Source: a virus. Taken from it: DNA of 64,000 bases. Positions 1-64,000 of the stretch are shown here, one piece after another (position 1 is the stretch's first letter; each line of letters begins with the position of its first letter). The position numbers were made by a program, and so were the translations under genes. The notes under the pieces were generated by a model, which made no database searches, had not been told where the DNA came from, and saw nothing but the letters and a program-made list of their open reading frames with translations. The stretch covers positions 1 to 64,000 of the IMG/VR virus record IMGVR_UViG_3300032116_000104; one strand, given 5' to 3'.

Positions 1-1
1 G

Positions 2-178
2 CGTAAAAACGGCGTTCATGCGCTTCTTATCCCATCTATGAATGGTGCTATCTGGACTTCTGAAACTAGAGCCAAGAAAGAAGCCAAAAAGATGGTCAAA
101 TGGGACAAGCGTATGGCTAGGCTAAACAAAATCCCACTCTCCCAGATTCCTAGAACAGAATGGGCTCAGAATCCATGA
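2..178 (+). CDS. Partial hypothetical protein (5' end outside window)
   Basis: Frame open from position 2 (RKNGVHALL...WAQNP). Its TGA at 176-178 overlaps the next ATG (ATGA coupling). Confidence 0.6.
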   Translation, partial: RKNGVHALLIPSMNGAIWTSETRAKKEAKKMVKWDKRMARLNKIPLSQIPRTEWAQNP

Positions 179-381
179 CCGATGACATTGTGACCCGACT
201 ACGAGATTTACGGGAAGTGTTGATGGGTAACCCGATTATGGCTCGTGAAGTTCAAGAGGCTATGGATGAGATTGAACGCCTACGGGCAGACCTTGAAAAT
301 GTGCGTGACATGAACGAGCAACTGACTGAGGAATTACAGACCTACTACAGCGAGGATGAACTAAATGCCGACTGGGAATGA
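175..381 (+). CDS. Small coiled-coil hypothetical protein (MTDDIVTRLR family)
   Basis: ATG at 175 coupled to the upstream stop; paralog of 594..803. Confidence 0.75.
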   Translation: MTDDIVTRLRDLREVLMGNPIMAREVQEAMDEIERLRADLENVRDMNEQLTEELQTYYSEDELNADWE

Positions 382-622
382 AGCAAAGTGCGATTGCGCC
401 AGTATGAATGGACAAATGTGTTATCCATGTTTAGTAAAAGATTACTACGCCATCTCTGCGGATAACTTTAGACTTATCCATGAGAACCAAAGCCTAAGAG
501 CGGAGCGCGACAAATGGGAAAAACTAGCCAAAGAGCGCAACCCAAATTCGTGGAGAAATCTTGTTCAAAAAAGGTACGGAATAGAGGATATATATGAGCG
601 ATGACATTGTGACCCGACTACG
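180..622 (+). repeat. 24-bp direct repeat CGATGACATTGTGACCCGACTACG at 180-203 and 599-622
   Basis: Identical copies at the 5' ends of two paralogous genes. Confidence 0.85.
365..604 (+). CDS. Hypothetical protein with Cys-rich N-terminus (CxC...CxxC)
   Basis: 79-aa ORF overlapping both neighbours in an operon-like arrangement. Confidence 0.65.
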   Translation: MPTGNEAKCDCASMNGQMCYPCLVKDYYAISADNFRLIHENQSLRAERDKWEKLAKERNPNSWRNLVQKRYGIEDIYER

Positions 623-803
623 GGAGACTGTTGACAGGAGAACATCTCTTGTTTCAAACGGCATTACGCGTGTCCGAGCCGAAACGCAGTTGATGATAGA
701 AGCCGCTGACGATATTGAACTCCTGCGGGCAGAAAACAAAAGGCTGAGTGATTGCCTGAGCGAAATATATTCAGTAGCGAGTTTTGCTGTTCACGGCGAA
801 TAA
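594..803 (+). CDS. Small coiled-coil hypothetical protein (MSDDIVTRLR family)
   Basis: GAGGA RBS; shares its N-terminus and an EA.D.IE.LRA motif with 175..381. Confidence 0.75.
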   Translation: MSDDIVTRLRETVDRRTSLVSNGITRVRAETQLMIEAADDIELLRAENKRLSDCLSEIYSVASFAVHGE

Positions 804-810
804 AATTCAC

Positions 811-885
811 TGGGGAATGGTGTAATTGGCAACACATCAGGTTTTGGTCCTGAGATTGAGGGTTCAAGTCCTTCTTCCCCAACCA
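811..885 (+). tRNA. tRNA-Gln(UUG)
   Basis: Acceptor stem TGGGGAA/TTCCCCA; anticodon arm TCAGG-TTTTGGT-CCTGA; GGTTCAA T-loop; encoded CCA. Confidence 0.95.
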
Positions 886-894
886 ACACAATCA

Positions 895-971
895 GCCCCT
901 ATGGCGCAGGCTGGTAGCGCATCGGACTTTTAATCCGCTGGTCGTAGGTTCAAATCCTACTGGGGGCACCA
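895..971 (+). tRNA. tRNA-Lys(UUU)
   Basis: Acceptor stem GCCCCTA/TGGGGGC; anticodon loop CTTTTAA; GGTTCAAATCC; encoded CCA. Confidence 0.95.
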
Positions 972-990
972 GGAACAAGGTGGTCAATCA

Positions 991-1443
991 ATGAAAAATA
1001 AACATGAAATGAAATGGCTTGAGGGTTGCGACCATCTCGCCAGGATTTTCTCCACCTGCTCCAAGCGTCAGTACGCCTCCGTCGTTCTTGCTCCCAACAA
1101 GCGTGTCGTGGGTTTCGGGTATAACGGCTCTCCCCCTGGTATGGCGCATTGCGTAGACGGAGGCTGTCCTAGGGCTCTAGAGACTGATATTCCAGGCTCC
1201 AATTACGACACCTGTATTGCGCAACATGCCGAGGCTGGGGCACTGCTGTGGTCAGACCCAGCGATGCGAAGCGGTGGGACGCTCATCGTGAACGGTCCCC
1301 CCTGTATGGGGTGCGCCAAGTTGGTTGCTTCCTCGGGAATAGCGAGAGTTGTTCATTACAACGACCCTAGATACAGTCAGTGGGGAGATGTGGCGCAATT
1401 TCTGGCAGATGCTGGAATAGTCGTTGTATCTCTAGATAGATGA
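991..1443 (+). CDS. dCMP deaminase (cytidine/deoxycytidylate deaminase family)
   Basis: STC.KRQ, GYNG.P.G..HC, HAE and PCxxC zinc motifs. Confidence 0.92.
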   Translation: MKNKHEMKWLEGCDHLARIFSTCSKRQYASVVLAPNKRVVGFGYNGSPPGMAHCVDGGCPRALETDIPGSNYDTCIAQHAEAGALLWSDPAMRSGGTLIVNGPPCMGCAKLVASSGIARVVHYNDPRYSQWGDVAQFLADAGIVVVSLDR

Positions 1444-1454
1444 AATGAGGAATC

Positions 1455-2327
1455 ATGAAGAAAATAATTACTATAACTGCACTGCTTTTGTCTGCCTGTG
1501 GTGGCTCTGGTGAGCAAAGTACCACCACGACCGAGGCCATAAAGCCAGTCACCATCGCCGCTGTTGGGGACATCTCCTGTAGCCAGTCTCAGCGCAAGAG
1601 CGGTAAGTACCTCTGTGAGGACGACAGGGTGGCCGACATCGTCCGCCAGCAGAATCCAGACCATCTCTTCCTTCTTGGCGATATCCAGTACCACAGCCAT
1701 ACTGTCAAGAACTTCAGGGAGAACTTCGCCCTCATCTGGGCTGACCTTCTTGATATCTCTAAGCCTATTCCTGGGAACCACGAGTATGTAGAGCGTGGAG
1801 CCAAGGGCTACTACGCCATATGGACAAAGTATCCCAATCCTGGGTACTACTCCTTTGAACTGAACGAGGACTGGATGGTTGTCGCCCTCAATACCAACGA
1901 CAACTGTTCCGACCTCCCCTGCAAGAAGGGGTCCGAGCAATACAGATGGCTTGAGGCTCAGTTGACGCAAAATCCAGACAAGTGCGTCATTGCGATGGCA
2001 CACCACCCCCGATTCTCCTCAGGGGCACATGGCTCTTCTGCATCCGTCAAGGACGCATACGACCTGATGACAAAGTACGGAGTTGTCATGCTTCTGAGCG
2101 GTCACGACCATCATTACGAGCGCTTCAATACCAGCCCCAAGCAATTTGTGGTCGGCACTGGCGGTAAGGATGTCCGTCGTGTGGGCAAGATTGAGAATTC
2201 CGTGTTCTCCTACAACAAGGGGAGCGGCGCCCTTTTCCTTGAGATTTATGGAAAAACGGTGTCTACTGAGTTCATTACCGTTGAAGGTAATGTTCTGGAC
2301 ACAGATGTGACTACCTGCTCAAAGTAG
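1455..2327 (+). CDS. Lipoprotein metallophosphoesterase (purple-acid-phosphatase type)
   Basis: Signal peptide with lipobox LSAC; motifs GD, GDIQY, GNHE, HHP and GHDH. Confidence 0.9.
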   Translation: MKKIITITALLLSACGGSGEQSTTTTEAIKPVTIAAVGDISCSQSQRKSGKYLCEDDRVADIVRQQNPDHLFLLGDIQYHSHTVKNFRENFALIWADLLDISKPIPGNHEYVERGAKGYYAIWTKYPNPGYYSFELNEDWMVVALNTNDNCSDLPCKKGSEQYRWLEAQLTQNPDKCVIAMAHHPRFSSGAHGSSASVKDAYDLMTKYGVVMLLSGHDHHYERFNTSPKQFVVGTGGKDVRRVGKIENSVFSYNKGSGALFLEIYGKTVSTEFITVEGNVLDTDVTTCSK

Positions 2328-2334
2328 GTGTCTC

Positions 2335-2407
2335 GCCGCTGAAGCATATATGGCTATGCACCCGCCTTGTAAGCGGGAGATAGTGGGTTCAAATCCCACC
2401 AGCGGCT
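2335..2407 (+). tRNA. tRNA-Thr(UGU)
   Basis: Acceptor stem GCCGCTG/CAGCGGC; anticodon arm CCCGC-CTTGTAA-GCGGG; GGTTCAAATCC; no encoded CCA. Confidence 0.92.
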
Positions 2408-3016
2408 CTAATCCATAGGCGGTAATTTCACCTTGGTTTCTATGAGTCTAATTGAATTTGTCCAACTGGAAGCCAGTTGTGAGCCAAGTTCAGTTACTTG
2501 GTCACCCCCATAGATAAAGCCACCCCAGTTGCCAGCGACATTGACGATGTCGGCAACATTGATGAGTTTCGTGGCCACCCTCTTTCTGCGGTGCTGTTCA
2601 GCGACATAAATCTGCTCAATCTTGGGGTCACCCATTCCCCACCTGATTGCCGCCGCCCTGCTGGATAGTTCTACGCCAGTCTTCAAGAACTCTTGCTGCT
2701 CTATGACGGTTCCGTCTGCATACATATCATTGGCAAAGCCTATGAGTGTCTGTTTCGGCGGGTACTCTCCGTATTCCCTGACCAGGAGATACCACATTGA
2801 CGGAGCATCTGGGAGATGCTCTTTCGGCACATGAACGAGCAGTTTTCCTCTGTCATCAAGAGAGGTGTATGACCATGGTTCGTCATTGGTCGGCTTTACT
2901 GGAGAGCGAGATAGTGATGGTTTTTCTCTCTCGTCGTTTGAGAATGAGTACGCCTCAAACCATTCAGCGTTTAACCGAGAAGCCTGCCAAAACCATAGAG
3001 TGACAAACTTGCCCAT
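2408..3016 (-). CDS. Putative GNAT-family acetyltransferase
   Basis: C-terminal IEQIYVAEQHRRKRVATKLI resembles the GNAT acetyl-CoA-binding motif A. Confidence 0.6.
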   Translation of the reverse strand: MGKFVTLWFWQASRLNAEWFEAYSFSNDEREKPSLSRSPVKPTNDEPWSYTSLDDRGKLLVHVPKEHLPDAPSMWYLLVREYGEYPPKQTLIGFANDMYADGTVIEQQEFLKTGVELSSRAAAIRWGMGDPKIEQIYVAEQHRRKRVATKLINVADIVNVAGNWGGFIYGGDQVTELGSQLASSWTNSIRLIETKVKLPPMD

Positions 3017-3025
3017 TGGGGCATA

Positions 3026-3559
3026 TTAGGGGATGGCTGGATACCTGGCGATAAGTTCCCAGGCAGTCGGGTCAGTGCTTGGCCTATAAGCGATTGTTAC
3101 TGTTGCCGAAGCAAGAGTGTAGTCAATCTCGTCAAAGTCTCCTGCCGTACCCTCAATCCAAAGGGCAAGGTAGTCGCGTGGACCCATAAGACCCTCTGAA
3201 AGGACTACGTTTTTATGCGTCTGAGTCACATCGCCAGAGGGAACGGTCAACCTTACGGTCTCGCTCACGGTGCTAATAACACCAGACTCAGCAATGGTCA
3301 CGACTGGCTTTTCGCTGTCACCGAACACTCCGAAAAGAGGAAATGCCTGCTCGGACAGGGGGTTCTCCTCGGTTGGTGTTGGATGGGCAACGACAGCGTA
3401 TAGAGACCACACTCTTGCTAGTTCCACGGAGCCAGCCGCCTCTGCGTTCACGGCAAACGAGACCGACTCAATCTGTACTTTTTGCGGGAAAGAGATGAGC
3501 CTATAATTGCTCGGGCTTGTCTCAAGATTGTCAATTTGGATGGTCATTAAATGGCTCAC
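3026..3559 (-). CDS. Hypothetical beta-rich protein
   Basis: GGAGG 6 nt before GTG at 3559 (alternative ATG at 3547); weak resemblance to 44623..44973. Confidence 0.65.
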   Translation of the reverse strand: MSHLMTIQIDNLETSPSNYRLISFPQKVQIESVSFAVNAEAAGSVELARVWSLYAVVAHPTPTEENPLSEQAFPLFGVFGDSEKPVVTIAESGVISTVSETVRLTVPSGDVTQTHKNVVLSEGLMGPRDYLALWIEGTAGDFDEIDYTLASATVTIAYRPSTDPTAWELIARYPAIP

Positions 3560-3615
3560 GATTAACCTCCGTGTCTGCCGCCATTGTACATTACGGGCGG
3601 AGGGGGTGCGGAAGG

Positions 3616-3644
3616 TTGCAAGCCTGGATTTCACGGGCTAGAGT
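3616..3644 (+). promoter_or_regulatory. Sigma70-type promoter for tRNA-Ser/tRNA-Leu
   Basis: TTGCAA-N17-TAGAGT ending 10 nt before tRNA-Ser. Confidence 0.6.
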
Positions 3645-3654
3645 GCTGGGACCA

Positions 3655-3741
3655 GGAAGGGTGGCAGAGTGGCCGAATGCGTCTGTCTTGAAAACAGAAT
3701 CAGGTGTGAGCCTGACGGGGGTTCAAATCCCTCCCCTTCCG
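3655..3741 (+). tRNA. tRNA-Ser(UGA)
   Basis: Acceptor stem GGAAGGG/CCCTTCC; anticodon arm TCTGT-CTTGAAA-ACAGA; long variable arm. Confidence 0.93.
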
Positions 3742-3743
3742 CT

Positions 3744-3791
3744 GGGTGGTGGCGTTGTGCGTCCGAACAATAAACGGCGTCACCACCCTTT
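3744..3791 (+). other. 15-bp stem-loop between tRNA-Ser and tRNA-Leu
   Basis: GGGTGGTGGCGTTGT pairs with ACGGCGTCACCACCC (three G-U pairs), followed by TTT. Confidence 0.6.
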
Positions 3792-3873
3792 GACCGAGTG
3801 GCGGAACTGGCAGACGCGCAGGATTTAGGTTCCTGTACCGTAAGGTGTGAGGGTTCAAGTCCCTCCTTGGTCA
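3792..3873 (+). tRNA. tRNA-Leu(UAG)
   Basis: Acceptor stem GACCGAG/CTTGGTC; anticodon arm CAGGA-TTTAGGT-TCCTG; variable arm. Confidence 0.93.
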
Positions 3874-3887
3874 CAAAGCGAGGATAC

Positions 3888-4418
3888 ATGTCGTACAACT
3901 ATGTACAGGCCTTCAAGGAGGGCCATTATTACAACGAGATTGTTGCTGGCTACCTGCGTTCGCATGGAATCAATTGTGTTGCCCCAGAACTAAAGATAGC
4001 CCAAAACTCTCAAGAAGTAAAAGAAATGACTCTTTCCGAGAAGGACGTTGTTATAAGCGCTTCTGGAAGCGTCATTGAAGTCAAGTCCAATAGGAGGGAG
4101 TTCTTCTGGGAGCCATCAGCATTCCCCTACAAGAGCATCATTGTTGACACTGTGAGTAGTTACGAGAGCAAAGAGGTCAAGCCCATTGCGTATGTCTTTG
4201 TCAGCCGCACAAATGGCGCGATGGTAACTATTGGTTCTTCTACATTCAAGAAATGGAAAAAAGTCAGTCTTTATGACAAGTATCAAAAAATTACTGACGA
4301 CTTCTATCTGGCTAATAAATCTGAAATCAGACCGATATCCGACCTTGTCCGACACATTCTTGATGGTCAAAACACAACCAACAACCGTGGACGCAATAGC
4401 GGTAGGTTGATAAAGTAA
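3888..4418 (+). CDS. PD-(D/E)xK nuclease-fold protein
   Basis: ATG at 3888 after GAGGA; E...D.......IEVKS catalytic-type pattern. Confidence 0.6.
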   Translation: MSYNYVQAFKEGHYYNEIVAGYLRSHGINCVAPELKIAQNSQEVKEMTLSEKDVVISASGSVIEVKSNRREFFWEPSAFPYKSIIVDTVSSYESKEVKPIAYVFVSRTNGAMVTIGSSTFKKWKKVSLYDKYQKITDDFYLANKSEIRPISDLVRHILDGQNTTNNRGRNSGRLIK

Positions 4419-4425
4419 AAATCTC

Positions 4426-4498
4426 GCCCTCGTGGCGCAGTGGATAGCGCAACGGACTTCTAATCCGCAGGTCGCAGGTTCAAATCCTGCCGAGGGCA
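4426..4498 (+). tRNA. tRNA-Arg(UCU)
   Basis: Acceptor stem GCCCTCG/CGAGGGC; anticodon loop CTTCTAA; GGTTCAAATCC. Confidence 0.94.
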
Positions 4499-4729
4499 CT
4501 ACTTGGCGAGTTTCTTGCCTTCAGGGGAAACCCTGATTGACCGCGCAATGCGTGGATTCATCTCAATGTATCCTTGACGAAGACATTGCTTGACAACCTT
4601 GTGGATTGTGGCAGAGGACGACAATCCAATCTCAGGACCAATTTCACGCATGTTGGGCGGATAGCCGTTCTGCTTGGTGTATTCCATTACAAAGCGGACA
4701 ATCTTCTTGAACTTCTCTTCTTGGGTCAT
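4499..4729 (-). CDS. LexA-like winged-helix DNA-binding protein (N-terminal domain only)
   Basis: GYPPNMREIG..IGLSS.ATIH......GYI...PRIARSI matches the LexA DNA-binding domain; no S24 peptidase domain. Confidence 0.85.
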   Translation of the reverse strand: MTQEEKFKKIVRFVMEYTKQNGYPPNMREIGPEIGLSSSATIHKVVKQCLRQGYIEMNPRIARSIRVSPEGKKLAK

Positions 4730-5049
4730 TTTGCCAATCCCTGATTTCTCTTGTTCCTCTTGGAAGCGGCGTCCATGGCTCGCTTTCTGATGTCTTGTGC
4801 AGCGACAGCAAAATTGTATTCCGCACCCCAGATTGCGGTGGGGTGAAGCCCCAGATGCTCGGCAATCTGCTCAGCACGGAGAAGGGTGACTCCAACCTTT
4901 TCCCATCTGAGAAAGGCACCCCTGCCAAAACCACACGCCTCAGCAATTTCGTAAACGCCTATCTCATCCCCATCAAAGAGGTCATAGACGGGCTGGAGTG
5001 AGAGGACTGGCTCTGGGTATTCGTTGTTCCTACCCACGCTTCCTCCCAA
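4726..5049 (-). CDS. Putative HTH (Cro/Xre-like) DNA-binding protein; start uncertain
   Basis: EIAEACGFGRGAFLRW...AEQIAEHLGLHPTAIWG; coupled to the LexA-like gene. Confidence 0.6.
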   Translation of the reverse strand: MGGSVGRNNEYPEPVLSLQPVYDLFDGDEIGVYEIAEACGFGRGAFLRWEKVGVTLLRAEQIAEHLGLHPTAIWGAEYNFAVAAQDIRKRAMDAASKRNKRNQGLAK

Positions 5050-5114
5050 AAAATGCTCCGACCAGCAGACCCATTACTGAGCCGATGATGATGCCGACGG
5101 TATAGAAGTACCAG

Positions 5115-5327
5115 TCATTCTTCATTTTTTGCCTCCTTAACAGCCTTGGTGAAAGCGTCACCATCTAGAACAAATTCTGGGATGTGGATGTTATTGCGTA
5201 TCTCAAGTAGCGCATTAATAACATCCCACACCTCCAGCAATGTCAGTCCACTGGTAGACCTATCATGGAGTTCCTTGATGTAGTCGTCCAGAGGGCTGAG
5301 GATTTCCATTACTTGGAATCTTTCCAC
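5115..5327 (-). CDS. Hypothetical protein
   Basis: 70-aa acidic ORF overlapping the upstream gene. Confidence 0.55.
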   Translation of the reverse strand: MERFQVMEILSPLDDYIKELHDRSTSGLTLLEVWDVINALLEIRNNIHIPEFVLDGDAFTKAVKEAKNEE

Positions 5328-5548
5328 AGCGGGTCAAGTTCAATGCCGTACAACTTGCGGAAATCCGAATAGATGGCCTTGATTGCCTTCGGTGTTCCGT
5401 GCGTCGTGTAAATGCGCTGTTCCTTGTTGGGTGGGTAAATCTTGAAGCAGTTCTTCAGGTGGACAACTCTGAATCCGAGTTTCTCAATCTCCCTGAAGAG
5501 AGCCTGCACTTCTTTGCTTCCGTGGTTCCTTGCCATAGTGACTGGCAT
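5309..5548 (-). CDS. HicA-like small protein
   Basis: KEV..L...IEKLGFRV......KIYPP.......HGTP resembles the HicA dsRBD-like fold. Confidence 0.5.
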   Translation of the reverse strand: MPVTMARNHGSKEVQALFREIEKLGFRVVHLKNCFKIYPPNKEQRIYTTHGTPKAIKAIYSDFRKLYGIELDPLWKDSK

Positions 5549-5564
5549 GGTAACTGGTTGTGGG

Positions 5565-5612
5565 AAAAAGACAACCCCCTGGCGAACAAATTTTCTCGCC
5601 AGGGGGTCGTCT
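5565..5612 (-). terminator. Intrinsic terminator after the histone-like gene
   Basis: 17-bp inverted repeat AGACAACCCCCTGGCGA/TCGCCAGGGGGTCGTCT followed by a U-run on the minus strand. Confidence 0.75.
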
Positions 5613-5621
5613 CCGACAGTC

Positions 5622-5909
5622 TTACTTTTTCAGCCAGACAAAAAAGCGAGTGAAGATTCCAGCCTGATTCTTGCGGAGTTTGTCGGCATTGAAGGACAGC
5701 GTCTCAACGATGTCATCCTCAATCTCGGCAACCTTCCGTGCAGGAGCCTTCTTGGTAGGCGCCTTCTTGGCGGGAGCCTTCTTCTTTGCTGGAGAGGTCT
5801 TGCTCGCAGCCTTCTTCGCTGGCGCCGCCTTTTTGGTGGTCGCCTTCTTGGAAGAAGCCTTCTTCGCAGGAGCCTTCTTTGCTGTCTTCTTAACTGGTTT
5901 ATTTGCCAT
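5622..5909 (-). CDS. Histone H1-like Lys/Ala/Pro-rich DNA-binding protein
   Basis: Tandem (P)AKKA repeats over about 60 aa; has its own promoter and terminator. Confidence 0.85.
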   Translation of the reverse strand: MANKPVKKTAKKAPAKKASSKKATTKKAAPAKKAASKTSPAKKKAPAKKAPTKKAPARKVAEIEDDIVETLSFNADKLRKNQAGIFTRFFVWLKK

Positions 5910-5915
5910 ACGGTC

Positions 5916-5944
5916 ATCCTAGCGGCTACTTGGTCGTTTCGCAA
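5916..5944 (-). promoter_or_regulatory. Leaderless promoter for the histone-like gene
   Basis: TTGCGA-N17-TAGGAT-N6-ATG. Confidence 0.7.
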
Positions 5945-5972
5945 GAACCGCCAGCAGGGATATGTATGAAGT

Positions 5973-6617
5973 ATGCTGAAAAGAGTGGAAGAATACGTTG
6001 AAGACCTAAGAAAATTAGCACTTGCCTTGACATCTGCTCAGATGGCCAAGTCTGTTTTCGTGTCCGAGGAGGGAATCGGGGAGGACATCGCTTTCAACTT
6101 TTTCTTCTGGAAAGAGAATAAAGTCGCCCTCATCATGCAACTAAATAAGGAACTGATGGGGCTTGACCATAGGCAAAGATTTATTGTCTGCGCCGACCTA
6201 TGCCTAGCCATCAGGCAGTATTGGGGAGTGGACGCCATAACCATGGTGGCAGAGGGGTACTGCTCCCAGGACCCCGAAAAGACAAAAGGCCTAGAATTGG
6301 CAAGAGAATTCCCTAAGCCAGACTCCAAGGTCATGGAGTGCATAACCATCACCCACGCTGAATATGGCCCCAAACCCGAGCCAAACATCCAACTAATGGC
6401 CTGCCCCTATGAGTACAAGCAGGGTCGCATCGTGGAGTTCCATGACCCAATCTACTATTCCGAGGGTGGCGGCAATATCCTGCGAGACAAAAAATACCCC
6501 GCAATGCTGGCAAAAGCACTCCAAAATGAAGTCCTTCCCAGTACTGACAAACTCAAAGATGAGATTTTGGATGAATTCCACGAAAGAGGAATATTCTCGC
6601 AGGACTTTGGGTTATGA
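5973..6617 (+). CDS. Hypothetical protein
   Basis: 214-aa ORF coupled to the next gene. Confidence 0.8.
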   Translation: MLKRVEEYVEDLRKLALALTSAQMAKSVFVSEEGIGEDIAFNFFFWKENKVALIMQLNKELMGLDHRQRFIVCADLCLAIRQYWGVDAITMVAEGYCSQDPEKTKGLELAREFPKPDSKVMECITITHAEYGPKPEPNIQLMACPYEYKQGRIVEFHDPIYYSEGGGNILRDKKYPAMLAKALQNEVLPSTDKLKDEILDEFHERGIFSQDFGL

Positions 6618-6931
6618 GTAATTGGCATTCTAATAGAAGCAGTGGTCCTGAAAAACTATTTGATGGCGTGTCAATAATTCGCGCCGACAGAATGCCATGC
6701 CCAGTCTGTGGTCATCCAACTGGGGATTGCACTGGAGACACTCCGCCCCCAAAGAAAATCGCAGGTATGGGTGGCGTGTATTCCGACCAAAAAGAAGTAG
6801 GCAAGATTCTTGTGGAAGAGGACATCAAAGAAGAGCGACAGATAACTCCGTTCTACAAAACGACAGTAGTTATCCACAGGAAAGGTTCGTACATCACGAA
6901 GGAAGAAGCAGAGAAGTTCGGACTTCTTTAG
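6614..6931 (+). CDS. Hypothetical protein with CPVCGH...C metal-binding motif
   Basis: 105-aa ORF with ATGA overlap. Confidence 0.75.
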   Translation: MSNWHSNRSSGPEKLFDGVSIIRADRMPCPVCGHPTGDCTGDTPPPKKIAGMGGVYSDQKEVGKILVEEDIKEERQITPFYKTTVVIHRKGSYITKEEAEKFGLL

Positions 6932-7001
6932 ACGCTTTCAGTATTTGATGCTAGGGTATCATCGTAGACCCTAAGAGTTTGCGATTAAGAAAGAGACGCC
7001 C

Positions 7002-8927
7002 ATGTCATCCCTGTCACCTGATTTCCTTTCCTCATATTCCCAGAAAGTTGTGCCGTGGGGCTTCAACGGAATGGGAGAGACTGTTTTCCTCCGCACATAC
7101 AGCCGCCAGAAAGAGAATGGTGACAACGAAACCTTCGTGGAGACTCTTGCTCGCGTCATCAATGGGGCAAATGACATTGGTGCCGAACTCACCACCGAAG
7201 AGGCCGAGAAACTGTTTGACCACTGCTTCAACCTGCGTTGCCTTCCGTCTGGTCGCTCTCTCTGGCAGTTGGGAACCCCCCTCGTCAAGAAGTTCAATGC
7301 CACATCGCTGAACAACTGCTATTTCACCAACATTGAGAAGGTTGAGGATTTTGAACTCCTCTTTGACTACCTCATGCTCGGTGGCGGAGTCGGTTTTTCT
7401 GTGGAGCGCTCCAAGATTCACGAACTGCCGAAGGTGAAGTCTGGTGTTTCCATCGTCCATGAGCGGACCAATGATGCCGACATTATCGTTCCCGATTCCC
7501 GCACTGGATGGCGTCGCTTGCTCCACAGCGTCCTGAAGTCGTACTTTGATACTGGGAAGTCTTTCTCCTACTCCACGATTCTCATTCGTGAGTTCGGTGC
7601 CCCACTGAAGACCTTTGGTGGTACTGCTTCTGGTCCTGGGGCGCTCATTGATGGAGTGACCGACATTTGCAAGGTTCTTGAGAACCGTGCTGGCAAGAAA
7701 CTCCGCTCCATTGATGTGCTGGATATCTGCAACATCATCGGTCGCATCGTCGTGTCTGGCTCTTCTCGTCGTTCAGCGCAAATTGCCATCGGTGACCCCG
7801 ACGATGTTCTTTTCCTTCGTGCAAAGAACTGGTCGTCTGGCAACGTCCCCGCCTATCGCGCCAACTCCAACAACAGCATCTATGCCGACCACTATGACGA
7901 AATCATGTCTGAACTCTGGAAGGGTTATGACGGAACTGGTGAGCCCTACGGTCTTGTAAATCGTCGCCTTGCTCGCACCTTCGGTCGTCTTGGCGAGAAG
8001 AAGCAGGATGACTCAATTGAGGGATTCAACCCGTGTGCCGAGATTGGTCTTGCCGATGGTGAGTCGTGCAACCTCGCAACAATCTTCCTCCCGAATGTGG
8101 AGTCCAGGGAGCAGTTGCTGGAGATTTCCTACCTTCTCTACCGAGTCCAGAAGAGCATCACCCGCATGGAGTACCCATACGAGAAGACGACTAACATCGT
8201 GCGTAAGAACGCTCGCCTTGGTCAGTCGGTGACTGGCATCCTTCAGGCTTCTGAGGAGCAGGTCTCTTGGCTTGACGAGGCGTACATTGCTCTCCGCAAG
8301 GAGGACGCAGCGTGGTCGTCAATGAAGGGGTGGCCAAAGTCGGTGCGCCTGACCACTGTTCAGCCTTCTGGCACTCTCTCGCTCCTCCCTGGAGTAACCC
8401 CAGGTATCCACCCTGCCTATGCGCGCTACTACATCCGTCGCGTGCGTTTCGGTGCCGCCGACCCGCTGGTTGATGCGTGCCGTAAGCGTGGATACAAGGT
8501 TCAGTGGGACATTGGGCTTGATGGGCGTGAGGACCACACCCGTTATGTGGTGGAGTTCCCCTGCAAGTCGCCTGACAATGCCGTTCTGGCATCGGAGATG
8601 ACCGCTGTTGACCAGTTGGAGTGGGTCAAGAAGATGCAGACCATCTGGGCGGACAATGCCGTTTCTGTGACCGTCTACTACCGCAAGGAAGAACTGCCAG
8701 AAATCAAGCAGTGGCTCTCGGAGAACTACGACACGAGCGTGAAGTCTGTTTCGTTCCTCCTGCATACTGACCACAATTTCCCGCTTCCTCCTTACGAGGA
8801 GTGCTCGGAGGAGGAGTACCAGAAGATGCTCGCCAAGGTTGATTTCAGCGTTCCGCTGTACGTCCCCAAGGGTGGGGATGACCTGGACCTTGATAACTGC
8901 GCAACTGGGGCTTGCCCAGTCAGGTAA
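7002..8927 (+). CDS. nrdJ: Adenosylcobalamin-dependent (class II) ribonucleotide reductase, monomeric type
   Basis: RTYSR, SGR.LW, LNNC, LMLGGGVG, RRSA.I, NPCAEI, TTV.PSGT.S and C-terminal CATGACP. Confidence 0.95.
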   Translation: MSSLSPDFLSSYSQKVVPWGFNGMGETVFLRTYSRQKENGDNETFVETLARVINGANDIGAELTTEEAEKLFDHCFNLRCLPSGRSLWQLGTPLVKKFNATSLNNCYFTNIEKVEDFELLFDYLMLGGGVGFSVERSKIHELPKVKSGVSIVHERTNDADIIVPDSRTGWRRLLHSVLKSYFDTGKSFSYSTILIREFGAPLKTFGGTASGPGALIDGVTDICKVLENRAGKKLRSIDVLDICNIIGRIVVSGSSRRSAQIAIGDPDDVLFLRAKNWSSGNVPAYRANSNNSIYADHYDEIMSELWKGYDGTGEPYGLVNRRLARTFGRLGEKKQDDSIEGFNPCAEIGLADGESCNLATIFLPNVESREQLLEISYLLYRVQKSITRMEYPYEKTTNIVRKNARLGQSVTGILQASEEQVSWLDEAYIALRKEDAAWSSMKGWPKSVRLTTVQPSGTLSLLPGVTPGIHPAYARYYIRRVRFGAADPLVDACRKRGYKVQWDIGLDGREDHTRYVVEFPCKSPDNAVLASEMTAVDQLEWVKKMQTIWADNAVSVTVYYRKEELPEIKQWLSENYDTSVKSVSFLLHTDHNFPLPPYEECSEEEYQKMLAKVDFSVPLYVPKGGDDLDLDNCATGACPVR

Positions 8928-9203
8928 TCAGTGCTCTTTGAGCAGACCGTCTCGGATTACCCACAACTTGCAGATTGCTGAGGGGGAAATATCTCCCTCA
9001 ACAATCTCGCATTTGCGGCCACCGAGGAAAAAGACGCAGTTTGAGCAGACCATTCCCTGCTTGCCGAACGGGGAATTGTCCACATAGTGGGCGCCGTCAG
9101 ACTTGACTCCCTTGTTCCATTGACCAAACTTCTTCGCCACCTCTTCAAAGAGATTGTAGAGTTCAACTTCTCTTTTCTTCAGGCCGTCAATATTGTCAGA
9201 CAT
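8928..9203 (-). CDS. HiPIP-like four-Cys protein, copy 2
   Basis: Y...CSNCVFF....CEIVEGDISP.AICKLW; start at MSDN (9203). Confidence 0.7.
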   Translation of the reverse strand: MSDNIDGLKKREVELYNLFEEVAKKFGQWNKGVKSDGAHYVDNSPFGKQGMVCSNCVFFLGGRKCEIVEGDISPSAICKLWVIRDGLLKEH

Positions 9204-9552
9204 TGTCACCCTTTTGCCACGACTTGACGACACCATCTGGGATGACGGCAAACCTGCACTTGCCTTCTGGGGCAACTGGCAGAGCAATGATTCTGCACTG
9301 GTCTCCTCCCTGATAAAGCACGCAGTTATCGCACTTCACCCCGATACGGGCATCCTCGTTGCTGGATGGCTCTTCATATCCAGCCCATATGCCAGTTCCA
9401 TCCTGGTTGAACTTGCCGTACTTCTGGGCGATTGTAACGAGCGCGTTGGCTAAGTCTCTCTCGTCATCCGAAAGTTTGATTTCTGGCTTTCTTACCTCAA
9501 CACGCATTCCAGACAGAATCATGTTGATAAGGGGGTGCATTTTCTCTGACAT
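9196..9552 (-). CDS. HiPIP-like four-Cys protein, copy 1
   Basis: Y...CDNCVLY....CRII..PVAPEGKCRF; paralog of 8928..9203. Confidence 0.7.
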   Translation of the reverse strand: MSEKMHPLINMILSGMRVEVRKPEIKLSDDERDLANALVTIAQKYGKFNQDGTGIWAGYEEPSSNEDARIGVKCDNCVLYQGGDQCRIIALPVAPEGKCRFAVIPDGVVKSWQKGDNV

Positions 9553-10223
9553 TACTTCTTTTTCTTTCTTTTTTCGTAACGCTCAAGCATGCGCCTACCC
9601 TTGGCTGCAAGTGCCGCAGCATCCTCTGCATTTTGCGGAACTGGTTCACCCCACGCTGCTGCCGACAGGGCAAGCCTAGTTGGGCGTCCTTTTTCGTCCT
9701 TCATTGGCCCAGAGGGGTTTGTAAAGAACCTGGTCAAGAAGGAGCCCTTGCGTCGCAGTTTCTCTGGCGTATCTGCTGGACCCATTACCCCTGGCTTGAG
9801 ATTTGCCCCTTCTGTTCTCTTGAAGAACTTTCTTCCAGCGGCAGTTAGCCCACCCTTAGGGTCCTTGAGTCTTGCTCTTTTGTAGTGGACGATATCTGTC
9901 TCTCTGGCAATGGCCCTTTTCATTCCAGGCTCACCGAGTTGACCAATGGCAAGCCATTTGACTTGGGCGATTAGTGCTGGAACGGAAGTGTCTCTTGAGT
10001 GTCTTGCAATCCACGCATCTCTTAGGTCAAGCACCTTTACTTGCTCTGGAGTCATGGCATACCCGTCTTGCTCTACAATCTCCATGAGGACATTGAAGAC
10101 ATAGTCGCCAGCAGTTCCGCTTGACTTCTCCCATAGTTCTGGATAATGGGTTTTCAGTTCAACAGCGTAAGATGGGTCAAATACTGCCGACCCTCTATTG
10201 TGGATGTAAAACTCGTCAATCAT
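9552..10223 (-). CDS. Head-region protein with basic C-terminal domain (DUF6321-like)
   Basis: KDPKGGLTAAGR.......NLKPGV......RRKGSFLTRF.....DEKGRPTRLAL...AW; start chosen at MIDE (overlaps upstream stop). Confidence 0.7.
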   Translation of the reverse strand: MIDEFYIHNRGSAVFDPSYAVELKTHYPELWEKSSGTAGDYVFNVLMEIVEQDGYAMTPEQVKVLDLRDAWIARHSRDTSVPALIAQVKWLAIGQLGEPGMKRAIARETDIVHYKRARLKDPKGGLTAAGRKFFKRTEGANLKPGVMGPADTPEKLRRKGSFLTRFFTNPSGPMKDEKGRPTRLALSAAAWGEPVPQNAEDAAALAAKGRRMLERYEKRKKKK

Positions 10224-10476
10224 TTTTCTCGTTCCGCAATTTTTTCTTGGAGCCAATGTATTCAGAAACCATAGAGTTCAGTAACTCATACTCCTCTTTT
10301 GAGTCCTCAGGAAGCGGGCCATATACGGACTCCCAGGCTTCCTCGTGAGGCATGAACTTTTTTAGTTTTTCATATTTTGCTAGATTTTCTAGATACTTAT
10401 TTCTAGATGCTTCCATTTCCATAACACGCATCATGAAATCATATTCTGATTCATTAGTTCTTTTTTGTGGGAGCAT
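10216..10476 (-). CDS. Hypothetical protein
   Basis: 86-aa ORF within the operon. Confidence 0.65.
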   Translation of the reverse strand: MLPQKRTNESEYDFMMRVMEMEASRNKYLENLAKYEKLKKFMPHEEAWESVYGPLPEDSKEEYELLNSMVSEYIGSKKKLRNEKND

Positions 10477-10477
10477 T

Positions 10478-10639
10478 TCAGTCTTCTTCGTAATTCTCTT
10501 CGCGTTTTTTCTTTTTGGGCAATCTAATACCGTTGTCTATTGCCCAGTCCTCAAAGTCGTCTGGAACGCCTTTTGAGTGTGCAGCGTATCTTAGGTACTC
10601 TTCAATTGACTCGTCGCCATCTTCTGGATTGTAACCCAT
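10478..10639 (-). CDS. Hypothetical acidic protein (leaderless start)
   Basis: TATGAT 6 nt before ATG at 10639. Confidence 0.6.
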   Translation of the reverse strand: MGYNPEDGDESIEEYLRYAAHSKGVPDDFEDWAIDNGIRLPKKKKREENYEED

Positions 10640-10661
10640 ACAACAATCATAGCCCATACGA

Positions 10662-10697
10662 CAATCACCCCCAGCCAATTAAGACTGGGGGTGATTG
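10662..10697 (-). terminator. Hairpin, putative terminator after the oxygenase gene
   Basis: CAATCACCCCCAG/CTGGGGGTGATTG 13-bp perfect inverted repeat. Confidence 0.65.
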
Positions 10698-10745
10698 CCT
10701 CCCAAGGTAGCGGGAGAACTAATAGTATTTTATCATCTATTGATT

Positions 10746-11279
10746 CTACCCTATATCAACTATTAAATGAATCCTATCTATATTTGAGTTGTTCTCAATG
10801 GAGTGATACCTATCGGTATTGTCAATGACCCACACTTCCCCGTATGGGATGTGCATCAATTCATTGCCAACAGTGAATACACATCCAGGACTGGTTACTA
10901 CTGGGACGTGTATGCGATGAGTTTTCTTGCTTATTGTTCCAACGTCCTTGTGTCTTGGTATTTTTCCCCCAGCCCTAAGTCGGGCAAAAAAAGCGCGTTT
11001 TATATCGCTTTCCCCGTATTTGGTAATGCCAAGACCTGCGACCTCATCAATATATTTGCTGAATATAGACATGTGTTCGTGTTCTTCCTGGGAGGCGACG
11101 GTGTCTACTTTGCCCCACAGGAGTGGAATTGTGTCCGTGTTGGCGCTTGCTGCTCCACCGCGATTCTTTCTTTCTTTGAACCCCAACCATTCCTCATTGG
11201 TTATTTTTTCCACATGTTCACGGAGGGATTCAATGCTTTCCAGTATTCCCAGTGGTACAAAACTCATTTCCTCATTCAT
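10746..11279 (-). CDS. 2OG-Fe(II) oxygenase, aspartyl/asparaginyl beta-hydroxylase family
   Basis: L..GG.I..HKD.......RIHVPV......GEVW.IDN...HSI.N.S..DRIHLIVD. Confidence 0.88.
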   Translation of the reverse strand: MNEEMSFVPLGILESIESLREHVEKITNEEWLGFKERKNRGGAASANTDTIPLLWGKVDTVASQEEHEHMSIFSKYIDEVAGLGITKYGESDIKRAFFARLRAGGKIPRHKDVGTISKKTHRIHVPVVTSPGCVFTVGNELMHIPYGEVWVIDNTDRYHSIENNSNIDRIHLIVDIG

Positions 11280-11290
11280 ATACACCGCCC

Positions 11291-11330
11291 AAAAGGAAAA
11301 ACCCCACCCTCCGAAGAGAGTGGGGTTTCC
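11291..11330 (-). terminator. Intrinsic terminator after the major capsid gene
   Basis: AAACCCCACTCTC-TTCG-GAGGGTGGGGTTT then TTCCTTTT; cUUCGg tetraloop. Confidence 0.88.
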
Positions 11331-11355
11331 CCTAACTAGATTGGCTAGTTGACTA

Positions 11356-12684
11356 TCAGGCCTCTGGAGCCGCGTCAAACGTCACCTTCACGAAGGCCTC
11401 TGGGCGCTTCACCGCGAGGGCAAGGCGCTGCTCGGCCAGGATGACAATGGCGTTGCGGACGAAGAAGTCCGAGTGCTGCTCTGAGATGCGGATGCTGGCC
11501 TGCTCACGGTCGTAGAGTTGCGCACCCGTACCGAAGGCACCGACGAGAGCGGTACCCTCAGGGATGGCTGGGGTCTCAACGACTGGCAGACGCCAGACTC
11601 GCGGCTCACCACCGAGGGCGACGGATACAGCGACCAGGTACTGGCCCTGTGAGTCCTTCGTCAACTCAATGTCTTCCCAGTCGTTCGGGTGGAGAACCAC
11701 ACCGCTCGGCTCGTAGTAAGCGAGGAAGGACAGCGTTGCCGCACGACGAATCGCATCAGCCTTGGTGTCGGGCACTGGGGTAACAGCGCCAGCCGACCAG
11801 TCATAGGTCTGGATGCCAGAGGTCTCAAGGACGCCAGTGAGGTTCTCACCAGTACCGTCGCCCGACAGAATCTGCGCATCCTCCTGGAGACGGAGGCCGT
11901 ACATGAGTTCGTTGTCAATGATGCTGCGGAGTTGCGGCTCATCGGCAAGCACGTTGCGGTGAGCAGCCTCCCAGTGCGCGATGGTGCGCACTGGAGCCTG
12001 GTGGCCCTCAAAGACCATTGACGACTGCGGCTTGGCAGCGAAGTTTCCACCTGAACGCTCAGCGACGGTCGCCGCGTTGTTGGTGCCACCGCCAGTCGTG
12101 GTGAAACCAAGCATGCGGAAGTACTCAATCACGGCAGCGGTCGTCGTGCGGGTCGGGAAGAGGTCACGGACTCTCTTGACTCGCATCGGCGGCACCACGA
12201 TTGGGTCACGCTGAATGGTACCGAACTCGCCAGGCGTACCCGATGGGAGGGCTGAGAAGACATCCTTCACGCGGTAGGCACCAGCAGTGGTGAGCGAAGC
12301 GCCGACCTGGAAAGGTGAAGGCATGTTCGCGCCATTGCGGCCACCCTGGAGGGACTTGAACTCGGCTGAATCCAGGAAGAGTTGACCGATTGTCTGCTGT
12401 GAGCCGAGGCCCTTCAGCGAGTAACCAGCAGCAGCGGCAGCGGCAACTGAATCGGCAGGAGCAGAGGTGCCCCACTCTTGAACCTGCGTGAAGGCCTCAA
12501 GACCCTCAATGAGGCCCTTGATTTCCTTGATGTCCTGCATGTTCTTGTCAAACGCTGACTTCTGCTCTGCAGAGACGACAACGGTGCCGTCCTGAATCTG
12601 GAATGAGTCTGCAATGGCCTTGTTGTCCGCCATCTTCTGGCGGAGCGCACCCTGCAACTCGTTGAGTCTTGACTTATCTGTCAT
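11356..12684 (-). CDS. Major capsid protein, HK97 fold, with N-terminal scaffolding (delta) domain
   Basis: AAKPQS, TIAHW.....LAD.PQLRS.ID..L.YGL...ED.QIL.GDG.G.NL.G, LHP.DW..I, F.RN....LAE.R.....RP.AF; AGGAG RBS; strong terminator. Confidence 0.96.
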   Translation of the reverse strand: MTDKSRLNELQGALRQKMADNKAIADSFQIQDGTVVVSAEQKSAFDKNMQDIKEIKGLIEGLEAFTQVQEWGTSAPADSVAAAAAAGYSLKGLGSQQTIGQLFLDSAEFKSLQGGRNGANMPSPFQVGASLTTAGAYRVKDVFSALPSGTPGEFGTIQRDPIVVPPMRVKRVRDLFPTRTTTAAVIEYFRMLGFTTTGGGTNNAATVAERSGGNFAAKPQSSMVFEGHQAPVRTIAHWEAAHRNVLADEPQLRSIIDNELMYGLRLQEDAQILSGDGTGENLTGVLETSGIQTYDWSAGAVTPVPDTKADAIRRAATLSFLAYYEPSGVVLHPNDWEDIELTKDSQGQYLVAVSVALGGEPRVWRLPVVETPAIPEGTALVGAFGTGAQLYDREQASIRISEQHSDFFVRNAIVILAEQRLALAVKRPEAFVKVTFDAAPEA

Positions 12685-12847
12685 TTGATTTGTCTCCTTA
12701 AAGACGTTTTGGGTTGGATGTGTTTTGACTGGCCTAGGTAAGCACCCAGCCCTATTGGAAATAATAACTTACTCACCAGTTCCGCAGTGCAACATTTAGG
12801 ACTTTATGGGTATTGCACTTATTTTTATAACTCTTGCTGCTATCAGT

Positions 12848-14593
12848 TCATCCCTTCTTGGAGGCAACTCCAGATAACTGCTTGTCACGACCATTGGCGT
12901 CTTTCTCCCACTGGTCGGCTCGGCTCTTTCCCTTAGCAAAATCCTCAAATTTGGGCCTATCAAAGATTTCCATGGCTTTGCCAGGAACCTTTCGGGCAAT
13001 GAGTTTCGGCACCCCATCGTCGGAATCATTGTCCCAAAGATAGAACTCGTCCATTAGTCCTTCACCGAAGGCCTCGGAAATTGAGTACGGAATGATTCCA
13101 GCCATCTTTCTGGCAAGCCTCACTGGTGTTTGCTGGGTGCTGGTTTGCGCCCTTCTTGTTGCCCGTCTTTCGGCAACATCGTCTGAGGCATAAACGAAAT
13201 GACCAACAGTCCTGTACCCGCTCCTCTTGGCGCCGCGAAGATGCTCCGTTCTTCTGCCAGTTCCCTGAACTATCACGTCCATCCCTTCGGACACCGCATC
13301 TTTAATGATTTTGTCCGTGGCTACTCTTGATGTGTTGTGCACCGCCTCAATACCGCGCCCATCGTTAAATCCTGGTATTCCGAGTTTGACGAAATCTGGG
13401 TCAACATGGGCAGCCTCATCGTCGTTCGGTATTAGGCCGTTGGCCTGAAGGTGCTTTTCAACAACAGTTCCCTTTCCAGAACCAACCGTTCCACCAATGA
13501 AATATGTGGTTTTCTGCCCTGGCTTATTGCGGTGTTCTGGGCGAACCCTTCCGAGGATTATTCTCCCCATTGCCCTTCCGCCGAGTTCAGCATATGGATT
13601 TGCTTTTGTAGCCTTTGGATTATCAGTAGGCGGAGTAGTTGAAGAACGAAGGCCAGCAGGCTTTGACATTGAACGAGCAATAGAGGCTCTTTCCTTGGGA
13701 CTCAACTCAGCGATGGCATCAATTGAGGGGCCGAATCTGTCCTCTCTCTCCTGCTCGGACATTGAGTGATACCACTCTTCTGCTGGCGCTCGCCTCTGCT
13801 TTTTACCAGCGATGACGCCTACTGCTTTTTGAATTTTTCCCGTAACGGCAGGTCTCTGAAACGGCGTGTTGTCCTGAAGTATTCCGTCTCCATCACCATC
13901 TTCAGCCTTGGGGTCAAACCTGGCAGAAACATTCCTCAAAGTTCTGCCCAGGCCCTTGTAGTCGTGAAGTTCTTCAGCGAGTGACTTCTTTCGTGTTCTG
14001 GAAGAATCTTTTAGAACGGTTCTCACGGCTCTGGTAAAAGCCTGCTGCTGGTGCCTTCTTCCTAGTGGTGTTGTGCCAGCAAGGCGGTCATAGTCGCTCA
14101 TATTTGTGCATGGCATCCATACAAGTTTTCCACTTTTGCTTACTCTTCTTGATACCCCGATGCAGCCCATTTGGCGCGAGCGCTTCCTAGCCGACTCAAT
14201 GTCAGTGAAAACATCCATATCCTCATCTCTAGGGGAATATGGAGCCTGGATTGCCTTGACCGACATGCCACGGGATTCAATAGAAGCGGTTGCTATTGGG
14301 GCGGAAACAAGACCCCCAGATGGAAGAGTGTCAATGCCAAGAACACCTCTTTCGCGCAACTTCTGGAAGCCACTGCGACGCTTTTTGCCTTTCTTCTTTC
14401 TTCTTGAATTCCAGTTCTCAATATCATCTTGAGTAATCCTAGAAACCCCAGCCTTGCGCATCATGGCGTCTTTGTACTCTGTGAACGAAGAACATGGCAT
14501 CCATTCTCCGTGTTCACCAACATGGGCGCCAGAACAGCCGAGTTCAGAAGCAGCACGAAGTGCTTTTGCTTGAAGCGCTGGCTCCGACGACAT
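12848..14593 (-). CDS. Modular head-region protein: two GC...WMPC (DUF3721-like) repeats, DGDGD tag, GLRS, zeta-toxin-like P-loop kinase
   Basis: GCSGAH...WMPC and GCIGV...WMPC; FDPKAEDGDGDGILQDNTPFQRPA; FIGGTVGSGKGT...VDPDFVK...DVIVQGT. Confidence 0.8.
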   Translation of the reverse strand: MSSEPALQAKALRAASELGCSGAHVGEHGEWMPCSSFTEYKDAMMRKAGVSRITQDDIENWNSRRKKKGKKRRSGFQKLRERGVLGIDTLPSGGLVSAPIATASIESRGMSVKAIQAPYSPRDEDMDVFTDIESARKRSRQMGCIGVSRRVSKSGKLVWMPCTNMSDYDRLAGTTPLGRRHQQQAFTRAVRTVLKDSSRTRKKSLAEELHDYKGLGRTLRNVSARFDPKAEDGDGDGILQDNTPFQRPAVTGKIQKAVGVIAGKKQRRAPAEEWYHSMSEQEREDRFGPSIDAIAELSPKERASIARSMSKPAGLRSSTTPPTDNPKATKANPYAELGGRAMGRIILGRVRPEHRNKPGQKTTYFIGGTVGSGKGTVVEKHLQANGLIPNDDEAAHVDPDFVKLGIPGFNDGRGIEAVHNTSRVATDKIIKDAVSEGMDVIVQGTGRRTEHLRGAKRSGYRTVGHFVYASDDVAERRATRRAQTSTQQTPVRLARKMAGIIPYSISEAFGEGLMDEFYLWDNDSDDGVPKLIARKVPGKAMEIFDRPKFEDFAKGKSRADQWEKDANGRDKQLSGVASKKG

Positions 14594-14595
14594 AA

Positions 14596-14985
14596 TTACT
14601 TCGCAGAAGGGTATAGAGGATAGATGTCTTCGTTCCAATCATCTGGGACGATATTGTTCAGTTTCATGGCTGCTTGCTGAGCGTCATATGGATTTCCATA
14701 GCGCTTCTGATATAGACGCGCCTCTTCCAGGTCATCATCCCACTTCACTTCAAGAGTTGAGAATGGTCTATCCCACTTATCGGTACGTGTCATCTCTTGT
14801 TCAGCAGAAATTATTCCGTCCTGAAACTCTTTGCGTTTTGTGCGGCTTATCGTAAATGGCGGATAATCAAGAAGTATTGATAACTCCTTGTGCTTGCCGT
14901 GGAAGGCGGCCATCTGCTCTTCCGTAGCATTTGGCGGAGTGGCCCATTCGCTCTTGTAAATTGTGTTGTTTTCTTCCATGTCCAT
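14596..14985 (-). CDS. Hypothetical acidic protein (candidate immunity or partner protein)
   Basis: 129-aa ORF between two effector-bearing genes. Confidence 0.7.
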   Translation of the reverse strand: MDMEENNTIYKSEWATPPNATEEQMAAFHGKHKELSILLDYPPFTISRTKRKEFQDGIISAEQEMTRTDKWDRPFSTLEVKWDDDLEEARLYQKRYGNPYDAQQAAMKLNNIVPDDWNEDIYPLYPSAK

Positions 14986-15004
14986 ACCTTAGCACTACTG
15001 TCAA

Positions 15005-18000
15005 TTAGCCGTAATTTTGGATAATCCACTGACGACGAGCAATGAGTTTACGAATCAATTCGGCCCTCTCATTGGGGTCTGAAATCGCATCAGAAACCAT
15101 TTGTGTAATCATCTGGTCGGTGATTTTCTTCAAGTCGTCAACTTGTTGCTTAATTTCTTGAGGAGTGATATCTCTGAGAATACCCGCGCCTCCTGGGTTG
15201 AAGTTCGGGTCTCTAAGTGTCTCCATCTCCCTGGCTTCATCACCGAACTGGGTTCCCTTGGGGGCGCCCTGGGCCCTGTAGTTCAATGAGCCACCATGGT
15301 CAATTCTAACGGCACGGCCCTGACCGTCGTTCTTGATATTTCCAGAGTTGGCAAAGGCATCCCAGTTGCCGAGCCATGCATCGGCAACATATCCTCTTCT
15401 CATTGCCATTCTTTCACCAAGGGTATTGCCAGACATTGGGCCAGACCCAGGAACCCATTCGGAAACTACCTGTACTTGTCCATTGTCATTGCCAATATCA
15501 ACGCGCGATGCTGGAACATTGAGCGCTCGGTACAGTGCTGATGCAAGAACTTCGTTTTCAACGTGGGACTGAGAGCGTCCCTGCTTTACATAATACTTCT
15601 TGCCATCTGGTGCGGTGTACTGACCGCCAGGATTTGAGCCAAGTTGTCCACCAGTTTTTGTCCATCCAGAAGTATCAATAACTTTTGCGCTTGAACTGCC
15701 TTTGGCGGCCTTGGGGGTCTTGGGGGTCTTTTGCTTCTTCGGTTCCGCTCCGCTGACAATTCCAGCCTGCGCGTCTCTTACGATTCTCTGACCCTGCTCG
15801 TTGGTTAGCGGCTTATTGACGGCAATAATTGCGCCTCTGTTGTGAACAACGAGAGGTCCACCGCTTTCCATATCAATAGCGTCATAGCCTAGAACTGGCG
15901 CCCAATAGTTCATGTCGTGAGCAAACATTTTGCCGACATGCTGCATTGCTACCCAAATATCTTCCGAGTCTTTTCCTGATGACTTCCCGTAATTGTCAAT
16001 TAACTGCCTATAGACCTGCCCAAGCGGCGTGTCCCAATCGGCATCCGTTACCCTGCCCTCAAGGTGTTGGAGCAAGCCAGTAACATAATCTTTCGGGTCT
16101 GTTTTTTCCGCTTCTCCCTCTGGGAATCCAGCATCATAGGCTCTGATGGCATCTTTTATCTTTCGGCCATCTTCAACAATTCTGTCAAGTTCAGACCTCT
16201 TAACGACCCTCGCTGATGGAGAAACGAATGCAAGCATTCTCGCGTCTCCGAAAGAACTGCTCCATGAAAAACTGTCACCCTCAAAAGCCCAGTATTCACC
16301 AATGCCATATGCTGAACCACCCTGTCCAGGAATGAATCTGTCTTCATCGGTGAGATAAGCGTCAACAAATCCAGTGTCATTGCCAACACCCCTGTTGATA
16401 GGTCTCCATCCAGCGGTGACAAGCATTTCAACCTGGTCTTCTCTGATTTGGGTTGGCAGGCCGTTCTGCTCCATGTTTTCCCAAATCAACAAAAGACTTT
16501 CGTTCGTAACCTTGCCAATTCTCTTGGATTCGGTTTTCTCTCCGCGCTTAAACCTAGACAGTTCGCCCTCAATGAACGCCATTCTTGATGTCCACTCGGG
16601 AGTAACCTTGACCTTGAGGTCTGCTGGCTTGTCTCCAGTTACGCTCAAGGGATGCTTCAGTCTTCCTGACTGATTTCTTCCAGCAATCTTTCCTGCTGTT
16701 TCTTGACCCCTGAGTCGTCCAGCAATCTCACGCCTTGCTCTTCTGATGCGGCGAGCAATACCCTTCTTCTCGGCTTCGGCTTGTCCAGCGGTTCGCCCGA
16801 CTCCAGCCTTACGTGCTTTGCGTCTTTCGCGGCGCGCAACTCTCTTTGGATTTGGGTCAAGAAGTCTTCTTGAAAGACCTTCAAGTCTTTCGCTAGTTCT
16901 TTTCTTGACTTTTGCTTTTTCTCCAGTTTCAAGAGTCTCTTCGGCAACATATTTCTTTGCACGCCCACTCTTGCCGTAGTATGTGGAATCAACTCTTCCC
17001 ATTGTTGGGAATGTTCCTTCAATCTTCGTTCCAGAATCCTTGCCCTTTCCAAGCGCAGCCTCTTTGGACGGTGGATGAAGATGCTCAAGCATTTCATGCG
17101 AATCGTTTTTCTGCATGTTCCTGATTGTGCGCAGGTCGTCAAACTGGCGATAAAAAGTTTGGAACGCCTTGTCGTTCTCGGCAAGTTTTTTATCCCTATC
17201 TGGGCCTGGCGCCATATCACTCATTATTCTGGTGATTGAATCGCGTTCCTGTTCCTGAATTTCGGCCTGCAGAACAACCATAAATTCATCGGTAAAGTCG
17301 CTGTCGCGTGAAATGCCTGGGTATTGCTTTTTTGTCTTCGGATTTGTGAGCCAGGCATCCCAAAGACCACTTTTCTTAAAGATGCCTTGCAGTTTCTGCT
17401 TTCTCTTTTCAAGGTTTTGAACTACTGCGCTTCTCTGCTCTTGCGTCATTGATGCCCATGCTGAGCCGTCTTTTGCATCAACTCTGTCAACACCAGCAGT
17501 AGCCCGTGTTTTCTTTTTAGTCTTTGGCGTCTTTGTGCGTGAACGCATTCCAGTCTCAACGGTGCCTCTCTCCATTCTGGAGCGAAGACCAGCGGCTGGG
17601 CGCGTTCCTCTTCTTGGCGCGGCATCAATTTCTTCGGATGCTGCTGGCTTGGTTGTGCTTCTTAGTGAAGTACGCTGCGGCTTTCCACGACCTTCCGCTT
17701 GCTGCATCTGCTGTCTGCGGCTCTGCTCATTCCATGCGCGAGTCGCCGCTCTGGTGTTGACTTTGCCGCCAGTTGACCTGTCATTGACACCTGGAATTGC
17801 TGGACGCTGGAATGGAGTGCTGTCCTGAACGATGCCGTCGCCATCTCCGTCCCAGGCATTGGGGTCAAATCTTGAAGTTATTGCTCTTCCGATTCTGCGG
17901 GCGCTTCTGGTGCCACCGCCGCCTCCGCCGATTGCGCGACCGAGAGCCTTCTCCTCTGTCTTAAAGAAGTCTCCGACCTTTCTGCGCTCACCCTGTTGAA

Positions 18001-18592
18001 CAATTGTCTTGAGAGCCTTTACTCCCAGTCTGCGCTCAAAAGAAGTGCTGACAGCCGACTCAATTCTCTCACGGATGAGCGACTTCTCTTCAATGGAAGG
18101 GCGAGGCATAAACTTGGCGCGGTCAATATCAAATGCGTATCCATTTGACTTTACTTCGCGCATCATTGATGACTTCTGGGCATCAAACCTGAAAGCAAGG
18201 CCCTTATAGTTGACGGCGTTTAGATATTGGGAGTTCTTGAAGTGACGAATGGGTGTGTCAAAGACTGCTGGTGTCTTTGACGCCGACTTAACCCGATTGG
18301 TTCCAGCAAACATGTAGTCTTTCCTGCTGGCTATTGCGACCTTTACGGAGTCAACATCTCCAGAAATCATCCTGTCAAAAATGGCATCTTCCATCTGCTT
18401 GAAGGCGCCAACGATTACCCCAGGCGGCATGTCAATGGCAGAGAGGCTCTTGACGTTCGTTGAGTTGGCCCATGATGCCCAGTTTGTACTATGGGTGTCA
18501 ACCCCATAGAACTCGTATGAAGCAGCACTCTTCACTACAAAGCCAAAATTAACGCCTTGAAGAGCGTCATGAAGAATGGCTACTTTTTTCAT
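15005..18592 (-). CDS. 1195-aa modular protein: leader, DGDGD tag, G[LM]RS sites, ADP-ribosyltransferase-like domain, HipA/PI3K-like kinase domain
   Basis: ART-like: NRGV...G.GG.AYG.GEY.A...LGYDAI...HNR. Kinase-like: GGQLGSNPGG.Y....YYVK...NEVLAS.LY...DAWLGNWD...N...RIDHG. Confidence 0.8.
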   Translation of the reverse strand: MKKVAILHDALQGVNFGFVVKSAASYEFYGVDTHSTNWASWANSTNVKSLSAIDMPPGVIVGAFKQMEDAIFDRMISGDVDSVKVAIASRKDYMFAGTNRVKSASKTPAVFDTPIRHFKNSQYLNAVNYKGLAFRFDAQKSSMMREVKSNGYAFDIDRAKFMPRPSIEEKSLIRERIESAVSTSFERRLGVKALKTIVQQGERRKVGDFFKTEEKALGRAIGGGGGGTRSARRIGRAITSRFDPNAWDGDGDGIVQDSTPFQRPAIPGVNDRSTGGKVNTRAATRAWNEQSRRQQMQQAEGRGKPQRTSLRSTTKPAASEEIDAAPRRGTRPAAGLRSRMERGTVETGMRSRTKTPKTKKKTRATAGVDRVDAKDGSAWASMTQEQRSAVVQNLEKRKQKLQGIFKKSGLWDAWLTNPKTKKQYPGISRDSDFTDEFMVVLQAEIQEQERDSITRIMSDMAPGPDRDKKLAENDKAFQTFYRQFDDLRTIRNMQKNDSHEMLEHLHPPSKEAALGKGKDSGTKIEGTFPTMGRVDSTYYGKSGRAKKYVAEETLETGEKAKVKKRTSERLEGLSRRLLDPNPKRVARRERRKARKAGVGRTAGQAEAEKKGIARRIRRARREIAGRLRGQETAGKIAGRNQSGRLKHPLSVTGDKPADLKVKVTPEWTSRMAFIEGELSRFKRGEKTESKRIGKVTNESLLLIWENMEQNGLPTQIREDQVEMLVTAGWRPINRGVGNDTGFVDAYLTDEDRFIPGQGGSAYGIGEYWAFEGDSFSWSSSFGDARMLAFVSPSARVVKRSELDRIVEDGRKIKDAIRAYDAGFPEGEAEKTDPKDYVTGLLQHLEGRVTDADWDTPLGQVYRQLIDNYGKSSGKDSEDIWVAMQHVGKMFAHDMNYWAPVLGYDAIDMESGGPLVVHNRGAIIAVNKPLTNEQGQRIVRDAQAGIVSGAEPKKQKTPKTPKAAKGSSSAKVIDTSGWTKTGGQLGSNPGGQYTAPDGKKYYVKQGRSQSHVENEVLASALYRALNVPASRVDIGNDNGQVQVVSEWVPGSGPMSGNTLGERMAMRRGYVADAWLGNWDAFANSGNIKNDGQGRAVRIDHGGSLNYRAQGAPKGTQFGDEAREMETLRDPNFNPGGAGILRDITPQEIKQQVDDLKKITDQMITQMVSDAISDPNERAELIRKLIARRQWIIQNYG

Positions 18593-20634
18593 TTCCTGTC
18601 CCCAATCACACGCAGTAGTGTCTGCTTGCTTGTTGTGAGTCTGTCAATTCTCTGTTCAACGATTCGCCCGAGAATGTCAATATGTGTTTTCTCAGCATCA
18701 GAAAGTTGTCCGTCGCTGTAGAGGCGAGTCTTGAAATTTGTGAAGTTGAACGCCCTGGCCCTCTTGAGCAAGGTGTCAATCATTTTTCTAAAAGCAAACC
18801 TCTGATTCTCTTTTAGTTCAGCCCAATACTGCCTATACATTGCCGCCCTCTGGGCGGAATAGAAATCATCCACACCCATCTTGCTGCGCTTGGCTACCTC
18901 AATTTTATCTAAATCAGTCAATCCTGAGGTGAAGTTATTGACCATTACTGGCTTGGGGTTCTTGCCGTCGGTAACGGGGATAATGCTGCCTGGGTCTCTA
19001 TCCCTCTGGTCAGATAGGTAGTCGGCAATCATCATTCGGGCTACGTCCTCTGGCTCGTAGTCCTTGAAGTCAATATTTCTGTCCATTCTGTAGCCGCGCA
19101 TCACGCTGTCGGCATCCTGGACTAGATACTTTCTATTGTCGCCTTTACCGACAAATAGGACATCTGGCGACTCAAGACCGAGGTGTTCTTGAATGTCTGA
19201 AGCCAACCTCTGGCCAATATGCTCGTATCTTCTTGACGGGCTATGGAGGGTGTACTTGGTGCCATCCTTGCCCTCTACCAAGGTTCTCTTTGCGTCAAGT
19301 TTGGTCATCTTGAGCAGTGCCTTCTGAGCAAGAACCTTTTGAAGGATGTCTGGGGATATGTCAGCAAAAGAACCACCAGCATTGACGTGCTCAATGGCGT
19401 CATCAATGTTGTTGATTTTCTTGCCAATCTGGGCAACTGAATCAGTGCCAGCGCGCACTTGGGATGTCGGCTTGGCCTTCTTGCCCTTGCCAAATACCTC
19501 ATCAACCCATCTCTGCGTTGGCTTCTTGCCTGGCTTGGCAACTATCTCGTTCGGATTGTCAATATTGACGAAGTCCTCTGAGTATCTGATTCCGTCACCA
19601 GTCTGAGCAACGACCTCCTTTAGTCTTGCCGTTGCGTCTCTATCCACTGGAATCTGGGCGGCAGAGTTGACGGTTCTGCCGAGTTTTCTTCTTTCACCAA
19701 CGGTCAGCGGACGAACTTTTTCAAGGCTGATTGTTGAGCCACCTGGAGTTACATAAGTCAGTTTTGTTACCCCAGTGTTTGATAGGAGTCCAAGTTCCTG
19801 TCCACCAATGTCGCTTGGCTGACCAACTGTGACCAGATAATTCGCGCCTTCCATGTCTCTGTTGTCTGGAATGGCGCGAAGAACTTGCGCTGGCACTACT
19901 GGCTCCAGAACATATCCATCTCTGCGGACCATTCTGGCGATTCCAGATTGACGCACCTCACCCATTTGGGTGGACAATTCTCTGGAGCGTTGCTGTGCCA
20001 ATCTGAGGTTCGCTACCCCAACGCGAGGAATTTGAGGACGGCGGGATTGAATTATTGAATCTGGCGGAGCGTCTCCAGTAATCAGTCGTGAATCGCCTTC
20101 TGTTAGGGCGGCATTGGCTCCACGAACCAGGCGGCGAATTGCGCCAATCGTTGCGCCAAGAGGCGAAGGAATATCAAAGAGTTTTTGTCCACACGTAGAA
20201 AGCCTGTTGTCCGTGAATCGGCCACCATACTGGTAGCCCTCAGGACAGCGTGATGTCCTATCCCGACCAGGCCCGCGAAGCGGAAGGTTCGGTTTTCCTG
20301 GCGTCAGCGCGCCCAATACTCCAGACCTGATTGGGCTACGGATTGGGCTGAGGTTTCCTGGAATAACCGTTGAGGCTACTCCTTGAGCAATCTGTCCAAT
20401 AGTTGAGTGGCTACCAATGAGGCCTACCTTGACATCGTAATTTTTAGAAATACCAGCCCTTTTAGCGAGCGCCTTGTACTCAACGATGTTCTGGTTGCGA
20501 TTGATTCTCTCATTCAGGATTCTGTGGGGTCGCTCAAATGACTTGTATGAGTTAGATACAAGTGAAATGCGCGTTACGGAAATGGGAATCATCCCATTGC
20601 AGCAATCGGAGTAATCAGCAGCAGCCATCGCCAT
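18589..20634 (-). CDS. 681-aa head-region protein with RCP..FTD..C motif and degenerate HipA-like kinase C-terminus
   Basis: HIGQRLASDIQEHLGLESPDV...IADYLSDQRDRDPGSI...VNN, where canonical catalytic residues appear altered. Confidence 0.75.
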   Translation of the reverse strand: MAMAAADYSDCCNGMIPISVTRISLVSNSYKSFERPHRILNERINRNQNIVEYKALAKRAGISKNYDVKVGLIGSHSTIGQIAQGVASTVIPGNLSPIRSPIRSGVLGALTPGKPNLPLRGPGRDRTSRCPEGYQYGGRFTDNRLSTCGQKLFDIPSPLGATIGAIRRLVRGANAALTEGDSRLITGDAPPDSIIQSRRPQIPRVGVANLRLAQQRSRELSTQMGEVRQSGIARMVRRDGYVLEPVVPAQVLRAIPDNRDMEGANYLVTVGQPSDIGGQELGLLSNTGVTKLTYVTPGGSTISLEKVRPLTVGERRKLGRTVNSAAQIPVDRDATARLKEVVAQTGDGIRYSEDFVNIDNPNEIVAKPGKKPTQRWVDEVFGKGKKAKPTSQVRAGTDSVAQIGKKINNIDDAIEHVNAGGSFADISPDILQKVLAQKALLKMTKLDAKRTLVEGKDGTKYTLHSPSRRYEHIGQRLASDIQEHLGLESPDVLFVGKGDNRKYLVQDADSVMRGYRMDRNIDFKDYEPEDVARMMIADYLSDQRDRDPGSIIPVTDGKNPKPVMVNNFTSGLTDLDKIEVAKRSKMGVDDFYSAQRAAMYRQYWAELKENQRFAFRKMIDTLLKRARAFNFTNFKTRLYSDGQLSDAEKTHIDILGRIVEQRIDRLTTSKQTLLRVIGDRK

Positions 20635-21214
20635 CCTTGCGAACGAAAGGCATGGACTTCATGGCCCCAGACCACTCGTCCTCTCCTTCAATTTCCCAGT
20701 TCTTGTCATCGTTGATGAGACTTACAAAGCCTTTCTCCATCTCAACGAAATCTGCTAGAACCTTCACTGCGTGCTGCATGTCGTCAACGGTGACGACGGC
20801 GTCCTCAAAGCCCTCTTCGTCAGCCATGTTGAGCATTTTCTTGCCAGCGATTCTACGAAGACGGTCGTTGAAGTCGCTGTCGCTCCAGACAGAACCACGA
20901 ACAACTCCCCTCATCTTCTTGCGACAGTTCTTCATGCCAGGGTGATGACAGCCCTCGTTTGGCCAGAGACCAGTTGTCTCATGGTGGAGCCAAGCGCAAA
21001 TGTTGTTGAGTGGATACAACTCTGGGTGGTTTGCGAGAATCACCTTGCATCGGCGGAATCCACCAGGCTTGCGCATGATGGGACGCCAGTATCTGAGAAG
21101 CCTCTCAAGGTTGCCTCTTCTTGGGCCACGACCTCTGAGAATGTCGCCAGTGAGTTGCTCCTGCGGAACATCAAAGAGAACGTCCTGCGGAGCCTTAATC
21201 TCAAAATCACTCAT
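20615..21214 (-). CDS. Head-region protein with His/Cys-rich domain
   Basis: GNLERLLRYW...PGGFRRC...ICAWLHHETTGLWP..GCHH....C; similar motif recalled from actinophage head accessory proteins. Confidence 0.75.
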   Translation of the reverse strand: MSDFEIKAPQDVLFDVPQEQLTGDILRGRGPRRGNLERLLRYWRPIMRKPGGFRRCKVILANHPELYPLNNICAWLHHETTGLWPNEGCHHPGMKNCRKKMRGVVRGSVWSDSDFNDRLRRIAGKKMLNMADEEGFEDAVVTVDDMQHAVKVLADFVEMEKGFVSLINDDKNWEIEGEDEWSGAMKSMPFVRKDGDGCC

Positions 21215-21216
21215 TC

Positions 21217-21621
21217 TTATACTTCCTTGTTTTCAGCAGAACTGTTTACTGGGCTGGAGAGTTCCACCCTGAAGGAGACGGCTTTTTCGTATAAGCCCTT
21301 CTGCTTCTTTCCACTCTTCATTATGTCAGACCTGATTTGTACGCCGTTGAGCATACTGTCTTTAATTTTCTGATTTTTTCTTACGAAGATTCTATACCAT
21401 CTCTCCATCTCGTCCTTGTCAGGAGTTGACCATAGATATCGGTGAAATTCCGTCTCCATGCTTTTGCGCAGACCAATGGCAAAGCGCACCGTATCCCAGA
21501 AAGAAACAACAGTGGGTTCAGCCCCCTCTGGGACAACCACACCATCAGACAATGGGCTTTCCGAGTCCAGAATGTAATAGAGATTGGACTTGTCAATCTT
21601 TGCTACGAATACTGCCTTCAC
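21217..21621 (-). CDS. Hypothetical protein
   Basis: 134-aa ORF coupled on both sides. Confidence 0.75.
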   Translation of the reverse strand: MKAVFVAKIDKSNLYYILDSESPLSDGVVVPEGAEPTVVSFWDTVRFAIGLRKSMETEFHRYLWSTPDKDEMERWYRIFVRKNQKIKDSMLNGVQIRSDIMKSGKKQKGLYEKAVSFRVELSSPVNSSAENKEV

Positions 21622-23267
21622 TTCTTCTTGTCCTTCTCTTTGAGGAACTTCTTGACAGCGTCTGGCAGTGCGGCATCTACTTCCTCAATTGCCTTTTGAG
21701 ACACAATGCGGTCACCAGACTCCAGAAGTTTGGTAGTCATGTCCTGAAAGGAATAAGGGTCAAAGATGTCAACGCCTTCTGAGTTGACAAATCTAATTTC
21801 AGAAATGTTGAGCGGACTCAACTCAACCTTCACTTTGTCTGCCGCTTTCTGCTGGAGATAGATGGTGACTGCTGGGAGATTAAGCCCGCCCCCGATTGGG
21901 CCGCCGCCCTGCATGAATAGAACAGCATCCTCGTCGCTCAATTTCATCTTCTTTAGTTTCAATGCTATGACATCTTTGCCAACAACTGGGTCGCGAGGGG
22001 GAACCTCTACCGAATTTATGTCCAGCATTGACAGTGGGTAGTGGATGACCTCAACCTCGCTCTTGTTGATTCCACCGAGAATGTAGGCCTTGAATCCAGG
22101 ACTATTGGCATGTCCAATGAGTTGCGAATAATCGCCAGTAATGGCTGCCTCAATGTAAATCTCCAGAAGTTCAAGGTTCCTGGCTTCGCTATTACGGGAG
22201 TTGATGTTCCCCAGAACAGCAAGGGCAATGTTCTCAGAATCCTCTGACATGGTTGAAACGGAGTAGGCGTTATCAAATATGCCAGTGTTTCTTGAGTATC
22301 CCGTGCGTCCAAAAACCTCTGGTTTGAGCAGGATGTGAATCTTGTCGTTCATTGAGAAGAACTCGGACTTGTAGTTCTTCTTCTTGTTATTGGGCTCGGC
22401 GGACTTGAATCCAGAGTGGTGCATCCACCCAGAGATGGGGCGAGCCTCGTCTCCCGTCTTTCTGCTGATTCCCAAAGTTAGGTCAGCATCTCTCTGGATG
22501 TCCGCTTGTGAGCCAGACGACCTATCTCTTACTATTTTCTTTCTCTCGGCTAGAAGAAATAGTGTCTCCACAGACGCATCAACAGAGACAAATCTCTCAA
22601 ACCCAGCATGCAATCTGAAAGCCAATTTCTCTAGAATCTCTATAATCTCTTCGTTGGTCTTTTTTTCCACCGCTTTCTTCAGGTATTTAGATACCTCAAC
22701 ATCGTTTTCCCTGACAGATACGGACGGCATTCGGATATCGTCTAGAATCTTCATTACAGTGTCGGTGAAGTCGTCGTAAGCGTCGTCAATATCCGTCGCA
22801 TAGTTGGTGCCGTACATCTCATCCAACTTTGAGATGTCATTCATCATGGACTTAGATGCACTGAAGTGGTCAAATGGCTTGCCGCCAGCAGCCTTAATCT
22901 CCCTGATAACAGACTCATTGCGGCGAGAAATTTCTAGGGCATTGCTTGACTTCTTGGTTGACTTGCCGCGACGCTGTTTCTCCTCTTGACGCACATCTCT
23001 AATGGCATCAATAAGCAAGCCAGCCTCTCTCCGCTCATCGCCAGTCATTGTTGCCGAGGCTTTTTGGGCACGTCGCTCCATGTCGGACATGACCTTATCC
23101 AGGCCGTCTTGCTCAATAACTTCAAGAACCATGGTGCCATCTGGGTCAGGCTGACCCACCCTCAGTTTGGCTGGAGGTAGGACAACATCCTCTTTCTGAC
23201 GGTCTTTGTTGGACTTGAATATTCCCTTGGACCCAGCAGGAAGTTTTACACGAACTTTCTTGCTCAT
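21618..23267 (-). CDS. 549-aa head-region protein, possible degenerate DUF3626/ART-like fold
   Basis: R.AD..LG......ARPISG and FKAYILGGI...EVEVI loosely echo RP.YG and YIEAQIHG of DUF3626. Confidence 0.7.
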   Translation of the reverse strand: MSKKVRVKLPAGSKGIFKSNKDRQKEDVVLPPAKLRVGQPDPDGTMVLEVIEQDGLDKVMSDMERRAQKASATMTGDERREAGLLIDAIRDVRQEEKQRRGKSTKKSSNALEISRRNESVIREIKAAGGKPFDHFSASKSMMNDISKLDEMYGTNYATDIDDAYDDFTDTVMKILDDIRMPSVSVRENDVEVSKYLKKAVEKKTNEEIIEILEKLAFRLHAGFERFVSVDASVETLFLLAERKKIVRDRSSGSQADIQRDADLTLGISRKTGDEARPISGWMHHSGFKSAEPNNKKKNYKSEFFSMNDKIHILLKPEVFGRTGYSRNTGIFDNAYSVSTMSEDSENIALAVLGNINSRNSEARNLELLEIYIEAAITGDYSQLIGHANSPGFKAYILGGINKSEVEVIHYPLSMLDINSVEVPPRDPVVGKDVIALKLKKMKLSDEDAVLFMQGGGPIGGGLNLPAVTIYLQQKAADKVKVELSPLNISEIRFVNSEGVDIFDPYSFQDMTTKLLESGDRIVSQKAIEEVDAALPDAVKKFLKEKDKKK

Positions 23268-26200
23268 TAGACAACGCTTTCTTTGCGATTTGGGTCAGGT
23301 ATTTGACGTGATGAAATCCATCTATCACCTACAGCGAGACGAAGTATTGCATTTTCACTCATTGTTGCCAGTTCATTAACATACAGGCGCATTTTAACAT
23401 CCCGAACCCTTAATCTTTCTGTTTCCGCCTGAACGCCAGCATTGGCCATATGATTTGTTACGCCAAGTTCATCAGCGATACCGCTAATTCTTTTTTCAGC
23501 CGTGGCAACATTCCACCCAAGTCCTGAACTGTCTCCCGATAGTTTTACTTCCCTGGGCATGCCCATTTCTTCTAGTAAATTGGCAACAATTTCTCCCCTT
23601 TTTGATTCCCTAGTTAGGCCAGCCATGGCAAAGGAGCCTTTTGGTATGACCAATCCAGAACCTGGAGCGGCAGATGCGTATGTATCAACTCCATAAAGAT
23701 TATCCAAAGCATCTGGATTATGTTTTATAAATTCCCTTAGTGGTATAACTATGGCACGACTTGACTCTGGAGTTTCCCTCGCTGAATGGCCAGAAACAAT
23801 ATGGTTCAGGGCAAAGTGAACGGTGCCCCTATTGAGCGGAATATAGTAATATCCAGTACTTTCTGTGCCCATAGGCATTGTCGCCCCATAATCTCCAGAT
23901 GGGCGCAAAATCAAATTTCCGTCCTCGTCAACTTCTGGTTCATAGGGAGTTTCATGAACCAGGAATAAGTCGTCCACCGAAAGTCCAGAGAAGTCGCTAT
24001 CTCGTGATGGGCGCAAAAGTCTTTCTTTCGTTTCGTCACTTATGTCCATCGCTTCAACTTGTTCAATCCATTTCTGTCTTTCTTCTTTTTCTTTCCTTAT
24101 TCCTTCTTCTCTTTGAATTTGCAATTTTTTCCTTGATTCTTCAACCATCTGGCGGCCAATGCGTGCCATTTCCTTTAATGTTTTTTCGGCTTCTGTATCA
24201 CCTCTTGATGACGCATAAAGAAGCGCTGCGACAAATGCTGATTCATCAAGACTCCCTTCACTGTTTGCATATGTAACTGCATATATAAAGTCAGATGCAG
24301 CCTGTTTTCCTTCTTCAGATGATTCTGGAAATCCAGATATAACATAAGGATTCAGGGGCATATCTTTTATTTCTGGGTTGTTCGCAACAACTTCTGGTCG
24401 GGCACCAAACATGACTTTTTCACCAGCAAAATCCCAAACTTCTATTTCCCAAACCGTTCTAAAGCCCTCCAGACCCTCGTCCGAAAGTATTGTAGTTTTT
24501 TCTCCCTTGAACTCTCCTGGCTGAAGTCGCTTGGGTGTACCAGACCTTAATCCCCTGCCAGTTGAACTGCGTAATCCCCTGCCGCTAAACGGGTCGCTTG
24601 GGTCAAATACCGTAGGCTCCTCATCCATCCCCATTCTTTCCCGAATTCTTCTCATCGTCCTTCTGCCTGCATCTGCAGCCCTAGATACACCGTCGTTGGT
24701 ATCTGGTGGAGGAAATGGATTACCGAACGGGTCGCTGGGGTTTTGTGTTGACTCTTCTCTAGTGAGCCTGCCTCTCGCCCTTGATGCGGCAGAAGAAACT
24801 CCTTGTCTTGCCGAGCGCGCCCTCTCCCTGTTTTTTTCTGTATCAATTCTTGCCCTTGCAAATCGCCCAGCATTGACGGCAGCATCCTTGAGTGGGTCGG
24901 GAAGTCCTTCTGGGGCAATTCTGTCAAGGCGCGAAGTTATTGCATTGGCTTGTCTTTGACTAAGTTTTCCGTCTTCAACAAGTTTGCCGACAACATAATC
25001 TGCGACATCCCTACCGCCCCTCCGCGCAAGTTCAAGACCTAGTTTCGTAATAGCAGCCTTGGGTCCAAATTTCATCGCTAAAGCAGTATCAAGAATCATT
25101 CCCGCTACTTCTTTTTCACCCTCGTCAAGGCCCATCCTCTCGGCAATAGCGTCAAGCGCCCTACCCTTGAGTCGCTCCCCAAGTCCACCTTTTCTCTTCT
25201 TTCTTTCTCTTCTCGGGCGAGATGTGTCAACTTCTGGAGTGGTCACTTCTGGAAGAGCAAACGGGTCGGCAAATGGGTCGCTTGAGTCATAGGTGCCAGG
25301 GGTTGTAGCAGGTGTTGTGGCAATTGTTCTTATAGGAGTTGCAAACGGGTCGGCAAATGGGTCTGCAAATGGGTCACTGCTAGACCTGAGGCCGCGAGAT
25401 TCACCCCTCATTAGCCCAGTATGTGTAATTTCTGTTCCTGGAGTCATTGAGGCAATATCGCCAATATCTCCGAGGTCATCTGCATCAATCTCAACAACGG
25501 CGTCAAATAGGAGTGGATTCTCCTCCATTGCAGAAAGCATTGGGGCCATATAGTTCTTGACTTGCTCGTCAAGCAGGGATGAATCAGATGACTTCGGTGT
25601 TCCTCTGGAGCCCATCAGTCTTGTGTCGTTGAGCAGTCTTCTTATTTCAGCGCTCTCTCTCAAAGAAGAAGAAACACTTCTCAGCCCAAGGTCGCTTGAC
25701 ATGTATGGGGCGTTTCCAGATAGTGCGTCTTCAACAGAGCGAGCCTGCTCCCTTGACATATTGCGCTGTGTAGTTACTGCTTGTATTCTAGAACTGCTTC
25801 TGGAGCCCATACGCATGGGGACTTCATCCATTTCCTCCCTATCAAAATTTGATAGGTCAAATCCGTATTCGGGTATCACCTCAATGCCATGCTCTTTTAC
25901 AGCCTGCAAGTCAGCAAGGTCATCTATTGATGACATAAAGCGCTTGAGGGCCAGAGCCTGATTGCGCTTTCTTCTCTGGAAGGTTCCCTCATCTGGCCTT
26001 TTTTCATTGCCAGATGCACGCATGGCTTCATCTGCGGCATTCTTAACAGCGGCCTTTAGTTGCATTAACTGGTCTTCATCAAGTTCCCTAAGGTCGGTCG
26101 TCCCAAAGTTCTCTTGTGAATACTCGCGGACAAAACTTAAATTCGTGGTTGGACCATATCTCCCATCATCCCCGCCATTAACACGGGCATTGATGTCATC

Positions 26201-29104
26201 AATCTCTTGTTGTATTTGTGATTTTGTAATGTTGTCCCTGGATGACGGGTCTTTTGTACTGCGCGCCTTCTTCAGGCGTTCCCAAATTCTGCTTCTTCTT
26301 TCTTTCCTTACCGTATTATTGAACTTCTTGCCGTCTGGACGCTTTGATGGCTCGGGCCCAGCAGGAGCATCAGCGGGCCGCCTCTCTGGCTGTGGCGATA
26401 CTGGGCGAGGAGCGCTAGGCACAACATCCAGTTCGTCCACTATGTCTGGGTCATTGACAACAGATTCTGGGGTGTCTGGTCTTGACGCTGGCTCAACACC
26501 AGGCGACTCTCTGCGCCGTCTCTCACGACGCAGTTGAATCATCTTCCTCATATCTGAGGCAATGTCACGGAAACTCTTCTCAAGCGTGTCGTCGCCAAAG
26601 TCTCTGTACCCATCGGCGCGGGCGTCTAGAGCCCTCGCAAGAATCTCTAATTCGCGGTCGTTGAGTTGCCCGAGGTTGTCTTTTCCGAACGATTGCTTGA
26701 TGTAGAAGTCAATAAAGTCTTTGCGCTGCTGATGCACCTTTGAGCGGCTTCTGGCTCTCTTCATAATCTTTGAATAGAGTTCCTGCATCTCTTCTGGGGT
26801 CATTGACTCAAGACCGTCAATCTCCCCCATGCTGAATCCGCCTGGAGCCCAATTATCTCTGCCCCCAGATAGCGCGGCAGGTACTTGTGGTGTCGGTACT
26901 CCTAGTTCTTCGGCAAGGTCTGGAGCGACGCTCGCTGGAGGTGCTGCTGGAGATACGGGGGGTTCATAACTCTGGGCAACCCTAGGCTTCGGACGCTCCA
27001 TGAACTCAATGGCATCATCAACCTGCTCGCCAGAAATCACGCCCCTTTTCTTCAGTGCAAATAGTTCTGCAGTTGTTTCAAGGTAGGCGACAGAACGAGC
27101 ATCTTGAATTGTAGAGGCAGATTCACCGCCTTGAATTGCTGCCGCAATTTCCATTTGCTCCCTGTAAGACCTTTTTCCAGCAAGCAGGTCAACTTTTTGA
27201 GCAATAAGTTGCTCTATATCGCTTCCAGCGTATTTTGATGTATCAACACCGCCAGTAAGTGCATCCATAACCATCTCGCTAATTTCGGCGTTTGTCATGT
27301 CATTAGTTATGACTCCAGCGCCTCTTAGGAAGTCCTCAACCTGCTCCATTTGCAAAACGTGACCGAATTCGTGGTACACAAAGTGAGTACCCCTCTCGGT
27401 AAATCCACCTTCTGCTGCTGCCAAGTCAATTGCGAACTTTGAGGAATAGTCTTGGAGAAGTTTTAGTTCGGCTGCAGCACGAGCAACCGCCATGGCGTTT
27501 TCCGCATCAGTGCCCTCTGTTCCTTCCTTTACCTGAAGGAGAAATGTCTCATCTGCCTGAAGTTTTTGAAGAGATGTTTCATCTACTTTAAGAATCTCAA
27601 GAGGATTGTACTCTATTGCATATAGCGTATTTCCTTGACCATCTGTTGTTCTTATTGCTTGCCCTTGGTCTCCAGCCTGGAAAAATGCAGTCCTGAGAAC
27701 CATTTTTTGTGTAACTTCTGGATAGTCGTATGACACTTCGGCAAACGCTTCAAGTTGTCCATTGAGTTGGTCAAACATTCTCGTCGTTTGACGACCAACT
27801 AGGTCTTTGTCTGGATAATCCTGACCAGCGAGATGGCTTCGGGCATGCCTGAGCGCATCGGCATCGTTATAACCAAGATTGCGTAACGCTGTATGTACGA
27901 AGACTGCTTCGTGTGCTCTCAGTTTCTCTTCAATAGAAGAATTTGCGGACAGGTTAATTCCGAGTTCTTGAAGGATTCTCTGTAGTTCTTGATGTTCAAT
28001 TCCAAAACTTTTATTTTTGTCAACTTTAATTGACTCCGAAAACGGACTAAGAAGAAAATCGTCAATCCTAAAATCTGGATTCATTCTTCCAGAATCAATC
28101 ATTGCTTGAAACAGGCTTGTTAGTGCCGCTGTTCTATCGCCACTCATATCCACGCCAAGACTGTCGGCAAGAAGTTGAACTGTTTTCATTCTGCGCTCAA
28201 TGGCGAGTTTCATACCCTCCTCACGCTGAGCAAGTGCAAGCACTTGTTCTGTGACTTGCGATGTTCTTTGGGCTGGCGGCACCCTGCCCATGACCTGGCG
28301 AGCCCTGTCAATAAAACTGGTTCTTGACCTGAGTCCTCTTGCTTCCGAAACAACCTCAGCGACATTGACGGCAGCAATGCCTACGCTGGAGAGCGTGGGT
28401 CTTCCAGAAAATGCTTGAGATATTTCAGAAATGATGTTGCCTATGTCAGCAACGGAAAGGGTGAAGCAGTTTGAGCCCTGGGCGTCCGTGAACTGGTTGG
28501 CCGCTGGAACTCCAGGAGGGCAACGCAATCTGCCTAACGCATCAACAACCATTCCAGCCCGCACGGCGGCACGGTTCACGAGTTTTCCAGCAGGATTGCG
28601 CTCGCCTATGCTCCGCCCAAGAGCCTTGACCTCTATTGGAGTCTTGTTTATTTGACCAGTCTTAGGGTTGATTTTGTGCTTTGTGATTTCAACTTGCGGA
28701 CCATTGACCAGTGAATCTCTGGCTTCCATGAAACTGGTTTTCTTAGGGCTGACCCATCCGTAATTCGGCTCGGTATCAAGACCCTGGGAGGCCATGAATG
28801 CCTCCCTATCGGTAACCCAATGCTTGAAGAACTGCCCTGGCTTCCGCTTGGCACTCGGGTCCCAAATTATGCCAGTGCGTTCCTTGTTGGCATTTTCGCC
28901 CTGTGTTCTTTTCTTGCCGTCGGTATTGCCTTTTTTGGGCATGGCGGCAGCAGATACATTGGCGTTTAGGCTCGCCTGCTTAGAGAGTATTCCGCTGATG
29001 GCCTTGAAGGCGACCGCTCTTTCGTTGAAGTCAGGGCGTGTGCTTTCTGCCTCAAACACTCTGGGCGCATAATAGCGATATTTGTTAAAACGCGCCCCCG
29101 TCAT
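23267..29104 (-). CDS. 1945-aa polyvalent-type protein with zincin metallopeptidase, five GLRS sites and DPF repeats
   Basis: KALG, RCPPG..NQFTD..C, HEFGH (27359-27373) with downstream ETTAELF; C-terminal LVHET...RGTVHFALNH domain. Confidence 0.85.
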   Translation of the reverse strand: MTGARFNKYRYYAPRVFEAESTRPDFNERAVAFKAISGILSKQASLNANVSAAAMPKKGNTDGKKRTQGENANKERTGIIWDPSAKRKPGQFFKHWVTDREAFMASQGLDTEPNYGWVSPKKTSFMEARDSLVNGPQVEITKHKINPKTGQINKTPIEVKALGRSIGERNPAGKLVNRAAVRAGMVVDALGRLRCPPGVPAANQFTDAQGSNCFTLSVADIGNIISEISQAFSGRPTLSSVGIAAVNVAEVVSEARGLRSRTSFIDRARQVMGRVPPAQRTSQVTEQVLALAQREEGMKLAIERRMKTVQLLADSLGVDMSGDRTAALTSLFQAMIDSGRMNPDFRIDDFLLSPFSESIKVDKNKSFGIEHQELQRILQELGINLSANSSIEEKLRAHEAVFVHTALRNLGYNDADALRHARSHLAGQDYPDKDLVGRQTTRMFDQLNGQLEAFAEVSYDYPEVTQKMVLRTAFFQAGDQGQAIRTTDGQGNTLYAIEYNPLEILKVDETSLQKLQADETFLLQVKEGTEGTDAENAMAVARAAAELKLLQDYSSKFAIDLAAAEGGFTERGTHFVYHEFGHVLQMEQVEDFLRGAGVITNDMTNAEISEMVMDALTGGVDTSKYAGSDIEQLIAQKVDLLAGKRSYREQMEIAAAIQGGESASTIQDARSVAYLETTAELFALKKRGVISGEQVDDAIEFMERPKPRVAQSYEPPVSPAAPPASVAPDLAEELGVPTPQVPAALSGGRDNWAPGGFSMGEIDGLESMTPEEMQELYSKIMKRARSRSKVHQQRKDFIDFYIKQSFGKDNLGQLNDRELEILARALDARADGYRDFGDDTLEKSFRDIASDMRKMIQLRRERRRRESPGVEPASRPDTPESVVNDPDIVDELDVVPSAPRPVSPQPERRPADAPAGPEPSKRPDGKKFNNTVRKERRSRIWERLKKARSTKDPSSRDNITKSQIQQEIDDINARVNGGDDGRYGPTTNLSFVREYSQENFGTTDLRELDEDQLMQLKAAVKNAADEAMRASGNEKRPDEGTFQRRKRNQALALKRFMSSIDDLADLQAVKEHGIEVIPEYGFDLSNFDREEMDEVPMRMGSRSSSRIQAVTTQRNMSREQARSVEDALSGNAPYMSSDLGLRSVSSSLRESAEIRRLLNDTRLMGSRGTPKSSDSSLLDEQVKNYMAPMLSAMEENPLLFDAVVEIDADDLGDIGDIASMTPGTEITHTGLMRGESRGLRSSSDPFADPFADPFATPIRTIATTPATTPGTYDSSDPFADPFALPEVTTPEVDTSRPRRERKKRKGGLGERLKGRALDAIAERMGLDEGEKEVAGMILDTALAMKFGPKAAITKLGLELARRGGRDVADYVVGKLVEDGKLSQRQANAITSRLDRIAPEGLPDPLKDAAVNAGRFARARIDTEKNRERARSARQGVSSAASRARGRLTREESTQNPSDPFGNPFPPPDTNDGVSRAADAGRRTMRRIRERMGMDEEPTVFDPSDPFSGRGLRSSTGRGLRSGTPKRLQPGEFKGEKTTILSDEGLEGFRTVWEIEVWDFAGEKVMFGARPEVVANNPEIKDMPLNPYVISGFPESSEEGKQAASDFIYAVTYANSEGSLDESAFVAALLYASSRGDTEAEKTLKEMARIGRQMVEESRKKLQIQREEGIRKEKEERQKWIEQVEAMDISDETKERLLRPSRDSDFSGLSVDDLFLVHETPYEPEVDEDGNLILRPSGDYGATMPMGTESTGYYYIPLNRGTVHFALNHIVSGHSARETPESSRAIVIPLREFIKHNPDALDNLYGVDTYASAAPGSGLVIPKGSFAMAGLTRESKRGEIVANLLEEMGMPREVKLSGDSSGLGWNVATAEKRISGIADELGVTNHMANAGVQAETERLRVRDVKMRLYVNELATMSENAILRLAVGDRWISSRQIPDPNRKESVV
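25340..25375 (-). repeat. Tandem 12-bp repeat encoding (DPFA)3; further DPF copies near 25260-25285, 24715-24733 and 24588-24606
   Basis: Units of GCAAA(C/T)GGGTC plus one base on the + strand. Confidence 0.8.
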
Positions 29105-29121
29105 AGGGATTCACTTTCTTT

Positions 29122-30630
29122 TCAGGAAAGGTCTGACCCGTTGCCCTCAATTTCCGAGTTGAGAAGTTCAAACTCAACAAGGGATGAGATGAACGAATCT
29201 GAACCATCGCCAGACTTCTCTTCCATCATCTTGGCTCCGCCAGTCAGCCAGTTCACTGGAATCATGCTCTCCTTGCCAAGTTCCTTGGCACGCTTCATGA
29301 TGTGACGCTTTGCGGCCTCTTTGTCCTTGGCGCGACCATAGGCCTGAATGGCGTTCTGGAGGTCAGACTCATTGGCAATCGGGAACGAACCATCAGGAAG
29401 GGCATTGCCCTCCTTGGCCATGGCGGTGCGCTGGTCCTCAGTAAAGGCGCGCTTGAGTGCAATCTCGGCAGCCTCGGCCTCAATCGCCTCGGCCTCCTCT
29501 GGCTCGTACTTGTCGTAACCGAGCACCTCACCATCAAGGGCAACAAAGACATCGTATGACTTGCCGTCAATGCCGTTAATCTCAACGGCATAGGCGTCAA
29601 AGCCCTCAAAGATGTCTGGCTCAACAGAAATAGCCTCGCCCTCAATGGACTTGACGGCAATCTCTACTGCCTCAGACATATCAATAACTAACATTGAATC
29701 AAGCGCTGACTTCTGCTCAAAAGAGTTCTCGTCAAGTTTCTTCCAGCCAAGCACCTCGGAGGTGGTGCCATCAATGAACATTTCTACAGCCCGACCATCT
29801 TTTGCCTCAACATCAACGACGAACATGTCGGCGTCAGATGAGTACCCAGAGTCAAGTACCTTGCCATCAAACATGGTTTCGGCAATACCCTCGGCGTGCA
29901 AAAGACCTGGCATTCCAGCCTCAGGCACGCATCCGCCTGGGCAGTCAGCGCAAACAGCGGCACCACCTGGGTACACCTTGCGCTCAATGGAGCAAAGATA
30001 AGCGTTTCTTCCGACCTCGGCGGCCTTGACACCAAGGGACTGGAGGCGGCGCTTGCGCATCTTCTCCATATCGCCTGGGATACCCATGCCGTAGCCCTTC
30101 ATGGACTCCTCGTCGTCTTCTTCCTCGTCGTCCTCCTCCTCCATGTCCATGTCCTCGTCGTCCATGTCCATTTCGGGCTTGGCCATTGCGCCCTTCATCT
30201 TCTTTTTGCGCTTGGGCATCATGTAATCGCCATCCATGCCCCAGCCCTTCTCGTCGGACTCATCCTCCATGTCCTCGTCCTCCATCTCCTCCTCGTCGGG
30301 AGCCATCATGGAGGCTTTCATCTTCTTCTTCTTGCGCTTGGGCATCATGTAGTCCTCGCCCATGCCCCAGCCCTTTTCATCGGACTCGTCTTCCATATCC
30401 TCTTCGTCGTCTTCCATGTCCATCTCGGCCATGGAAGCGGCCTTCTCGTAGAGGTCATCAAAGTCCTCATTAATTGGAACCATCTTCATCTGAACGGGCA
30501 CGGCGCCACACTTGGCGCACACCTTCGCACCAGGGACGAAACCGCACTCAGCAGCATCGGCACCCTTGGCGCACTTAAGAACATTGCCATCGGCATCAAT
30601 GCTGACTTCGGCCTTCTCGTCATATCCCAT
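29122..30630 (-). CDS. Capsid-maturation-associated protein: Cys-rich domains, acidic Met-rich repeats, PepSY-like domains, C-terminal DUF6582-like domain
   Basis: C..G...CG......C..CG; EAVEIAVK...G....VE......Y.VEI...DG..Y.V.V..DG.VLG (PepSY-like); ALPDGSFPI...DL.NAI.AYGRA. Confidence 0.8.
   Translation of the reverse strand: MGYDEKAEVSIDADGNVLKCAKGADAAECGFVPGAKVCAKCGAVPVQMKMVPINEDFDDLYEKAASMAEMDMEDDEEDMEDESDEKGWGMGEDYMMPKRKKKKMKASMMAPDEEEMEDEDMEDESDEKGWGMDGDYMMPKRKKKMKGAMAKPEMDMDDEDMDMEEEDDEEEDDEESMKGYGMGIPGDMEKMRKRRLQSLGVKAAEVGRNAYLCSIERKVYPGGAAVCADCPGGCVPEAGMPGLLHAEGIAETMFDGKVLDSGYSSDADMFVVDVEAKDGRAVEMFIDGTTSEVLGWKKLDENSFEQKSALDSMLVIDMSEAVEIAVKSIEGEAISVEPDIFEGFDAYAVEINGIDGKSYDVFVALDGEVLGYDKYEPEEAEAIEAEAAEIALKRAFTEDQRTAMAKEGNALPDGSFPIANESDLQNAIQAYGRAKDKEAAKRHIMKRAKELGKESMIPVNWLTGGAKMMEEKSGDGSDSFISSLVEFELLNSEIEGNGSDLS
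30203..30405 (-). repeat. 126-bp-period imperfect duplication encoding EDMEDESDEKGWGMxxDYMMPKRKKK twice
   Basis: GCGCTTGGGCATCATGT at 30208 and 30334. Confidence 0.8.
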
Positions 30631-30725
30631 TGGTCGGCTCCTTAATGTAAACCGTCGTAGAGTTTATCTGTACTGTGTAAAAGTATACCCTACACACACG
30701 TCGTGTAGGAAGGTATTACTGCGTA

Positions 30726-33700
30726 TTAGAGGTCTTGAATCTCAACTTCTCTTCCGCGCTGATTGCGTCGGTTGACCGTTCTGGAACTCAACTCCTCAAC
30801 CGTTCTGTCAATGAATGTAGCCATGGCTGCTTTAGCGAGCATGTCAAGCATGGTTGCAAACTTCTGCTGACGCTCGTTGCCTCCGATGGCACCTTGACGG
30901 TCAATGACCACCATCATGGCGTCAAGGATTTCATCAACTTCATCTCTGGTCATCAGGATGCGCCCAGCGTTGGTTCTTCTGCTGCCCAACTTGGCTGCCT
31001 CTTGACGACTGATGAGGTCTTGAAGCGCCTTGAGGGCGTCTGATGTTCTCTTGTCCTGAGCCTTGTCTGCCTCACGGATTTCCTTCGGCAGTGAGTCAAG
31101 AATATCTTTGAAGAAAGTGGCTTCTGCCTTGATTTCCGTGCGGCCCTGCTTGGAGTCGGTTGACGACCTCAGGCCTCTCGTGTTCCGCGAGCGGGCGGCC
31201 ACATAATCCCTAACTTCCTGGGACACCACCCTGTTGGCATTGACTGGGACACTTGAGCGGAGACCCTCACCCATGCGTCGGGTAATGACTTCTCCTGCTG
31301 CTGGCTCCGCGTCTGGAGTTGGGACATTGTCGTCAATGTCCAGTGGGCGGCCCTCAACTCTCCTGACAACACCGCCAGTATCGTCAAACGCATCGTCTGA
31401 AATGTCGGCAATGTCGGCAGCAGCGCGACCCCTTCTCGGTGCAACCTCTATCTCTGGTCCATCCTTAATGAACTTGTCATTCTTGTAATAAGTGTCCAGT
31501 CCGTTAAGGGTTCTCAAGAGTGTTTCTGCTCGCTGAATAATCTTCTCTGCTGGACCATCGGTATCGTCGGCTTCCTCGGCGTCAGCGAGGTAGTTCTTAA
31601 CTCTCTGGATGGCAGCCTTGATTTGGTTCCTGCTCAGGTCTTCGCTGTCCATAATGTCAGCGATTTCATCCCAGGCCTCAGCATGGAGTTCATCAATTCT
31701 GCCCCTGTCTGAAAGTCTTGAAGCGTCGTTGACGGTCTTGTCAAGGAAGTTGTTGATTCTTCTTGAGTCGTCTCTACGCTCCGTGGTTGCGTCTTCGTCA
31801 TTTGCAGGACGAGGCTTGACGGCAACTTCTTTTGGCCCCTGTTGTGGCTGGCGTTGTGTCGGCTGCACTGGGCCCCTCTCGGCACGACGAGCCCCACGCT
31901 CTGCCCTTCTTTCGTCAGAAGCCTCTCTATCAAGCACTTCCTTCATAACGCGCTCATAGTCAACTTTGCGCATTCCACTTCTCTCTGGAGAGTGGTCTGC
32001 CATCCAGTTGAACTGTTGTTCTGCCGTCATGCCATCCCAGTTATCTGGCTTCATGCTCTGGAATGTCTTGCCCTTGCTGTCTTCCTTGGCCCTAGAGCCC
32101 ATCGGGCGTCCTTTGCTGCCACTGCGACCAGTATCACCGAGTCCTGTTACGCGGATTCCACCTCCGCCAGTATCGTCATCGCTGGTTGATGAACGCATGC
32201 CACGACCACTTGACTTCTTGGGATTGGCATCGCCAGTAATATTGCTGTACAGGGTATCAAGGGCCTTCCAGTCCTTCGCAAGAAGCGTTCCGTCCCCACG
32301 CCTGTTGTACTCCTCTCGGATTCTCATTGAGACGCCGAGGCTTCCACCCCTTGCGCTGTTCATGAAGAACACGAGTTTCTTCTGGCGGGCCTCATCAATG
32401 TCCGCAGGAGCGCCATTGTTATTATTTGAACGAAGGCCTAGGTTGCCGCGCTTGCCAGCCTGCTGGTCTTCCCAGTTGAGGCTCACATACTTTCCGCCCT
32501 CTGATTCGGCGGCCTGGTCAATTACGCCCTGAATGTCGGAGGTAACAACTGTTCTGCCGTCTCGGCGTGGCTCTTTTGCCGACTCAATGGCGTCTTCAAT
32601 CTGCTCAACCTCGTCTGGGGTGAGGTCAACTTTGCCATTCCTTGCGTTTTTAAGTTTCTCGTCAAGAGCATCAAGCGCTGCACCATTGGCAGAAAAACGC
32701 TTGAGCATTGGAATCTCGTCGCGAAGTTGTGCAATCTCATCGTCGCTGAGCGTCATTGATAGATTGTTTGCAACTCTTCTTGTTGAAGAACGCATTCCCT
32801 CATCTGAATCGGTCCGTGACTGTTGTGCCGCCTCGCGACGACGCATTGCACGCAGTTCCGCCTTGCGAACATCTTCACGACGCATTCCGAGAGACTCGGC
32901 CACTTCCTGGAGTGATTCACCTGCCTCGCGGCGTCTCAGAATTCGGTTTTCCGTTTTTTCTCTTTTTGCCCTTTCAAGACCTTCCTTGACGGTGGGTCTT
33001 GGTTTCCTGGCGGCGCGCGCAGTTGTGACCGCCCTGTCTTTCCCAGTCCAGTCCTTGAAAATCCTTGCCCTGGTCGCAAAATCACCTATTCCTTTATCGT
33101 CCCATGCATCAAAAACTCTTTCAGTTATTCCATCACCCCATGGGCCCATCATTTCCCTAACAGACGGGTTCTGCACTGGGAAGTCATCATCTATGCCCAG
33201 AGCGCTGGCAATTTGCTCGGCAACGATTTCCCCAAAACCGTTCAATACATCAACGAATGCCGATTCTTCTCCTTCGTCCCCAAATAGTCCATCAGACATG
33301 AGCCTGACCGCATCCTCTGCGAGAGAATCCATGCGAGAACGCATATTTTCTCTGGTAAATGGGGTGTTGGCAGCCGCATCAAAGAGTTCTTCAGTCCTGC
33401 TCCGAGACGACTCATCCAGGTCACGAATCATTGACCTTCCTGACTCCCTTTTACGCACATCAGACACTCTGTCTTTTCTGTCACGAGTTGACGACATCAG
33501 ACCTCTAATGCGTGCCTTTTGCTTATCGTTTGGATTTGGACGAATGGGCAATTTTTCAATATTGCGCTCCATGCGGTCACGCCAGTCATCCAGAAGTTCA
33601 ATTATCTCATCTTTGCTGAAAGAGTCCCAGTTTCGCAGCCACTCTCCCGTTGGGTCATCTGGGTCAGGGAGATACTCATTATCTGGGATGTTCGCTGCCT

Positions 33701-36700
33701 TGACTCTTTCCTCAAGAAGGTCACGAGCAAGGTAGGCAATATCAGTGACAGCCGTTCTATCTCCGCCACCTCCAGTGTTTCTGACACCATTTGCGGCTAT
33801 GTCAATTATTGACTGACGGATACGATTTAGTTCATCGCCAATGTTTTCTGGAGTTATGTCAGTGAGAACTATTGATTCAAAAAGTTCCATCGCTCTGTCT
33901 GCTGTGGCGGCATCCCATCCACCGCCCTGCTGCCCAGGCTGCATGAACCCCCTGATGTCACGCAACTCTTTTGACGCATCAAGTCTTGCCTGACGCGCCT
34001 GTTGTGCTGCCGCAGATGCGCGCCCTGCCTCTACGTCCCTCATATTGACGACTTCTACATCGCCAGTGCTGGAACGGACTCCTGTAGTTGGAAATTTGTT
34101 ATTTAACCCATTGGTCAGGGTATTGATTTCGTCTTCTGAGAATCCAAGTTCTCTGAGTTTGCCAACAATGTCTGACTCAATTTTCTGACGCGCCTCGCGA
34201 GACTCCGTTGGGTCAATCTTGCCCTTTTCATCACGCTTGACCATTCCAGAGCCGCGCTTACCGAGGTTCTCGGTCGTGGAGCGCATTCCACTACGGCGAC
34301 GCGCTGGGTTCAGGTTCTCAAGTTCTTCTTTAGAAACACCTTCAACAATGACCCTTCTTGCGGTCTTGGCGACTTCAAGTTGTCTGGCGAGCCTGGCTTC
34401 GTCTGGGCTTGGCTTGGCTCTCTCCATGTTCATATCGTCAACAGCAAGTTTGAGAACTCTATTCATGTCCTCAAAGTTGGTAGTCCCATTCTTCATGTCA
34501 CGAATGAGGCCATCAACCCAATCCTTGTCAAGGCCGCCCCTTGCCGAGTAGGCGGTTGGATAGTCTTCTAGTGACTCTTCAATATCTCTCAGAAACTCTG
34601 AAATTCTTCTGCCGCGACGGTCGGTAATTGACAGCGGTGAGTCCATTGAAGAACTCCTGAGACCACGAGCACGATTCATGCGTGGGTCTCCTCTGGTCTC
34701 TGCAATCTCCCATGCACGGAGGTCTTCCGCTCTGACGCCAAGGATTCCAGCAAGTTCACGAACTGGCGTTCCTTCAAAGCGCTTACGCAAGATGAATTCA
34801 GCAAGAGCCCTATCGGTGTCCTGGAATCGCGGCTCCTGACCTGGCTCCCCTCGTTGCGCAAGTTGTGCTGGTGTTCGTGCTGGGATGAGGTCTTTCGCCC
34901 TCTTCTTAATTTCCTGAATTTCTAGTTTCCGCACTTCTTCGCGCGACATACCATACTCTTCAGCAACATCATCAAGTACTTTGCCAGCAAGACGAGCATC
35001 AACAATCGCCCTGTCTCTGTCAATCTCAACCTGCATATCGTCCAGCAGCGCATCAACATCGTCTCTATCGGTTGAGGAACGAAGGCCTCTTCTTGAGCCA
35101 CCCGCATCTATGGAATCAGCAAGTTGCTGAATATCCTCAAACGGACCACCACGGTCTCTTCCGTATGCAGAGAGAGTGGCTATTAAAGCCAGTCTTGCGT
35201 TGTTCTTATCGTCCTCGCTAAGAGGAGACTTTGGCCTTCTTCTGCTCGGAAAGAATTTTGTAAAATCATCTCTGTCGCCGTCAGACAGTTTTATATATTG
35301 GTCTTTAAGTGTTGAAATAAGGTCGCTTAGTTCTTCTGCGCCAGGAAATTCGTCTGGAATGTCGCCTTGCATTACTGATGCAACTGTCCAGTCTGAACCA
35401 GGCTGCGGGGGAAAGTAATCGCCCTGTTCGCTAGGCATAAACCGCGAAAGAACCTCCCCGAGGTTTTCAAGGAGAATTTCATCTACATCATCCATTGATG
35501 TATCACCGTCATTGCCAAGACTTGCGTCAAGCGCCTCTATTGCTCGCTGAAGTGCTTTTGTCTGCTCATCTATGGTCATTTCCGCAAAGCGGTCTCCCAT
35601 TGCGTCAATAATTTCTCTTTGCTCTACGCTATTGGCCTTTGCCGTTCTTGAGCGAAGCCCATCAGGGCGACCCTTGGAGTCTCCAGCACTTTGCATGCTA
35701 CGCACCATGTTACGAAGCGCATCAGAGTTTTGCTTATCCGTACTACGAACTCGCTTGTTATTTACTGAGTCAAGAACTGTGCCGAGGGCAAGAAGAGACG
35801 CAATTTGGTCGTCTTCTGACACTGCTCTCTTCCCTCTGGTTTTATACATGTCACCAAAGCGACCCTTGCCGCCAAGTTTTTCATAGGCATCCTGGACTTC
35901 ACTCAGAAGGTCACTGACGCTCTCTTTGTCAACGCTCTCTGAACCATCAAGAATTTTGGATGCTGAGTAATCACCCGATGGCGCTTCCACGGATAGAAAA
36001 TCACTCATTAGTTCAGACAGGTATTCTCTGTAGAAATCAATTTCATCGTCACCAGTGGCATCAAACAATTCCAACTGGTCTTTAACGATATTTCTAAAAG
36101 CCTCTTTTCTTTCAGATGGAGACATTTTTGCCATTGATTCAATTGCTGTTCCAGAACGCAGTCCACCATCACGACGGTTCTTGGCCTCAAGTTCGGCTTG
36201 TCGCACATCCTCGCGACGCATGTTGAGCGACTGAGCAACATCCTGTAGTGACTCCCCAGCCTCGCGGCGCTTGAGAATCTCATCGTTTGTCTTGCGCTTT
36301 GCATCGCGCTGGCGGATTGCCCGAAGTTCAGCCTTTCGCACGTCTTCGCGGCGCATGCCAAGGGACTCGGCTACGTCCTGCAAGGACTCTCCAGCCTCAC
36401 GGCGCTTCAAGATGGAGGCGTCGTCGTTGCTGTCTTTTCCACCAGATGAACGGAGACCACGACCAGTGTTGATGCCCTGCCCCTGGGCGGCCTGAATTGC
36501 CGCCTGAGTATTTACGCGACCACGCGTTGACCTGTCGTTGACGCCTGGAATCGCAGGTCTTTGGAACGGTGTCCCTTCTTGAACGATGCCATCGCCGTCA
36601 CCGTCCCAAGCGTTGGGGTCAAATCTAGCGGTTAGGCCTCTTGCGAGGCGGCGTCCTTTTCCCCCTCCGCCACCACCAATCGCTCGCCCGATGCGATTGC

Positions 36701-38015
36701 CAAGCCCCTTCTTTAGAGTTTCAACTGCATCAATGAACTCGGGAGTGACACCAGAGGTAATCACGATTCCCTTTTCAGAGACATATGAATCTACGCGGTG
36801 GTAATCCATGATTGGGTCAAGGAGTTGCTTCGTGTGGAAAGCATTATTGATGTCAACTGGGATGACATACTCTGCTGACTTCACTTCAACTTCCTTCTCT
36901 GCCGAAGCAAGGACATCTTGGAGCATTTCCATGACATTCTTCAGTTTTGCAAGGTTGCGCTTGTTGAGCGAGCGGCCAATCTTCTCCTCAATGTCATCAA
37001 GGAAGAAGTCGTCAAAGTCCAAGTCGTCGGACTTTCCTGGCATTGGCATGAAGTCGTCTGGGTCATCCCCAAGATAGGCGTCCCCCTGCGGCTTCATTGA
37101 CACAGCAAAAGCCTGTGCTGGAGATGACGGTATGGCGGGAATCTCTGGCGTGTAGACAGTCTGACTCTGGACGCGCTCAGGCTTGCCAAACATGAATTGA
37201 CCATCCTGGAAGTGGAATGCCACTCTGTATGTTGACGACTCACCGTCGCTTGTCAGTCTGTCAAAAACAACAGTGTTCTCTGTTGCGGCCCTCACGATGA
37301 CGTTGGAGCCAGACCGCTTGACAAGTTCCCTTCTGAGGGCAACCATCAGCGGGTTCTCTGGGGCAGATGGACGAACTGGGCGAACGGCCTGCTGTGGCTT
37401 CGGCGCCATTGGCTTCATCATTCCAGACGGCATTCCAGGGCTGTGCGGCATGCCTGGCATGCCCATCATTCCGTGACCCTTCTCCTCATCCGCCAGAGTA
37501 GTATCTGACTTAACCGAAATCGTGCCAGTCAGTTGGTTGGCTCCATGAAGAACTGGGGAAACCTCGTAAAGTTCCACCTCTCTGAGGATGTTGGCCTGAA
37601 GATTAGGGTCAAAAGACGCCTGAATGGTCTTGTAGCCAATTGACCACTCCTGCTCCTCACCAAAGAAGGCAACATTGGCGAAAGCCTCACGGCCCTTCTC
37701 TGAATTGAGGTTGAACTGAACGCGAGCGTAAAGACCGCCGATTCCAGCAGCCTTCATCTTTCCTGGCAGTCTTGAGTCGGTTGGGGGAACTTCGTAAATC
37801 TCCAAAACCTTGCCGATGGGGTCATTCCAGTTGTGTCCCCAGACGACTCTTGGCTTGCGTCGCTTCAGACTTGAGTTAAAAGCACCTGGGAGAAGAACAT
37901 CACCGACGCTGTCCTTGTTTCCGACGCCAGCAACGAAGCACTCAACGATGCCCTGAGCCTGGTCAACATTGAATGTTCCAGAACTCGCTTTGAACTCAAT
38001 ATCAGAAAAAGACAT
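30726..38015 (-). CDS. Prohead (HK97-type, S78) protease fused to a ~2250-aa modular polyprotein
   Basis: N-terminal ~170 aa: G.VE.FV...GNKDS.GD...PGAF..SL......W.HNW..PIG...WSIGY...LYEVSPVL.GAN. Lies between portal and capsid genes. Confidence 0.92.
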   Translation of the reverse strand: MSFSDIEFKASSGTFNVDQAQGIVECFVAGVGNKDSVGDVLLPGAFNSSLKRRKPRVVWGHNWNDPIGKVLEIYEVPPTDSRLPGKMKAAGIGGLYARVQFNLNSEKGREAFANVAFFGEEQEWSIGYKTIQASFDPNLQANILREVELYEVSPVLHGANQLTGTISVKSDTTLADEEKGHGMMGMPGMPHSPGMPSGMMKPMAPKPQQAVRPVRPSAPENPLMVALRRELVKRSGSNVIVRAATENTVVFDRLTSDGESSTYRVAFHFQDGQFMFGKPERVQSQTVYTPEIPAIPSSPAQAFAVSMKPQGDAYLGDDPDDFMPMPGKSDDLDFDDFFLDDIEEKIGRSLNKRNLAKLKNVMEMLQDVLASAEKEVEVKSAEYVIPVDINNAFHTKQLLDPIMDYHRVDSYVSEKGIVITSGVTPEFIDAVETLKKGLGNRIGRAIGGGGGGKGRRLARGLTARFDPNAWDGDGDGIVQEGTPFQRPAIPGVNDRSTRGRVNTQAAIQAAQGQGINTGRGLRSSGGKDSNDDASILKRREAGESLQDVAESLGMRREDVRKAELRAIRQRDAKRKTNDEILKRREAGESLQDVAQSLNMRREDVRQAELEAKNRRDGGLRSGTAIESMAKMSPSERKEAFRNIVKDQLELFDATGDDEIDFYREYLSELMSDFLSVEAPSGDYSASKILDGSESVDKESVSDLLSEVQDAYEKLGGKGRFGDMYKTRGKRAVSEDDQIASLLALGTVLDSVNNKRVRSTDKQNSDALRNMVRSMQSAGDSKGRPDGLRSRTAKANSVEQREIIDAMGDRFAEMTIDEQTKALQRAIEALDASLGNDGDTSMDDVDEILLENLGEVLSRFMPSEQGDYFPPQPGSDWTVASVMQGDIPDEFPGAEELSDLISTLKDQYIKLSDGDRDDFTKFFPSRRRPKSPLSEDDKNNARLALIATLSAYGRDRGGPFEDIQQLADSIDAGGSRRGLRSSTDRDDVDALLDDMQVEIDRDRAIVDARLAGKVLDDVAEEYGMSREEVRKLEIQEIKKRAKDLIPARTPAQLAQRGEPGQEPRFQDTDRALAEFILRKRFEGTPVRELAGILGVRAEDLRAWEIAETRGDPRMNRARGLRSSSMDSPLSITDRRGRRISEFLRDIEESLEDYPTAYSARGGLDKDWVDGLIRDMKNGTTNFEDMNRVLKLAVDDMNMERAKPSPDEARLARQLEVAKTARRVIVEGVSKEELENLNPARRRSGMRSTTENLGKRGSGMVKRDEKGKIDPTESREARQKIESDIVGKLRELGFSEDEINTLTNGLNNKFPTTGVRSSTGDVEVVNMRDVEAGRASAAAQQARQARLDASKELRDIRGFMQPGQQGGGWDAATADRAMELFESIVLTDITPENIGDELNRIRQSIIDIAANGVRNTGGGGDRTAVTDIAYLARDLLEERVKAANIPDNEYLPDPDDPTGEWLRNWDSFSKDEIIELLDDWRDRMERNIEKLPIRPNPNDKQKARIRGLMSSTRDRKDRVSDVRKRESGRSMIRDLDESSRSRTEELFDAAANTPFTRENMRSRMDSLAEDAVRLMSDGLFGDEGEESAFVDVLNGFGEIVAEQIASALGIDDDFPVQNPSVREMMGPWGDGITERVFDAWDDKGIGDFATRARIFKDWTGKDRAVTTARAARKPRPTVKEGLERAKREKTENRILRRREAGESLQEVAESLGMRREDVRKAELRAMRRREAAQQSRTDSDEGMRSSTRRVANNLSMTLSDDEIAQLRDEIPMLKRFSANGAALDALDEKLKNARNGKVDLTPDEVEQIEDAIESAKEPRRDGRTVVTSDIQGVIDQAAESEGGKYVSLNWEDQQAGKRGNLGLRSNNNNGAPADIDEARQKKLVFFMNSARGGSLGVSMRIREEYNRRGDGTLLAKDWKALDTLYSNITGDANPKKSSGRGMRSSTSDDDTGGGGIRVTGLGDTGRSGSKGRPMGSRAKEDSKGKTFQSMKPDNWDGMTAEQQFNWMADHSPERSGMRKVDYERVMKEVLDREASDERRAERGARRAERGPVQPTQRQPQQGPKEVAVKPRPANDEDATTERRDDSRRINNFLDKTVNDASRLSDRGRIDELHAEAWDEIADIMDSEDLSRNQIKAAIQRVKNYLADAEEADDTDGPAEKIIQRAETLLRTLNGLDTYYKNDKFIKDGPEIEVAPRRGRAAADIADISDDAFDDTGGVVRRVEGRPLDIDDNVPTPDAEPAAGEVITRRMGEGLRSSVPVNANRVVSQEVRDYVAARSRNTRGLRSSTDSKQGRTEIKAEATFFKDILDSLPKEIREADKAQDKRTSDALKALQDLISRQEAAKLGSRRTNAGRILMTRDEVDEILDAMMVVIDRQGAIGGNERQQKFATMLDMLAKAAMATFIDRTVEELSSRTVNRRNQRGREVEIQDL

Positions 38016-38105
38016 AAGACTCCCTTGGTCTTCTTTGATAATAAACGAACGGCGGGTCCTGTTGATGCAAGTAATGACGCTTATGCGTATGTTTCAGTAA
38101 ATTAT

Positions 38106-40202
38106 TTACTGAAATGACCCTTGGACGCCAGCGTTCCACGCACGACGGGCTTCCTGTTCAGCGATTTCTGGCCTCTTCTTGCCCAAGAGGTTAGTGAACG
38201 TAGAGACGATTGAACTCCTGAAAAGCGTGCTTCGGATGTCCTCATCTGGGGCGTTGAGGGAAGTGAACATTGACGCACTCAGTTCACCAAATGTCTCGTC
38301 ATTCACTAGATTGATGCGCTCAATCTGGGAATTCACATGAGCGATGGCATCCTCTCGGGTGAATGGGGCAATCGGTAGACGCTTCTCCGCATAGGTTTCG
38401 CGGGCATCATTCATGATGGAAGTCAGGACTGGCCTGATGTCTTCCTCAATCTGTCTAGTCCATGTCTCCCTGTTGAAGATGGAGTCAATTTCCAAGGATG
38501 CCGTGGCGAGTTGCTTCTTCGCCTTGGCTCCGCTGGCCTTTTCCAGAACGACCCTCTGTTGCCTCTCAAAGATTCTCTCTAGGCTTCTGTCAAGAATCTG
38601 GGTCCATCTAGTGAGGGCAATATTGGACGCTTGGTCCAATTCTTGGTCCACCTTGGTTTGAATTGGCGAGTTAGCCAACGCCGACATTTGTTGTGGTGCT
38701 GGTGGCTCTTCTGTGGTGGCCATTTCGGGTGGAGCATCGTTTGGCCCCATTGGTGCTGGCGGCTCCGCTGCTTGGGCAGCAATTTGCATGGCGCCCTGCA
38801 TGGTCGTTGCATCTGGCGGTCCTTCTGGGGCGGCGTCAGTTGGCGGCATTCCTGGCATTCCTGGCATTCCTGGAGCACCTGGGGCACCTGGCATCCCTGG
38901 CATCCCTGGCATCCCTGGCATTCCTGGAGCACCTGGCATCTGTGCCTGCGGACCCTCTTCCATCTTCTTCTTGGTATTGGCGATGGGGGTGAGATTCGGG
39001 TTCATGAGAAGCGAGTCAGCAAGGTCGCTCTGAACATCCTTGCGTCCAGAATTAATTCTGTACTCGTTGGTACTGATGAGTCCATTCTGGAACTCATCCA
39101 TGAGGTAGCGCTGGCGCTCCTGCTCGTACAGAATCAGGACTGGAACATCCGATGTATCAAAGTCAATGTAATTGTTTTCATCAAGTTCGTCAAGGGCGCG
39201 ACCGAGAATTTCCAGATGCGGAAGCATTGTTTCGTTCCAGAAGACTCTGTGCTCCTCTGCGGCGTTGCTGAATGTCCTGCCCGCAGCGTTGCCAATGACC
39301 GACTCTGGCACTCCGAATGAAGCAAGAATCTCCTCTTTTGTGATTTGCCTCATCTGCATGTAGGCCGCATCACGGGGAGACGCAGATGTGTCAACATAAT
39401 CAACACCTTCGTCCGAAGAAATAACCGTTGTCTGACCCGTTCTGCTCAGGTTTCCACGGAAACGATTCTTGATTTCCTCTTTGTCGTCCTCGTCAATTTC
39501 CCCCCTGAGGACGATTAGTCCACCAGGACGACCGTCATTCAGCAAGTAGTTTCTGTTATAGACCTTTGCAAGATTCTCAATCTCTACGGCGACACCAGCG
39601 GACTCAAGAGGCGTCATTGAGAGGTACGGGTCAAGCGGGTGTGGCTTGCGAATCCAGACCACATCATCTGGCTTCATGATGATTGTTCTGCCGTCTGGCA
39701 TGATGACCTCATAGCCAGCGACAAAGTTCTTTGGGTCTGGAATTGGCGCGGTGGACTGCGGTGGCAAAAGGTTCAGGGCGATAACGGTTCCGTCTCTGGA
39801 ACGAATCTTCTCAATGAACGCACCTCTGGTGCTCATGAGAATCTGTGAGGAAAGCCTGTATCGGAAGATGAAGGAGTTCTCTCCTATGTTCGCTTTGGTA
39901 TTGAAGATTTTCAACAGGGGGCTGTCCTTAGCCGCCTTGCCGCCAAGAATCTGCCCGTCAGGTGAGTTATCCTTGCGAAGAATGACTGGAAGCCTTGCCT
40001 GGTTTCCAGCGATGGCATCAATGCATCGCGACACCCAAGTGACCTTCTGCATGCCCTCGCGATAAACGCGCTCAATGTCCCATGAGTCCTTGTAGCCACG
40101 GCCTGCATAGGCGGGGTTCATTGCGATGGGGGCGCCAGGACCTATTGCCGCCTTGGAAGAACCTGAGTTCAGTGACTTATTTTGATAACTATTCCAGGCC
40201 AT
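38106..40202 (-). CDS. Portal protein (HK97-like) with MPG low-complexity linker and MuF-like C-terminal extension
   Basis: V.RCID.IA...A.LP, G.A.I, P.DP..S..PL, N.GRPGG, I...FGVP...G; C-terminal RI..VNDET...IAEQE.RRAWNAG. Confidence 0.93.
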   Translation of the reverse strand: MAWNSYQNKSLNSGSSKAAIGPGAPIAMNPAYAGRGYKDSWDIERVYREGMQKVTWVSRCIDAIAGNQARLPVILRKDNSPDGQILGGKAAKDSPLLKIFNTKANIGENSFIFRYRLSSQILMSTRGAFIEKIRSRDGTVIALNLLPPQSTAPIPDPKNFVAGYEVIMPDGRTIIMKPDDVVWIRKPHPLDPYLSMTPLESAGVAVEIENLAKVYNRNYLLNDGRPGGLIVLRGEIDEDDKEEIKNRFRGNLSRTGQTTVISSDEGVDYVDTSASPRDAAYMQMRQITKEEILASFGVPESVIGNAAGRTFSNAAEEHRVFWNETMLPHLEILGRALDELDENNYIDFDTSDVPVLILYEQERQRYLMDEFQNGLISTNEYRINSGRKDVQSDLADSLLMNPNLTPIANTKKKMEEGPQAQMPGAPGMPGMPGMPGMPGAPGAPGMPGMPGMPPTDAAPEGPPDATTMQGAMQIAAQAAEPPAPMGPNDAPPEMATTEEPPAPQQMSALANSPIQTKVDQELDQASNIALTRWTQILDRSLERIFERQQRVVLEKASGAKAKKQLATASLEIDSIFNRETWTRQIEEDIRPVLTSIMNDARETYAEKRLPIAPFTREDAIAHVNSQIERINLVNDETFGELSASMFTSLNAPDEDIRSTLFRSSIVSTFTNLLGKKRPEIAEQEARRAWNAGVQGSFQ
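38845..38939 (-). repeat. 9-bp tandem repeat encoding (MPG/APG)n inside the portal gene
   Basis: CCTGGCAT(T/C) units on the + strand. Confidence 0.85.
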
Positions 40203-40205
40203 TTT

Positions 40206-40445
40206 TTACTCAAGCCCTAAAAGGAATCCGAATATTCCGCATGCCACACCAGCCACAATAAAACCAAGGGCAGGGTTGAATAATCCCGCGCCAATACTGG
40301 TCAACAGTATAAACGACAGCATAAAGAGGTTGGCGAATGTCTGCCTAGTAAGTATCGCTTTGATGTAGCGTTGAATGGAGACCCAAAACACGCGAAGGCG
40401 GGCTTTGGCTCTTTGCTGTAGTGATGGTTTTGGCTGCCTTGGCAT
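40206..40445 (-). CDS. Small two-TM membrane protein upstream of portal
   Basis: Hydrophobic LFMLSFILLTSIGAGLF and ALGFIVAGVACGIFGFLLG; leaderless TAATGT-N7-ATG. Confidence 0.8.
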   Translation of the reverse strand: MPRQPKPSLQQRAKARLRVFWVSIQRYIKAILTRQTFANLFMLSFILLTSIGAGLFNPALGFIVAGVACGIFGFLLGLE

Positions 40446-40493
40446 ATGAACAACATTACCTTATACGACGAACGGCTGTCGGAGGGCATATTT

Positions 40494-41801
40494 ATGTCAA
40501 CAGATTGGAACAAAGTTTTAGAGTATCTTCAGCCGAAGATGCCTGGGTTTTGTCCAGAACAGCCATCCATAACCCAGAAGGTATTTCTAAGAACCTATGC
40601 CATTGAGGCGCTGTTCGGGGGAGCGGCTGGTGGAGGCAAGTCATCCGCTCTTCTGATGTCAGCATTGCAGTATGTGGATATTCCTGGCTATTCAGCCATT
40701 CTTTTCCGCCGCACCTTCGCTGACTTGTCGCTCCCAGGAGCACTCATGGACCGCTTCAAGTCATGGATTGACAATTACGACGACGTTCATTGGAACGCCA
40801 ACTCCTATGTTGCGACTTTCCCATCTGGGGCCAGAATCTCCTTCGGATACCTGAACAACACGAACGACTACCTCCGATACAAGGGTTCTGAGTTCCAGTT
40901 CATCGGCATGGATGAGGTCACTGAAATTCGTGAATCTGACTATAGGTACCTGTTCTCCCGACTGCGTCGCCCTGCTACTGGACCACTTTCCAAGGTTCCC
41001 CTCCGAATGAGGGCCGCATCCAACCCAGCACCCAACTGGGTGAGACAAAGATTTATTGTTGAGGGCATTGATAATGGCAGAATTTTCGTGCCCTCCAAAC
41101 TGACCGACAACCCTGGAATTGATGCCACCTCGTACCGTCAAGCCCTTTCTGCCCTTGACCCTATTGAGAGAAGAAGGCTGGAGGAGGGCGACTGGTTTGC
41201 CACCACCCTAGGGACGCTCTTTGACAGAACATCGGCAATCATCATTGACCACTCAGAAATACCTCAGGTCCAGTCATCGGCTCGTGTTGTCCGTTTCTGG
41301 GACTTGGCGGCTACAGAGCCAAGTTATTCAAACCCCAATCCAGACTGGACTGTCGGTACATTGATGATGTTTGACCAAGGAATCGCCTACGTTTTGGATG
41401 TCAAGAAAGCCAGAGTGCGCGGCGAGAAGGTTGAGCAGTTGATTGCCCAAACCGCCTATGAGGACGGACATGCTGTCCCCATCAGAATGGAGCAAGAACC
41501 TGGTTCTTCTGGAAAAGCCCTAGTTGACCAATACGCAAGATATGTGCTTCCTGGATACGATTTTCAGGGCATTCGCTCTACTGGGGACAAGGTCACAAGG
41601 GCTAGACCATTTTCTGCCGCGTTTGCTAATGGCAATGTCAGGGTCGCAAGGGGGGCATGGCTGACTGATTGGCTTGATGAATTTTCGTCATTTCCTGAGG
41701 CCTGTGACCACGACGACCAAGTGGACTCCGCCGTAGGAGCATTCACATATTTGGCTGGACTTGGGTTGCCACAGAGACGAGCAATCAGTATCATCGTCTA
41801 G
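40494..41801 (+). CDS. terL: Terminase large subunit
   Basis: Walker A GGAAGGGKS, Walker B IGMDE, ASNP; nuclease motifs WDLA...PDWT and HDDQVD; GGAGG RBS. Confidence 0.95.
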   Translation: MSTDWNKVLEYLQPKMPGFCPEQPSITQKVFLRTYAIEALFGGAAGGGKSSALLMSALQYVDIPGYSAILFRRTFADLSLPGALMDRFKSWIDNYDDVHWNANSYVATFPSGARISFGYLNNTNDYLRYKGSEFQFIGMDEVTEIRESDYRYLFSRLRRPATGPLSKVPLRMRAASNPAPNWVRQRFIVEGIDNGRIFVPSKLTDNPGIDATSYRQALSALDPIERRRLEEGDWFATTLGTLFDRTSAIIIDHSEIPQVQSSARVVRFWDLAATEPSYSNPNPDWTVGTLMMFDQGIAYVLDVKKARVRGEKVEQLIAQTAYEDGHAVPIRMEQEPGSSGKALVDQYARYVLPGYDFQGIRSTGDKVTRARPFSAAFANGNVRVARGAWLTDWLDEFSSFPEACDHDDQVDSAVGAFTYLAGLGLPQRRAISIIV

Positions 41802-41826
41802 CAAACCCGACTTACTAGGAGAATAA

Positions 41827-42342
41827 GTGGTCCCAGACGACCTCAGAGTTGCCATTGGCGCACTCAGACAAACAATCCTTGACCTTGATGCCATGGTCTT
41901 GGAATATTCATATGCCGAGCCGACGATGGAGCATGCCTCTGAGGCACTTCTTCAACTCAATCTCGCAAAAAGGGACGTTGCCTCCGTCTACGACGGTCTT
42001 GCCGCCTTCGTGTCTCACTTGATGGAAAACTTGTCCACCAAAGACCTTGCGCTTTCCAATGGTGCCCAAATTGAGCGCAAAGTTGCTTTTGACAGAAAAG
42101 GCTGGCGTCACGCTGACCTTGCCAGGGATGTGGCGCACAGGCTTATTGAGTCTTCCGTGGATATGGACACTGGTGAGGTGTTGTTGACAAATGAAGAACT
42201 TGTCGCTAAACTCCTTGACTACGTTCAGCCCTCCTATTGGCGGGTTGGCGAACTAAATAAAATCGGCATCAACGCCGATAATTACTGCGAAACTGGCGAA
42301 GCAAAAGCCAGCCTTGTTGTTAGAAAAGGAGAAAACCAATGA
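41827..42342 (+). CDS. Hypothetical protein
   Basis: 171-aa ORF with AGGAG RBS and GTG start. Confidence 0.8.
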   Translation: MVPDDLRVAIGALRQTILDLDAMVLEYSYAEPTMEHASEALLQLNLAKRDVASVYDGLAAFVSHLMENLSTKDLALSNGAQIERKVAFDRKGWRHADLARDVAHRLIESSVDMDTGEVLLTNEELVAKLLDYVQPSYWRVGELNKIGINADNYCETGEAKASLVVRKGENQ

Positions 42343-43007
42343 GTGATATTTACAAGCAGTTTGCCGAACCCTTCCCCAAGGAAGTTGAGCGTCAACTCAA
42401 GAAAGGTGGGGCGTACCTCACCTACATTCCCGTCAGCGAGGTCATCACCAGACTCAACAAGGTTGTTGGCGTTGGTCGCTGGAACTTCCAAATCAACAAG
42501 TGCGAGCGTGACGCTCTTGACCCTGATTTCATCGTCGCCCATGTGACCCTTGAGGCAATCATTGAGAATCCCGCTGGTCAGAACGTCCTCGTCAAGCGAG
42601 ACGGTATCGGTGGGCAGAAAATCAAGCGCACTAAGCAGGACGACATTGTTGACCTCGGTGACGAGATGAAGGGCGCCGTGTCCGACGCACTCAAGAAAGC
42701 AGCACAGACTCTTGGCATTGGCCTCTACCTCGCTCGCACCGAAGAGGCGATGGAATACGATGTGGTTGAGGAGGCTCCTCAGGTTGCTCCGAAGATTTCC
42801 CAGTTGTGGGAACAGTTTGTTTCCCTCAGCAAGTCTCTCAGCGCAGACCAGCGCAATGAGTTGAACTCTTTCTGGACCAACTGGTCTGGTGGTGCCCCCA
42901 AGCCCACGAAGACCACGGCAACGGAAGAACAACTTGATGCTCTCATCACACAGTGCGTCGCTCTTTCGCTAAACGCCACTGTTGTGGATGAAGATGCCGA
43001 TTCATAA
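42339..43007 (+). CDS. Rad52/Sak-like ssDNA-annealing protein
   Basis: LTYI....V..RLNKVVG...W.F......K.AVSDALKKAA..LGIGLYL. Confidence 0.88.
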   Translation: MSDIYKQFAEPFPKEVERQLKKGGAYLTYIPVSEVITRLNKVVGVGRWNFQINKCERDALDPDFIVAHVTLEAIIENPAGQNVLVKRDGIGGQKIKRTKQDDIVDLGDEMKGAVSDALKKAAQTLGIGLYLARTEEAMEYDVVEEAPQVAPKISQLWEQFVSLSKSLSADQRNELNSFWTNWSGGAPKPTKTTATEEQLDALITQCVALSLNATVVDEDADS

Positions 43008-43758
43008 TCCGCCTCCTCATCTCTCTGCATCATCCATAGGCACTTTCAACCAGTGTCCGCTGAAATTCAAGTTCAGCAAAATTGATGGGATAACTGACGA
43101 CCCAACAGAGGCAACCCTGATGGGAAACTTCGTCCATGACATCATGGAGGAGTTCTATCGTCACGACCCAGAACTGAGGGATATTGCCCTTGCTCGCACT
43201 CTTGCTTCCAAGATTTGGGAAGAAAAGTGGCGAGATGAGGTAACCCCATGGGTGAAGGGCGACAAGCAACTGCACATGTTCCGATGGAACTCGTGGTGGT
43301 GCGTGGAGAACCTGTGGAAACTTGAAGACCCCATGAGTATCTCACCGACTGGACTTGAGCGAGAAGTGAATGGTCTGGTTGGCGGAGTAAAAATCAAGGG
43401 GTTCATAGACAGGTTTGTCGTCAATAATGGGAAGATAACCATCTCCGACTACAAGACTGGCAAGGTGCCCAAGCCTCAGTATGCAGGCGAGAAGTTCTTC
43501 CAGTTGAACCTGTATGCCCATCTCTTGCGCTCGGAAGGCGTTGGTGAACCCGAAGAAGTTGAACTCCTGTTCCTGAAAGAGGGCAAGCGGCTTAGGGACA
43601 AGGTCACCGAAAAAAGCCTCACCAGTGCCGAGCAACTTGTTGTGTCAACAAAAGAACAGATTGACGTTTGCTGTGAAACTGGCGAGTTTGAGCCAATAAA
43701 GTCAATTCTGTGTAACTGGTGCTCTTATCAATCAATCTGTCCAGCGTGGAGAAAGTGA
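42994..43758 (+). CDS. RecB-family PD-(D/E)xK exonuclease with Fe-S-type Cys
   Basis: LS.SS...F.QCP, G..VH, GFIDR...DYKTG, QL.LY, C..C.Y...CP. Confidence 0.88.
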   Translation: MPIHNPPPHLSASSIGTFNQCPLKFKFSKIDGITDDPTEATLMGNFVHDIMEEFYRHDPELRDIALARTLASKIWEEKWRDEVTPWVKGDKQLHMFRWNSWWCVENLWKLEDPMSISPTGLEREVNGLVGGVKIKGFIDRFVVNNGKITISDYKTGKVPKPQYAGEKFFQLNLYAHLLRSEGVGEPEEVELLFLKEGKRLRDKVTEKSLTSAEQLVVSTKEQIDVCCETGEFEPIKSILCNWCSYQSICPAWRK

Positions 43759-44264
43759 TGATTACCGACGACGTTTTTGCTCGGATGGTCGCAGAAGAGG
43801 TGAAAAATCGCCTCTCGCCCAACCAAAAAATAATCCTGATGGAGCCAGAAAACTGGGGCAGGTGGAAGACCGCCCTTACCTATTTGGTAGAAAACCTGGA
43901 AGAGCAGATTGACAACATCAAGGCCGACGCAATCAACGATGCCGAGCGTTATCAGAAAATGGGCCATCACGGCAAGAAGTTGCTTGTTGAGTCAGAAAAG
44001 GCTTACAAACTCAAAATCACCAAGGTGGAGCGCTTTCTATTTCATGTCCAGCGTCGTCTTGATGATGTCGTTTCAATGATTGAGACTGGCGAAGTGGCCA
44101 AGTCAGACGGCTGGCAGGAAGTCTCGTTTCTCAAGAGGGCAATAACAAAACACCGCGCCATGCTTAGGGACTACGACCTTGAGGAAACGGCTATTGATAG
44201 GTCTCTCTGGGATGCCCTTGACAACAGGTGGACTTTTGACGACATTGACCCTGGGAGCATCTAA
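43755..44264 (+). CDS. Hypothetical coiled-coil protein
   Basis: GTGA-coupled ORF. Confidence 0.75.
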   Translation: MMITDDVFARMVAEEVKNRLSPNQKIILMEPENWGRWKTALTYLVENLEEQIDNIKADAINDAERYQKMGHHGKKLLVESEKAYKLKITKVERFLFHVQRRLDDVVSMIETGEVAKSDGWQEVSFLKRAITKHRAMLRDYDLEETAIDRSLWDALDNRWTFDDIDPGSI

Positions 44265-44265
44265 A

Positions 44266-44565
44266 TTGCGCCACAGGTCAAAGAAGAAGGAAGCGGAGTA
44301 CAGGCTACGCCGACCGCTGGTTGAGAGGCTTCTCAGCGAAAACCCAATGTGCCAAGCCTGTCCAGTGTTCGCTGAACATGATGGTGTGGCCACCTACACG
44401 CGCAAGCGTTCAGTAGATGTTCACGAGATAGTGAGACGCTCTCAGGGTGGCTCTATCCTTGATGAGAACAATCTCATGTGCGTCTGTCGTGACTGCCATA
44501 GGCGGATTGGAAACTATCCGCAACTGGCTTTTGAACTAGGCCTAGCGAAGCATAACTGGCAATAA
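44266..44565 (+). CDS. HNH endonuclease
   Basis: CQAC...DVHE...RSQGG....NNL..VC..CH; TTG start inferred. Confidence 0.8.
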   Translation: MRHRSKKKEAEYRLRRPLVERLLSENPMCQACPVFAEHDGVATYTRKRSVDVHEIVRRSQGGSILDENNLMCVCRDCHRRIGNYPQLAFELGLAKHNWQ

Positions 44566-44575
44566 TTTGGGCAAC

Positions 44576-44601
44576 AAAAAAGCGCCCCCGAAGGGACGCT
44601 T
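44576..44601 (-). terminator. Intrinsic terminator between convergent genes
   Basis: AAGCGTCCC-TTCG-GGGGCGCTTTTTT on the minus strand. Confidence 0.85.
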
Positions 44602-44622
44602 CTCTGCAGTTTTGAAAACTGA

Positions 44623-44973
44623 TTACTTGTTGTAGACGGTGAAGGCGCACACGATGTTGGCACCAGCAGTGCCCGAGCCGATACCCGAGATGTCCAGGGT
44701 CACGATGTCGCCAGCGGCGAAATCGCAGTTGGCAGCAGTGAGGGTGCCGTCATCAGATGTGCCAGCAGCCGCGATTGAGAAGGCGGCAGCAACATCCGAA
44801 CCAACCTTGAGGTCGGCGGTGAGGGCGGAACCTACTGGGGCGGTGGTAACTGCTACCGTGGCCGACGTGATAACGCCAGCGAAAGGCATACGAACCTTGA
44901 CCTCGCTCGTGGTTGCCAGGGTGCCTGGAATACCAAGCGTCATGGTAATTGGGGCTGAAATTCCTGTTGACAT
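44623..44973 (-). CDS. Small beta-rich protein, probable virion/capsid decoration protein
   Basis: Ala/Thr/Gly/Val-rich 116 aa; GGAG RBS; own terminator. Confidence 0.6.
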   Translation of the reverse strand: MSTGISAPITMTLGIPGTLATTSEVKVRMPFAGVITSATVAVTTAPVGSALTADLKVGSDVAAAFSIAAAGTSDDGTLTAANCDFAAGDIVTLDISGIGSGTAGANIVCAFTVYNK

Positions 44974-45059
44974 TAATGTTCTCCATTTGACTCAGGGGGA
45001 CGCATTCAATATACCATCTCAACCTTGTGCCGATTGTTAAGTAAGATGATTTTTACATT

Positions 45060-45605
45060 ATGAGCAACATCAACATCATCGCCCTGGACCTATCCCTGAC
45101 CTCAAGTGGGGTTAGTTTCGGTTCACAACTCAACCTCATTACGACCAACAAACGTGGTGCAGAAAGACTGTTTCATATCTCCTCAGAGATTATGAAACTT
45201 GTTGTTGCCCAAAACATCACCCACGCTGTTATTGAGGGCTACTCATTTGCCTCTCGCAATAGTCAAGCCCACAGTATTGGGGAACTTGGTGGTTGCGTCA
45301 GAATGAGGCTCTGGGAAAACGGCATCCCATATGTGGAGGTACCGCCAACATCAAGGGCAAAGTTTGCAACTGGCAAGGGGAACGCCTCTAAGGGAGAAGT
45401 TATTTCTGCCATATCTGCCAAAACTGGAATTGTCTTTGCTGGCTCTGGGGGGAACGACATGTGCGATGCATGGGTTCTGATGGAAATGGCCCAAGCCAGG
45501 CTCGGACTGTCCGAATGGTCATGGTCAAAAACCCAACTGGAAGCACTGGACAAAGTTGACTGGTCCCCGCTAGAATCGGGGACCACTACAACAAACGGAG
45601 AATAA
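45060..45605 (+). CDS. ruvC: RuvC-like Holliday junction resolvase
   Basis: IALDLSLT.SG, VIEGY, K.ATGKGNA.K, D..DA. Confidence 0.88.
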   Translation: MSNINIIALDLSLTSSGVSFGSQLNLITTNKRGAERLFHISSEIMKLVVAQNITHAVIEGYSFASRNSQAHSIGELGGCVRMRLWENGIPYVEVPPTSRAKFATGKGNASKGEVISAISAKTGIVFAGSGGNDMCDAWVLMEMAQARLGLSEWSWSKTQLEALDKVDWSPLESGTTTTNGE

Positions 45606-45606
45606 A

Positions 45607-45954
45607 TTGATTTCCAGGAATGCTCCAATTAGTCAAGTTGACATTGAGCACGAATTGCTCCGACTGATTGACGAACTTGAGGAAGAGACTGAGGCTTTTG
45701 AGAAGTTGGCTGAAGATGCCTCCAAGAAAGAGTCTCTCTACAAGTCCAACTGGGCAAAGGAGTACCTGTCAGCCAAGGGTTCAATCAAAGAGCGCGAGGC
45801 ATGGGCCGACTACAAGATGGCTGACGAGAACTTTGACTACAAAATTTCAGAAGCACTTGTCAAGGCAAAACGCGAGAAACTGCTTTCTCTGCGAACTGCC
45901 ATTGATGCCATGCGAACACTGAACGCCAATGTGAGAGTACAGGTGAATAATTGA
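45607..45954 (+). CDS. Hypothetical coiled-coil protein
   Basis: 115-aa ORF with GGAG RBS and TTG start. Confidence 0.75.
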   Translation: MISRNAPISQVDIEHELLRLIDELEEETEAFEKLAEDASKKESLYKSNWAKEYLSAKGSIKEREAWADYKMADENFDYKISEALVKAKREKLLSLRTAIDAMRTLNANVRVQVNN

Positions 45955-46754
45955 AACACAATGTTGCGCAGGCACTTGAGGGATTGCTGGTTCCAATTGA
46001 AACCCTTATCCCACTTGAGAACAATCCTCGTCGTGGCGACATAGGCGCGATTATGGCCTCCTATGCAGAGTTTGGTCAGGTGAAGCCGATTGTCGTGCGC
46101 CCCAATGAAGACGGCACATCAACTGTTATTGCTGGTAACCACCAACTAGAGGCAGCCAGGCGTCTTGGGTGGAGCCACATTGCCGCCGTCGGCTATGAAG
46201 TGGACGACAGCAGGGCTATTGCTTTTGCTCTTGCTGACAACCGCACGATGGAACTTGGACACACTGAGGCATCAGCACTCAATGAGATGTTGGTTGAGGT
46301 GGCGGATATTTATCCAGAGTTGTTTGAAGGTCTTGGCTGGGATGAATTTGAAATTGCCGAGATGGAAGAGCAGGTTGAGCGAAAGACCTGGAACGACGAG
46401 CAGACATCGTCCTACACGACCCCAGTGATTCAACCCATCATCAATGCTGCCGCAGAAATGGCTGGTAGGGCAATATCCGCCCTGGTTAGCGAAGATGAGG
46501 ATGGTGAACTGCGCATCAATGCCCCTAAGGATGCTGACCATCGGGAAATCGCCACACAGGGCAGCACTGTCACTCAGGGCGGTGCGGCAACTGCTCCACA
46601 GGCGGTTGTTCAATACACAATCGTGTTTGACAACCCTCAACAGCAGCGTCGTTGGTATGAATTCATCAAGTGGCTTCGTAACGACCCAGCGGTTGCTGGG
46701 AACACGGTTGCGGAGAAATTGATTGACTTCATTGACCAACACATAGAGGTCTAG
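45951..46754 (+). CDS. ParB/Srx-like N-terminal domain protein
   Basis: NNPR.GD...I..S...FGQ..PIVV......VIAGNH..EAA..LG...ADNR. Confidence 0.88.
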   Translation: MKHNVAQALEGLLVPIETLIPLENNPRRGDIGAIMASYAEFGQVKPIVVRPNEDGTSTVIAGNHQLEAARRLGWSHIAAVGYEVDDSRAIAFALADNRTMELGHTEASALNEMLVEVADIYPELFEGLGWDEFEIAEMEEQVERKTWNDEQTSSYTTPVIQPIINAAAEMAGRAISALVSEDEDGELRINAPKDADHREIATQGSTVTQGGAATAPQAVVQYTIVFDNPQQQRRWYEFIKWLRNDPAVAGNTVAEKLIDFIDQHIEV

Positions 46755-46756
46755 TA

Positions 46757-47911
46757 ATGACGCGACAGCGGATGTTTCTTGACATAGATGTGGTTGAGGC
46801 CGCGAGACAGAGGATTAGACATGTCTATGATACTTTTGATACTGTTTGCGTTCAGTTTTCTGGAGGAAAAGACAGCACAGCGGTTCTTTACCTTGCTAAA
46901 GAAATTCATGAGGAGAGGGGACTCGGACCTGTAAAGGTCATCTTCCGTGACGAAGAGATGGTCAGCCCGCTTGTTGCCAACTACGCGATGAAGATTCGCG
47001 AATACGACTGGGTTGACATGGAGTGGTACTGCCTAACATCTGGCAGCGAGGTGTGGACTCTTGGCACTAGAGACCCAGTTGTGCTCTGGGGTCATGAGAG
47101 GCGAGATACTGGTCGTTGGGTGCGTCCAATGCCACCTTTCGCAATCACTCCAGCGCACTTCGGAATCCCAGATGGGCAAGCCCTGACGGAAGCAATTGAT
47201 TACTACACAATGCAGGGCAAAAAGGGCAAAGTGGCCTTCATTACTGGCGTTAGGGCTGCTGAGTCAATGGTTCGCTATCGCTCTTGTGTGCAAAAATTGC
47301 ACGAAAACTACATAGTTACCCCATACAGGCTCAAAAAGTCAATTCCGTTGAAATTTGCCAAAATTATCTACGACTGGCAAATTGACGATGTATTCAAATT
47401 CATCACGGAAGAGCACAATGCCGAATATTGCGAGTATTACGACCTTGCGGCACTTACTGGCTCAAACACCAGAGTTGGCATTCCGCTCCACTCGGTCGCT
47501 ATTCGCCGTATTGGTGACCTGATTGCTACCGAGCCAGAATTCTATGACAGGCTCGTGGAGATTTGGCCCAATATTGATGCCCAGAGGCGTTGGTGGCCAG
47601 AATTTGACATTGAGAAACTCATTGAGTACTACGCTAGCCAAGGCATTGACGGAGCGAAGGAGTGCATAGAGACGCACTACTTGTCTGAGGATGATAAGCG
47701 ACGGGCAAAGGCATATGTAGCCGACTTTAGACGCAAGCACGCCGCCGACCCTTATTCGTACCCCATGAACTGGCTCATCAGGAACATTTTGCATAACGAA
47801 ATCTCCGTACATGCCGCCGCCCCAGTTGGGCCGAAGACAAAGGCACATACACTCAGAGTGAAGGCTGCACAAAAAGCCGCAGAAGAGGAAATAAATGAAT
47901 ATGAAGATTGA
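46757..47911 (+). CDS. PAPS-reductase-family (IbrA-like) adenine nucleotide alpha-hydrolase
   Basis: FSGGKDS PP-loop, F.DEE, G.RA.ES..R, IYDW..DDV. Confidence 0.88.
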   Translation: MTRQRMFLDIDVVEAARQRIRHVYDTFDTVCVQFSGGKDSTAVLYLAKEIHEERGLGPVKVIFRDEEMVSPLVANYAMKIREYDWVDMEWYCLTSGSEVWTLGTRDPVVLWGHERRDTGRWVRPMPPFAITPAHFGIPDGQALTEAIDYYTMQGKKGKVAFITGVRAAESMVRYRSCVQKLHENYIVTPYRLKKSIPLKFAKIIYDWQIDDVFKFITEEHNAEYCEYYDLAALTGSNTRVGIPLHSVAIRRIGDLIATEPEFYDRLVEIWPNIDAQRRWWPEFDIEKLIEYYASQGIDGAKECIETHYLSEDDKRRAKAYVADFRRKHAADPYSYPMNWLIRNILHNEISVHAAAPVGPKTKAHTLRVKAAQKAAEEEINEYED

Positions 47912-48452
47912 TTACATCAATGTTGATGAACTGGTTATTGCGCCATACAAGTCAACCTATATTCTCAGGCCAGACCTGTTGACTCTTTCTTCTTCCTTGA
48001 TGGACCTCGGTTTCATCGCGCCAGTCACAGTCCATGCCTCCACGATGGAAGTTATTGACGGCAATGAGCGCGTACTCCTCGCAAAGAATGTCAAGAATAT
48101 TAGAGAAAAGTGCGATGGGCTGGTTCCTTGCGTCCTGATTGATTGTGGAAAGTACGACGCCATGCTCATGCATCTTCGCCTCAATCGCGGGCGAGGCGCT
48201 CTCGTTGCCAAGCCCATGTCTGCGATTGTGCGTAAACTTGTTGCATCAGGTCACAGCGACAGACCATCGCTGGATAGGACTCTTTGCATGAAAAAGATGG
48301 AATTTGACCTAATGATGGACAACACCATCATCAAGCAACGCAAAACCTCGGAACACAAGTATTCGCGCGCATGGGTGCCAGTTGAGGCTCCGCCTGGAGC
48401 GGTAGAGAAGGGTGGCATCTCCATTGAAACGCCACCAAACCCAGACAGATAA
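47895..48452 (+). CDS. ParB-like (IbrB-like) protein
   Basis: L..SL...GF..P.......IDG.ER...RLNR.RG. Confidence 0.8.
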   Translation: MNMKIDYINVDELVIAPYKSTYILRPDLLTLSSSLMDLGFIAPVTVHASTMEVIDGNERVLLAKNVKNIREKCDGLVPCVLIDCGKYDAMLMHLRLNRGRGALVAKPMSAIVRKLVASGHSDRPSLDRTLCMKKMEFDLMMDNTIIKQRKTSEHKYSRAWVPVEAPPGAVEKGGISIETPPNPDR

Positions 48453-48489
48453 ATGCTACACTTGCCGTAAACAACCCTAAGGAGTGTTT

Positions 48490-48669
48490 ATGCCAGGAGC
48501 AAGACTTACAGCGAGAGAGCGTACTGCCCGTTCATTGGGCCTGCTGCGTCGCCTTGGCCGCTCAGTCACGCAGAATGTCCGTCGTCGCGTCGGTGGTGGT
48601 GAGGTTGAGGCGGAGCGTCCAGTAGACGTAATCCGCGAGGGCGCCCGCAGACTTCGCCGTCGTCGCTGA
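48490..48669 (+). CDS. Small Arg-rich basic protein
   Basis: 59 aa, about 30% Arg; AAGGAG RBS. Confidence 0.7.
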   Translation: MPGARLTARERTARSLGLLRRLGRSVTQNVRRRVGGGEVEAERPVDVIREGARRLRRRR

Positions 48670-48707
48670 ATCTACGTGTCTATTCGGACACGTTTTCATA
48701 GGAGAAG

Positions 48708-49361
48708 ATGATGCTTGTTTCAGTGTCTGAATTAGTCACGTACATGGACATCTCTTTCTCGCTGCGCCAGCAAGATGCGGCAGAAATCGTTCTTGAAGGA
48801 CTGCAGAGCGAACTTGAGGCTTACCTGAATAGACCCATTGAGTTACAAGAGTTTACGGAGACCTATGTTGTTCCTGGGGTCAACGACCCGATGCCGATGA
48901 CATCGTTCTTCTACAACACCAGCACCGAGAGTTCTTTTTACACATATCCAGGCAATACAGCAAACTCAATCGTCAACTACTCAATGCCTCCAGAAACCAT
49001 CTATTTGAGAAACAGTCCTGTAGTTGAGGTTGAGGAAGTCAAACTTACCCCATTTAACGGGGTAGAGAGAACTTTGGAGACAACCGAGTACATCGTCAGA
49101 AGATTTGGCATTGACATTGCTAATCTCATTGGAAACGACACGGTAGAGGTCACGTACACCGCTGGTCTTGATGGAACGCAAATTCCTATGTTCAGAAGTC
49201 TTATTCTCAGAGCAGCAACCCGTGAGATGCAAAACATGCATGATGACGTTGTGGGTGTCAAAGACCTAAATACAAGAAATGTCGCTCCATTGGAGACTGG
49301 GTTTTCCGAGCGCGAACTCATGTCGGTCAGGAAATACAGAAGACGCAAGGTCGTTGGCTGA
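48708..49361 (+). CDS. Head-tail adaptor (neck) protein
   Basis: LVS..EL..Y....A...L....LE.YL.R, V.YTAG....P; first gene of the tail operon. Confidence 0.75.
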   Translation: MMLVSVSELVTYMDISFSLRQQDAAEIVLEGLQSELEAYLNRPIELQEFTETYVVPGVNDPMPMTSFFYNTSTESSFYTYPGNTANSIVNYSMPPETIYLRNSPVVEVEEVKLTPFNGVERTLETTEYIVRRFGIDIANLIGNDTVEVTYTAGLDGTQIPMFRSLILRAATREMQNMHDDVVGVKDLNTRNVAPLETGFSERELMSVRKYRRRKVVG

Positions 49362-49855
49362 TGGCTAGAAACAATAGAGATGTCTACGTCATAATGATTG
49401 GCGAAGATGATGTCTACGACCTGATGGACGACATGCAGGAAAGAGCCAAAAATCTCAAGCCAGTTTTCAATTGGGCTAAGAGAAAACTTGAACTCGCTAA
49501 CGCCGAGAACTTCGCCCAGGCTGGCCTACCGTCTGGCGGATGGAAGCCATTGTCCCCACGCTATGGGGCATGGAAATCAAGAAACTTTCCTGGGGCACCC
49601 ATTCTTTTTAGAAGCGGCAAACTGTTCAGGTCGGTCACTTCTTTTGCAGCAGCAGACACTACAATAAATGACACAAGTGCTTCATTTAGCACTTCGGTTG
49701 AGTTCGCCAAATTTCATCAGTACGGCACCTCTCGTATGCCAGCGAGAAAAGTCATTTTTGAGCCACCTAGATTCGCCAGAGAACTGGGAGAAGAGGTCGC
49801 TCAGTATGTCGTTGGTGGCGAGAAGGAAATCGGCGCACTGGGTGGTGGCTCATGA
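49361..49855 (+). CDS. Virion morphogenesis (Mu gpG/P2 S-like) protein
   Basis: WKPLSP....L..SGKL..S....A..HQYGT.RMPAR. Confidence 0.82.
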   Translation: MARNNRDVYVIMIGEDDVYDLMDDMQERAKNLKPVFNWAKRKLELANAENFAQAGLPSGGWKPLSPRYGAWKSRNFPGAPILFRSGKLFRSVTSFAAADTTINDTSASFSTSVEFAKFHQYGTSRMPARKVIFEPPRFARELGEEVAQYVVGGEKEIGALGGGS

Positions 49856-50436
49856 CAACTCCATACCTAATGCATGGTCCACAGTTTGCCAAGCAATATG
49901 TCAACGACTACCTTCAACGAGACATCCCAACACGACTCGTTGATTACCGCAATGGCTGGAATGTGGACGACATCACTCTTCCTACTCCAGTTTCGTTTTT
50001 TACCTATGAGCCGCTGGCTCTGGACAGTTGGCCCACCATTATCACCGTGGCCATATCAACCAATGGCATGGAGAGAATTGACTTCTCTGGTTCTGACCCC
50101 CTCTACAACGTGACTTATTCAATGAGAACTTATGTTTGGGTAAGGACAGAGGGGTCGTATGAGTCAACGCTCATGAGGGACAGGTTGACAACAGTGCTTC
50201 GCTCAGCCCTGCTTGACTATCCATGCCTTCAGGCCCAGGACCCAAGAAACACATTCAAGGCCGTAATTGACGAGTCGTCACTCAGAGAAGAATTCTCTGA
50301 CCTCACGCTGCTCAAGGGCGACAGGGTTCTCGCTGGTTCCTACCTCTCATACACTCTTTCAATCCATGAAATTGTCTCAAGAAGAACTCTTGGGCAAATT
50401 CAAGAGATTGATGTAACTTATGGGATGATTACCTGA
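49852..50436 (+). CDS. Putative tail terminator/completion protein
   Basis: Position between neck and sheath genes; 194 aa. Confidence 0.6.
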   Translation: MTTPYLMHGPQFAKQYVNDYLQRDIPTRLVDYRNGWNVDDITLPTPVSFFTYEPLALDSWPTIITVAISTNGMERIDFSGSDPLYNVTYSMRTYVWVRTEGSYESTLMRDRLTTVLRSALLDYPCLQAQDPRNTFKAVIDESSLREEFSDLTLLKGDRVLAGSYLSYTLSIHEIVSRRTLGQIQEIDVTYGMIT

Positions 50437-50497
50437 ATTGGGCACACGAAACCTTTGCGTGTTGTACAATCTAGACATTCGGAGCATGGAGTAGTCA

Positions 50498-50893
50498 ATG
50501 CAGAATAAAGTCGTCAACGTCAAGGTCAAGAAGGGTGATTCCCTATCGGGGTTCCCTGCTGGTTCTGTCGTAGTTAAAAACGTCGCTGGAAGAACTATTG
50601 AGGTTGGTGAGCCAAGACTTGCTCTCTTCCCAGGGGAAATTGCTGTTTTCGCTGGCTCCGCCAGGGGCGTTGCCGAGGGGCTTGCCAACAAGACGCTCAA
50701 GTCTGTTCAGGTCGTTGATGCCTATGAAGAGCCTAAGTCGTATATCTCTAGCAAGAAAAAGAAGAATGATGTTCCAGCGCCAGATGAGGAAACTGTTTCT
50801 GAAACAGTTGCATCGGAGGAGCCAGAGTCATCTGTACAATTGGGGCTTGTAGACACCGAGTCTTCCCCCTCTGACCAGCAGGAAGGTAACTAA
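50498..50893 (+). CDS. Hypothetical protein upstream of sheath
   Basis: GGAG RBS; acidic disordered C-terminus; TAATG coupling to sheath. Confidence 0.7.
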   Translation: MQNKVVNVKVKKGDSLSGFPAGSVVVKNVAGRTIEVGEPRLALFPGEIAVFAGSARGVAEGLANKTLKSVQVVDAYEEPKSYISSKKKKNDVPAPDEETVSETVASEEPESSVQLGLVDTESSPSDQQEGN

Positions 50894-52356
50894 TGCCAGG
50901 CATTGTAATTGAAACAGCAGTAAGAACTGGTCCCTCAACCGCGACTGTTCGTGCGTCTTCACAGTTCTTTGTTGTTGGTCTCGCTGAGCGCGGCACCACC
51001 ACTGCTCCAGTCAAGGTTGAGAGCCTTGAGCAGTTTGAGACCTACTTCGGCGGTTATCAGTCCTACTCATACCTCCACCCGACAGTCCAGACCTTCTTTG
51101 AGGAGGGCGGTACTCGCGCCTATGTCGCAAGAGTGGTTGGTTCGGCTGCTGACTCTGGTTCGTTGACTCTTGATGACGGCGACGACGATAACACCATCAC
51201 TATCACTGCTGTTGGCGAGGGCAACTGGTCAACCAGAATCAAGGTTCAGGTTGTTGATGCCTCTGGTGACAGAAACGTCAAGATTCTTCTTGACGATGTG
51301 GAGATTTTCGCAACTGGCGCCCAGTCAACCGTGACTGGCATTATCAACGCCATCAACACCAGCGTTGAGGCTTCTCCGTATGTGGTTGCGAGCAACGATA
51401 ACTCAACCAACAACAACCCACTCCCAGCGGTTCTCGCTGCTACGGCGCTTTCTGCTGGTGACGATGATAGGGCTGCAGTTGTTGCTGCTGACTATGTCAA
51501 TGCTCTTGAACTGTTCAATGACTCATACGGCGATGGCGCCGTGGCGGTTGTGGAGAATACCTCCGACACGGTAAAAGAGGGTCTGGTTGAGCACGCCAAC
51601 ACTCACAGCAGAATCGCCCTTCTCCACTCAGCCTCTGGCACTTCTGTGTCAACGGTAATTGCTGATGCTGAGGAAATCACCGACCTTGAGCATGCCGAGC
51701 ACGCGGCCTACTACTTCCCGTGGGTGTATGTGCCGACTAGCGTGAATGGCGTGAATCGCCTGATTCCTCCGACTGGCTATGTGGCTGCCAAGCGTGCGCA
51801 GGCTCACAACCAGACTGGACCTCACGCTCCTGCTGCTGGCCTGATGTCACGCTCGCGCTTCGTCAATGGAGTTGAGACAGATATTGACCGCACCAACGGC
51901 GACCTTCTTGACAACGGCAAGGTCAACGCTATCCGCGTTCTGAGCAACACCATCCGTATCTACGGTGCACGCTCATGCTCGTCTGATGTCGCCAACTTCC
52001 GCTTCTACACTGCTCAGGATGTTCTGAACTCAGTGGTGACGCAAGCCTTCACCTCGCTTGAGGACCTGGTGTTCTCTGTCATTGACGGCAGAAACATCGT
52101 CCTGGCTTCGGTGGAGTCGCGCCTTGTGAGTCTCCTTGAGGGTCTCAAGAACCTCGGCGCCCTGTACCCATCGTTTGATGCCTTTGGTGTTCAGGTTGAC
52201 CCTGGCTACACGGTCAAGTGCAACCCATCCATCAACCCACTCACCCAACTAGCCGATGGCACCATCAAGGCCGAGGTTGGAATCAGGGTGTCCAGCATTG
52301 GCGACAAGATTAACGTCACAATCGTCAAGTCCAACCTGACTACATCTATTGTCTAG
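50893..52356 (+). CDS. Tail sheath protein
   Basis: MPG..I, G..ERG....V.S..QFE..FG, FF.EGG..AYV.RV, Y.PW......PP.G..A, VN.IR.....IYGAR. Confidence 0.93.
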   Translation: MPGIVIETAVRTGPSTATVRASSQFFVVGLAERGTTTAPVKVESLEQFETYFGGYQSYSYLHPTVQTFFEEGGTRAYVARVVGSAADSGSLTLDDGDDDNTITITAVGEGNWSTRIKVQVVDASGDRNVKILLDDVEIFATGAQSTVTGIINAINTSVEASPYVVASNDNSTNNNPLPAVLAATALSAGDDDRAAVVAADYVNALELFNDSYGDGAVAVVENTSDTVKEGLVEHANTHSRIALLHSASGTSVSTVIADAEEITDLEHAEHAAYYFPWVYVPTSVNGVNRLIPPTGYVAAKRAQAHNQTGPHAPAAGLMSRSRFVNGVETDIDRTNGDLLDNGKVNAIRVLSNTIRIYGARSCSSDVANFRFYTAQDVLNSVVTQAFTSLEDLVFSVIDGRNIVLASVESRLVSLLEGLKNLGALYPSFDAFGVQVDPGYTVKCNPSINPLTQLADGTIKAEVGIRVSSIGDKINVTIVKSNLTTSIV

Positions 52357-52369
52357 GAGTAGATAAACA

Positions 52370-52843
52370 ATGGCAAAAGTATCCCAGAGACAGGTCCTTG
52401 CGACAATTGACCCAGTGACCACTGGGGCCCCAAAGTGGAATGAGTTCCGCTTTGCCCAGGTGTCAGGTGGAGAAATCACCGCGTCTGTGGAGAAAATCTA
52501 CGAGGGTGGTGCTCAGTTCCCGACGGTGCTGTGCGCCCCATACGAGATTGGCGACATCACGCTAACCGCCCACTTTGACGATGACGTAACTCCGTCTGAT
52601 GACTACAATGGTATTGCCTACAAACTGCGTCTACTCCGCGACAGAGTTGGCAAGGCCTACTACAACATCACGGTTGCTACATACGACTGTGACCTCAAGG
52701 TGAACGGCAACGACCGCATCTACAGCAACTGCCTCCTGGTTGGCCTGACCGAGCCAGACGGCGACTCTTCATCGGGTGCCCCAGCGACGTTTGCTCTGAC
52801 CTTCTCGGTCCAGAACGTCACTGGTCCTAGCACCAACGCCTGA
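52370..52843 (+). CDS. Tail tube protein
   Basis: Follows sheath; F..VSGG......Y.GG.......ITL...DGDS.S....LT. Confidence 0.85.
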   Translation: MAKVSQRQVLATIDPVTTGAPKWNEFRFAQVSGGEITASVEKIYEGGAQFPTVLCAPYEIGDITLTAHFDDDVTPSDDYNGIAYKLRLLRDRVGKAYYNITVATYDCDLKVNGNDRIYSNCLLVGLTEPDGDSSSGAPATFALTFSVQNVTGPSTNA

Positions 52844-52905
52844 TTAGTTAATCTCTTTACAGGGTAGTTTCCCACGGGGTGGGTGCTGTGTGCTAGGTTT
52901 CTGGC

Positions 52906-53421
52906 ATGAGCGAAAACTCCCTTTACCTAGAAGAAACCCCCGAGCCAAAGAAGGGCGCCAAGTCGGCCCCTGCGCAGCCAACTGTCCTTGACCGCCTGAA
53001 GGAGACAATCTCCAAGAAGGTTGAGCGCCAGACTGTTCACCTTGAGGTTCCAGAGCGTCCGAATGTGACCCTCATCATCTCCCCTAACATCAGTCAGCAT
53101 GATATGCGTCGTTGGCGCAAGGCTGCTGGCGAGGACAGCAAGAACGGCATGGATGCCACCCGCTTTGCTTGTTCGGTAATCGGACACACCACCGTCGGAA
53201 TCGCCTTTGACGGCGAAGAGGTCATGGACGAAGAGGGCTATCCGCTGAACTTTGCCTCTCCAGTAATCATGGAGATGACGGATACTAGCCGTCCAATCCC
53301 AGAGGCAGTTCGTGCATTCTTCGGAATTGACCCACATATTGAGGCTGCTGCCCTCGCGATTCTTGATGCGGCTGGCTACGGGGAGACCGTAGATACCGTG
53401 GACCCTACGAAGGGGTCATAG
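52906..53421 (+). CDS. Tail assembly chaperone (G-like)
   Basis: Between tube and tape measure; ends DPTKGS; leaderless TAGGTT-N6-ATG. Confidence 0.8.
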   Translation: MSENSLYLEETPEPKKGAKSAPAQPTVLDRLKETISKKVERQTVHLEVPERPNVTLIISPNISQHDMRRWRKAAGEDSKNGMDATRFACSVIGHTTVGIAFDGEEVMDEEGYPLNFASPVIMEMTDTSRPIPEAVRAFFGIDPHIEAAALAILDAAGYGETVDTVDPTKGS

Positions 53422-53591
53422 AAGACTTAGCCGATGAGGCTGTAATTATCTCAGCCGCGAGGCTGGGAGAAGTCTTCGGAACTGACCCAGTCAGGATTCT
53501 TGACTCAACTGATGACGAATGGGTCATTAGGCTTGCTTGTGCTAAAGTGGTTGCCAGAGACCGCGAAGAACAGGCCAAGAAAAACAAGTAG
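53403..53591 (+). CDS. -1 frame extension of the tail chaperone (GT-like product)
   Basis: The -1 frame is open from 53367 to TAG at 53591 (PYEGVIEDLADEA...KKNK) and has no usable start codon. Confidence 0.7.
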   Translation, partial: PYEGVIEDLADEAVIISAARLGEVFGTDPVRILDSTDDEWVIRLACAKVVARDREEQAKKNK

Positions 53592-53627
53592 TTTCTTGGT
53601 CTTCGCGTCGTTGCGCACGGAGATGGC

Positions 53628-56600
53628 ATGGCTGACGAAAAAGTCACAATCAAGATTGAAGTCAACTCTGACGTTCGTGGCGCAAAAAGAGTCAATCGGG
53701 AACTCAAAGAAATTGCCCGCACTGCCGACCGCATCAATGCCCATTCTGGCATGCGGAGCAGTACAAAAAACCTCACTGGAATGCTCAATGGGCAGCAAGT
53801 GGTCTGGAAGAAGCACTTTGATGAACTTGACAAGTTGACCAAGATGTTCGGCAAGGGCATGCAAATGGGCATGAAACTTGCCACCAAAGCCGTTATTGCC
53901 GAACTAGCGATTCTCAGCGTCTCGCTCGTTGGTATCCATGGACTGTTTGCCGCTGGTCAGGGGATAATGAAAGCCTACCGATGGGCCCTTGATGCCACTG
54001 GCGCTGCGGCTACTGGACTTGTTTTTGCCTTGTCAACAGTTGCTGCTGCATTGAGAGAACAACAGGCGGCAATGTACGCCTACAAGACCAATACTCTTCC
54101 GCAGTTCGGCTCTGGGCTGAACCAGACGAGAGTTCTGATGAGGGCTCTTAGTTCCGACAGTGAGATGGCTTTCATCGGTGTTGAGAATCTCAACAAGGCA
54201 TTTGCTGCAGTATCCAAGAACTCAACATGGACCGCAAATAGTCAGCAACTCCTTAGAGGACTCATGGACTTTGCGGCTGCTGGTCAGCCACTTGAGCAAG
54301 GTGTTGAGAAGGCTGGAGAACTCATCGGCTTGCTCCAGGACACCAAGTCATCCTGGGGTTCTATCAAGAAAGCAGCCGAAGCATCAAGCCCTGCAATGAA
54401 AAAGGCTCTTGAAGAAGCCAAGAAGCAGGGAATCAATACAAGAGAAGAACTCATCAATGCCATCAATAGCGGCCAGTTGTCTTCGCTAGGTGGAGTGAGT
54501 GGTCAGTTTGACGCCGTGAGCGGAACCCTCATTAACCAACTCAAGGGGTACTTCAACATTGTTCGCGGAAGATTTGCTGACCTTGGACAGCAGTTTCTTG
54601 CGCCAGTCAAAGAGGCCATGAGCGAGTTGATGAACATCTTCAATAGAATGTTCATCAGAACAATCCCAGCCCTCTCCAAGAGGGGAATCAACTCGTTCAC
54701 TGATGGAATTGTCAATGTTGCAGAAAAGATAGAAAGACTCTATTCAAAAATTATCTACCAATACACTGAAAGAACTGAGGGAGTTTTTGAGGGCATTTCC
54801 AAATGGTGGGCAAAGTTCAGACAGGGATGGGAAGACACAAAAGAAGCCCTAAGACCGTTTATTGAGGGTGCTCGCGTCATTGAGGACGCCCTAAAGGCGG
54901 CGTTCCAGCCCATCAAGGAGACTGTCTCTGGAAAGTTTGGCGACTTCAATGAATGGCTTCAGGAGAACAGGGGGGAAGTCGTTGAGTTTGGCGACAAGAT
55001 GGGCAAACTTGTTTCTGCGATATTGAAACTTTTTGGGGAAATTGGCAAACTTTATAGAACCCTTCTGCCGTTCATTAACAGACTCGTTGACGGACTTACA
55101 CAGGTAGTTAACCTGACATCCAGCATGTTTGGCATGTTTAGTGGCATGGGGCAATTTGGCGGTCTATTTGCCCTACTTGGAATGCGTCAACTTGGAGGAA
55201 AGTTGGCTGGCACCAGAGGTGGATTTATAGGTGTGGGTGCTGGCGCTGCTGGTTCTGCACCTGCTGGAAGTTATGGACCATATGGTTCAAACTTCGCCAC
55301 AATGCAGCAACAGGCAGCACAAAGACAAGGCATGGGGGTAAGAAGCGGTGGCCTGAGGAGCAGCACTGGCGCTGCCGCTGCCGCTGGCACTGCTGGTCGT
55401 GGTGGTTTTAGAGGATTCATGTCAAATGTCGGTACAAGATTCGGCAACTATGCATCACAGCAGTTCGGCCCCATGGACATGGCTGAGTACAGGAGAATAG
55501 AGAAAGGGGCGCAACAGCCGACTGCATTTCAAAGAAGCAGCACCATGCAGGCCCTAAGAAGGGCAAGATACAGAAACCAGGGGCTTCAAAAATTCCAGCA
55601 AAGCGGTGGAGCAAAACTGGGAGTCGGCATGGGACTTGGAATGCTGAGTGCCGTCGCTCCAGCCGAGATGCAGGGTGCCCTTGCGCTCGGCGGCATGGCT
55701 GCCCAAATCAATCCGATGCTTGGTTTGGCAGTCGGCGGCCTTGGTGCCGCCATGAATGCCCAGGGTGGCTTGAGTGGAGCGCTGGCTGGCGCTGGCGGTG
55801 GAGCCGCACTCGGTGCCATGGTTGGAGGACCAGTTGGGGCAATGGTCGGAGCCGCTCTTGGTGGCATTGCTGGAGCAATTAGGGGCTGGACCAATAAGAG
55901 CAAAACACAAGCAAAAATGGCCAGGAAAGCAGTTACTGATACCCTAACAAGCATTACTACTGGTGCTGCAGAGTTTGCTATTGCCGAACTGATGGCTGGC
56001 CCAGGGAGGGGTGCTAACCCAATCAGGGAAGCACTGCAAAAACAAAAGTCGCAAGCACAGTCATTCGGAGATGTTGTTCGTTCTGGAATGGGAAACAGGG
56101 CGCAAAACAAAGAACTATTGCAGGACCTTTTTGACAATCAACTAACGCTTGGCATCAAAATCACTGAGAGCCAATTGAAAGACATGATGGAAAAGCCAGA
56201 TACCGCAGTATCTGAGTACATCAAGCAGACCAATGCCCAGATGGGTGCAAGCGAAATTGTCATGGACTCTTTCAATACCAAAATGCAGTTCTTGCAGAAT
56301 TACACTGGTCAAACAGAAGACCAAATTCTTGCGCTAGCAAAGACCATGGGAGTAAATCTCCTTGACGGAACCCAGACAGCGATGGAAGCCCTTGAGGAAA
56401 TGGGCAAATTGCAAGTCAAGACAGCGGAACAAATGAAAAACGTCTTCACAGAGGCATACGCATCTGCTGAAGGCGTGTTTGACAAAATCATCAAGCAAAA
56501 AGAAGCACCTAAAATTCTTGATGAAATGGCGAAAGCATTGTCTGGCAAACTTCAGCGTGGTGGTGGAGAGAAACAAATTCTAGATTTCTTCAAAGAGTCA

Positions 56601-57623
56601 ATGCCAGCATTGATAGCCCAATTTGGTAGTGGCGACCTTGCCATGGCTCAACTAGTTACGAGTTTTTTTGGTCCAAATGCAACCGCATTCCAGAAGGGCG
56701 GACCATTTGAGGGAATGCAAGGGCAATTTGCTTCTGTTCAAGATGAACTTATGCTTGTTATAAAAGAATTTGCTGGCGGAGCAGTTCCAGGCATCATTGA
56801 CCAGATACAAAATACCCTTCCAGAAGGAAGGCAGTTGGGTGATGTTGGCGGCCTAACGACTGCACTAACTAGTCTTCTGTCAACCAATCCAGAGTTGTTT
56901 GCACAAATTACAACTGGTTCCGTTAACCAATTTGGTGGCGACCCACTAAAGTTCTTTCAAAATTTTGGCGTTGGACTCACAACAGTGGCCACAGAAGATA
57001 CTACCCGTGACAATTTAGATGAACTTCCAACTGAACTCAAGACACAATATGAAGCGCTGGTCAAAGAGTTTGACAAAGTATTTGCAAAATATACAGAAAA
57101 ACCAGACTGGATGACTGATAAGTTTATTAAATTTGTTGATGAAAACAACGATACGGCAACCCCTCGCGGCGCTGGCATTGGGGACACAACATCCTCGCGC
57201 CTAGCAGTAACAATGAACCGTCACTCAGTAATGGACGACATGTTGACTGGCAAGAGAAATGTTACTTCTGCATGGAGAAACTGGGGACTCGGCTCCATGA
57301 ACTCTGACCATGTGACGGGAAGGGCCTATGACCTAACTGGGCAGAACCTTGGGGGATATCAGCAACTTGTTCAGAGCACTGGTGGATTTGCGGAGTTCCA
57401 TGGGACTAACGCCAGTAGGCATCTCCACGTCGTTCCAGGCCCAGTTGGTGACACAGCCGTTCCAGCCATGACAACTCCAGGACCAATGATGGCCACTGGC
57501 GGGTCAACCTACAATAACTACAATTTTACTGTGTCCAGCAATTCATCCGACCCAGAAGTGGTTGCTAATGTCGTGATGCGAAAGATTGAAGAAACACAAA
57601 GGGACAAGAGGGAACGCAAGTGA
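53628..57623 (+). CDS. Tape measure protein with C-terminal M15-like peptidoglycan peptidase domain
   Basis: Long helical, Gly/Ala-rich protein; C-terminal VTS.WR......SDH.TGRAYDL...HLHV. Confidence 0.92.
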   Translation: MADEKVTIKIEVNSDVRGAKRVNRELKEIARTADRINAHSGMRSSTKNLTGMLNGQQVVWKKHFDELDKLTKMFGKGMQMGMKLATKAVIAELAILSVSLVGIHGLFAAGQGIMKAYRWALDATGAAATGLVFALSTVAAALREQQAAMYAYKTNTLPQFGSGLNQTRVLMRALSSDSEMAFIGVENLNKAFAAVSKNSTWTANSQQLLRGLMDFAAAGQPLEQGVEKAGELIGLLQDTKSSWGSIKKAAEASSPAMKKALEEAKKQGINTREELINAINSGQLSSLGGVSGQFDAVSGTLINQLKGYFNIVRGRFADLGQQFLAPVKEAMSELMNIFNRMFIRTIPALSKRGINSFTDGIVNVAEKIERLYSKIIYQYTERTEGVFEGISKWWAKFRQGWEDTKEALRPFIEGARVIEDALKAAFQPIKETVSGKFGDFNEWLQENRGEVVEFGDKMGKLVSAILKLFGEIGKLYRTLLPFINRLVDGLTQVVNLTSSMFGMFSGMGQFGGLFALLGMRQLGGKLAGTRGGFIGVGAGAAGSAPAGSYGPYGSNFATMQQQAAQRQGMGVRSGGLRSSTGAAAAAGTAGRGGFRGFMSNVGTRFGNYASQQFGPMDMAEYRRIEKGAQQPTAFQRSSTMQALRRARYRNQGLQKFQQSGGAKLGVGMGLGMLSAVAPAEMQGALALGGMAAQINPMLGLAVGGLGAAMNAQGGLSGALAGAGGGAALGAMVGGPVGAMVGAALGGIAGAIRGWTNKSKTQAKMARKAVTDTLTSITTGAAEFAIAELMAGPGRGANPIREALQKQKSQAQSFGDVVRSGMGNRAQNKELLQDLFDNQLTLGIKITESQLKDMMEKPDTAVSEYIKQTNAQMGASEIVMDSFNTKMQFLQNYTGQTEDQILALAKTMGVNLLDGTQTAMEALEEMGKLQVKTAEQMKNVFTEAYASAEGVFDKIIKQKEAPKILDEMAKALSGKLQRGGGEKQILDFFKESMPALIAQFGSGDLAMAQLVTSFFGPNATAFQKGGPFEGMQGQFASVQDELMLVIKEFAGGAVPGIIDQIQNTLPEGRQLGDVGGLTTALTSLLSTNPELFAQITTGSVNQFGGDPLKFFQNFGVGLTTVATEDTTRDNLDELPTELKTQYEALVKEFDKVFAKYTEKPDWMTDKFIKFVDENNDTATPRGAGIGDTTSSRLAVTMNRHSVMDDMLTGKRNVTSAWRNWGLGSMNSDHVTGRAYDLTGQNLGGYQQLVQSTGGFAEFHGTNASRHLHVVPGPVGDTAVPAMTTPGPMMATGGSTYNNYNFTVSSNSSDPEVVANVVMRKIEETQRDKRERK

Positions 57624-59047
57624 CAACTCAAATAACTATTCCTGATTCAGTTTATGATGGCACTCTTCCGACAATGCAGACACGTGTTACAGGTAGGGCG
57701 GTTTTTGAGAATCTCGGTGGAGCAGGAAGATGGATTGCCGTTAATTACAAAGGACAAAAAAAATATTTCAGAGGCACTGGCGAAACAATTCTCAGAGACT
57801 TTCTGATAACTGACGGTAATAGTAATGGTTCCAATTTAGCGGGATACGACATACGCTTTCCAATATTCAGGCAACTAATTCAAAACAATGGAACATGGGC
57901 GATGTCAGTCACGAGGTTTATACCATCATTTGCTGGTGGAAGCACTGAAAAAAATAATACAAAATTGGTCAGCGCTGGCCCCAATCCAAGAATAACAATG
58001 CTAATTCTTGATAGCGCACCTTTGTCTAGAAGTTACAGTTTTGTGTACAGGGGAAGGACAATAACTGGAAATACAAACAGCCTGAGTGCGGTTACAACTA
58101 ACTATCAATTTAGGGCTCCGACAGTTTCAGTACCTTCTTCTGCAGCGAATGCGCGGATGTTTGAGATGGGCGACCTGCAAAGACTCGCACAAGCCGCGCG
58201 AGCAGCAGAAGCGGCTAACTCAAACGGTCGTTCCTCCTCTTCATCAAGAACGTCTAGGCGACCAGGTGCGCCAGCAGTAGCACCTCCTGCGAGATTCACT
58301 CCAAGACCACAGCCAGCACCTATTACTGTTGACTTTGGTCCAGGACTGCAGTTTGGACCGTCTCCGTCGGAATTGGCGAATAAGCCATACCTTATGCAGA
58401 GATTTGTCATTACTGGTGCTGACGGCAATCCTCAACAGGTTACTCGCAGATTTCTCCTCAAAATTATTCCCAACTCCTTCCAGTACAGCAATGTCAATGC
58501 TGCGTGGAACGAAGTTGATAGGCCAGGAAACTTTGCTATTACTGACTGGGCAAAATACAATCTATTAAAAGTTTCTTTCAAGTTCCTTATTGCCGCCGAT
58601 GTATCACCAGACAGGTTGATAGACGATTCCCCTTCAAGTATTCCTCGTGATGGATTGCTCTCAAGCATTGAACCAGAACTAAGAGAAATCAGGGCAATTG
58701 CTGGAGCGCCGCATCCAGTTTCACTGATTAATTTTCAGTCGTATCTTACCAATACAATGCGGTTTCCATTCATTGAGGATAAGTCTGGAGCAAAGTTTGT
58801 TATCGCAGACATGAGCGTAACAACATCAAGATTCTTGCCAAGCGGCATAATGGATGCAAGCGCTGCTGAAGTATCAATGACGCTAACTGAGTTTGTTGAG
58901 CCAGTCACTCAATTGGCAAAACTGCCACCCATTCAGTCACAACAGAGACCACCGAGTACTTCAACAAACAGACCACCAGCAGCCAATAATCGCGGTCTAT
59001 ATAGCGATTCGTGGACAATACCTATCCCCAGGACACAGCAGCCGTAA
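57620..59047 (+). CDS. Tail tube initiator / baseplate protein
   Basis: C-terminal P.SFQYS....W.E.DRPG......L..VSF...A.VS.TL.E; follows tape measure. Confidence 0.65.
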   Translation: MTTQITIPDSVYDGTLPTMQTRVTGRAVFENLGGAGRWIAVNYKGQKKYFRGTGETILRDFLITDGNSNGSNLAGYDIRFPIFRQLIQNNGTWAMSVTRFIPSFAGGSTEKNNTKLVSAGPNPRITMLILDSAPLSRSYSFVYRGRTITGNTNSLSAVTTNYQFRAPTVSVPSSAANARMFEMGDLQRLAQAARAAEAANSNGRSSSSSRTSRRPGAPAVAPPARFTPRPQPAPITVDFGPGLQFGPSPSELANKPYLMQRFVITGADGNPQQVTRRFLLKIIPNSFQYSNVNAAWNEVDRPGNFAITDWAKYNLLKVSFKFLIAADVSPDRLIDDSPSSIPRDGLLSSIEPELREIRAIAGAPHPVSLINFQSYLTNTMRFPFIEDKSGAKFVIADMSVTTSRFLPSGIMDASAAEVSMTLTEFVEPVTQLAKLPPIQSQQRPPSTSTNRPPAANNRGLYSDSWTIPIPRTQQP

Positions 59048-59053
59048 TCAGCC

Positions 59054-60601
59054 ATGCTTGATAAGAACTCAATTCAAATTGCCTCTCTATCAACACGGCA
59101 AGTTCAGGAAATAGCAGAGGCAATTACATCTCTTGATGTCAATTACTCCATTGATGAGGCCAGTCAAATCTCTTTTCAGGTCATTGACCCCCAGTTCAAG
59201 ATGGCGGAAAACGGTTACTTCACCGTTGGTAGAGAAGTCATTTTTACAGCATCAACCGTCTCGCCGTTTCTCGTGAATAGTTTTGGCAAATTTATTAGCA
59301 ACTATGCAGATGGTGGAGAATTCGCAAGAGCAAGCCTTTTTTACGAAATGGCATCTGTGACTGTTGGCCAGAATGGAAGCAATTCACCGACTTGGACCAT
59401 CAAGGCTCGTCCCAAGGCTGTTCAGCAGATGAAGAGAGACAGAGAACCAAAAAATATCAAAGGTTCTGGAAGTGAATTTGTTCAGAATGCTGCCAGAAGG
59501 TACGGGCTTTTTCCAGTTACACAAAACACCAACAAGAGTTACAAAATCAATAGCGCCAATGGCTCACAGCAGGCAACCTCTACATGGGACGCAATGAAGA
59601 GCATTGCTGACGAAGCAGAATTTGTGCTCTTTGAGGCAGATGGAGTTCTTTATTTTGGGCAGGAAAAATGGCTTTTGAACAAATGGGGCACACACGCCAG
59701 TGGAGGAAATCAAATTTTTGACGCGAGGGGAAGGGCGGTTCTGGATAAAAACGGTAATCCTAAATTCAGGCCATACAAGCGCTTTATCCCAATGTCTTGG
59801 CCGCCTGGCTCATCCACTATGACCGAAGATTTCAGACTTATTGAAATACCCAGCATCACTCAGTCAGACAATGACGCCTATATTGCTGATGGTTCTTTCA
59901 ACTGCGAAAGGATGAATGGCACGAGAATGCGTCCTGGCATGACAGTGAAATTCATTAACATTCCGAACTTTGCTGGAGAATATCTTGTCACACAGGTTTC
60001 CTATCGCGAGCAGTCCACGGACCCAGTATCGGTGTCTTTTAGAACTCCAACAAAACTTAAAGATGAAAAAATAAAAGACATTGCTATCGGCACGGTTGTA
60101 GACAACATATATAAAATCTATAGAGGAACTGAGAGAGATAGGGCAGTTCCTGTTGCTGCCGCCAACGTAGGAACAGTAAGACCTGTTTACAGGCAGTCAC
60201 CGACGCCGACCGCCGCCCGACCAATGGTTTACCCAGCGCCCAACTTTGATGAATCGTTCATCATTGAGGCTGGAAACATCTCTCTATGGGATAGACCTAT
60301 CTATGTTGAAAATAGAAGAGCCGTTACAACGCGACCATTTATCCATGTAGATTCTGGAGATTATGTTGTTCTGGAGAGGGTTTGGTGCCAGAGTGGCTCA
60401 CCAGCACTTCTTTCAGAAGCAGCAGCAATCACCAAATACGGGATTGATGACCAGCACCTAGGCAAATTTTCCGACGAAAGCGCAGCAAGGTCATGGGTTG
60501 AGCAACTTCTTCAGTTGGCCCCCATCGTGATACAGAAGAAGTTTCCCACCTCATATCGGAGCATTCTTGCTGGGGTTGTCCCAGTGGGATACGGTTGCTG
60601 A
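59054..60601 (+). CDS. Baseplate hub (gp27/GPD-like) protein
   Basis: AS..SFQV.DP, S.WD....A......FE..G.LYFG, RPG.TV........G.YLVT.V. Confidence 0.75.
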   Translation: MLDKNSIQIASLSTRQVQEIAEAITSLDVNYSIDEASQISFQVIDPQFKMAENGYFTVGREVIFTASTVSPFLVNSFGKFISNYADGGEFARASLFYEMASVTVGQNGSNSPTWTIKARPKAVQQMKRDREPKNIKGSGSEFVQNAARRYGLFPVTQNTNKSYKINSANGSQQATSTWDAMKSIADEAEFVLFEADGVLYFGQEKWLLNKWGTHASGGNQIFDARGRAVLDKNGNPKFRPYKRFIPMSWPPGSSTMTEDFRLIEIPSITQSDNDAYIADGSFNCERMNGTRMRPGMTVKFINIPNFAGEYLVTQVSYREQSTDPVSVSFRTPTKLKDEKIKDIAIGTVVDNIYKIYRGTERDRAVPVAAANVGTVRPVYRQSPTPTAARPMVYPAPNFDESFIIEAGNISLWDRPIYVENRRAVTTRPFIHVDSGDYVVLERVWCQSGSPALLSEAAAITKYGIDDQHLGKFSDESAARSWVEQLLQLAPIVIQKKFPTSYRSILAGVVPVGYGC

Positions 60602-60602
60602 C

Positions 60603-61190
60603 ATGACCAAGTTTGTTAACAGGGAAAAGGCCTCATCTCACCCGCTTGCTCCAGGGGGTCTCTACGTTGGCGTTGTCAAGTCCATGCTCTCGGATGGAAG
60701 GGTCAATGTCTTTGTCCCACGACTCAACTCTCATTATGGTCCACTGAGAATTGCTGGACAATCAGCAATAACCCGTATTGAACCAGAGCAGCAGGTGGTG
60801 TTGGCATTTATGAACTCTGGAACATCAGAGATAATTGTCATTGCAGACTTGGACATAAATCCAAAAATCATAAAATCAACACTTGACGAAGATGATACGC
60901 CTGTTGAGATTTATCGCCATCCGATTCAGGGCAACTCGGCAACCAAGTTGTGCTTATTGCTAGAGAATGAAACTATAGGCAAGTTGTACGAAGAACTGGT
61001 CATTCTGATTGTCGGCGGAACGCCATACGTCAAGCGAATGCAATATGATGAAGAAACTACAATATCAGTTCACGGTAGATTGACTTTTGATGCCGTGCTA
61101 AGTGATGGTCATGTCGTTGTTTCCTGCGAGGCAAACAATGCGGGTACTTACCCATATTCCCTAACTACCACAAGGCTTATCTCGCTGTAG
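60603..61190 (+). CDS. Baseplate spike (gp5/gpV OB-fold) protein
   Basis: GLY.GVV.....GRV.V.VP.L.....QV..AF. Confidence 0.7.
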   Translation: MTKFVNREKASSHPLAPGGLYVGVVKSMLSDGRVNVFVPRLNSHYGPLRIAGQSAITRIEPEQQVVLAFMNSGTSEIIVIADLDINPKIIKSTLDEDDTPVEIYRHPIQGNSATKLCLLLENETIGKLYEELVILIVGGTPYVKRMQYDEETTISVHGRLTFDAVLSDGHVVVSCEANNAGTYPYSLTTTRLISL

Positions 61191-61215
61191 GTCAATGATG
61201 TGGGAGAATGTTTAG

Positions 61216-61533
61216 ATGGACACCATAAAGTTTCCGATTTCTTTTGATTCCACTGGTTTCAATAAACTTGAAGAAGGAACATACGATTATTACAGACAAC
61301 TATTGACAATTGCCCTGCTCACTGAGCCTGGGGACAATCCTTTGACCCCAGACTTTGGTGTTGCCGACCCTGCATTCAATGGCCTTGACGGCGGGTTGTT
61401 TATCTACAATGCTGCAAGATTTGTTCCAGAAGTCAATGTTAGGGACGTATCCTCAAGTGTTAACGAAAAGACTGGCAAATACTCTGTAAAATTCACTTTT
61501 GACATACGAGAGGTCGCAGACGATGCCAATTGA
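61216..61533 (+). CDS. Baseplate gp25/gpW-like sheath initiator
   Basis: KFP.......LLTEPG..P..PDFG. Confidence 0.82.
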   Translation: MDTIKFPISFDSTGFNKLEEGTYDYYRQLLTIALLTEPGDNPLTPDFGVADPAFNGLDGGLFIYNAARFVPEVNVRDVSSSVNEKTGKYSVKFTFDIREVADDAN

Positions 61534-62722
61534 TTATTCTGACTACATTGACCTCACGGTCTTTAATGAGGCTCCATCGGATATTTATCTAGAATCCCTT
61601 GAGTATGCCCGTCTGTTGATGCCAGAACTGACTATTCGTCAGGGCACGCCAGAGGATGCAATTCTTCAGGCATGTGCATATATTGGCTCTGCGAACCTGA
61701 GTGCCATCAATTCATTGCCCAACAGACTGATGAGTGGTGTTCTCAATCTTCTTGGCGTACCAAGAAATGAAGGGGAATTCCCACTCATTGAGGTTGAATT
61801 CACTGCCGCCACTCACGATGGAGCAGTTATTGAGGCTGGAACTCTCTTGAGATACGACTTTAACCTTTTGGAGCCGCCAATAACCGTATATTTTGAGACT
61901 ACGGAAGAGTTGCAGATTGCAGCAATAACAAATACTGGCAATACCCCCCTTCCGACTGGAATAGTTGAGGCAAGGGGTACAGAGGCTCTTGTTCTTCTTC
62001 CAGTAGATAACGGTTCTCTTCTTGCCATTGAATCTACTAATGCTGACATTTATACGGCCACTATTGACTCAACAACAGAACAGGGAATTGAGCCAGAATC
62101 TGATGACGAGTATCTGAACCGTGCATCAACGTACATAGGCTCTTTGTCTTCATCGTTTGGTAAGGCTTCACAGATTGAGGCGTTTATTCTGTCCACGTTT
62201 CCAGCAGTCAGTAGGGTAAAGGTTTATGACCTGACAGACCATACTGGTGGCCTTGACTTTGCCGACGCTGCCGAACCTGGACATATCACCATCTTCGTTT
62301 ATGGCCGTGGAGCAACTTTGTCTTCCGCAGTCAAGTACGAGATTCTTACAGAAGTTGCCGATAGGGCAATCGCTGGCTTAACTATTGGTGTTCTTGATGT
62401 CGTGCTAGCAGATTTGGACGCCACCATTGATGCCGTCTATGACCCAGCATTTGACCCGCTCATTGTTGAAGAAAATATCAAGGAAGCGGTTGATGTTGCA
62501 GTTAATGCTTCTTCATATTCCTTCACTGACAAACTGCGCAGAAACTCCCTCATTCCAGTAATTAGTGACGTACCTGGAGTGCTATTTGTCTCGTCAATTA
62601 CGCTGAGTAATAACGATGCTAACTCCACAATAGTCAGCGGTGAAGCGGAGTTTGCACAGAAAGGCACTCTTCCAGAAATTGCATCTGTAAACATAACGGT
62701 CAACCTAACTGTCAATCAGTAG
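61523..62722 (+). CDS. Baseplate J-like wedge protein
   Basis: LLG.PR, I.AGT, G..PESD.EY..R, VSRVKV, PG.ITI.V, VPGV..V. Confidence 0.87.
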   Translation: MPIDYSDYIDLTVFNEAPSDIYLESLEYARLLMPELTIRQGTPEDAILQACAYIGSANLSAINSLPNRLMSGVLNLLGVPRNEGEFPLIEVEFTAATHDGAVIEAGTLLRYDFNLLEPPITVYFETTEELQIAAITNTGNTPLPTGIVEARGTEALVLLPVDNGSLLAIESTNADIYTATIDSTTEQGIEPESDDEYLNRASTYIGSLSSSFGKASQIEAFILSTFPAVSRVKVYDLTDHTGGLDFADAAEPGHITIFVYGRGATLSSAVKYEILTEVADRAIAGLTIGVLDVVLADLDATIDAVYDPAFDPLIVEENIKEAVDVAVNASSYSFTDKLRRNSLIPVISDVPGVLFVSSITLSNNDANSTIVSGEAEFAQKGTLPEIASVNITVNLTVNQ

Positions 62723-62724
62723 CC

Positions 62725-63912
62725 ATGGCCAGGACGCTCCAGAGACTCACAGAGCGACAGGCTCTCTACAACGTCAATATTATTGGCGCGCCTTTGCCTA
62801 TTGCTGACTACAATCTTTCAACTTATTGGACAGTTACCAACGGCACCGCATCGCTCATCAATGATGACTTCTTTGTAAGTAATAGATATGTGATGAAGAT
62901 TATTCCTTCATCCTCTGCGCCAGTAACTATTAGTACGAATGCAACAAACGGAATCCTGGAGGGAGATAGCGGACTCAACATTGTCTTTACGTCTGTCTTT
63001 AAGTTTGGAGTCAATGCTGCACAGACAGAAACGAAAATATACAAAAACTCAGAGATAGTTGCTGGGGAGACAAAAGCACACAATGCATCCGTCTGGAGTG
63101 TTGTTCGCTCCAACAGAATGACCTATCAATACTCAGTTGGGACAACGGTTACAGCCAAGGTTGAAGTTTCAAATCATGGCTCTCAACCGATTTACATGAC
63201 GATGCCAGCCGTGGTAAATGACGACGCATTCATCAATGCTCCAGCGGTTCTGGCATCAAAGGTTTATATGCCTGACTTTTACTGGCAGTTTGATGGTCAG
63301 TCCGTCAGCCCAACTTACCCTCTCTTCAGGTTTGTGGATATCTGTACATGGCCGATTTCAGAGGCTGCACAGATGTATGCCAACTGGTTTGAGTATGAAA
63401 CTGGTGAACTGCCATACAACACTTCTCGTGATGATTTGAGAACAAGAAGCGCCCTTCTTCATCCAGACAACTTCTATCTCGCTTATAGAAACTGGATATG
63501 GCAATTCATCGGCTCTCCATTTTTAAGAAACGTCTATGACCCAGCAGATAACGCGGCTTACATTGCTGACGAAGAGGAGTACGCCAGGTGGCAGGCCAGA
63601 ACTGCACACTTCGGGCATGGGGCTGGTAGCAGGAAAGCCATCAGGGAAGCAGCGGAATTCGTTTTGTCTGGAACTAAAACTGTTGTTATTACACCCAAAT
63701 TTAGCGGAGACCCTTTTCAGATTTCCGTCAAGACTCTGGTATCTGAAACACCAGACGTTGCTATGGATGGTGATGTAAGCGCAGCCGTCCTGGCTGCCGT
63801 TGAGTCAGCGAGACCAGTAGGTTTCAAGATTGTTCATGAAGCAGTTGATGAAATCATCTTCACGCTTGACGATATTGAGCAGGGACTGCTTGACGTTGGA
63901 CAACTTGGATAA
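62725..63912 (+). CDS. Baseplate wedge / gpI-like tail protein
   Basis: Y.P..Y...D......L.RF, W..QF.G, GS..AI..A, RP.G. Confidence 0.7.
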   Translation: MARTLQRLTERQALYNVNIIGAPLPIADYNLSTYWTVTNGTASLINDDFFVSNRYVMKIIPSSSAPVTISTNATNGILEGDSGLNIVFTSVFKFGVNAAQTETKIYKNSEIVAGETKAHNASVWSVVRSNRMTYQYSVGTTVTAKVEVSNHGSQPIYMTMPAVVNDDAFINAPAVLASKVYMPDFYWQFDGQSVSPTYPLFRFVDICTWPISEAAQMYANWFEYETGELPYNTSRDDLRTRSALLHPDNFYLAYRNWIWQFIGSPFLRNVYDPADNAAYIADEEEYARWQARTAHFGHGAGSRKAIREAAEFVLSGTKTVVITPKFSGDPFQISVKTLVSETPDVAMDGDVSAAVLAAVESARPVGFKIVHEAVDEIIFTLDDIEQGLLDVGQLG

Positions 63913-63971
63913 TTGCCTTCTATAAGACGGAGACACAATCGTCTATAATCAAATAAAACCTTGGAGAAAAG

Positions 63972-64000
63972 ATGATTGCTGGCATCTACAACATGCTGAT
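63972..64000 (+). CDS. Start of the next tail-region gene (MIAGIYNML...), truncated by window end
   Basis: GGAG RBS and upstream TATAAT. Confidence 0.5.

Follow-up and report, generated by a model that had tools for sequence, protein, structure and literature searches.

The prohead protease gene of an uncultured myovirus encodes a 2429-aa polyprotein in which a four-residue tag recurs 13 times, as 12 copies of G[LMV]RS and one of GLMS. Sequence comparison supports a role for this tag as a boundary signal between separate proteins, and the tag probably serves as a cutting signal by which many virion-packed proteins are released. The gene lies in a 64,000-nucleotide stretch of viral DNA (hereafter the window; Table 1). 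The preferred reading, tentative at a probability of about 0.42, is of a capsid-cargo polyprotein that is cut at its tags by the phage's own protease, most likely of the S78 type, and whose pieces are carried in the virion.

The gene is a single stop-free frame when the window is translated. Translation and a motif scan recover the 13 tags where the initial annotation had placed them, together with the same segment lengths (98, 168, 191, 141, 125, 69, 193, 235, 120, 79, 312, 30 and 146 aa). The first tag is at aa 520 with zero copies upstream, in agreement with the claim that the protease domain (S78 match, aa 19-166) and the first ~500 aa are free of it. The copies use different synonymous codons, as had been noticed (GGT CTC CGT TCA, GGA CTG CGT TCT, GGT CTC AGG AGT and others), so the tag is conserved at the protein level. 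G[LMV]RS is also enriched over shuffled sequence, its 12 copies comparing with a mean of 0.23 and a maximum of four in 20,000 shuffles of the polyprotein.

Table 1. Features of the polyprotein gene and of other structural genes in the window.
Feature	Position	Strand	Evidence or remarks
Protease-headed polyprotein (P0001), whole gene	30726..38015	-	open frame; homologous clusters
S78 HK97-type prohead serine protease, aa 1-175	37491..38015	-	PF04586, phrog_80, HK97 gp4 BLAST
Family-conserved region, aa 216-439, after Met/Pro/Gly-rich linker	36699..37370	-	present in all homologues
FDPxAWDGDGDG-VQ-TPFQRPA module, aa 440-519	36459..36698	-	directly before first tag
Tag 1, GLRS, aa 520	36447..36458	-	boundary of conserved N-terminal part and cargo
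Variable cargo, aa 524-1739	32799..36446	-	tags 36153 to 33492
Family-conserved C-terminal region, aa 1740-2429	30729..32798	-	five tags split helical domains
All 13 tags, low coordinates	36447, 36153, 35649, 35076, 34653, 34278, 34071, 33492 (GLMS), 32787, 32427, 32190, 31254, 31164	-	aa 520, 618, 786, 977, 1118, 1243, 1312, 1505, 1740, 1860, 1939, 2251, 2281
Portal protein	38106..40202	-	phrog_2662 2e-67; directly upstream of polyprotein gene; without tag
1945-aa head-module protein	23267..29104	-	GLRS x5 at 28325, 25676, 25382, 24566, 24542
HEFGH...ETTAE zincin-like motif in 1945-aa protein	HEFGH 27359-27373	-	
1195-aa protein	15005..18592	-	N-terminal domain, DGDGDG module, GLRS (17579), GMRS (17540), ~850 aa cargo
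596-aa protein	12848..14638	-	DUF3721, DGDGDG module, GLRS (13643), Zeta-toxin-type kinase domain
Major capsid protein, HK97 fold, 442 aa, N-terminal delta-like domain	11356..12684	-	PF05065 5.5e-45
Tape-measure-like protein, 1331 aa	53628..57623	+	GMRS (53748), GVRS (55335), GLRS (55350)

The region at aa 216-439 presumably has an assembly role. The module that follows it recurs in ORFs 15005..18592 and 12848..14638 (64% and 60% identical), and six proteins of G000 and G001 match the module pattern, each with its first tag 34-87 aa after the module start. The variable cargo holds sigma-70 region-4-like HTH modules (Pfam PF04545, PF04255, PF02796), and its aa 620-1000 give few or no HSPs to homologues. 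The polyprotein as a whole is rich in R, G and S, and the HTH modules are internal paralogues. Identity across the family is about 30% over aa 1740-2429, the last ~146-aa piece being the best conserved; a fold search with this region gave no match, and to call it a scaffold is a guess.

Homologues of the polyprotein form more than 270 clusters (1,300-4,200 aa), and all 119 homologues examined are punctuated by G-[LMF]-x-S. The pattern [GR][LFM][RAS]S is enriched at least 3-fold in each of the 119 (median 8, with 0.75 expected); just 3 of the 1,092 sites fall in the first 440 aa, and in most homologues the first tag is found at about aa 450-560. The residue x is R, A or S according to lineage, at times mixed in a single protein; the hydrophobic residue and the Ser are the only universal ones. 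Since Ala or Ser can stand in for Arg, the tag does not need a basic residue. This overturns the suggestion that P1 is basic, on the model of the HK97 K|S site, and it excludes Arg-directed modification.

Tag positions are also kept across the family. The module at aa 1243-1312 is conserved and tag-flanked in all lineages, upstream by GMRS, GLAS, GVRS or GLQS and downstream by GVRS, GLAS, GMAS, GFSS, GLSS or GLKS, and four of the five C-terminal tags (1740, 1860, 1939 and 2281) hold their place. P0105 has a UvrD helicase between sites 1932 and 2585 and ArdC-N and MPTase domains after the last site, P0118 has a UvrD helicase between sites 1054 and 1909, and P0037 has a pentapeptide unit between sites 1017 and 1281; no tags were found inside Pfam domains. 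In a split relative (G003) the protease has its own 566-aa gene, whose end corresponds to about aa 438, and the position of tag 1 corresponds to a gene boundary there. The C-terminal part of G003 is a separate 907-aa gene that retains four tags, and its start is called as MRSEEF or MSSEEF. The nearest isolates, Gordonia phage Chidiebere and Brevibacterium phage Cantare (capsid protein 47-49% identical), have proteases of 417-452 aa and separate cargo genes, and such a tag is absent from them. Of the original cleavage-site reading, the boundary-signal behaviour is upheld by this comparative evidence, the basic P1 is lost, and the cutting enzyme is a choice between candidates rather than an established one.

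Could the tag be a functionless by-product of composition or of recent internal duplication? The residue bias and the paralogous HTH modules are what such a reading would draw on, and it is scarcely credible: the shuffles (maximum four) and the varied codons refute it, as do the presence of the tag around unrelated modules and proteins and in 119 of 119 homologues, and the positions kept.

An AlphaFold2 model of aa 1700-2429 (mean pLDDT 76) places all five C-terminal tags in eight segments with pLDDT <50, between domains with pLDDT >90. These segments make up about 21% of the modelled residues, and the chance of all five tags falling in them is about 4e-4. The C-terminal tags are therefore predicted to lie in disordered linkers, a check that the initial annotation had proposed, and around all 13 tags the flanking sequence has few hydrophobic residues and much G, S, R and T. 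Equally hydrophobic-poor flanks were found in none of 5,000 random site sets.

The tag might also stay uncut, with the proteins intact and the Ser modified (e.g., phosphorylated), or with the tag used as a docking or hinge motif for packing or tail threading. The tag Ser is invariant, its flanks are Arg-rich, and a Zeta-toxin-type kinase domain is among the phage cargo, although Zeta-type kinases act on a sugar nucleotide and not on proteins. However, a modification site would not be expected to match module boundaries, insertion hot spots and a gene boundary so exactly, nor to be missing from every member's first 440 aa, and an uncut tag is considered unlikely.

The polyprotein, with its 13 tags, is a site carrier as first claimed, but it is not the sole candidate substrate, four other ORFs being tagged. 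All 23 copies of the tag in the genome fall in five ORFs (7,496 aa), and the remaining 18,819 aa are free of it (p about 3e-13); these encode the polyprotein, three more giant head-module proteins and the tape measure. The 596-aa protein matches PF06414 over aa 372-509 (E 3e-13), PF12518 and phrog_16619 "minor head protein". The 1331-aa protein matches phrog_4070 "tail length tape measure" (5.5e-7), and its gene is downstream of the sheath, tube and chaperone genes. The tag class of the tape measure covaries with that of the head proteins; in the GLAS-class genome G001 the tape measure has three copies of GLAS, one in the first 45 residues and two in a central Gly-rich stretch. This central stretch is tagged in the window phage also.

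Because three other giants and the tape measure are tagged, any enzyme must act in trans and beyond the prohead. This tells against S78, since the usual view confines the action of such a protease to the prohead, a place that the tape measure never enters. The tagged proteins, tape measure included, are all of the tail-exiting kind, so a shared transit signal in uncut proteins fits the distribution, and the N4 virion RNA polymerase is a giant virion protein packaged uncut, as cited in PMC5512222. A host protease, cutting during infection or after ejection into the next cell, would have equal access to head proteins and tape measure, and the lineage variants (R, A, S; L, M, F) could track different hosts. 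It is nevertheless improbable, given that R, A and S tags are mixed within one chain in several proteins and that the polyprotein has its own protease, in a fusion that defines the family. We know of no host protease with this specificity.

Of the phage enzymes, S78 is favoured by its fusion to the polyprotein substrate. The domain matches Pfam Peptidase_S78 (PF04586) with an E of 1.5e-11, the polyprotein matches phrog_80 "head maturation protease" (4.5e-29), and BLAST of the protease domain finds HK97 gp4 (E 3e-12), with H61 and S125 aligned to H65 and S114 of gp4. Across 64 sequences H61 and S125 never vary, and S78 cores from all motif classes share 73-92% identity. This invariance matches that of the hydrophobic-x-Ser core of the tag and argues for S78 as the enzyme. 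No column of the S78 core tracks motif class, which is neutral if only the invariant tag residues are read.

The main rival to S78 is a second candidate enzyme (HExxH...E), the zincin-like metallopeptidase of the 1945-aa protein, which could cut the same sites at Gly|Leu/Met/Phe with the hydrophobic residue in its S1' pocket. Zincins of the thermolysin and MMP types commonly place the cut ahead of a hydrophobic P1' residue, often after Gly. HExxH and a downstream E-x-x-x-E are invariant, and at the same position, in the homologous giant protein of all four genomes examined, and zincin MPTase domains are proposed to auto-process polyvalent proteins (Iyer et al., 2017; PMC5512222). An enzyme acting in the cytoplasm or after ejection would be free of prohead confinement and would explain the tagged tape measure. 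However, no Pfam or PHROG model matched the domain, AlphaFold2 models it poorly (mean pLDDT 52) and a fold search was without match, so it is the short motif by itself that points to protease activity. Four genomes with the same tag core share only 17-21% identity in this domain, against 73-92% for the S78 core. Zincin modules are moreover bracketed by tags like cargo: a 3112-aa G001 protein has three HEW[GA]H motifs (aa 250, 555 and 938), one per successive segment between tags at 87, 376, 702 and 1137. Being encoded in the head gene module, the zincin may also meet the same problem of access to the tape measure, and cutting by it is rated as doubtful.

Over the mature fold the capsid protein and HK97 gp5 share 40% identity. 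The GLGS at aa 92-95 of the capsid protein adjoins a family-conserved [ST]-[ILV]-G position in an alignment of 80 relatives. In favour of S78, G-[FY]-K-S occurs at the conserved K-S-[IL]-G position of seven related capsid proteins. Against the preferred reading, the HK97 K|S site aligns ambiguously onto the window capsid protein, and the expected maturation site of the capsid protein has no clear tag and shows no covariation with motif class.

In the preferred reading the chain would consist of a protease and assembly region (aa 1-519), exchangeable cargo (aa 524-1739) and conserved helical domains (aa 1740-2429). G-[L/M/V]-R-S (G-[L/M/F]-x-S in the family) would be a short linear processing signal in flexible linkers, at or beside which the phage's own protease, most likely the S78 domain heading the chain, would cut in cis and in trans. 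The bonds considered are x|S, S|x and G|hydrophobic; the most likely would lie before the invariant Ser, by analogy with HK97 K103|S104. Cutting would divide the polyprotein into about 14 pieces, the three other giants and the tape measure may be processed too, and the pieces would be carried in the virion and delivered along with the DNA. We infer the cutting, its enzyme, bond and timing, and the packaging and ejection of the pieces from the tag and its setting.

How does this compare with known systems? The closest concepts are the polyvalent proteins (Iyer, Burroughs, Anand, de Souza and Aravind, 2017; PMC5512222) and the head-protease codes of T4, phiKZ and SPN3US. Polyvalent proteins are likewise giant, multidomain and encoded beside virion genes, in phages and conjugative elements; they have exchangeable conflict-type domains (ArdC-N, MPTase zincin, helicases, HTH, Zeta-type kinase), and their proposed fate is packaging, injection and perhaps processing by a peptidase embedded in the protein itself. 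Relatives of the present polyprotein carry ArdcN, MPTase-PolyVal, UvrD and pentapeptide domains. The passages searched in that account do not describe linker punctuation, a shared pre-site module or a tagged tape measure, and in the present family more than 270 clusters have an S78 protease at the head of the chain. In the literature searched, neither the protease-headed architecture nor the G-hydrophobic-x-S motif was found, and polyprotein-type processing on such a scale, which the initial annotation had called unusual for a tailed phage, is not described.

T4 gp21, phiKZ gp175 and SPN3US gp245, which fall in a different MEROPS family (S77), read [L/I]-x-E, [S/A/G]-x-E and A-x-E. These head-maturation proteases cut numerous internal or ejection proteins at a three-residue motif, and the T4 N-terminal propeptides are targeting sequences. 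SPN3US gp245 cuts 14 sites in nine head proteins, with Ser preferred at P1' and multiple cuts per propeptide (PMC10052503). These systems differ in cutting after Glu and in substrates that are mostly separate genes losing an N-terminal propeptide. None has a chain of about 14 modules with the protease at its head, nor is the tape measure a reported substrate.

HK97 gp5 is cut at K103|S104, with Ser at P1' (PMC10275583); the cut sequence in the HK97 record is TFNK|SLGS. HK97 shares an S78 protease with aligned H and S and, at 40% identity, the capsid fold, but gp4 has 225 aa without cargo, its known job is removal of the capsid delta domain, and a G-hydrophobic-x-S code is not known for it. Herpesvirus assemblin cuts (V/L/I)-x-A|S, and this cut, like those of HK97 and SPN3US gp245, speaks for the S78 domain as the enzyme. 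P2 gpO, lambda C/Nu3 and Mu I/Z each join, in one frame, a head protease at the N-terminus to an assembly or scaffold part at the C-terminus, and the split form of G003, a protease gene followed by the 907-aa gene, resembles an unfused protease-scaffold arrangement. Here, in contrast to those fusions, up to several thousand residues of exchangeable cargo lie between the two conserved parts. RNA virus polyproteins (e.g., with picornavirus 3C) also combine a cis-encoded protease with a short degenerate linker code that separates functional proteins. The protease fold is unrelated, however, and this is a DNA phage with several tagged substrates from separate genes; if the tags are cut, processing in the phage would serve virion cargo and not, as in RNA viruses, genome expression.

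The 13 tag copies of the 2429-aa polyprotein, their coordinates, the lengths of the segments between them and their differing codons are all as the initial annotation described, and no copy lies before aa 520. In the comparison with shuffled sequence that it proposed, the protein has 12 copies of G[LMV]RS, whereas 20,000 shuffles averaged 0.23 and never exceeded 4. The tag is not a property of the polyprotein gene alone, since four further ORFs carry it. In the whole 84-kb IMG/VR virus record, of which the window is the first 64 kb, all 23 motif copies fall in five ORFs, and the remaining 18,819 aa contain none (p about 3e-13). The same confinement to giant head-module ORFs and the tape measure is seen in three related whole virus records. 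A 400-aa open frame lying antisense inside the polyprotein gene (32533-33735(+)) has one chance GVRS and was regarded as a shadow ORF rather than a gene.

The virus is a myovirus, an assignment made from the sheath, tube, tail chaperone and baseplate wedge genes in the window. The ~25 kb between the portal and capsid genes is occupied by minus-strand genes whose products are very large. The polyprotein ORF is the first of these, directly downstream of the portal, and ~18 kb of cargo genes stand between this protease gene and that of the capsid protein, which shares 40% identity with HK97 gp5 across the mature fold. A 502-aa protein (29122-30630(-)) contains Cys-rich and highly acidic repeats and has no family match. 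Its C-terminal stretch of ~70 aa (aa 393-473) has counterparts, at 55-65% identity, in the C-terminal regions of Gordonia phage capsid maturation proteases and in genes of other phages that are annotated as hypothetical, protease or portal; it is classed as a mobile head-assembly peptide. Between the terminase and tail genes, a PAPS-reductase-like gene (phrog_2302) adjoins a ParB-like nuclease/partition gene (46757-47911(+) and 45951-46754(+)).

Tag-bearing ORFs and landmark genes of the window
Feature	Coordinates	Strand	Tags
Capsid protein, HK97-fold	11356..12684	-	
596-aa ORF	12848..14638	-	1, just before Zeta-toxin-type kinase domain
1195-aa ORF	15005..18592	-	2
1945-aa ORF	23267..29104	-	5
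Polyprotein	30726..38015	-	12, plus one GLMS
Portal	38106..40202	-	
Large terminase	40446..41801		
Sheath	50893..52356		
Tube	52370..52843		
Tape-measure-like ORF	53628..57623	+	3

Megablast of the polyprotein gene against phage records gave no match. A protein search recovered more than 270 polyprotein clusters, of 1,300-4,200 aa and with the same protease head, and IMG/VR holds 456 related capsid loci. All 119 homologues examined are at least 3-fold enriched for [G/R]-[L/F/M]-[R/A/S]-S, with a median of 8 copies each against 0.75 expected (n=119), and 3 of their 1,092 sites lie within the first 440 residues. The form of the tag varies by lineage (GLRS/GMRS, GLAS, GFAS, GFSS, GLSS or R[LF]SS, hereafter motif classes), and R, A and S tags are mixed within some single proteins. 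What is universal is a hydrophobic-x-Ser core, usually with Gly before it; around this core R/G is found ahead, and R/S/T followed by G after. The basic P1 residue of the initial annotation is thus lost as a rule, because arginine is exchangeable for alanine or serine across lineages and is therefore dispensable. For the same reason Arg-specific ADP-ribosylation of the tag was ruled out. A non-proteolytic signal of any kind is considered unlikely.

Several lines of evidence place the tags at boundaries. A 60-aa module (aa 1257-1301) is conserved in ~20 homologues of different classes, and in nearly all of these it has a tag on both sides even though the tag residues differ. The N- and C-terminal parts of the polyprotein are conserved and the middle is variable; over the C-terminal 690 aa identity is ~30% family-wide, and four of the five tag positions there are conserved and coincide with insertion hot spots. 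It had been proposed that the motifs should lie in predicted disordered linkers, and the five C-terminal tags do: when aa 1700-2429 were modelled with AlphaFold2 (57 input sequences, mean pLDDT 76), eight segments have pLDDT below 50 and hold all five (chance ~4e-4), alternating with helical domains of pLDDT above 90. A fold search with this conserved region returned generic helical bundles only. Hydrophobic residues are depleted in the flanks of all 13 tags, and among 5,000 random sets of sites not one was as poor in them.

Where relatives have recognisable enzymes, no tag was found inside a Pfam domain. P0105, which with P0119 is an R[LF]SS-class relative, has a complete UvrD helicase flanked by sites 1932 and 2585, and the homologue P0118 has another between sites 1054 and 1909. 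In P0037 a pentapeptide unit falls between sites 1017 and 1281, and in P0105 ArdC-N and its zincin come after the last site. In the related record IMGVR_UViG_3300017969_000006 (G003; 61239-65809(+)) the polyprotein is split into two genes. The first encodes a 566-aa protease whose end corresponds to aa 438; the second encodes a 907-aa protein that corresponds to the conserved C-terminal part, bears four tags and has gene calls starting MRSEEF or MSSEEF, i.e., at a tag. The split form suggests that the two head-assembly parts are ancestral and that cargo was inserted between them or lost. It is very probable that the tag serves a capsid-cargo polyprotein system as a processing or boundary signal. 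The original cleavage-site reading is supported in part; the tag has no defining basic P1 and extends beyond the polyprotein gene, and the enzymes discussed below are candidates.

If the tags are cut, which enzyme is responsible? By homology the N-terminus of the polyprotein is a caudovirus prohead serine protease of family S78, HK97 gp4 type: PF04586 matches aa 19-166 with 45.2 bits (cut-off 21), and phrog_80 matches at 4.5e-29. The catalytic residues of HK97 gp4 are H65 and S114. Polyprotein H61 and S125 align with these by BLAST and MAFFT (gp4 from NC_002167) and are invariant in 64 family members. In the head module the gene follows that of the portal and precedes that of the HK97-fold capsid protein, all on the same strand, and the protease is N-terminal in every homologue. 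We give the fused S78 protease a probability of about 0.4 of being the enzyme that cuts at the tags. It is joined to its own substrate, and its core is 73-92% identical across all motif classes; this near-invariance matches that of the hydrophobic-x-Ser core of the tag, which counts in its favor. Herpesvirus assemblin cuts (V/L/I)-x-A↓S. HK97 cuts K103↓S104 (PMC10275583), where the site in the record reads TFNK↓SLGS, and gp245 of SPN3US prefers Ser at P1', with nine head proteins cut at 14 sites (PMC10052503).

Against the S78 protease stands the tagged tape measure. No S78 columns track motif class; the top covarying columns all lie outside the catalytic core, so this covariation is uninformative. 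An alignment of 80 related capsid proteins was also examined for the tag at the delta-domain cut site and for its covariation with motif class. At the candidate position, a conserved [K/x]-[S/T]-[I/L/V]-G, 42 of 81 sequences read hydrophobic-x-S/T and 7 read G-[FY]-K-S; there is no covariation with motif class, and MAFFT puts the HK97 K↓S elsewhere, at about aa 143 of the window capsid protein.

A different enzyme, cutting the Gly↓hydrophobic bond, could reside in the 1945-aa protein, whose zincin-like HExxH...E motif (HEFGH at 27359-27373(-), with ETTAE downstream) has HExxH and E-x-x-x-E invariant in four genomes; such a cut would suit an enzyme of this type. Against this, identity of the domain across the four genomes is no more than 17-21%, the segment has no profile match (Pfam included), its model is poor (pLDDT 52) and a fold search gave no match. 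Zincin modules elsewhere are, moreover, bracketed by tags like cargo. A 3112-aa protein of IMGVR_UViG_3300042402_002841 (G001; 28352-37690(-)), encoded outside the portal-capsid block, has 11 GLAS/GLSS tags, a DGDGDG module at aa 53 and three HEW[GA]H motifs (aa 250, 555 and 938), which fall singly into three consecutive segments bounded by tags. We regard the zincin as an improbable cutter of the tags; HEFGH...ETTAE may mark a novel family of zincins or may be a false lead. Cleavage by a host protease is very improbable.

The tagged ORF in the tail module is the tail length tape measure protein. Its match to phrog_4070 (tape measure) is weak (5.5e-7), so most weight falls on gene position, directly downstream of the sheath, tube and tail assembly chaperone genes. 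It has GMRS at aa 41, and GVRS at aa 570 and GLRS at aa 575 in a Gly-rich central stretch. The homologue in GLAS-class G001 has GLAS at aa 21, 580 and 589, and that of G003 has GMRS in the same Gly-rich central stretch, so that the class of the tail tag goes with that of the head-protein tags. This sharing argues for one reader of both, and against a process strictly confined to the prohead. To our knowledge, no protease that processes the tape measure is known in model phages, and we know of no phage in which processing of a tail protein by the head protease (or a partner) has been shown.

Just ahead of the first polyprotein tag, aa 440-519 form an ‘FDPxAWDGDGDG..VQ..TPFQRPA’ module that recurs in the 1195-aa and 596-aa proteins at 60-64% identity. 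In the six module-bearing proteins found by pattern in the records G000 and G001, the distance from the start of the module to the first tag is 34-87 aa. The module is absent from the split-form protease of G003. We infer that it could be a cargo adaptor, for capsid targeting or enzyme docking. The 596-aa protein has DUF3721 at its N-terminus and a C-terminal Zeta-toxin/AAA_33 kinase domain (PF06414, aa 372-509) directly behind the DGDGDG module and a GLRS tag, which makes a toxin-type kinase a possible item of delivered virion cargo. Domains in relatives include UvrD, ArdcN, MPTase, pentapeptide, KTSC, RNase_T and HTH. Within the cargo region of the polyprotein (32845-36413(-)) are several sigma-70 region-4-like HTH modules (PF04545, DUF433, HTH_7), with near-identical copies of ‘ILKRREAGESLQDVA(E/Q)SL(G/N)MRREDVR(K/Q)AEL’, which may be DNA- or RNA-polymerase-binding cargo.

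A wider and rather doubtful proposal is that one code, G-hydrophobic-x-S, governs every protein that leaves the virion with the DNA, i.e., the polyprotein, three head giants that have the DGDGDG adaptor immediately ahead of their first cut site, and the tape measure. In such plug-in delivery, anything placed between two tags beyond the adaptor would be packaged, cut free and injected, and processing by the head protease or a partner enzyme would extend to a tail protein. Family cargo includes DNA-binding modules, helicases, ArdC-type anti-restriction units, pentapeptide proteins and a Zeta-type kinase. Should the tags be cut, abundant uncultured myoviruses of ~130-160 kb would use true polyprotein processing, by which a changing set of proteins is loaded and released, and an HK97-type protease or a phage zincin would have a new specificity. 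A simple sequence rule would then split thousands of giant “hypothetical” phage proteins into functional units. Cleavage would also provide a candidate enzyme for tape-measure processing, and a natural template for putting foreign proteins into capsids.

How does this arrangement compare with known systems? In the nearest cultured phages, Gordonia phage Chidiebere and Brevibacterium phage Cantare, the cargo genes are separate and lie between those for the portal and the protease (417-452 aa), and the tag is absent from both. The repeated peptide DARTPTAH of Chidiebere is a tail-fibre repeat and was rejected as a counterpart of the tag. T4-type proteases likewise carry out motif-directed processing of many head proteins (PMC10052503), but belong to another enzyme family, read a code after Glu and act on proteins mostly encoded by separate genes. 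In the literature searched, nothing on a protease-headed polyprotein or the tag motif was found beyond Iyer 2017, and the searched passages of PMC5512222 make no mention of a linker code, an adaptor module or a tagged tape measure. As judged from its sequence, the polyprotein fits the polyvalent-protein concept (PMC5512222): it joins many unrelated domains, its architecture is variable among orthologues, and its portal-to-capsid block is a late/virion gene context. In that work an assemblin-like peptidase is reported to be rare and C-terminal, whereas here the protease is at the N-terminus. Since a C-terminal peptidase is a described tendency and not a definition, the polyprotein is kept among polyvalent proteins as a variant of new architecture.

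What the first reader, a model, noticed from the sequence alone, without database searches (positions are those of the whole stretch)
32845..36413. Five sigma70-region-4-like HTH modules inside the protease polyprotein
Seen: ILKRREAGESLQDVAESLGMRREDVRKAELRA (~36310-36413), a tandem copy (~36180-36278), a near-identical copy 3.4 kb away (~32845-32943) and two diverged copies (~34905-35007, ~34695-34794). Known: sigma70 region 4.2 consensus TLEEVG..F.VTRERIRQIE.KA binds the -35 element and the RNAP beta flap. Inference: these are injected sigma4 mimics that redirect or block host RNA polymerase, decoy sigma4-binding factors (WhiB-type in Actinobacteria), or coat the incoming DNA.
Basis: partly seen in the sequence, partly recalled or inferred. 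Interest (0 to 1): 0.8.

Follow-up and report, generated by a model that had tools for sequence, protein, structure and literature searches.

The report
Sigma-4-like modules in phage head polyprotein
An uncultured freshwater phage of actinobacteria carries five copies of a small DNA-reading domain, related to the promoter-reading end of bacterial sigma factors, inside the giant protein that begins with its head-maturation protease, so it probably packs ready-made DNA-binding proteins into its particle, although no cutting, packing or binding has been measured.

Summary
The 2429-aa minus-strand ORF 30726-38015 starts with a Peptidase_S78 prohead protease and carries five helix-turn-helix modules at the stated places. 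Four are strong and one is diverged. Pfam calls Sigma70_r4 above its cut-off. A profile of 26 such modules finds sigma-factor region 4 in 59 of the 60 best PDB sequences.

The copies are old: their synonymous sites are saturated while the protein core is kept. They lie in the variable middle of a protease-headed cargo polyprotein, next to the G-L-R-S-S junction motifs. The same modules, 1-5 per protein, occur in 18 of 61 related phage polyproteins and in at least 37 of the 149 best database representatives. Some of those proteins also carry ArdC-N, a polyvalent-protein zincin and a UvrD helicase.

My best reading is accessory, protease-released, capsid-packed DNA-binding cargo. Four of the five copies keep the three residues that read the -35 element.

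No region 2 is present, so these are not sigma factors. The scan has noted similar sigma-like modules in head polyproteins of other genomes. I class this as a new variant of a known kind.

The parts
30726..38015 (-). Gene of the 2429-aa protease-headed polyprotein (P0001), directly downstream of the portal gene (38106-40202, minus)
   Evidence: ORF list and translation; portal called by PHROGs at E 2.2e-67; Pfam Peptidase_S78 and Sigma70_r4
37518..37961 (-). Prohead serine protease domain (aa 19-166)
   Evidence: Pfam PF04586 E 1.5e-11; phrog_80 head maturation protease E 4.5e-29; about 40% identity to the proteases of Gordonia and Brevibacterium myophages
36279..36413 (-). HTH module 1 (aa 535-579)
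   Evidence: 19.1 bits Sigma70_r4; 41.9 bits with the relatives-only profile
36144..36278 (-). HTH module 2 (aa 580-624), in tandem with module 1; it ends in the junction motif at aa 618
   Evidence: 16.7 bits; 34.5 bits
34872..35006 (-). HTH module 3 (aa 1004-1048)
   Evidence: 19.1 bits; 33.1 bits
34659..34793 (-). HTH module 4 (aa 1075-1119), the diverged copy; it ends in the junction motif at aa 1118
   Evidence: 9.2 bits only; best of 50 shuffles 0.3 bits; not called by Pfam
32808..32942 (-). HTH module 5 (aa 1692-1736), near-identical in protein to module 1; it ends 2 residues before the junction motif at aa 1740
   Evidence: 21.6 bits; 38.8 bits
36156..36449 (-). Predicted released piece aa 523-620 (11.2 kDa, pI 9.6) holding modules 1 and 2, bounded by the junction motifs at aa 520 and 618
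   Evidence: Motif positions and piece properties. The cut position within the motif is assumed for bookkeeping only.
34656..35078 (-). Predicted released piece aa 980-1120 (16.1 kDa, pI 5.1) holding modules 3 and 4, bounded by the motifs at aa 977 and 1118
32790..33494 (-). Predicted released piece aa 1508-1742 (26.7 kDa, pI 5.5) with module 5 at its C-terminal end, bounded by the motifs at aa 1505 and 1740
30729..31166 (-). Conserved C-terminal domain (aa 2284-2429), shared with the relatives' polyproteins; possibly the scaffold or capsid-binding end
   Evidence: 54% identity to L010 and conserved in L008, L016, L020 and L028; a C-terminal HMM hits 18 of 149 database representatives. The function is inferred.
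36552..36626 (-). Shared Asp/Gly-rich tag (aa 464-488) just before the first junction motif; also present in the 1195-aa and 596-aa head-cassette proteins
   Evidence: phrog_7924 in both proteins; repeat families D5 and D6

Best explanation
The five modules are domains related to region 4 of sigma-70-family factors: a three-helix HTH without region 2 and without the first helix of region 4. They serve as swappable cargo units in the variable middle of a polyprotein that starts with the prohead protease.

Proposed mechanism, with shown and inferred steps marked:
1. The polyprotein enters the procapsid through its conserved protease/scaffold N-terminal part and its conserved C-terminal domain (inferred).
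2. The protease cuts at the reiterated G-[LMV]-[RM]-S-[STGN] junctions (inferred from enrichment of the motif and from its lineage-specific replacement in relatives). This would free pieces of 11, 16 and 27 kDa that hold two, two and one HTH.
3. These pieces stay with the packaged genome and bind double-stranded DNA through the sigma-4-type recognition helix. The residues equivalent to the -35-reading R584, E585 and R588 are kept in 4 of 5 copies (sequence shown; binding inferred).
4. They are probably delivered with the DNA and act at the very start of infection on the incoming genome or on -35-like sites (inferred, the least certain step).

They are accessory cargo, not needed to build the head, because close relatives lack them.
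For: Homology to sigma region 4:
- Pfam Sigma70_r4 scores 38.9 bits against a cut-off of 24.1.
- The 26-module profile finds sigma factors in 59 of the 60 best PDB sequences; the best is RpoH at E 1.3e-8, and actinobacterial SigA/HrdB score about 1e-6.
- Twelve of 26 single modules hit Sigma70_r4; the next family is hit by 5 of 26.

Selection: between copies 1, 2 and 5, pS is 0.74-0.86 (saturated) and pN in the core is 0.04-0.13.

Conserved columns: R17 25/26, G20 23/26, R38 23/26, E41 23/26, R34 17/26, E35 12/26. Profile position p corresponds to E. coli sigma70 residue p+550 (row 4jk1_X). R584, E585 and R588 are the -35 determinants (PMC2613000, passages).

Polyprotein grammar:
- Twelve strict motifs lie in P0001 out of 22 in all six frames of the window.
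- Each related lineage has its own version of the motif: GMAS, GLAS, GFSS, RLSSG, SLSSG, GFASR.
- A loose generic pattern occurs 3.40 times per 1000 aa in polyproteins against 1.08 in other ORFs.
- The last module of a run ends within 7 residues of a junction in all 3 runs of the window and in 14 of 18 module-bearing relatives. In 5 relatives a single module is bounded by junctions on both sides. Many of these loci are near-duplicates.

Specific to the polyprotein: a six-frame scan of the window, L088 and 80 related loci finds modules only in 19 giant ORFs and in one unrelated 126-aa HA+HTH ORF.

Accessory: all five lie in aa 520-1740, the part that is not conserved. L008 (portal 66% identical) has none.

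Company they keep: related polyproteins with these modules also carry ArdC-N, the MPTase-PolyVal zincin, a UvrD helicase and KTSC (P0006; L049). These are hallmarks of polyvalent proteins, which were proposed to be packed in the head and injected with the DNA (PMC5512222, abstract and passages).

Arrangement: arrays of 2-3 modules with a 43-46-residue period are the common form. This arrangement is typical of DNA-binding repeat arrays (my inference).
Against: - No proteomic, structural or biochemical data exist. Cutting, packing, ejection and DNA binding are all inferred.
- The same motif occurs 3 times in the tape measure protein, which is not inside the head. Cutting may therefore not be confined to the capsid or to this protease.
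- Two of the three HTH-bearing pieces are acidic, so they are not histone-like.
- Single modules fall below Pfam's cut-off, and module 4 is weak.
- The R584-equivalent is Pro in 7 of 26 modules.
- Forty-three of 61 related polyprotein ORFs, many of them cut by contig ends, show no module. The complete 148-kb relative G002 has none in its polyprotein.
Confidence: 0.5

Rival explanations
1. RNA polymerase decoy. The freed sigma-4-like domains are injected, occupy the beta-flap tip of host RNA polymerase or titrate factors that bind sigma region 4, and so shut off -10/-35 promoters at time zero.
For: The modules are closest to region 4 of group 1-3 sigma factors. Phages commonly attack the sigma-4/beta-flap node: AsiA, gp39 and P7 (PMC7403470, passages). 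The phage and 4 of 4 relatives tested encode WhiB, a family that binds sigmaA region 4. No Sigma70_r2 was found in 5 of 5 genomes, two of them complete, so these phages appear to depend on host sigma.
Against: The first helix of region 4 is not matched (Pfam positions 14-47 of 50) and the 4.1-4.2 loop is shorter. Both bear on the flap-binding pocket, though that assignment is from recall. The His-Pro pair needed for WhiB1 binding is absent in 0 of 26 modules. Tandem arrays of 2-3 modules suit a DNA lattice better than a single flap tip. The conserved polar positions are those of the recognition helix.
Confidence: 0.15
2. Assembly role only. The HTH modules bind the phage's own DNA inside the head, to organise or anchor the packaged genome or to couple DNA entry to scaffold release, and never act in the next host.
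For: They sit in a protease/scaffold-type protein between a conserved N-terminal part and a conserved C-terminal domain. A simpler architecture exists elsewhere with no junction motifs: S78 + DUF6321 + two Sigma70_r4 modules in 893 aa (P0033, 60.6 bits). DNA-binding scaffold proteins are known, for example phi29 gp7 (recalled, not checked here).
Against: Close relatives build the same head without them (L008 has none). Copy number varies from 0 to 5. They lie in the variable cargo part, next to anti-restriction and helicase modules in relatives.
Confidence: 0.2
3. Cytoplasmic late regulators. The polyprotein is cut before or without packaging, and the freed HTH proteins regulate transcription or DNA handling late in the producing cell.
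For: The junction motif also occurs in the tape measure protein (3 sites) and once in the 596-aa protein, so the cutting enzyme may work outside the capsid.
Against: The position of the gene between the portal and head genes, and the conserved protease and C-terminal ends, favour co-assembly into the head. Related proteins carry hallmark domains of injected polyvalent proteins.
Confidence: 0.08
4. There is no specific HTH function: the modules are charged helical spacers that resemble sigma-4 only superficially.
For: Single modules are below Pfam's cut-off. The protein-atlas look-up gave only generic HTH clusters at scores of 0.84 or less.
Against: Non-synonymous divergence is low while synonymous sites are saturated. 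The turn glycines, the hydrophobic pattern and the recognition-helix residues are conserved across 26 modules from lineages that are 15-62% identical. The PDB hits are nearly all sigma region 4. Shuffled controls score 0.3 bits at best.
Confidence: 0.05

Closest known systems
Region 4 (domain sigma-4) of sigma-70-family factors (Pfam PF04545), e.g. RpoH, RpoD/SigA, HrdB
   Same: The helix / helix-turn-helix pattern is the same. The recognition helix reads R-E-x-V-R-[KQ]-x-E in the modules against R-E-R-I-R-Q-I-E in the sigma factors. The -35-reading positions are kept in 4 of 5 window copies.
   Different: There is no region 2 or 3 anywhere in the protein or in the genomes tested. The first helix is not matched, the 4.1-4.2 loop is shorter, and the His-Pro after the last helix is absent. 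The modules are reiterated 1-5 times inside a head protein.
Polyvalent proteins of phages and conjugative elements (Iyer, Burroughs, Anand, de Souza, Aravind 2017; PMC5512222)
   Same: These are giant multi-module proteins encoded among head genes next to the portal. Relatives of this polyprotein carry the hallmark ArdC-N and MPTase-PolyVal domains plus a helicase. Polyvalent proteins were proposed to be packed and injected with the DNA.
   Different: That paper places assemblin-like (prohead-type) peptidases always at the C terminus and calls them rare (passage); here the protease is at the N terminus. It does not contain the word sigma and mentions only 'other HTH domains' as infrequent. The reiterated junction motif is not described in the passages I read.
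Head-internal and ejected proteins processed by the prohead protease (T4 IPI-III and Alt; phiKZ-like SPN3US ejection proteins)
   Same: These are small proteins made as precursors, cut by the head protease at a short consensus, stored with the DNA and delivered to the host. For SPN3US I saw the abstract of PMC7411985; the T4 details are recalled.
   Different: Those are separate genes, each with its own targeting peptide. Here many units hang on one chain headed by the protease itself, and none of the known ones is a sigma-4-like HTH.
Phage factors that target sigma-4 and the beta-flap (T4 AsiA, P23-45 gp39, Xp10 P7; phage WhiB-like proteins)
   Same: They act on the same node of host transcription, which would be the target under the decoy reading (PMC7403470).
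   Different: Those are binders of sigma-4 or of the flap, made after infection. Here the phage carries look-alikes of sigma-4 itself, made late and probably packed.
Protease-scaffold fusions of HK97/lambda-type heads, e.g. Brevibacterium phage Cantare gp13 (417 aa)
   Same: The protease domain is homologous (40.6% identity over 155 residues), and the portal and capsid proteins are also homologous.
   Different: Cantare gp13 is 417 aa, lies directly before the capsid gene, and has no HTH modules or junction motifs.

Membership tests
Sigma-70-family sigma factor | Region 2 (core binding and -10 recognition) in the same protein | tested here: not met
   Pfam at E<=1 lists 13 families for P0001, none of them Sigma70_r2 or r3. 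PF04542 was found in 0 of 5 genomes (own plus 4 relatives, 2 of them complete), while the control rang in 10 of 14 genomes.
Sigma-70-family sigma factor | Region 4 HTH | tested here: met
   PF04545 38.9 bits against 24.1; 59 of the 60 best PDB sequences are sigma factors.
Pfam Sigma70_r4 domain (PF04545) | Score over the gathering cut-off and full-length coverage of the model | tested here: inconclusive
   The whole protein passes (38.9 bits). Single modules score 16.7-22.6 bits, under the 24.1 cut-off. Coverage is positions 14-47 of 50. Twelve of 26 modules match at E<=0.01.
Functional sigma-4 (-35 reader) | Residues equivalent to E. coli R584, E585 and R588 | tested here: met
   All three are present in window modules 1, 2, 3 and 5; module 4 has Ala, Glu, Arg. 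Across the 26 modules: R 17, E 12, R 23. The role of these residues is taken from PMC2613000. Binding itself was not tested.
WhiB-binding sigmaA region 4 | The His516-Pro517 pair after the last helix | tested here: not met
   Substitution of either residue abolishes WhiB1 binding (PMC6954389). The aligned columns 50-51 hold His-Pro in 0 of 26 modules.
Beta-flap-binding sigma-4 | The hydrophobic pocket that holds the flap-tip helix | not testable with these tools
The only relevant observation is that the first helix is unmatched and the loop is shorter.
Polyvalent proteins (Iyer et al. 2017) | Many unrelated domains in one chain, encoded with the portal/terminase head genes | tested here: met
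   The gene lies next to the portal and large terminase genes. The window's protein shows only S78 and the HTH modules as named domains, but relatives add ArdC-N, MPTase-PolyVal, UvrD and KTSC.
Polyvalent proteins (Iyer et al. 2017) | Packed into the virion and injected | not testable with these tools
   This needs virion proteomics or infection assays.
Prohead-protease substrates (internal head proteins) | Cutting at a short reiterated consensus by the head protease | tested here: inconclusive
   The motif is enriched and is replaced lineage by lineage, but it also occurs in the tape measure protein. No cleavage data exist.

The most novel reading that the evidence does not exclude
The phage particle delivers several hundred ready-made sigma region-4 domains with its DNA. 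In the very small cells of freshwater actinobacteria this would be enough to occupy -35 elements or the beta-flap of most RNA polymerases at time zero. It would be a virion-borne, stoichiometric switch of host transcription that needs no phage gene expression, and the first case of a sigma domain used as an injected effector. The copy number per virion and the host cell size are my assumptions.
Probability: 0.17. Interest if true: 0.85.

Novelty: new variant of a known kind. Interest (0 to 1): 0.6.

Why it matters
If the pieces are packed and delivered, phages would have a third way to seize host transcription at entry, beside injected RNA polymerases (N4, phiKZ-like phages) and injected modifying enzymes (T4 Alt): bringing fragments of the promoter-reading subunit itself.

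The family is not rare. There are 174 portal relatives in IMG/VR. The module profile gives 2805 database hits at E<=0.001, and at least 37 of the best 149 are protease-headed giants. The same stretch is held almost unchanged in lake and freshwater metagenomes from several studies.

The modules are also small, self-contained DNA-binding units with natural cut sites on both sides, which makes them easy to test.

Tried and rejected
- DNA search of the gene against 50,697 phage records: no match. tblastn found only the protease domain, at 41.5% identity or less.
- Word-indexed protein search with residues 500-1760 found only the protein itself among 8000 scored candidates of 1335-4251 aa. Relatives appeared only through the portal and through the exhaustive profile search.
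- Cultured relatives do not have the feature. Cantare gp13 and DalanDe gp27 show no HTH module and no junction motif. In DalanDe the protease lies in the C-terminal part of a 1633-aa protein.
- Split-sigma idea (a phage sigma with region 2 that uses these region-4 modules in trans): rejected as far as Pfam can see, because PF04542 is absent from 5 of 5 genomes.
- Virion RNA polymerase idea: a D-x-D-G-D type pattern in long ORFs gave only the shared Asp/Gly tag in three head proteins and one hit at an ORF end. Pfam and PHROGs gave nothing for the 502-, 1945-, 549-, 681- and 1195-aa neighbours except a weak PepSY match.
- Search for a repeated DNA site that the modules might bind: direct repeats of 16 nt or more in the window showed only coding repeats and tRNA genes. 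I did not do a proper motif search of intergenic DNA.
- The protein-atlas look-up of residues 521-620 gave generic HTH clusters at 0.84 or less, below the level the tool calls meaningful.
- Sequencing runs: no RNA holder is listed, so nothing can be said about expression. The laid contigs of 4 runs showed no insertions or deletions and few differences. One low-depth contig (X6) carries a cluster of differences near its end, within and beside module 5; this may be an assembly effect between the repeated modules.
- Literature searches found no paper describing sigma region 4 modules in prohead-protease proteins: prohead protease/polyprotein/sigma, actinophage/freshwater/capsid/injected, polyvalent proteins, region 4/internal virion protein/ejected, capsid maturation protease/cargo/cleavage motif, and Sigma70_r4/phage/protease/portal (no paper). 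Subscription journals and the supplementary files of PMC5512222 were not visible to me, so a listing there cannot be excluded.
- Structure prediction and fold search could not be done.

Full report
WHAT IS THERE.

The window is the first 64 kb of an 84,372-base IMG/VR virus record that is estimated to be 56% complete. It is a contractile-tailed phage, with a sheath gene (50893-52356), a tape measure gene (53628-57623) and a baseplate wedge gene (61499-62722).

The head genes run on the minus strand: the portal (38106-40202), then the 2429-aa ORF 30726-38015 (P0001), then ORFs of 502, 1945, 549, 199, 681, 1195 and 596 aa, and finally the major head protein (11356-12684). The large terminase gene (40446-41801) lies on the plus strand.

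The nearest cultured phages are actinobacterial myophages: Brevibacterium phage Cantare and the Gordonia Bendigovirus/GMA6 phages. Identities are 38-44% for the portal, 47-49% for the capsid protein and about 40% for the protease. The record itself and 4 of 4 relatives tested encode WhiB, which rang in only 1 of the 14 control genomes, Corynebacterium. Two relatives are complete at 148 and 154 kb. The stretch is held at half of its sampled words or more in 9 runs labelled lake water, freshwater, algae, fungus or plain metagenome; 3 of these may be the source sample.

THE OBSERVATION.

P0001 begins with a Peptidase_S78 prohead protease at residues 19-166 (E 1.5e-11). It also matches Sigma70_r4 at 38.9 bits against a cut-off of 24.1, in four stretches.

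The five modules start at aa 535, 580, 1004, 1075 and 1692. Each single module is just under Pfam's cut-off, at 16.7-22.6 bits.

A profile made only from 21 modules of related phages scores modules 1, 2, 3 and 5 at 33-42 bits and module 4 at 9.2 bits. The best of 50 shuffles of P0001 scores 0.3 bits. Those relatives' modules were found by iterating from the window's own copies, so this control is only partly independent.

Pfam at E<=1 shows no region 2 or 3. PF04542 is absent from the record and from four related records.

HOW SIGMA-LIKE ARE THEY.

I aligned 26 distinct modules, 5 from the window and 21 from relatives, as A1.

- Its profile finds 95 PDB sequences at E<=1. Of the 60 best, 59 are sigma-70-family factors matched in region 4: RpoH at 1.3e-8, and S. 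aureus, mycobacterial and Streptomyces SigA/HrdB and RpoS at about 1e-6 to 1e-7. One is an unrelated 'CAP repeat'.
- Scanned singly against Pfam, 12 of 26 modules hit Sigma70_r4 at E<=0.01. The next families are HTH_28 (5), HTH_AsnC-type (4) and Sigma70_r4_2 (2).
- The alignment to the full-length E. coli chain (query 21-55 against residues 571-605) puts profile position p at residue p+550. This assumes that chain index equals residue number.
- R584, E585 and R588 are the genetically and structurally defined -35 readers (PMC2613000, passages). Their equivalents are Arg in 17, Glu in 12 and Arg in 23 of the 26 modules. All three are present in window modules 1, 2, 3 and 5.

The modules differ from real sigma-4 in three ways:
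- Pfam positions 1-13 (the first helix) are not matched.
- The loop between the helix ending in the conserved Arg and the HTH is about five residues shorter.
- The His-Pro that follows the last helix of sigmaA is absent in 0 of 26 modules. WhiB1 needs both of these residues (PMC6954389, passages).

ARE THEY UNDER SELECTION.

Copies 1, 2 and 5 share 71-75% of 110 nt. In the 32-codon core, the proportion of synonymous differences is 0.74-0.86, which is saturated. The proportion of non-synonymous differences is 0.04-0.13. The copies are therefore old, or have been driven apart at silent sites, while the protein has been held. This rules out a recent neutral duplication and argues against a mere spacer.

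WHERE THEY SIT.

P0001 contains 12 matches to G-[LMVI]-[RM]-S-[STGN], out of 22 in all six frames of the window. The others in listed ORFs are 3 in the 1945-aa protein, 1 in the 596-aa protein (just before a Zeta-toxin/AAA_33 kinase-like domain), 3 in the tape measure protein and 1 in the terminase.

Taking these motifs as junctions, the HTH modules fall into three pieces:

| Piece (aa) | Size | pI | Modules |
|---|---|---|---|
| 523-620 | 11.2 kDa | 9.6 | 1 and 2 |
| 980-1120 | 16.1 kDa | 5.1 | 3 and 4 |
| 1508-1742 | 26.7 kDa | 5.5 | 5, at the C-terminal end |

In all three pieces the last module ends within 7 residues of the next junction.

RELATIVES.

The portal protein finds 174 relatives in IMG/VR. 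Eighty loci were kept, and 61 of them have an ORF of 600 aa or more straight after the portal.

- Each lineage has its own reiterated short motif in that ORF: GLRS, GMAS, GLAS, GFSS, RLSSG/RFSSG, SLSSG or GFASR.
- A loose pattern covering all of these occurs 3.40 times per 1000 aa in these ORFs against 1.08 in the other long ORFs of the same loci.
- An iterated module profile finds 1-5 modules in 18 of the 61 ORFs. Many of the ORFs are cut by contig ends, and many loci are near-duplicates, so these are not 18 independent events.
- In 14 of those 18 the last module abuts a junction. In five, all of one lineage, a single module is bounded by junctions on both sides, giving a piece of about 60 residues that is nothing but the HTH.
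- Across the relatives, the first ~520 residues are 49-61% identical to P0001 and, in 5 of the 7 relatives compared, the last ~450-700 residues are about 28-35% identical (up to 54% over the final ~140 residues in L010). The part in between, aa 520-1740, which holds all five modules, is not conserved. L008 (portal 66% identical) has no module at all.
- In a six-frame scan of the window, the rest of the record and the 80 loci, modules occur only in 19 giant ORFs, plus one unrelated 126-aa ORF of the same record that combines an HA domain with an HTH.

WIDER SPREAD AND COMPANY.

The A1 profile, run against 1.84 billion cluster representatives, gives 2805 proteins at E<=0.001 and 67 at E<=1e-10. 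Of the 149 best other than P0001:
- 47 are 1000 aa or longer.
- 37 show at least one polyprotein hallmark: 25 have the N-terminal protease part, 18 the conserved C-terminal domain, and 32 have five or more junction-type motifs.
- Of the best 50, 31 show a hallmark.
- These proteins carry 1-5 modules, most often 2 or 3, with a 43-46-residue period.

Named cargo in such proteins includes:
- ArdC-N, the MPTase-PolyVal zincin, UvrD-type helicase and KTSC, together with S78 and Sigma70_r4, in P0006 (3988 aa) and in L049.
- UvrD in P0023 and L040.
- KTSC in L050.

A shorter architecture without junction motifs also exists: S78 + DUF6321 + two Sigma70_r4 modules, 60.6 bits, in 893 aa (P0033).

WHAT IT MOST LIKELY IS.

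ArdC-N and the MPTase-PolyVal zincin are hallmark domains of the polyvalent proteins of Iyer et al. (PMC5512222). That paper argues from architecture and gene context that such proteins are packed into the head and injected with the DNA (abstract and passages). It mentions 'other HTH domains' only as infrequent double-stranded-DNA binders. It says that assemblin-like peptidases are rare and always C-terminal.

The protein here is therefore a protease-headed form of that class. The sigma-4-like HTH is one of its exchangeable cargo modules, and it travels with DNA-handling and anti-restriction modules.

My best reading (confidence 0.5) has four steps, in decreasing order of support:
1. The modules are cut out at the junctions.
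2. They are kept in the head with the genome.
3. They bind DNA through a recognition helix that still has the -35-reading residues.
4. They are probably delivered with the DNA.

What is shown: the homology, the selection, the position in the variable cargo part, the adjacency to junctions and the recurrence in relatives. What is inferred: cutting, packing, DNA binding and delivery.

RIVALS.

It is attractive because phages often attack the sigma-4/beta-flap node (PMC7403470) and because these phages show no sigma region 2 of their own. It is weakened by the missing first helix, the short loop, the missing His-Pro and the tandem arrays.
- A purely internal assembly or DNA-organising role (0.2). 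It fits P0033 but not the presence/absence pattern among close relatives.
- Cytoplasmic release as late regulators (0.08). It is kept alive by the junction motifs in the tape measure protein.
- A functionless spacer (0.05). It is disfavoured.

NOVELTY.

Known kinds that apply are head-internal proteins processed by the prohead protease, and polyvalent proteins. Three things are not found in the papers I could search:
- sigma region-4 modules as reiterated cargo;
- their placement as junction-bounded units;
- their spread across a large family of ~150-kb freshwater actinophages.

Earlier notes of this scan report sigma-like modules in head polyproteins of other genomes. I did not test those. 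I class the finding as a new variant of a known kind, with interest 0.6.

LIMITS.

- The supplementary files of the papers were closed.
- Counts over loci include near-duplicate contigs.
- The cut position inside the junction motif is unknown.

Noticed in passing
window 12848-14638 (-): The 596-aa head-cassette protein has a Zeta-toxin/AAA_33 kinase-like domain (aa 372-509, E 3.1e-13) just after a G-L-R-S-S motif at aa 329, and two DUF3721 stretches at its N terminus. It may be a kinase-type cargo released at the same junction.
   Followed up: partly
window 36552-36626, 17790-17877, 13839-13926 (all -): An Asp/Gly-rich tag of about 25 residues (a D-G-D-G-D-G core followed by a conserved P-F-Q-R-P) is shared by the 2429-, 1195- and 596-aa proteins. 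In each it lies before the first junction motif. It may be a targeting or calcium-binding tag.
   Followed up: partly
window 53628-57623 (+): The tape measure protein carries three junction-type motifs, at aa 41, 570 and 575. The cutting enzyme may therefore also process a tail protein outside the head.
   Followed up: no
window 38836-38943 and 37447-37491 (-): 9-nt tandem repeats lie inside the portal gene, and a related run lies in the polyprotein just after the protease domain, where the translation reads as Pro-Gly-Met-type repeats.
   Followed up: no
window 5718-5895: Nine 15/18-nt tandem repeats. Read on the minus strand they would encode a Lys/Ala/Pro-rich basic repeat. I did not check the strand or the gene.
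   Followed up: no
window 811-4499 (+): A cluster of six tRNA genes: Gln-TTG, Lys-TTT, Thr-TGT, Ser-TGA, Leu-TAG and Arg-TCT.
   Followed up: no
window 9552-10256 (-) and 10746-11378 (-): A DUF6321 protein and an Asp/Asn beta-hydroxylase-type oxygenase lie just downstream of the major head gene. In other phages DUF6321 is fused directly to the S78 protease and to sigma-4-like modules (P0033, P0094, P0127).
   Followed up: partly
G000:C1:78945-79136 (+) and 82381-82758 (+), outside the window: There is a WhiB gene (55.5 bits) and a 126-aa ORF that combines a helicase-associated HA domain with a Sigma70_r4/HTH_23-type HTH. The latter is not related to the polyprotein modules by context.
   Followed up: partly
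window 45951-47911 (+): A ParB-like protein is directly followed by a PAPS-reductase-like protein. This pairing may point to DNA modification.
   Followed up: no
L006 (Gordonia phage DalanDe) 8641-13542: The annotated 'capsid maturation protease' gp27 is 1633 aa, with the protease domain at about residues 1121-1296, so it has a long N-terminal extension. This is the C-terminal arrangement described for polyvalent proteins.
   Followed up: no

Follow-up and report, generated by a model that had tools for sequence, protein, structure and literature searches.

A prohead-protease ORF with motif-bounded cassettes in an uncultivated tailed phage, probably encoding a polyprotein

The 2429-aa ORF in the window (the whole 64,000-nt stretch analysed, positions 1 to 64,000 of IMGVR_UViG_3300032116_000104) probably encodes a polyprotein of an uncultivated tailed phage that begins with a prohead protease, is cut at linkers carrying a short motif (G[LMV][RM]S) and evolves cassette-wise. 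We infer cleavage at the motif, and the case for the motif as a border between evolutionary modules comes from duplications within this ORF and from comparison with its relatives.

Protease, motif sites and neighbouring genes

The features discussed here are listed in Table 1. The ORF matches PF04586 with 45.2 bits (cut-off 21) over aa 19-166, and phrog_80 with an E-value of 4.5e-29. H61 and S125 of this Peptidase_S78 domain align with a His (F-N-H) and a Ser (M-S-V-G-F) of HK97 gp4, which we take to be the catalytic positions of that enzyme. As expected of a member of Peptidase S78, the gene sits between the portal gene and an HK97-fold capsid gene, whose product is 42% identical to HK97 gp5. 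The distance from protease to capsid gene is unusual, with about 18 kb of large genes in between. By portal, protease and capsid proteins, the nearest isolates are Brevibacterium phage Cantare and Gordonia phages (40-49% identity).

The last ~140 aa of the conserved region that follows the protease form a leader that recurs in two other large ORFs (15005..18592 and 12848..14638). In all three head-gene products, this leader stands immediately ahead of the first motif. The opposite end of the protein, about aa 1940-2429, is also conserved. Of 30 full-length distinct proteins that were clustered, the window's included, 27 retain its final domain, presumably a capsid-binding or scaffold end.

Between these ends lies the motif array. 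There are thirteen sites (aa 520, 618, 786, 977, 1118, 1243, 1312, 1505, 1740, 1860, 1939, 2251 and 2281), compared with 0.29 expected and a maximum of three in 2000 shuffles. Synonymous codons at the sites vary freely, so the constraint acts on the peptide. AlphaFold modelling of aa 1740-2429 (alignment of 11 sequences, mean pLDDT 67.6) places every one of motifs 9-13 in a coil run of at least eight residues between confident domains, although such runs make up only 36% of the modelled residues. Linkers free of the motif are present as well, at 309-327 of the model and in a block at aa 1646-1698.

Table 1. Positions of the main features in the window.
Feature	Position	Strand	Description
2429-aa ORF (P0001)	30726..38015	minus	protease, conserved leader, variable cassettes, conserved C-terminal part; uninterrupted frame
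Peptidase_S78 prohead protease domain	37479..38006	minus	aa 4-179; Pfam and PHROGs matches
Conserved region	36459..37478	minus	aa 180-519; 47-61% identity across relatives
Segment 1	36165..36458	minus	aa 520-617; two sigma-70 region-4-like HTH units
Segment 2	35661..36164	minus	aa 618-785; adjacent duplicate, first copy
Segment 3	35088..35660	minus	aa 786-976; adjacent duplicate, second copy
Segment 4	34665..35087	minus	aa 977-1117; two diverged HTH units; alignment with segment 1 starts at motif
Segment 7, part	33585..33914	minus	aa 1368-1477; homologous to segment 8 part
Segment 8, part	33096..33416	minus	aa 1534-1640; homologous to segment 7 part
HTH unit at segment 8 end	32833..32942	minus	DNA-level repeat of 36169-36278 and 36304-36413
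Segment 9	32439..32798	minus	aa 1740-1859; conserved module, perhaps remotely related to segment 13
Segment 13	30729..31175	minus	aa 2281-2429; C-terminal domain
Portal gene	38106..40202	same as S78 ORF	
Capsid gene	11356..12684	same as S78 ORF	
Terminase gene	40446..41801	–	

Duplication within the array

The original prediction held that motif-bounded segments within 32787-36164 are themselves units of duplication. Both ends of that range are sound (motif 2 begins at base 36164 and motif 9 finishes at base 32787), though segment 13, one of the segments named, falls outside it. We compared 66 segment pairs (median score 35) after removing the motif (first seven residues) and the last four residues of each segment. 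The three proposed pairs were each set against 2000 global and 2000 local-block shuffles, and 2/3 and 7/8 also against reversed-sequence controls.

Segments 2 and 3 gave a Smith-Waterman score of 105, which no shuffle of either kind reached (0/2000 each, maxima 67 and 70; reversed control 41), and the blocks first aligned by eye are those of the optimal alignment. With the motif retained, the alignment runs from residue 1 of both segments and 51 of 174 columns are identical. Judged by these alignments, the pair is a real adjacent duplication, apparently in register from the motif; an adjacent pair alone cannot fix the phase of the duplicated unit.

Segments 7 and 8 also outscored every shuffle (score 84; 0/2000 in both schemes, maxima 75 and 65; reversed control 41). 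Their apparent homology is real but weak and partial. The match is confined to 1368-1477 against 1534-1640, with 22 of 110 columns identical (20%). It begins 57 and 30 residues past the respective motifs, hence out of register, and ends at domain edges rather than at motifs. The end of segment 8 also bears an HTH copy unrelated to this match. The predicted homology therefore stood, while a whole-segment repeat in register was not confirmed. We regard both pairs, 2/3 and 7/8, as real and ancient duplicates.

The proposed likeness of segments 9 and 13 did not reach significance by sequence. Their score of 49 was matched by 34/2000 and 35/2000 shuffles (p about 0.017), and because 66 pairs were tested this value is lost on correction. 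Profile-profile comparison with hhalign ranked the pair best of 15 (probability 38%, E 3.3e-4) and paired the same blocks that had been picked by eye, and in the AlphaFold model the two segments share the order strand-helix-helix-strand-helix-helix. Kinship between them is suggestive, not confirmed.

At the level of whole cassettes, three of the 66 pairs are homologous (2/3, 7/8 and 1/4), while two more significant pairs among the HTH-bearing segments 1, 4 and 8 (1/8 and 4/8) rest on the HTH unit. This unit is ~45 aa long and occurs in five copies, a pair in each of segments 1 and 4 and a single one ending segment 8. The last is 71-75% identical in nucleotides and 72-79% in amino acids to the copies at 36169-36278 and 36304-36413. 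The unit is smaller than a segment and is duplicated within segments. Motif-bounded segments are one unit of duplication here, but not the sole one.

Cassettes and motif variants in relatives

Long frames homologous to the ORF are present in 305 IMG/VR stretches (305 relatives confirmed, 80 kept), and the fusion of S78 domain and motif array is maintained in every relative seen. Among 30 distinct full-length proteins there are 1 to 16 sites in 1019 to 3846 aa, the shortest members being 1019-1065 aa. The number of sites rises with protein length (Spearman 0.89), and module order differs between relatives. When the ORF was compared by BLASTP with 67 distinct relatives, 57 of 88 unique internal match ends lay within 20 aa of a motif, against 19.4 expected; none of 5000 randomisations reached this count, although the ends are not mutually independent.

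One relative, L003, carries a non-adjacent duplication of 91% identity whose two borders coincide exactly with motifs. Homology sets in at one motif and is lost just past the next, both end motifs are included, and the 40-aa flanks hold two (before) and five (after) chance identities. Another, L046, has a 23-aa duplication ending at a motif. Three strain-level relatives differ from the window's protein segment by segment. In P0006, ten of thirteen differences fall in segment 9 (P = 6e-11); of the 55 differences of P0008 that precede aa 1505, 52 fall in segment 7, and aa 1-1284 have none. The block at aa 1646-1698 varies among strains away from any motif. Across the family, size ranges from 1019 to more than 3800 aa, and near-identical strains differ by single cassettes. 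Breakpoint clustering, the L003 duplication, the length correlation and the strain-level differences support the claim that the motif delimits evolutionary modules.

The array was also predicted to be accordion-like. Cassettes do differ in number, though it is unrelated ones that account for this. An internal segment pair at E < 1e-3 was present in only four of seventeen proteins of at least 1500 aa; with internal duplication this rare, the array grows mainly by gaining unrelated cassettes. We saw no copy-number variation of segments 2 and 3, both present and unchanged in all three strain-level relatives covering them. The units are not, as in a tandem-repeat array, mutually homologous and copy-variable among close relatives. 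In L007 and L009, a polyprotein cassette corresponds to the C-terminal domain of ORF 15005..18592 here (36-37% identity, E 2e-29 and 2e-31). Relatives have a kinase-like cassette, as do genes near the ORF.

The shape of the motif is kept in relatives while its letters are lineage-specific (GLAS, GFAS, GFSS, GMAS, R[LF]SSG), with 9-17 sites observed against 1.2-2.1 expected and a uniform version within each lineage. In the window, further large genes of the portal-capsid interval carry the motif too, placed after the shared leader; in ORF 12848..14638 it precedes a zeta-toxin-like kinase domain.

Processing, alternatives and known systems

The layout we propose is an S78 protease (aa 4-179), a leader to aa 519, variable cassettes and a conserved C-terminal part, each cassette being a small domain, helical for the most part, and the flexible linker to its neighbour carrying G-[L/M/V]-[R/M]-S. 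The conserved ends would bring the whole chain into the procapsid, where the protease would cut the motif-bearing linkers to give about 14 pieces that might remain in the head or exit with the DNA. Because each piece would be freed, a cassette with a motif on either side could be added, removed, exchanged or duplicated with no effect on the cassettes beside it, and with such free exchange the motif-to-motif cassette would therefore behave as an evolutionary unit. In this ORF the duplications are the adjacent pair 2/3, the partial 7/8 cores and the five HTH copies; most other cassettes are mutually unrelated and came by acquisition, not duplication.

Two precedents are relevant. HK97 protease is described as cutting gp5 at K103/S104, ahead of S-L-G-S (PMC10275583), which by analogy has the same small-L-x-S shape as the motif here. 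For SPN3US gp245, fourteen cuts at a short motif, spread over nine head proteins, are reported (PMC10052503). A tape-measure-like ORF on the opposite strand has motif sites as well; this counts against processing by the prohead protease, which is not expected to act on the tail side. The strict motif was not found anywhere in the capsid protein, which has K-G-L-G-S at aa 91-95, outside the part aligning with HK97 gp5, and in four other lineages the capsid junction did not co-vary with the motif variant. With an 85% rule, no protease column proved to be fixed for a motif class; E120 accompanies Arg-containing motifs, an association confounded by phylogeny.

The motif might instead merely mark flexible interdomain linkers in a chain that may stay intact, like beads on a string. 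Any linker tolerates indels and recombination, so breakpoints would fall at the motif in that case too, and duplication and shuffling would therefore be uninformative on the function of the motif itself. The coil runs around all five modelled motifs, the two motif-free linkers and the domain edges bounding the 7/8 match fit such an arrangement. We nevertheless consider it unlikely: a linker has no need of a fixed tetrapeptide, let alone one in such excess over expectation, whose residues are kept while synonymous codons vary and whose version is uniform in each lineage, and the L003 duplication takes in both end motifs and stops there. The duplications had been put forward as independent support for a functional boundary; they speak for 'boundary' more than for 'function', because any linker would be a preferred breakpoint.

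Rather less probable is cutting of the motif by another enzyme, either the zincin-like H-E-F-G-H domain of a neighbouring 1945-aa protein or a host protease, leaving the S78 domain to process the capsid protein only. HEFGH is present in the 1945-aa ORF, and zincin peptidases are given as the commonest proposed processing domain of phage polyvalent proteins (PMC5512222); the lack of co-variation between protease domain and motif, and the motif in a tail-gene product, point the same way. Against this, the 1945-aa protein has no family match in Pfam or PHROGs, the fusion of S78 domain and array persists throughout the relatives seen, and the one HK97 cut site compared has small-L-x-S after its scissile bond (PMC10275583).

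We give little credence to the motif as a docking peptide that ties an uncleaved chain to the inner capsid surface at many points. It is short, repeated and in flexible stretches, and the capsid protein has the HK97 fold, with encapsulin cargo-loading peptides as a model for such docking. Yet the capsid protein is 84-89% identical across lineages with different motifs (GLRS, GLAS, GFSS, GFAS, GMAS), whereas a peptide that docks into a conserved pocket should itself remain the same. That chance or composition produced the similarities, and no duplication took place, is scarcely credible: it holds for 9/13 at the sequence level, and the 7/8 identity is low, but the shuffle tests refute it for 2/3 and 7/8, which also far exceed their reversed controls and the median pair.

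Read as a processed polyprotein, the array would fit among the polyvalent or processed head proteins already known from phages. Polyvalent proteins, described in phages and conjugative elements (Iyer, Burroughs, Anand, de Souza, Aravind 2017; PMC5512222) are likewise giant and multidomain, with genes adjoining head genes, an embedded peptidase proposed to free the domains, heavy domain shuffling, and proposed packaging and delivery. The ORF similarly combines a peptidase with many domains (S78, five HTH units and at least four confidently modelled helical domains). Their assemblin-like peptidase, when present, is C-terminal according to that paper, whereas the peptidase here is N-terminal (aa 4-179 of 2429), and the reiterated interdomain motif has no counterpart in the parts of PMC5512222 cited here. 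Pfam matches in the 2429-aa protein were to S78 and HTH-type families only, with none of the conflict-type effector domains (ARTs, nucleases, methylases, others) of polyvalent proteins, and most cassettes have no detectable family.

In T4, SPN3US and phiKZ, too, one head protease is described as cutting many head proteins at a short motif, and their long N-terminal propeptides resemble the shared leader and motif in three proteins here (PMC10052503; PMC5694885). Their substrates, as described there, are separate gene products, mostly cut once for propeptide removal, and the protease is of a different family from S78; here up to thirteen sites (16-17 in relatives) lie in a single chain fused to the protease. 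Polyprotein allergens of nematodes consist of tandem duplicates separated by cleavage sites (PMC3079579), and eukaryotic RNA virus polyproteins are also single chains cut at reiterated sites into functional units. Neither shares ancestry with the present family, whose units are mostly unrelated, with few duplicates. Protease-scaffold fusions of the HK97 type are known from P2 (gpO) and lambda (C/Nu3). Like these and the 417-aa protease of Cantare, the ORF has an N-terminal S78-type protease and, behind it, a helical or acidic part, and lies in the portal-capsid interval; such fusions are ~300-450 aa, against at least 1019 aa in the present family, and no repeated motif was found in the Cantare protein.

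More tentatively, the array could be a plug-in site for cargo, in a gene with the prohead protease at its start and a capsid-binding domain at its end. Any coding piece between two motifs of the lineage would reach the procapsid, be released by cutting and be delivered along with the DNA. Cassettes, DNA-binding and kinase-like ones included, would move motif-to-motif between this gene and others of the head, and from phage to phage, while the motif letters (GLRS, GLAS, GFAS, GFSS, GMAS, RLSSG) would drift with the lineage's protease.

The duplicated cassettes are modest findings alone; their value is as independent evolutionary evidence for the motif as a module border. If motif-flanked cassettes are indeed cut out and packaged, a tailed phage could vary the proteins that it loads into its head by way of one gene, which would for that reason evolve by whole cassettes. 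This would be a natural design for capsid-borne protein delivery, and would give a simple rule for predicting the mature head proteins of metagenomic phages.

The repeated motif and duplicated segments

All 13 G[LMV][RM]S sites stand where the original prediction placed them in the 2429-aa polyprotein, a number far above chance: 2000 shuffles gave 0.29 on average and never more than 3. Relatives of the protein show the same pattern with other versions of the motif. Each lineage uses one version uniformly (GLRS, GLAS, GFAS, GFSS, GMAS or R[LF]SSG), and the lineage-specific motif occurred at 9–17 sites versus 1.2–2.1 in shuffles among the five long proteins checked. The Gly, Leu, Arg and Ser codons differ freely across the 13 sites, which places the constraint at the peptide level rather than in the DNA; the idea that the motif marks a recombination signal in the DNA was rejected on the same grounds. 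We modelled aa 1740–2429 with AlphaFold (11-sequence alignment, mean pLDDT 67.6) and obtained four helical domains modelled with confidence. Each of the five motifs in this region sits between domains, in a coil run of at least 8 residues, though only 36 per cent of residues lie in such runs (P about 0.006, or about 0.017 without the terminal motif).

Segments were obtained by cutting the protein at its 13 motifs, and those of 20 aa or longer were compared in all 66 pairings. The first seven residues (the motif) and the last four were stripped from each segment to keep the shared motif from raising scores. Each of the three pairs named in the original prediction was set against 2000 global and 2000 local-block shuffles and a reversed-sequence control.

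Smith–Waterman (SW) scores of the three segment pairs named in the original prediction (shuffle values as global / local-block)
Segments	SW score	Shuffles reaching score	Maximum in shuffles	Reversed
2 vs 3	105	0 / 0	67 / 70	41
7 vs 8	84	0 / 0	75 / 65	41
9 vs 13	49	34 / 35	71 / 62	35

On these alignments, two of the three proposed pairs are real, although the match in the second, segments 7 and 8, is not in register with the motifs. Segments 2 and 3 match as claimed: 51 of 174 columns are identical (motif kept in), and the blocks picked out by eye are exactly those that the alignment pairs. The alignment starts at residue 1 of each segment and spans 138 and 170 residues. These neighbours are an old adjacent duplication of a unit of about 170–190 aa that includes one motif. 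A single-sequence AlphaFold model of the two segments was unusable (mean pLDDT 41.3), and they had no usable match in the ESM Atlas.

The homology of segments 7 and 8 exceeds every shuffle, but it is partial and not in step with the motifs. The match is confined to aa 1368–1477 and 1534–1640 (22 of 110 columns identical), beginning 57 and 30 residues past the respective motifs, and the remainder of segment 8 consists of a variable linker and a helix-turn-helix (HTH) unit. Segments 9 and 13, said to share a pattern of blocks, have a score that fails correction for 66 pairs. Comparison by hhalign, with profiles of 12 and 20 distinct homologues, gave 38 per cent probability (E 3.3e-4), the best of 15 profile pairs, and aligned the claimed blocks; both segments have strand-helix-helix-strand-helix-helix order in the AlphaFold model. 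Their relationship is plausible but unproven.

The remaining significant pairs all involve the HTH unit, a sigma-70 region-4-like repeat found twice in segment 1, twice in segment 4 and once at the end of segment 8. Three of these units are still 71–75 per cent identical at the DNA level. At about 45 aa, the unit is smaller than a motif-bounded segment. We considered E-G-L-E-R (aa 1678–1682) as a decayed motif ahead of the segment-8 HTH unit; the spacing fits, but the stretch is not kept in the strain-level relative P0007, and we regard the idea as speculation.

Cassette borders among relatives

The phase of a duplicated unit cannot be read from two neighbouring copies, so the original conclusion that the motif is a module boundary needs outside evidence, which the relatives supply; any duplicated unit holding one motif would appear to run from motif to motif. 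An IMG/VR scan returned 305 stretches with relatives, of which 80 were kept, giving 67 distinct proteins, twenty-nine of them full-length (thirty including the window's). The N-terminal ~480–530 aa are conserved (47–61 per cent identity), as is the C-terminal part from about aa 1940 in most relatives, while the middle is not. Full-length proteins are 1019–3846 aa long, with open-ended frames of up to 3857 aa, and length follows the number of motif sites (Spearman 0.89, n = 30, among proteins that are phylogenetically non-independent). Module number and order both vary among related phages. A segment-6-like module precedes an HTH module in one relative (L001) and a segment-5-like module in another (L005), in each case the reverse of the window's order. 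Single-linkage clustering of cassettes was used for counts and order only; as a definition of families it was rejected, since it chained unrelated segments where relatives lack a cut site.

BLASTP matches between the window's protein and the 67 relatives stop within 20 aa of a motif at fifty-seven of 88 unique internal ends (19.4 expected; 0 of 5000 randomisations reach 57), a P value that is only indicative, as many ends are jittered copies of one breakpoint. The relative L003 carries a recent non-adjacent duplication, with copies from aa 732 and aa 1092 onward that are about 91 per cent identical. Identity begins at G-G-[R/G]-R-L-S-S and ends directly behind the next V-G-R-L-S. Beyond these points the 40-aa flanks share just chance identities (2 ahead of the copies, 5 behind them), and nucleotide identity per 30-nt block falls from 19–30 to 5–11. 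L003 thus places each end of a duplicated unit at a motif. As a second case, a 23-aa duplication in L046 ends at a motif.

Three long strain-level relatives (P0006, P0007 and P0008) fall in the 90%-identity cluster of the window's protein. P0006 has thirteen differences in 2206 positions, ten of them in segment 9 (aa 1751–1855). P0007 has thirty-six: twenty-five in aa 1646–1698, ten in segment 9 and one in segment 10. P0008 matches the window's protein at every position of aa 1–1284, then has three differences just before motif 7, and differs at 52 of 193 positions in segment 7 (27 per cent diverged). This protein, from an NCBI source, ends 8 residues past an F-M-S-A-T version of motif 8, which could reflect a frameshift or the splitting of the gene where two cassettes meet. 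Recombination thus swaps cassettes, with edges mostly but not always at motifs; the variable block at aa 1646–1698 is the exception. Segments 2 and 3 are unchanged in all three relatives, so the duplication that produced them is fixed at the strain level.

That the motif delimits evolutionary modules thus holds in part: the location of cassette borders at the motif is well supported by the relatives' sequences, but segments 7 and 8 are out of register and the HTH unit is smaller than a segment. Segment pairs at E < 1e-3 occur in only four of seventeen proteins of at least 1500 aa (the window's, L003, L025 and L046). Pattern scans of IMG/VR found no relatives of aa 618–976 or aa 1312–1739. A word-index search of 5.8 billion proteins (lengths 1335–4251) with aa 618–976 matched only the protein itself, and exhaustive phmmer of aa 618–1739 against 1.84 billion representatives gave three weak matches, all within aa 1027–1314. 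None of these searches thus detected a relative of segments 2, 3 or 7 or of the initial part of segment 8. The array grows mainly by gaining unrelated cassettes, with duplication an occasional route. In the accordion-like array originally proposed, duplication contributes little to growth, and the motif-bounded segment is not its sole unit size. The interpretation as a whole is partly supported.

Head genes and proposed processing

The window is part of an 84,372-base IMG/VR virus record.

Polyprotein gene and surrounding features in the window
Feature	Position	Strand	Evidence
Large terminase, opposite polyprotein gene	40446..41801		
Portal gene, directly upstream of polyprotein gene	38106..40202		Phage_portal, E 1e-49
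Polyprotein ORF, 2429 aa, frame uninterrupted	30726..38015	-	
S78 prohead serine protease domain	aa 4–179 of polyprotein		Pfam 45.2 bits (cut-off 21); phrog_80 4.5e-29
Protease Glu120	37640-37660	-	
Leader, polyprotein part (aa ~380–520)	36459-36900	-	
1945-aa protein	23267-29104	-	
1195-aa protein	15005..18592	-	
C-terminal domain of 1195-aa protein, ~225 aa	15005-15680	-	
596-aa protein	12848..14638	-	Zeta_toxin / AAA_33 kinase-like domain, aa 372–509, E 3e-13
HK97-fold capsid gene, ~18 kb beyond polyprotein gene	11356..12684		42% identity to HK97 gp5
Asp/Asn beta-hydroxylase-like protein	10746-11378	-	PF05118, E 1e-15
DUF6321 protein	9552-10256	-	

H61 and S125 of the polyprotein line up with the catalytic pair of HK97 gp4, a His and a Ser. 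Several very large ORFs lie between the polyprotein and capsid genes. The beta-hydroxylase-like protein and the DUF6321 protein, both encoded just past the capsid gene, are unusual company for it. A family member, L090, was found on JASLZV010000001.1 (28,559 bases) as a 2698-aa open frame with eight G[LF][ARS]S sites. The contig belongs to the bin of a marine Phycisphaerae MAG (Eastern Tropical North Pacific), a weak hint to habitat or host.

GLRS-type motifs also occur in other large ORFs of the head block (5, 2 and 1 sites) and in a tape-measure-like ORF. Cassettes are mobile between genes too: the C-terminal domain of the 1195-aa protein is found as a motif-flanked cassette within the polyproteins of two relatives, L007 and L009 (36–37 per cent identity). 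This domain belongs to no Pfam or PHROG family, and its Y-Y-V-K...D-x-G-G pattern looks kinase-like. In the 1195-aa and 596-aa proteins the motif is preceded by a leader shared with the polyprotein. The three leaders are 60–86 per cent identical, lie just ahead of the first GLRS-type motif in each protein, and carry an acidic, calcium-loop-like F-D-P-N/K-A-x-D-G-D-G-D-G-I-V/L-Q-[ED]. They may serve all three proteins for targeting or as a propeptide. In the 596-aa protein a single motif site (G-L-R-S-S at aa 329) is followed directly by the kinase-like domain, which looks like a packaged enzyme that the same cut would free.

The conserved ends of the polyprotein would bring the chain into the procapsid, where the fused S78 protease would cut in the motif-bearing linkers. 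We consider such cleavage most likely, because of the location of the motifs in linkers, the leader-motif-cargo layout, and the shape of the HK97 site. The layout resembles the propeptide arrangement of SPN3US head proteins, which the prohead protease of that phage cuts (PMC10052503). The HK97 protease cuts gp5 between K103 and S104 (PMC10275583), ahead of S-L-G-S, and this site and our motif have the same small-L-x-S shape.

Several observations speak against this mechanism. The window's own capsid protein has no strict motif site, and its K-G-L-G-S falls beyond the stretch that can be aligned with HK97. Capsid junction and motif variant show no co-variation in four other lineages, and under a strict rule none of the protease columns follows motif class. 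Glu120, which precedes the aligned catalytic Ser by five residues, occurs in every Arg-motif lineage (GLRS, R[LF]SSG) and is replaced by Gln or His in the GLAS, GFAS, GFSS and GMAS lineages. Residue 120 may be a specificity contact, but the association is confounded by phylogeny and fits a simple two-clade split. The motif sites in the tape-measure-like ORF count against cutting by S78, and the zincin-like H-E-F-G-H of the neighbouring 1945-aa protein offers an alternative cutting enzyme. That protein has five GLRS-type sites and repeated S-D-P-F-(A/G)-(D/N)-P-F stretches, with no family in Pfam or PHROG.

Comparison with known systems

Among isolates, Brevibacterium phage Cantare and Gordonia phages (GMA6 and DalanDe, for example) come nearest, at 40–49 per cent identity in portal, protease and capsid. 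Unlike the polyprotein, the Cantare protease is an ordinary 417-aa protein without the repeated motif. Of the classes described so far, phage polyvalent proteins are the most similar. According to section 8 of PMC5512222, assemblin-like peptidases are rare in these proteins and always C-terminal, whereas here the peptidase stands at the N-terminus and a reiterated motif separates the domains. Full-text literature searches yielded no account of a polyprotein that begins with a protease and carries such a motif, though the supplementary architecture files of PMC5512222 may list such proteins. If both cleavage and packaging are true, the cassette polyprotein would be of greater interest.
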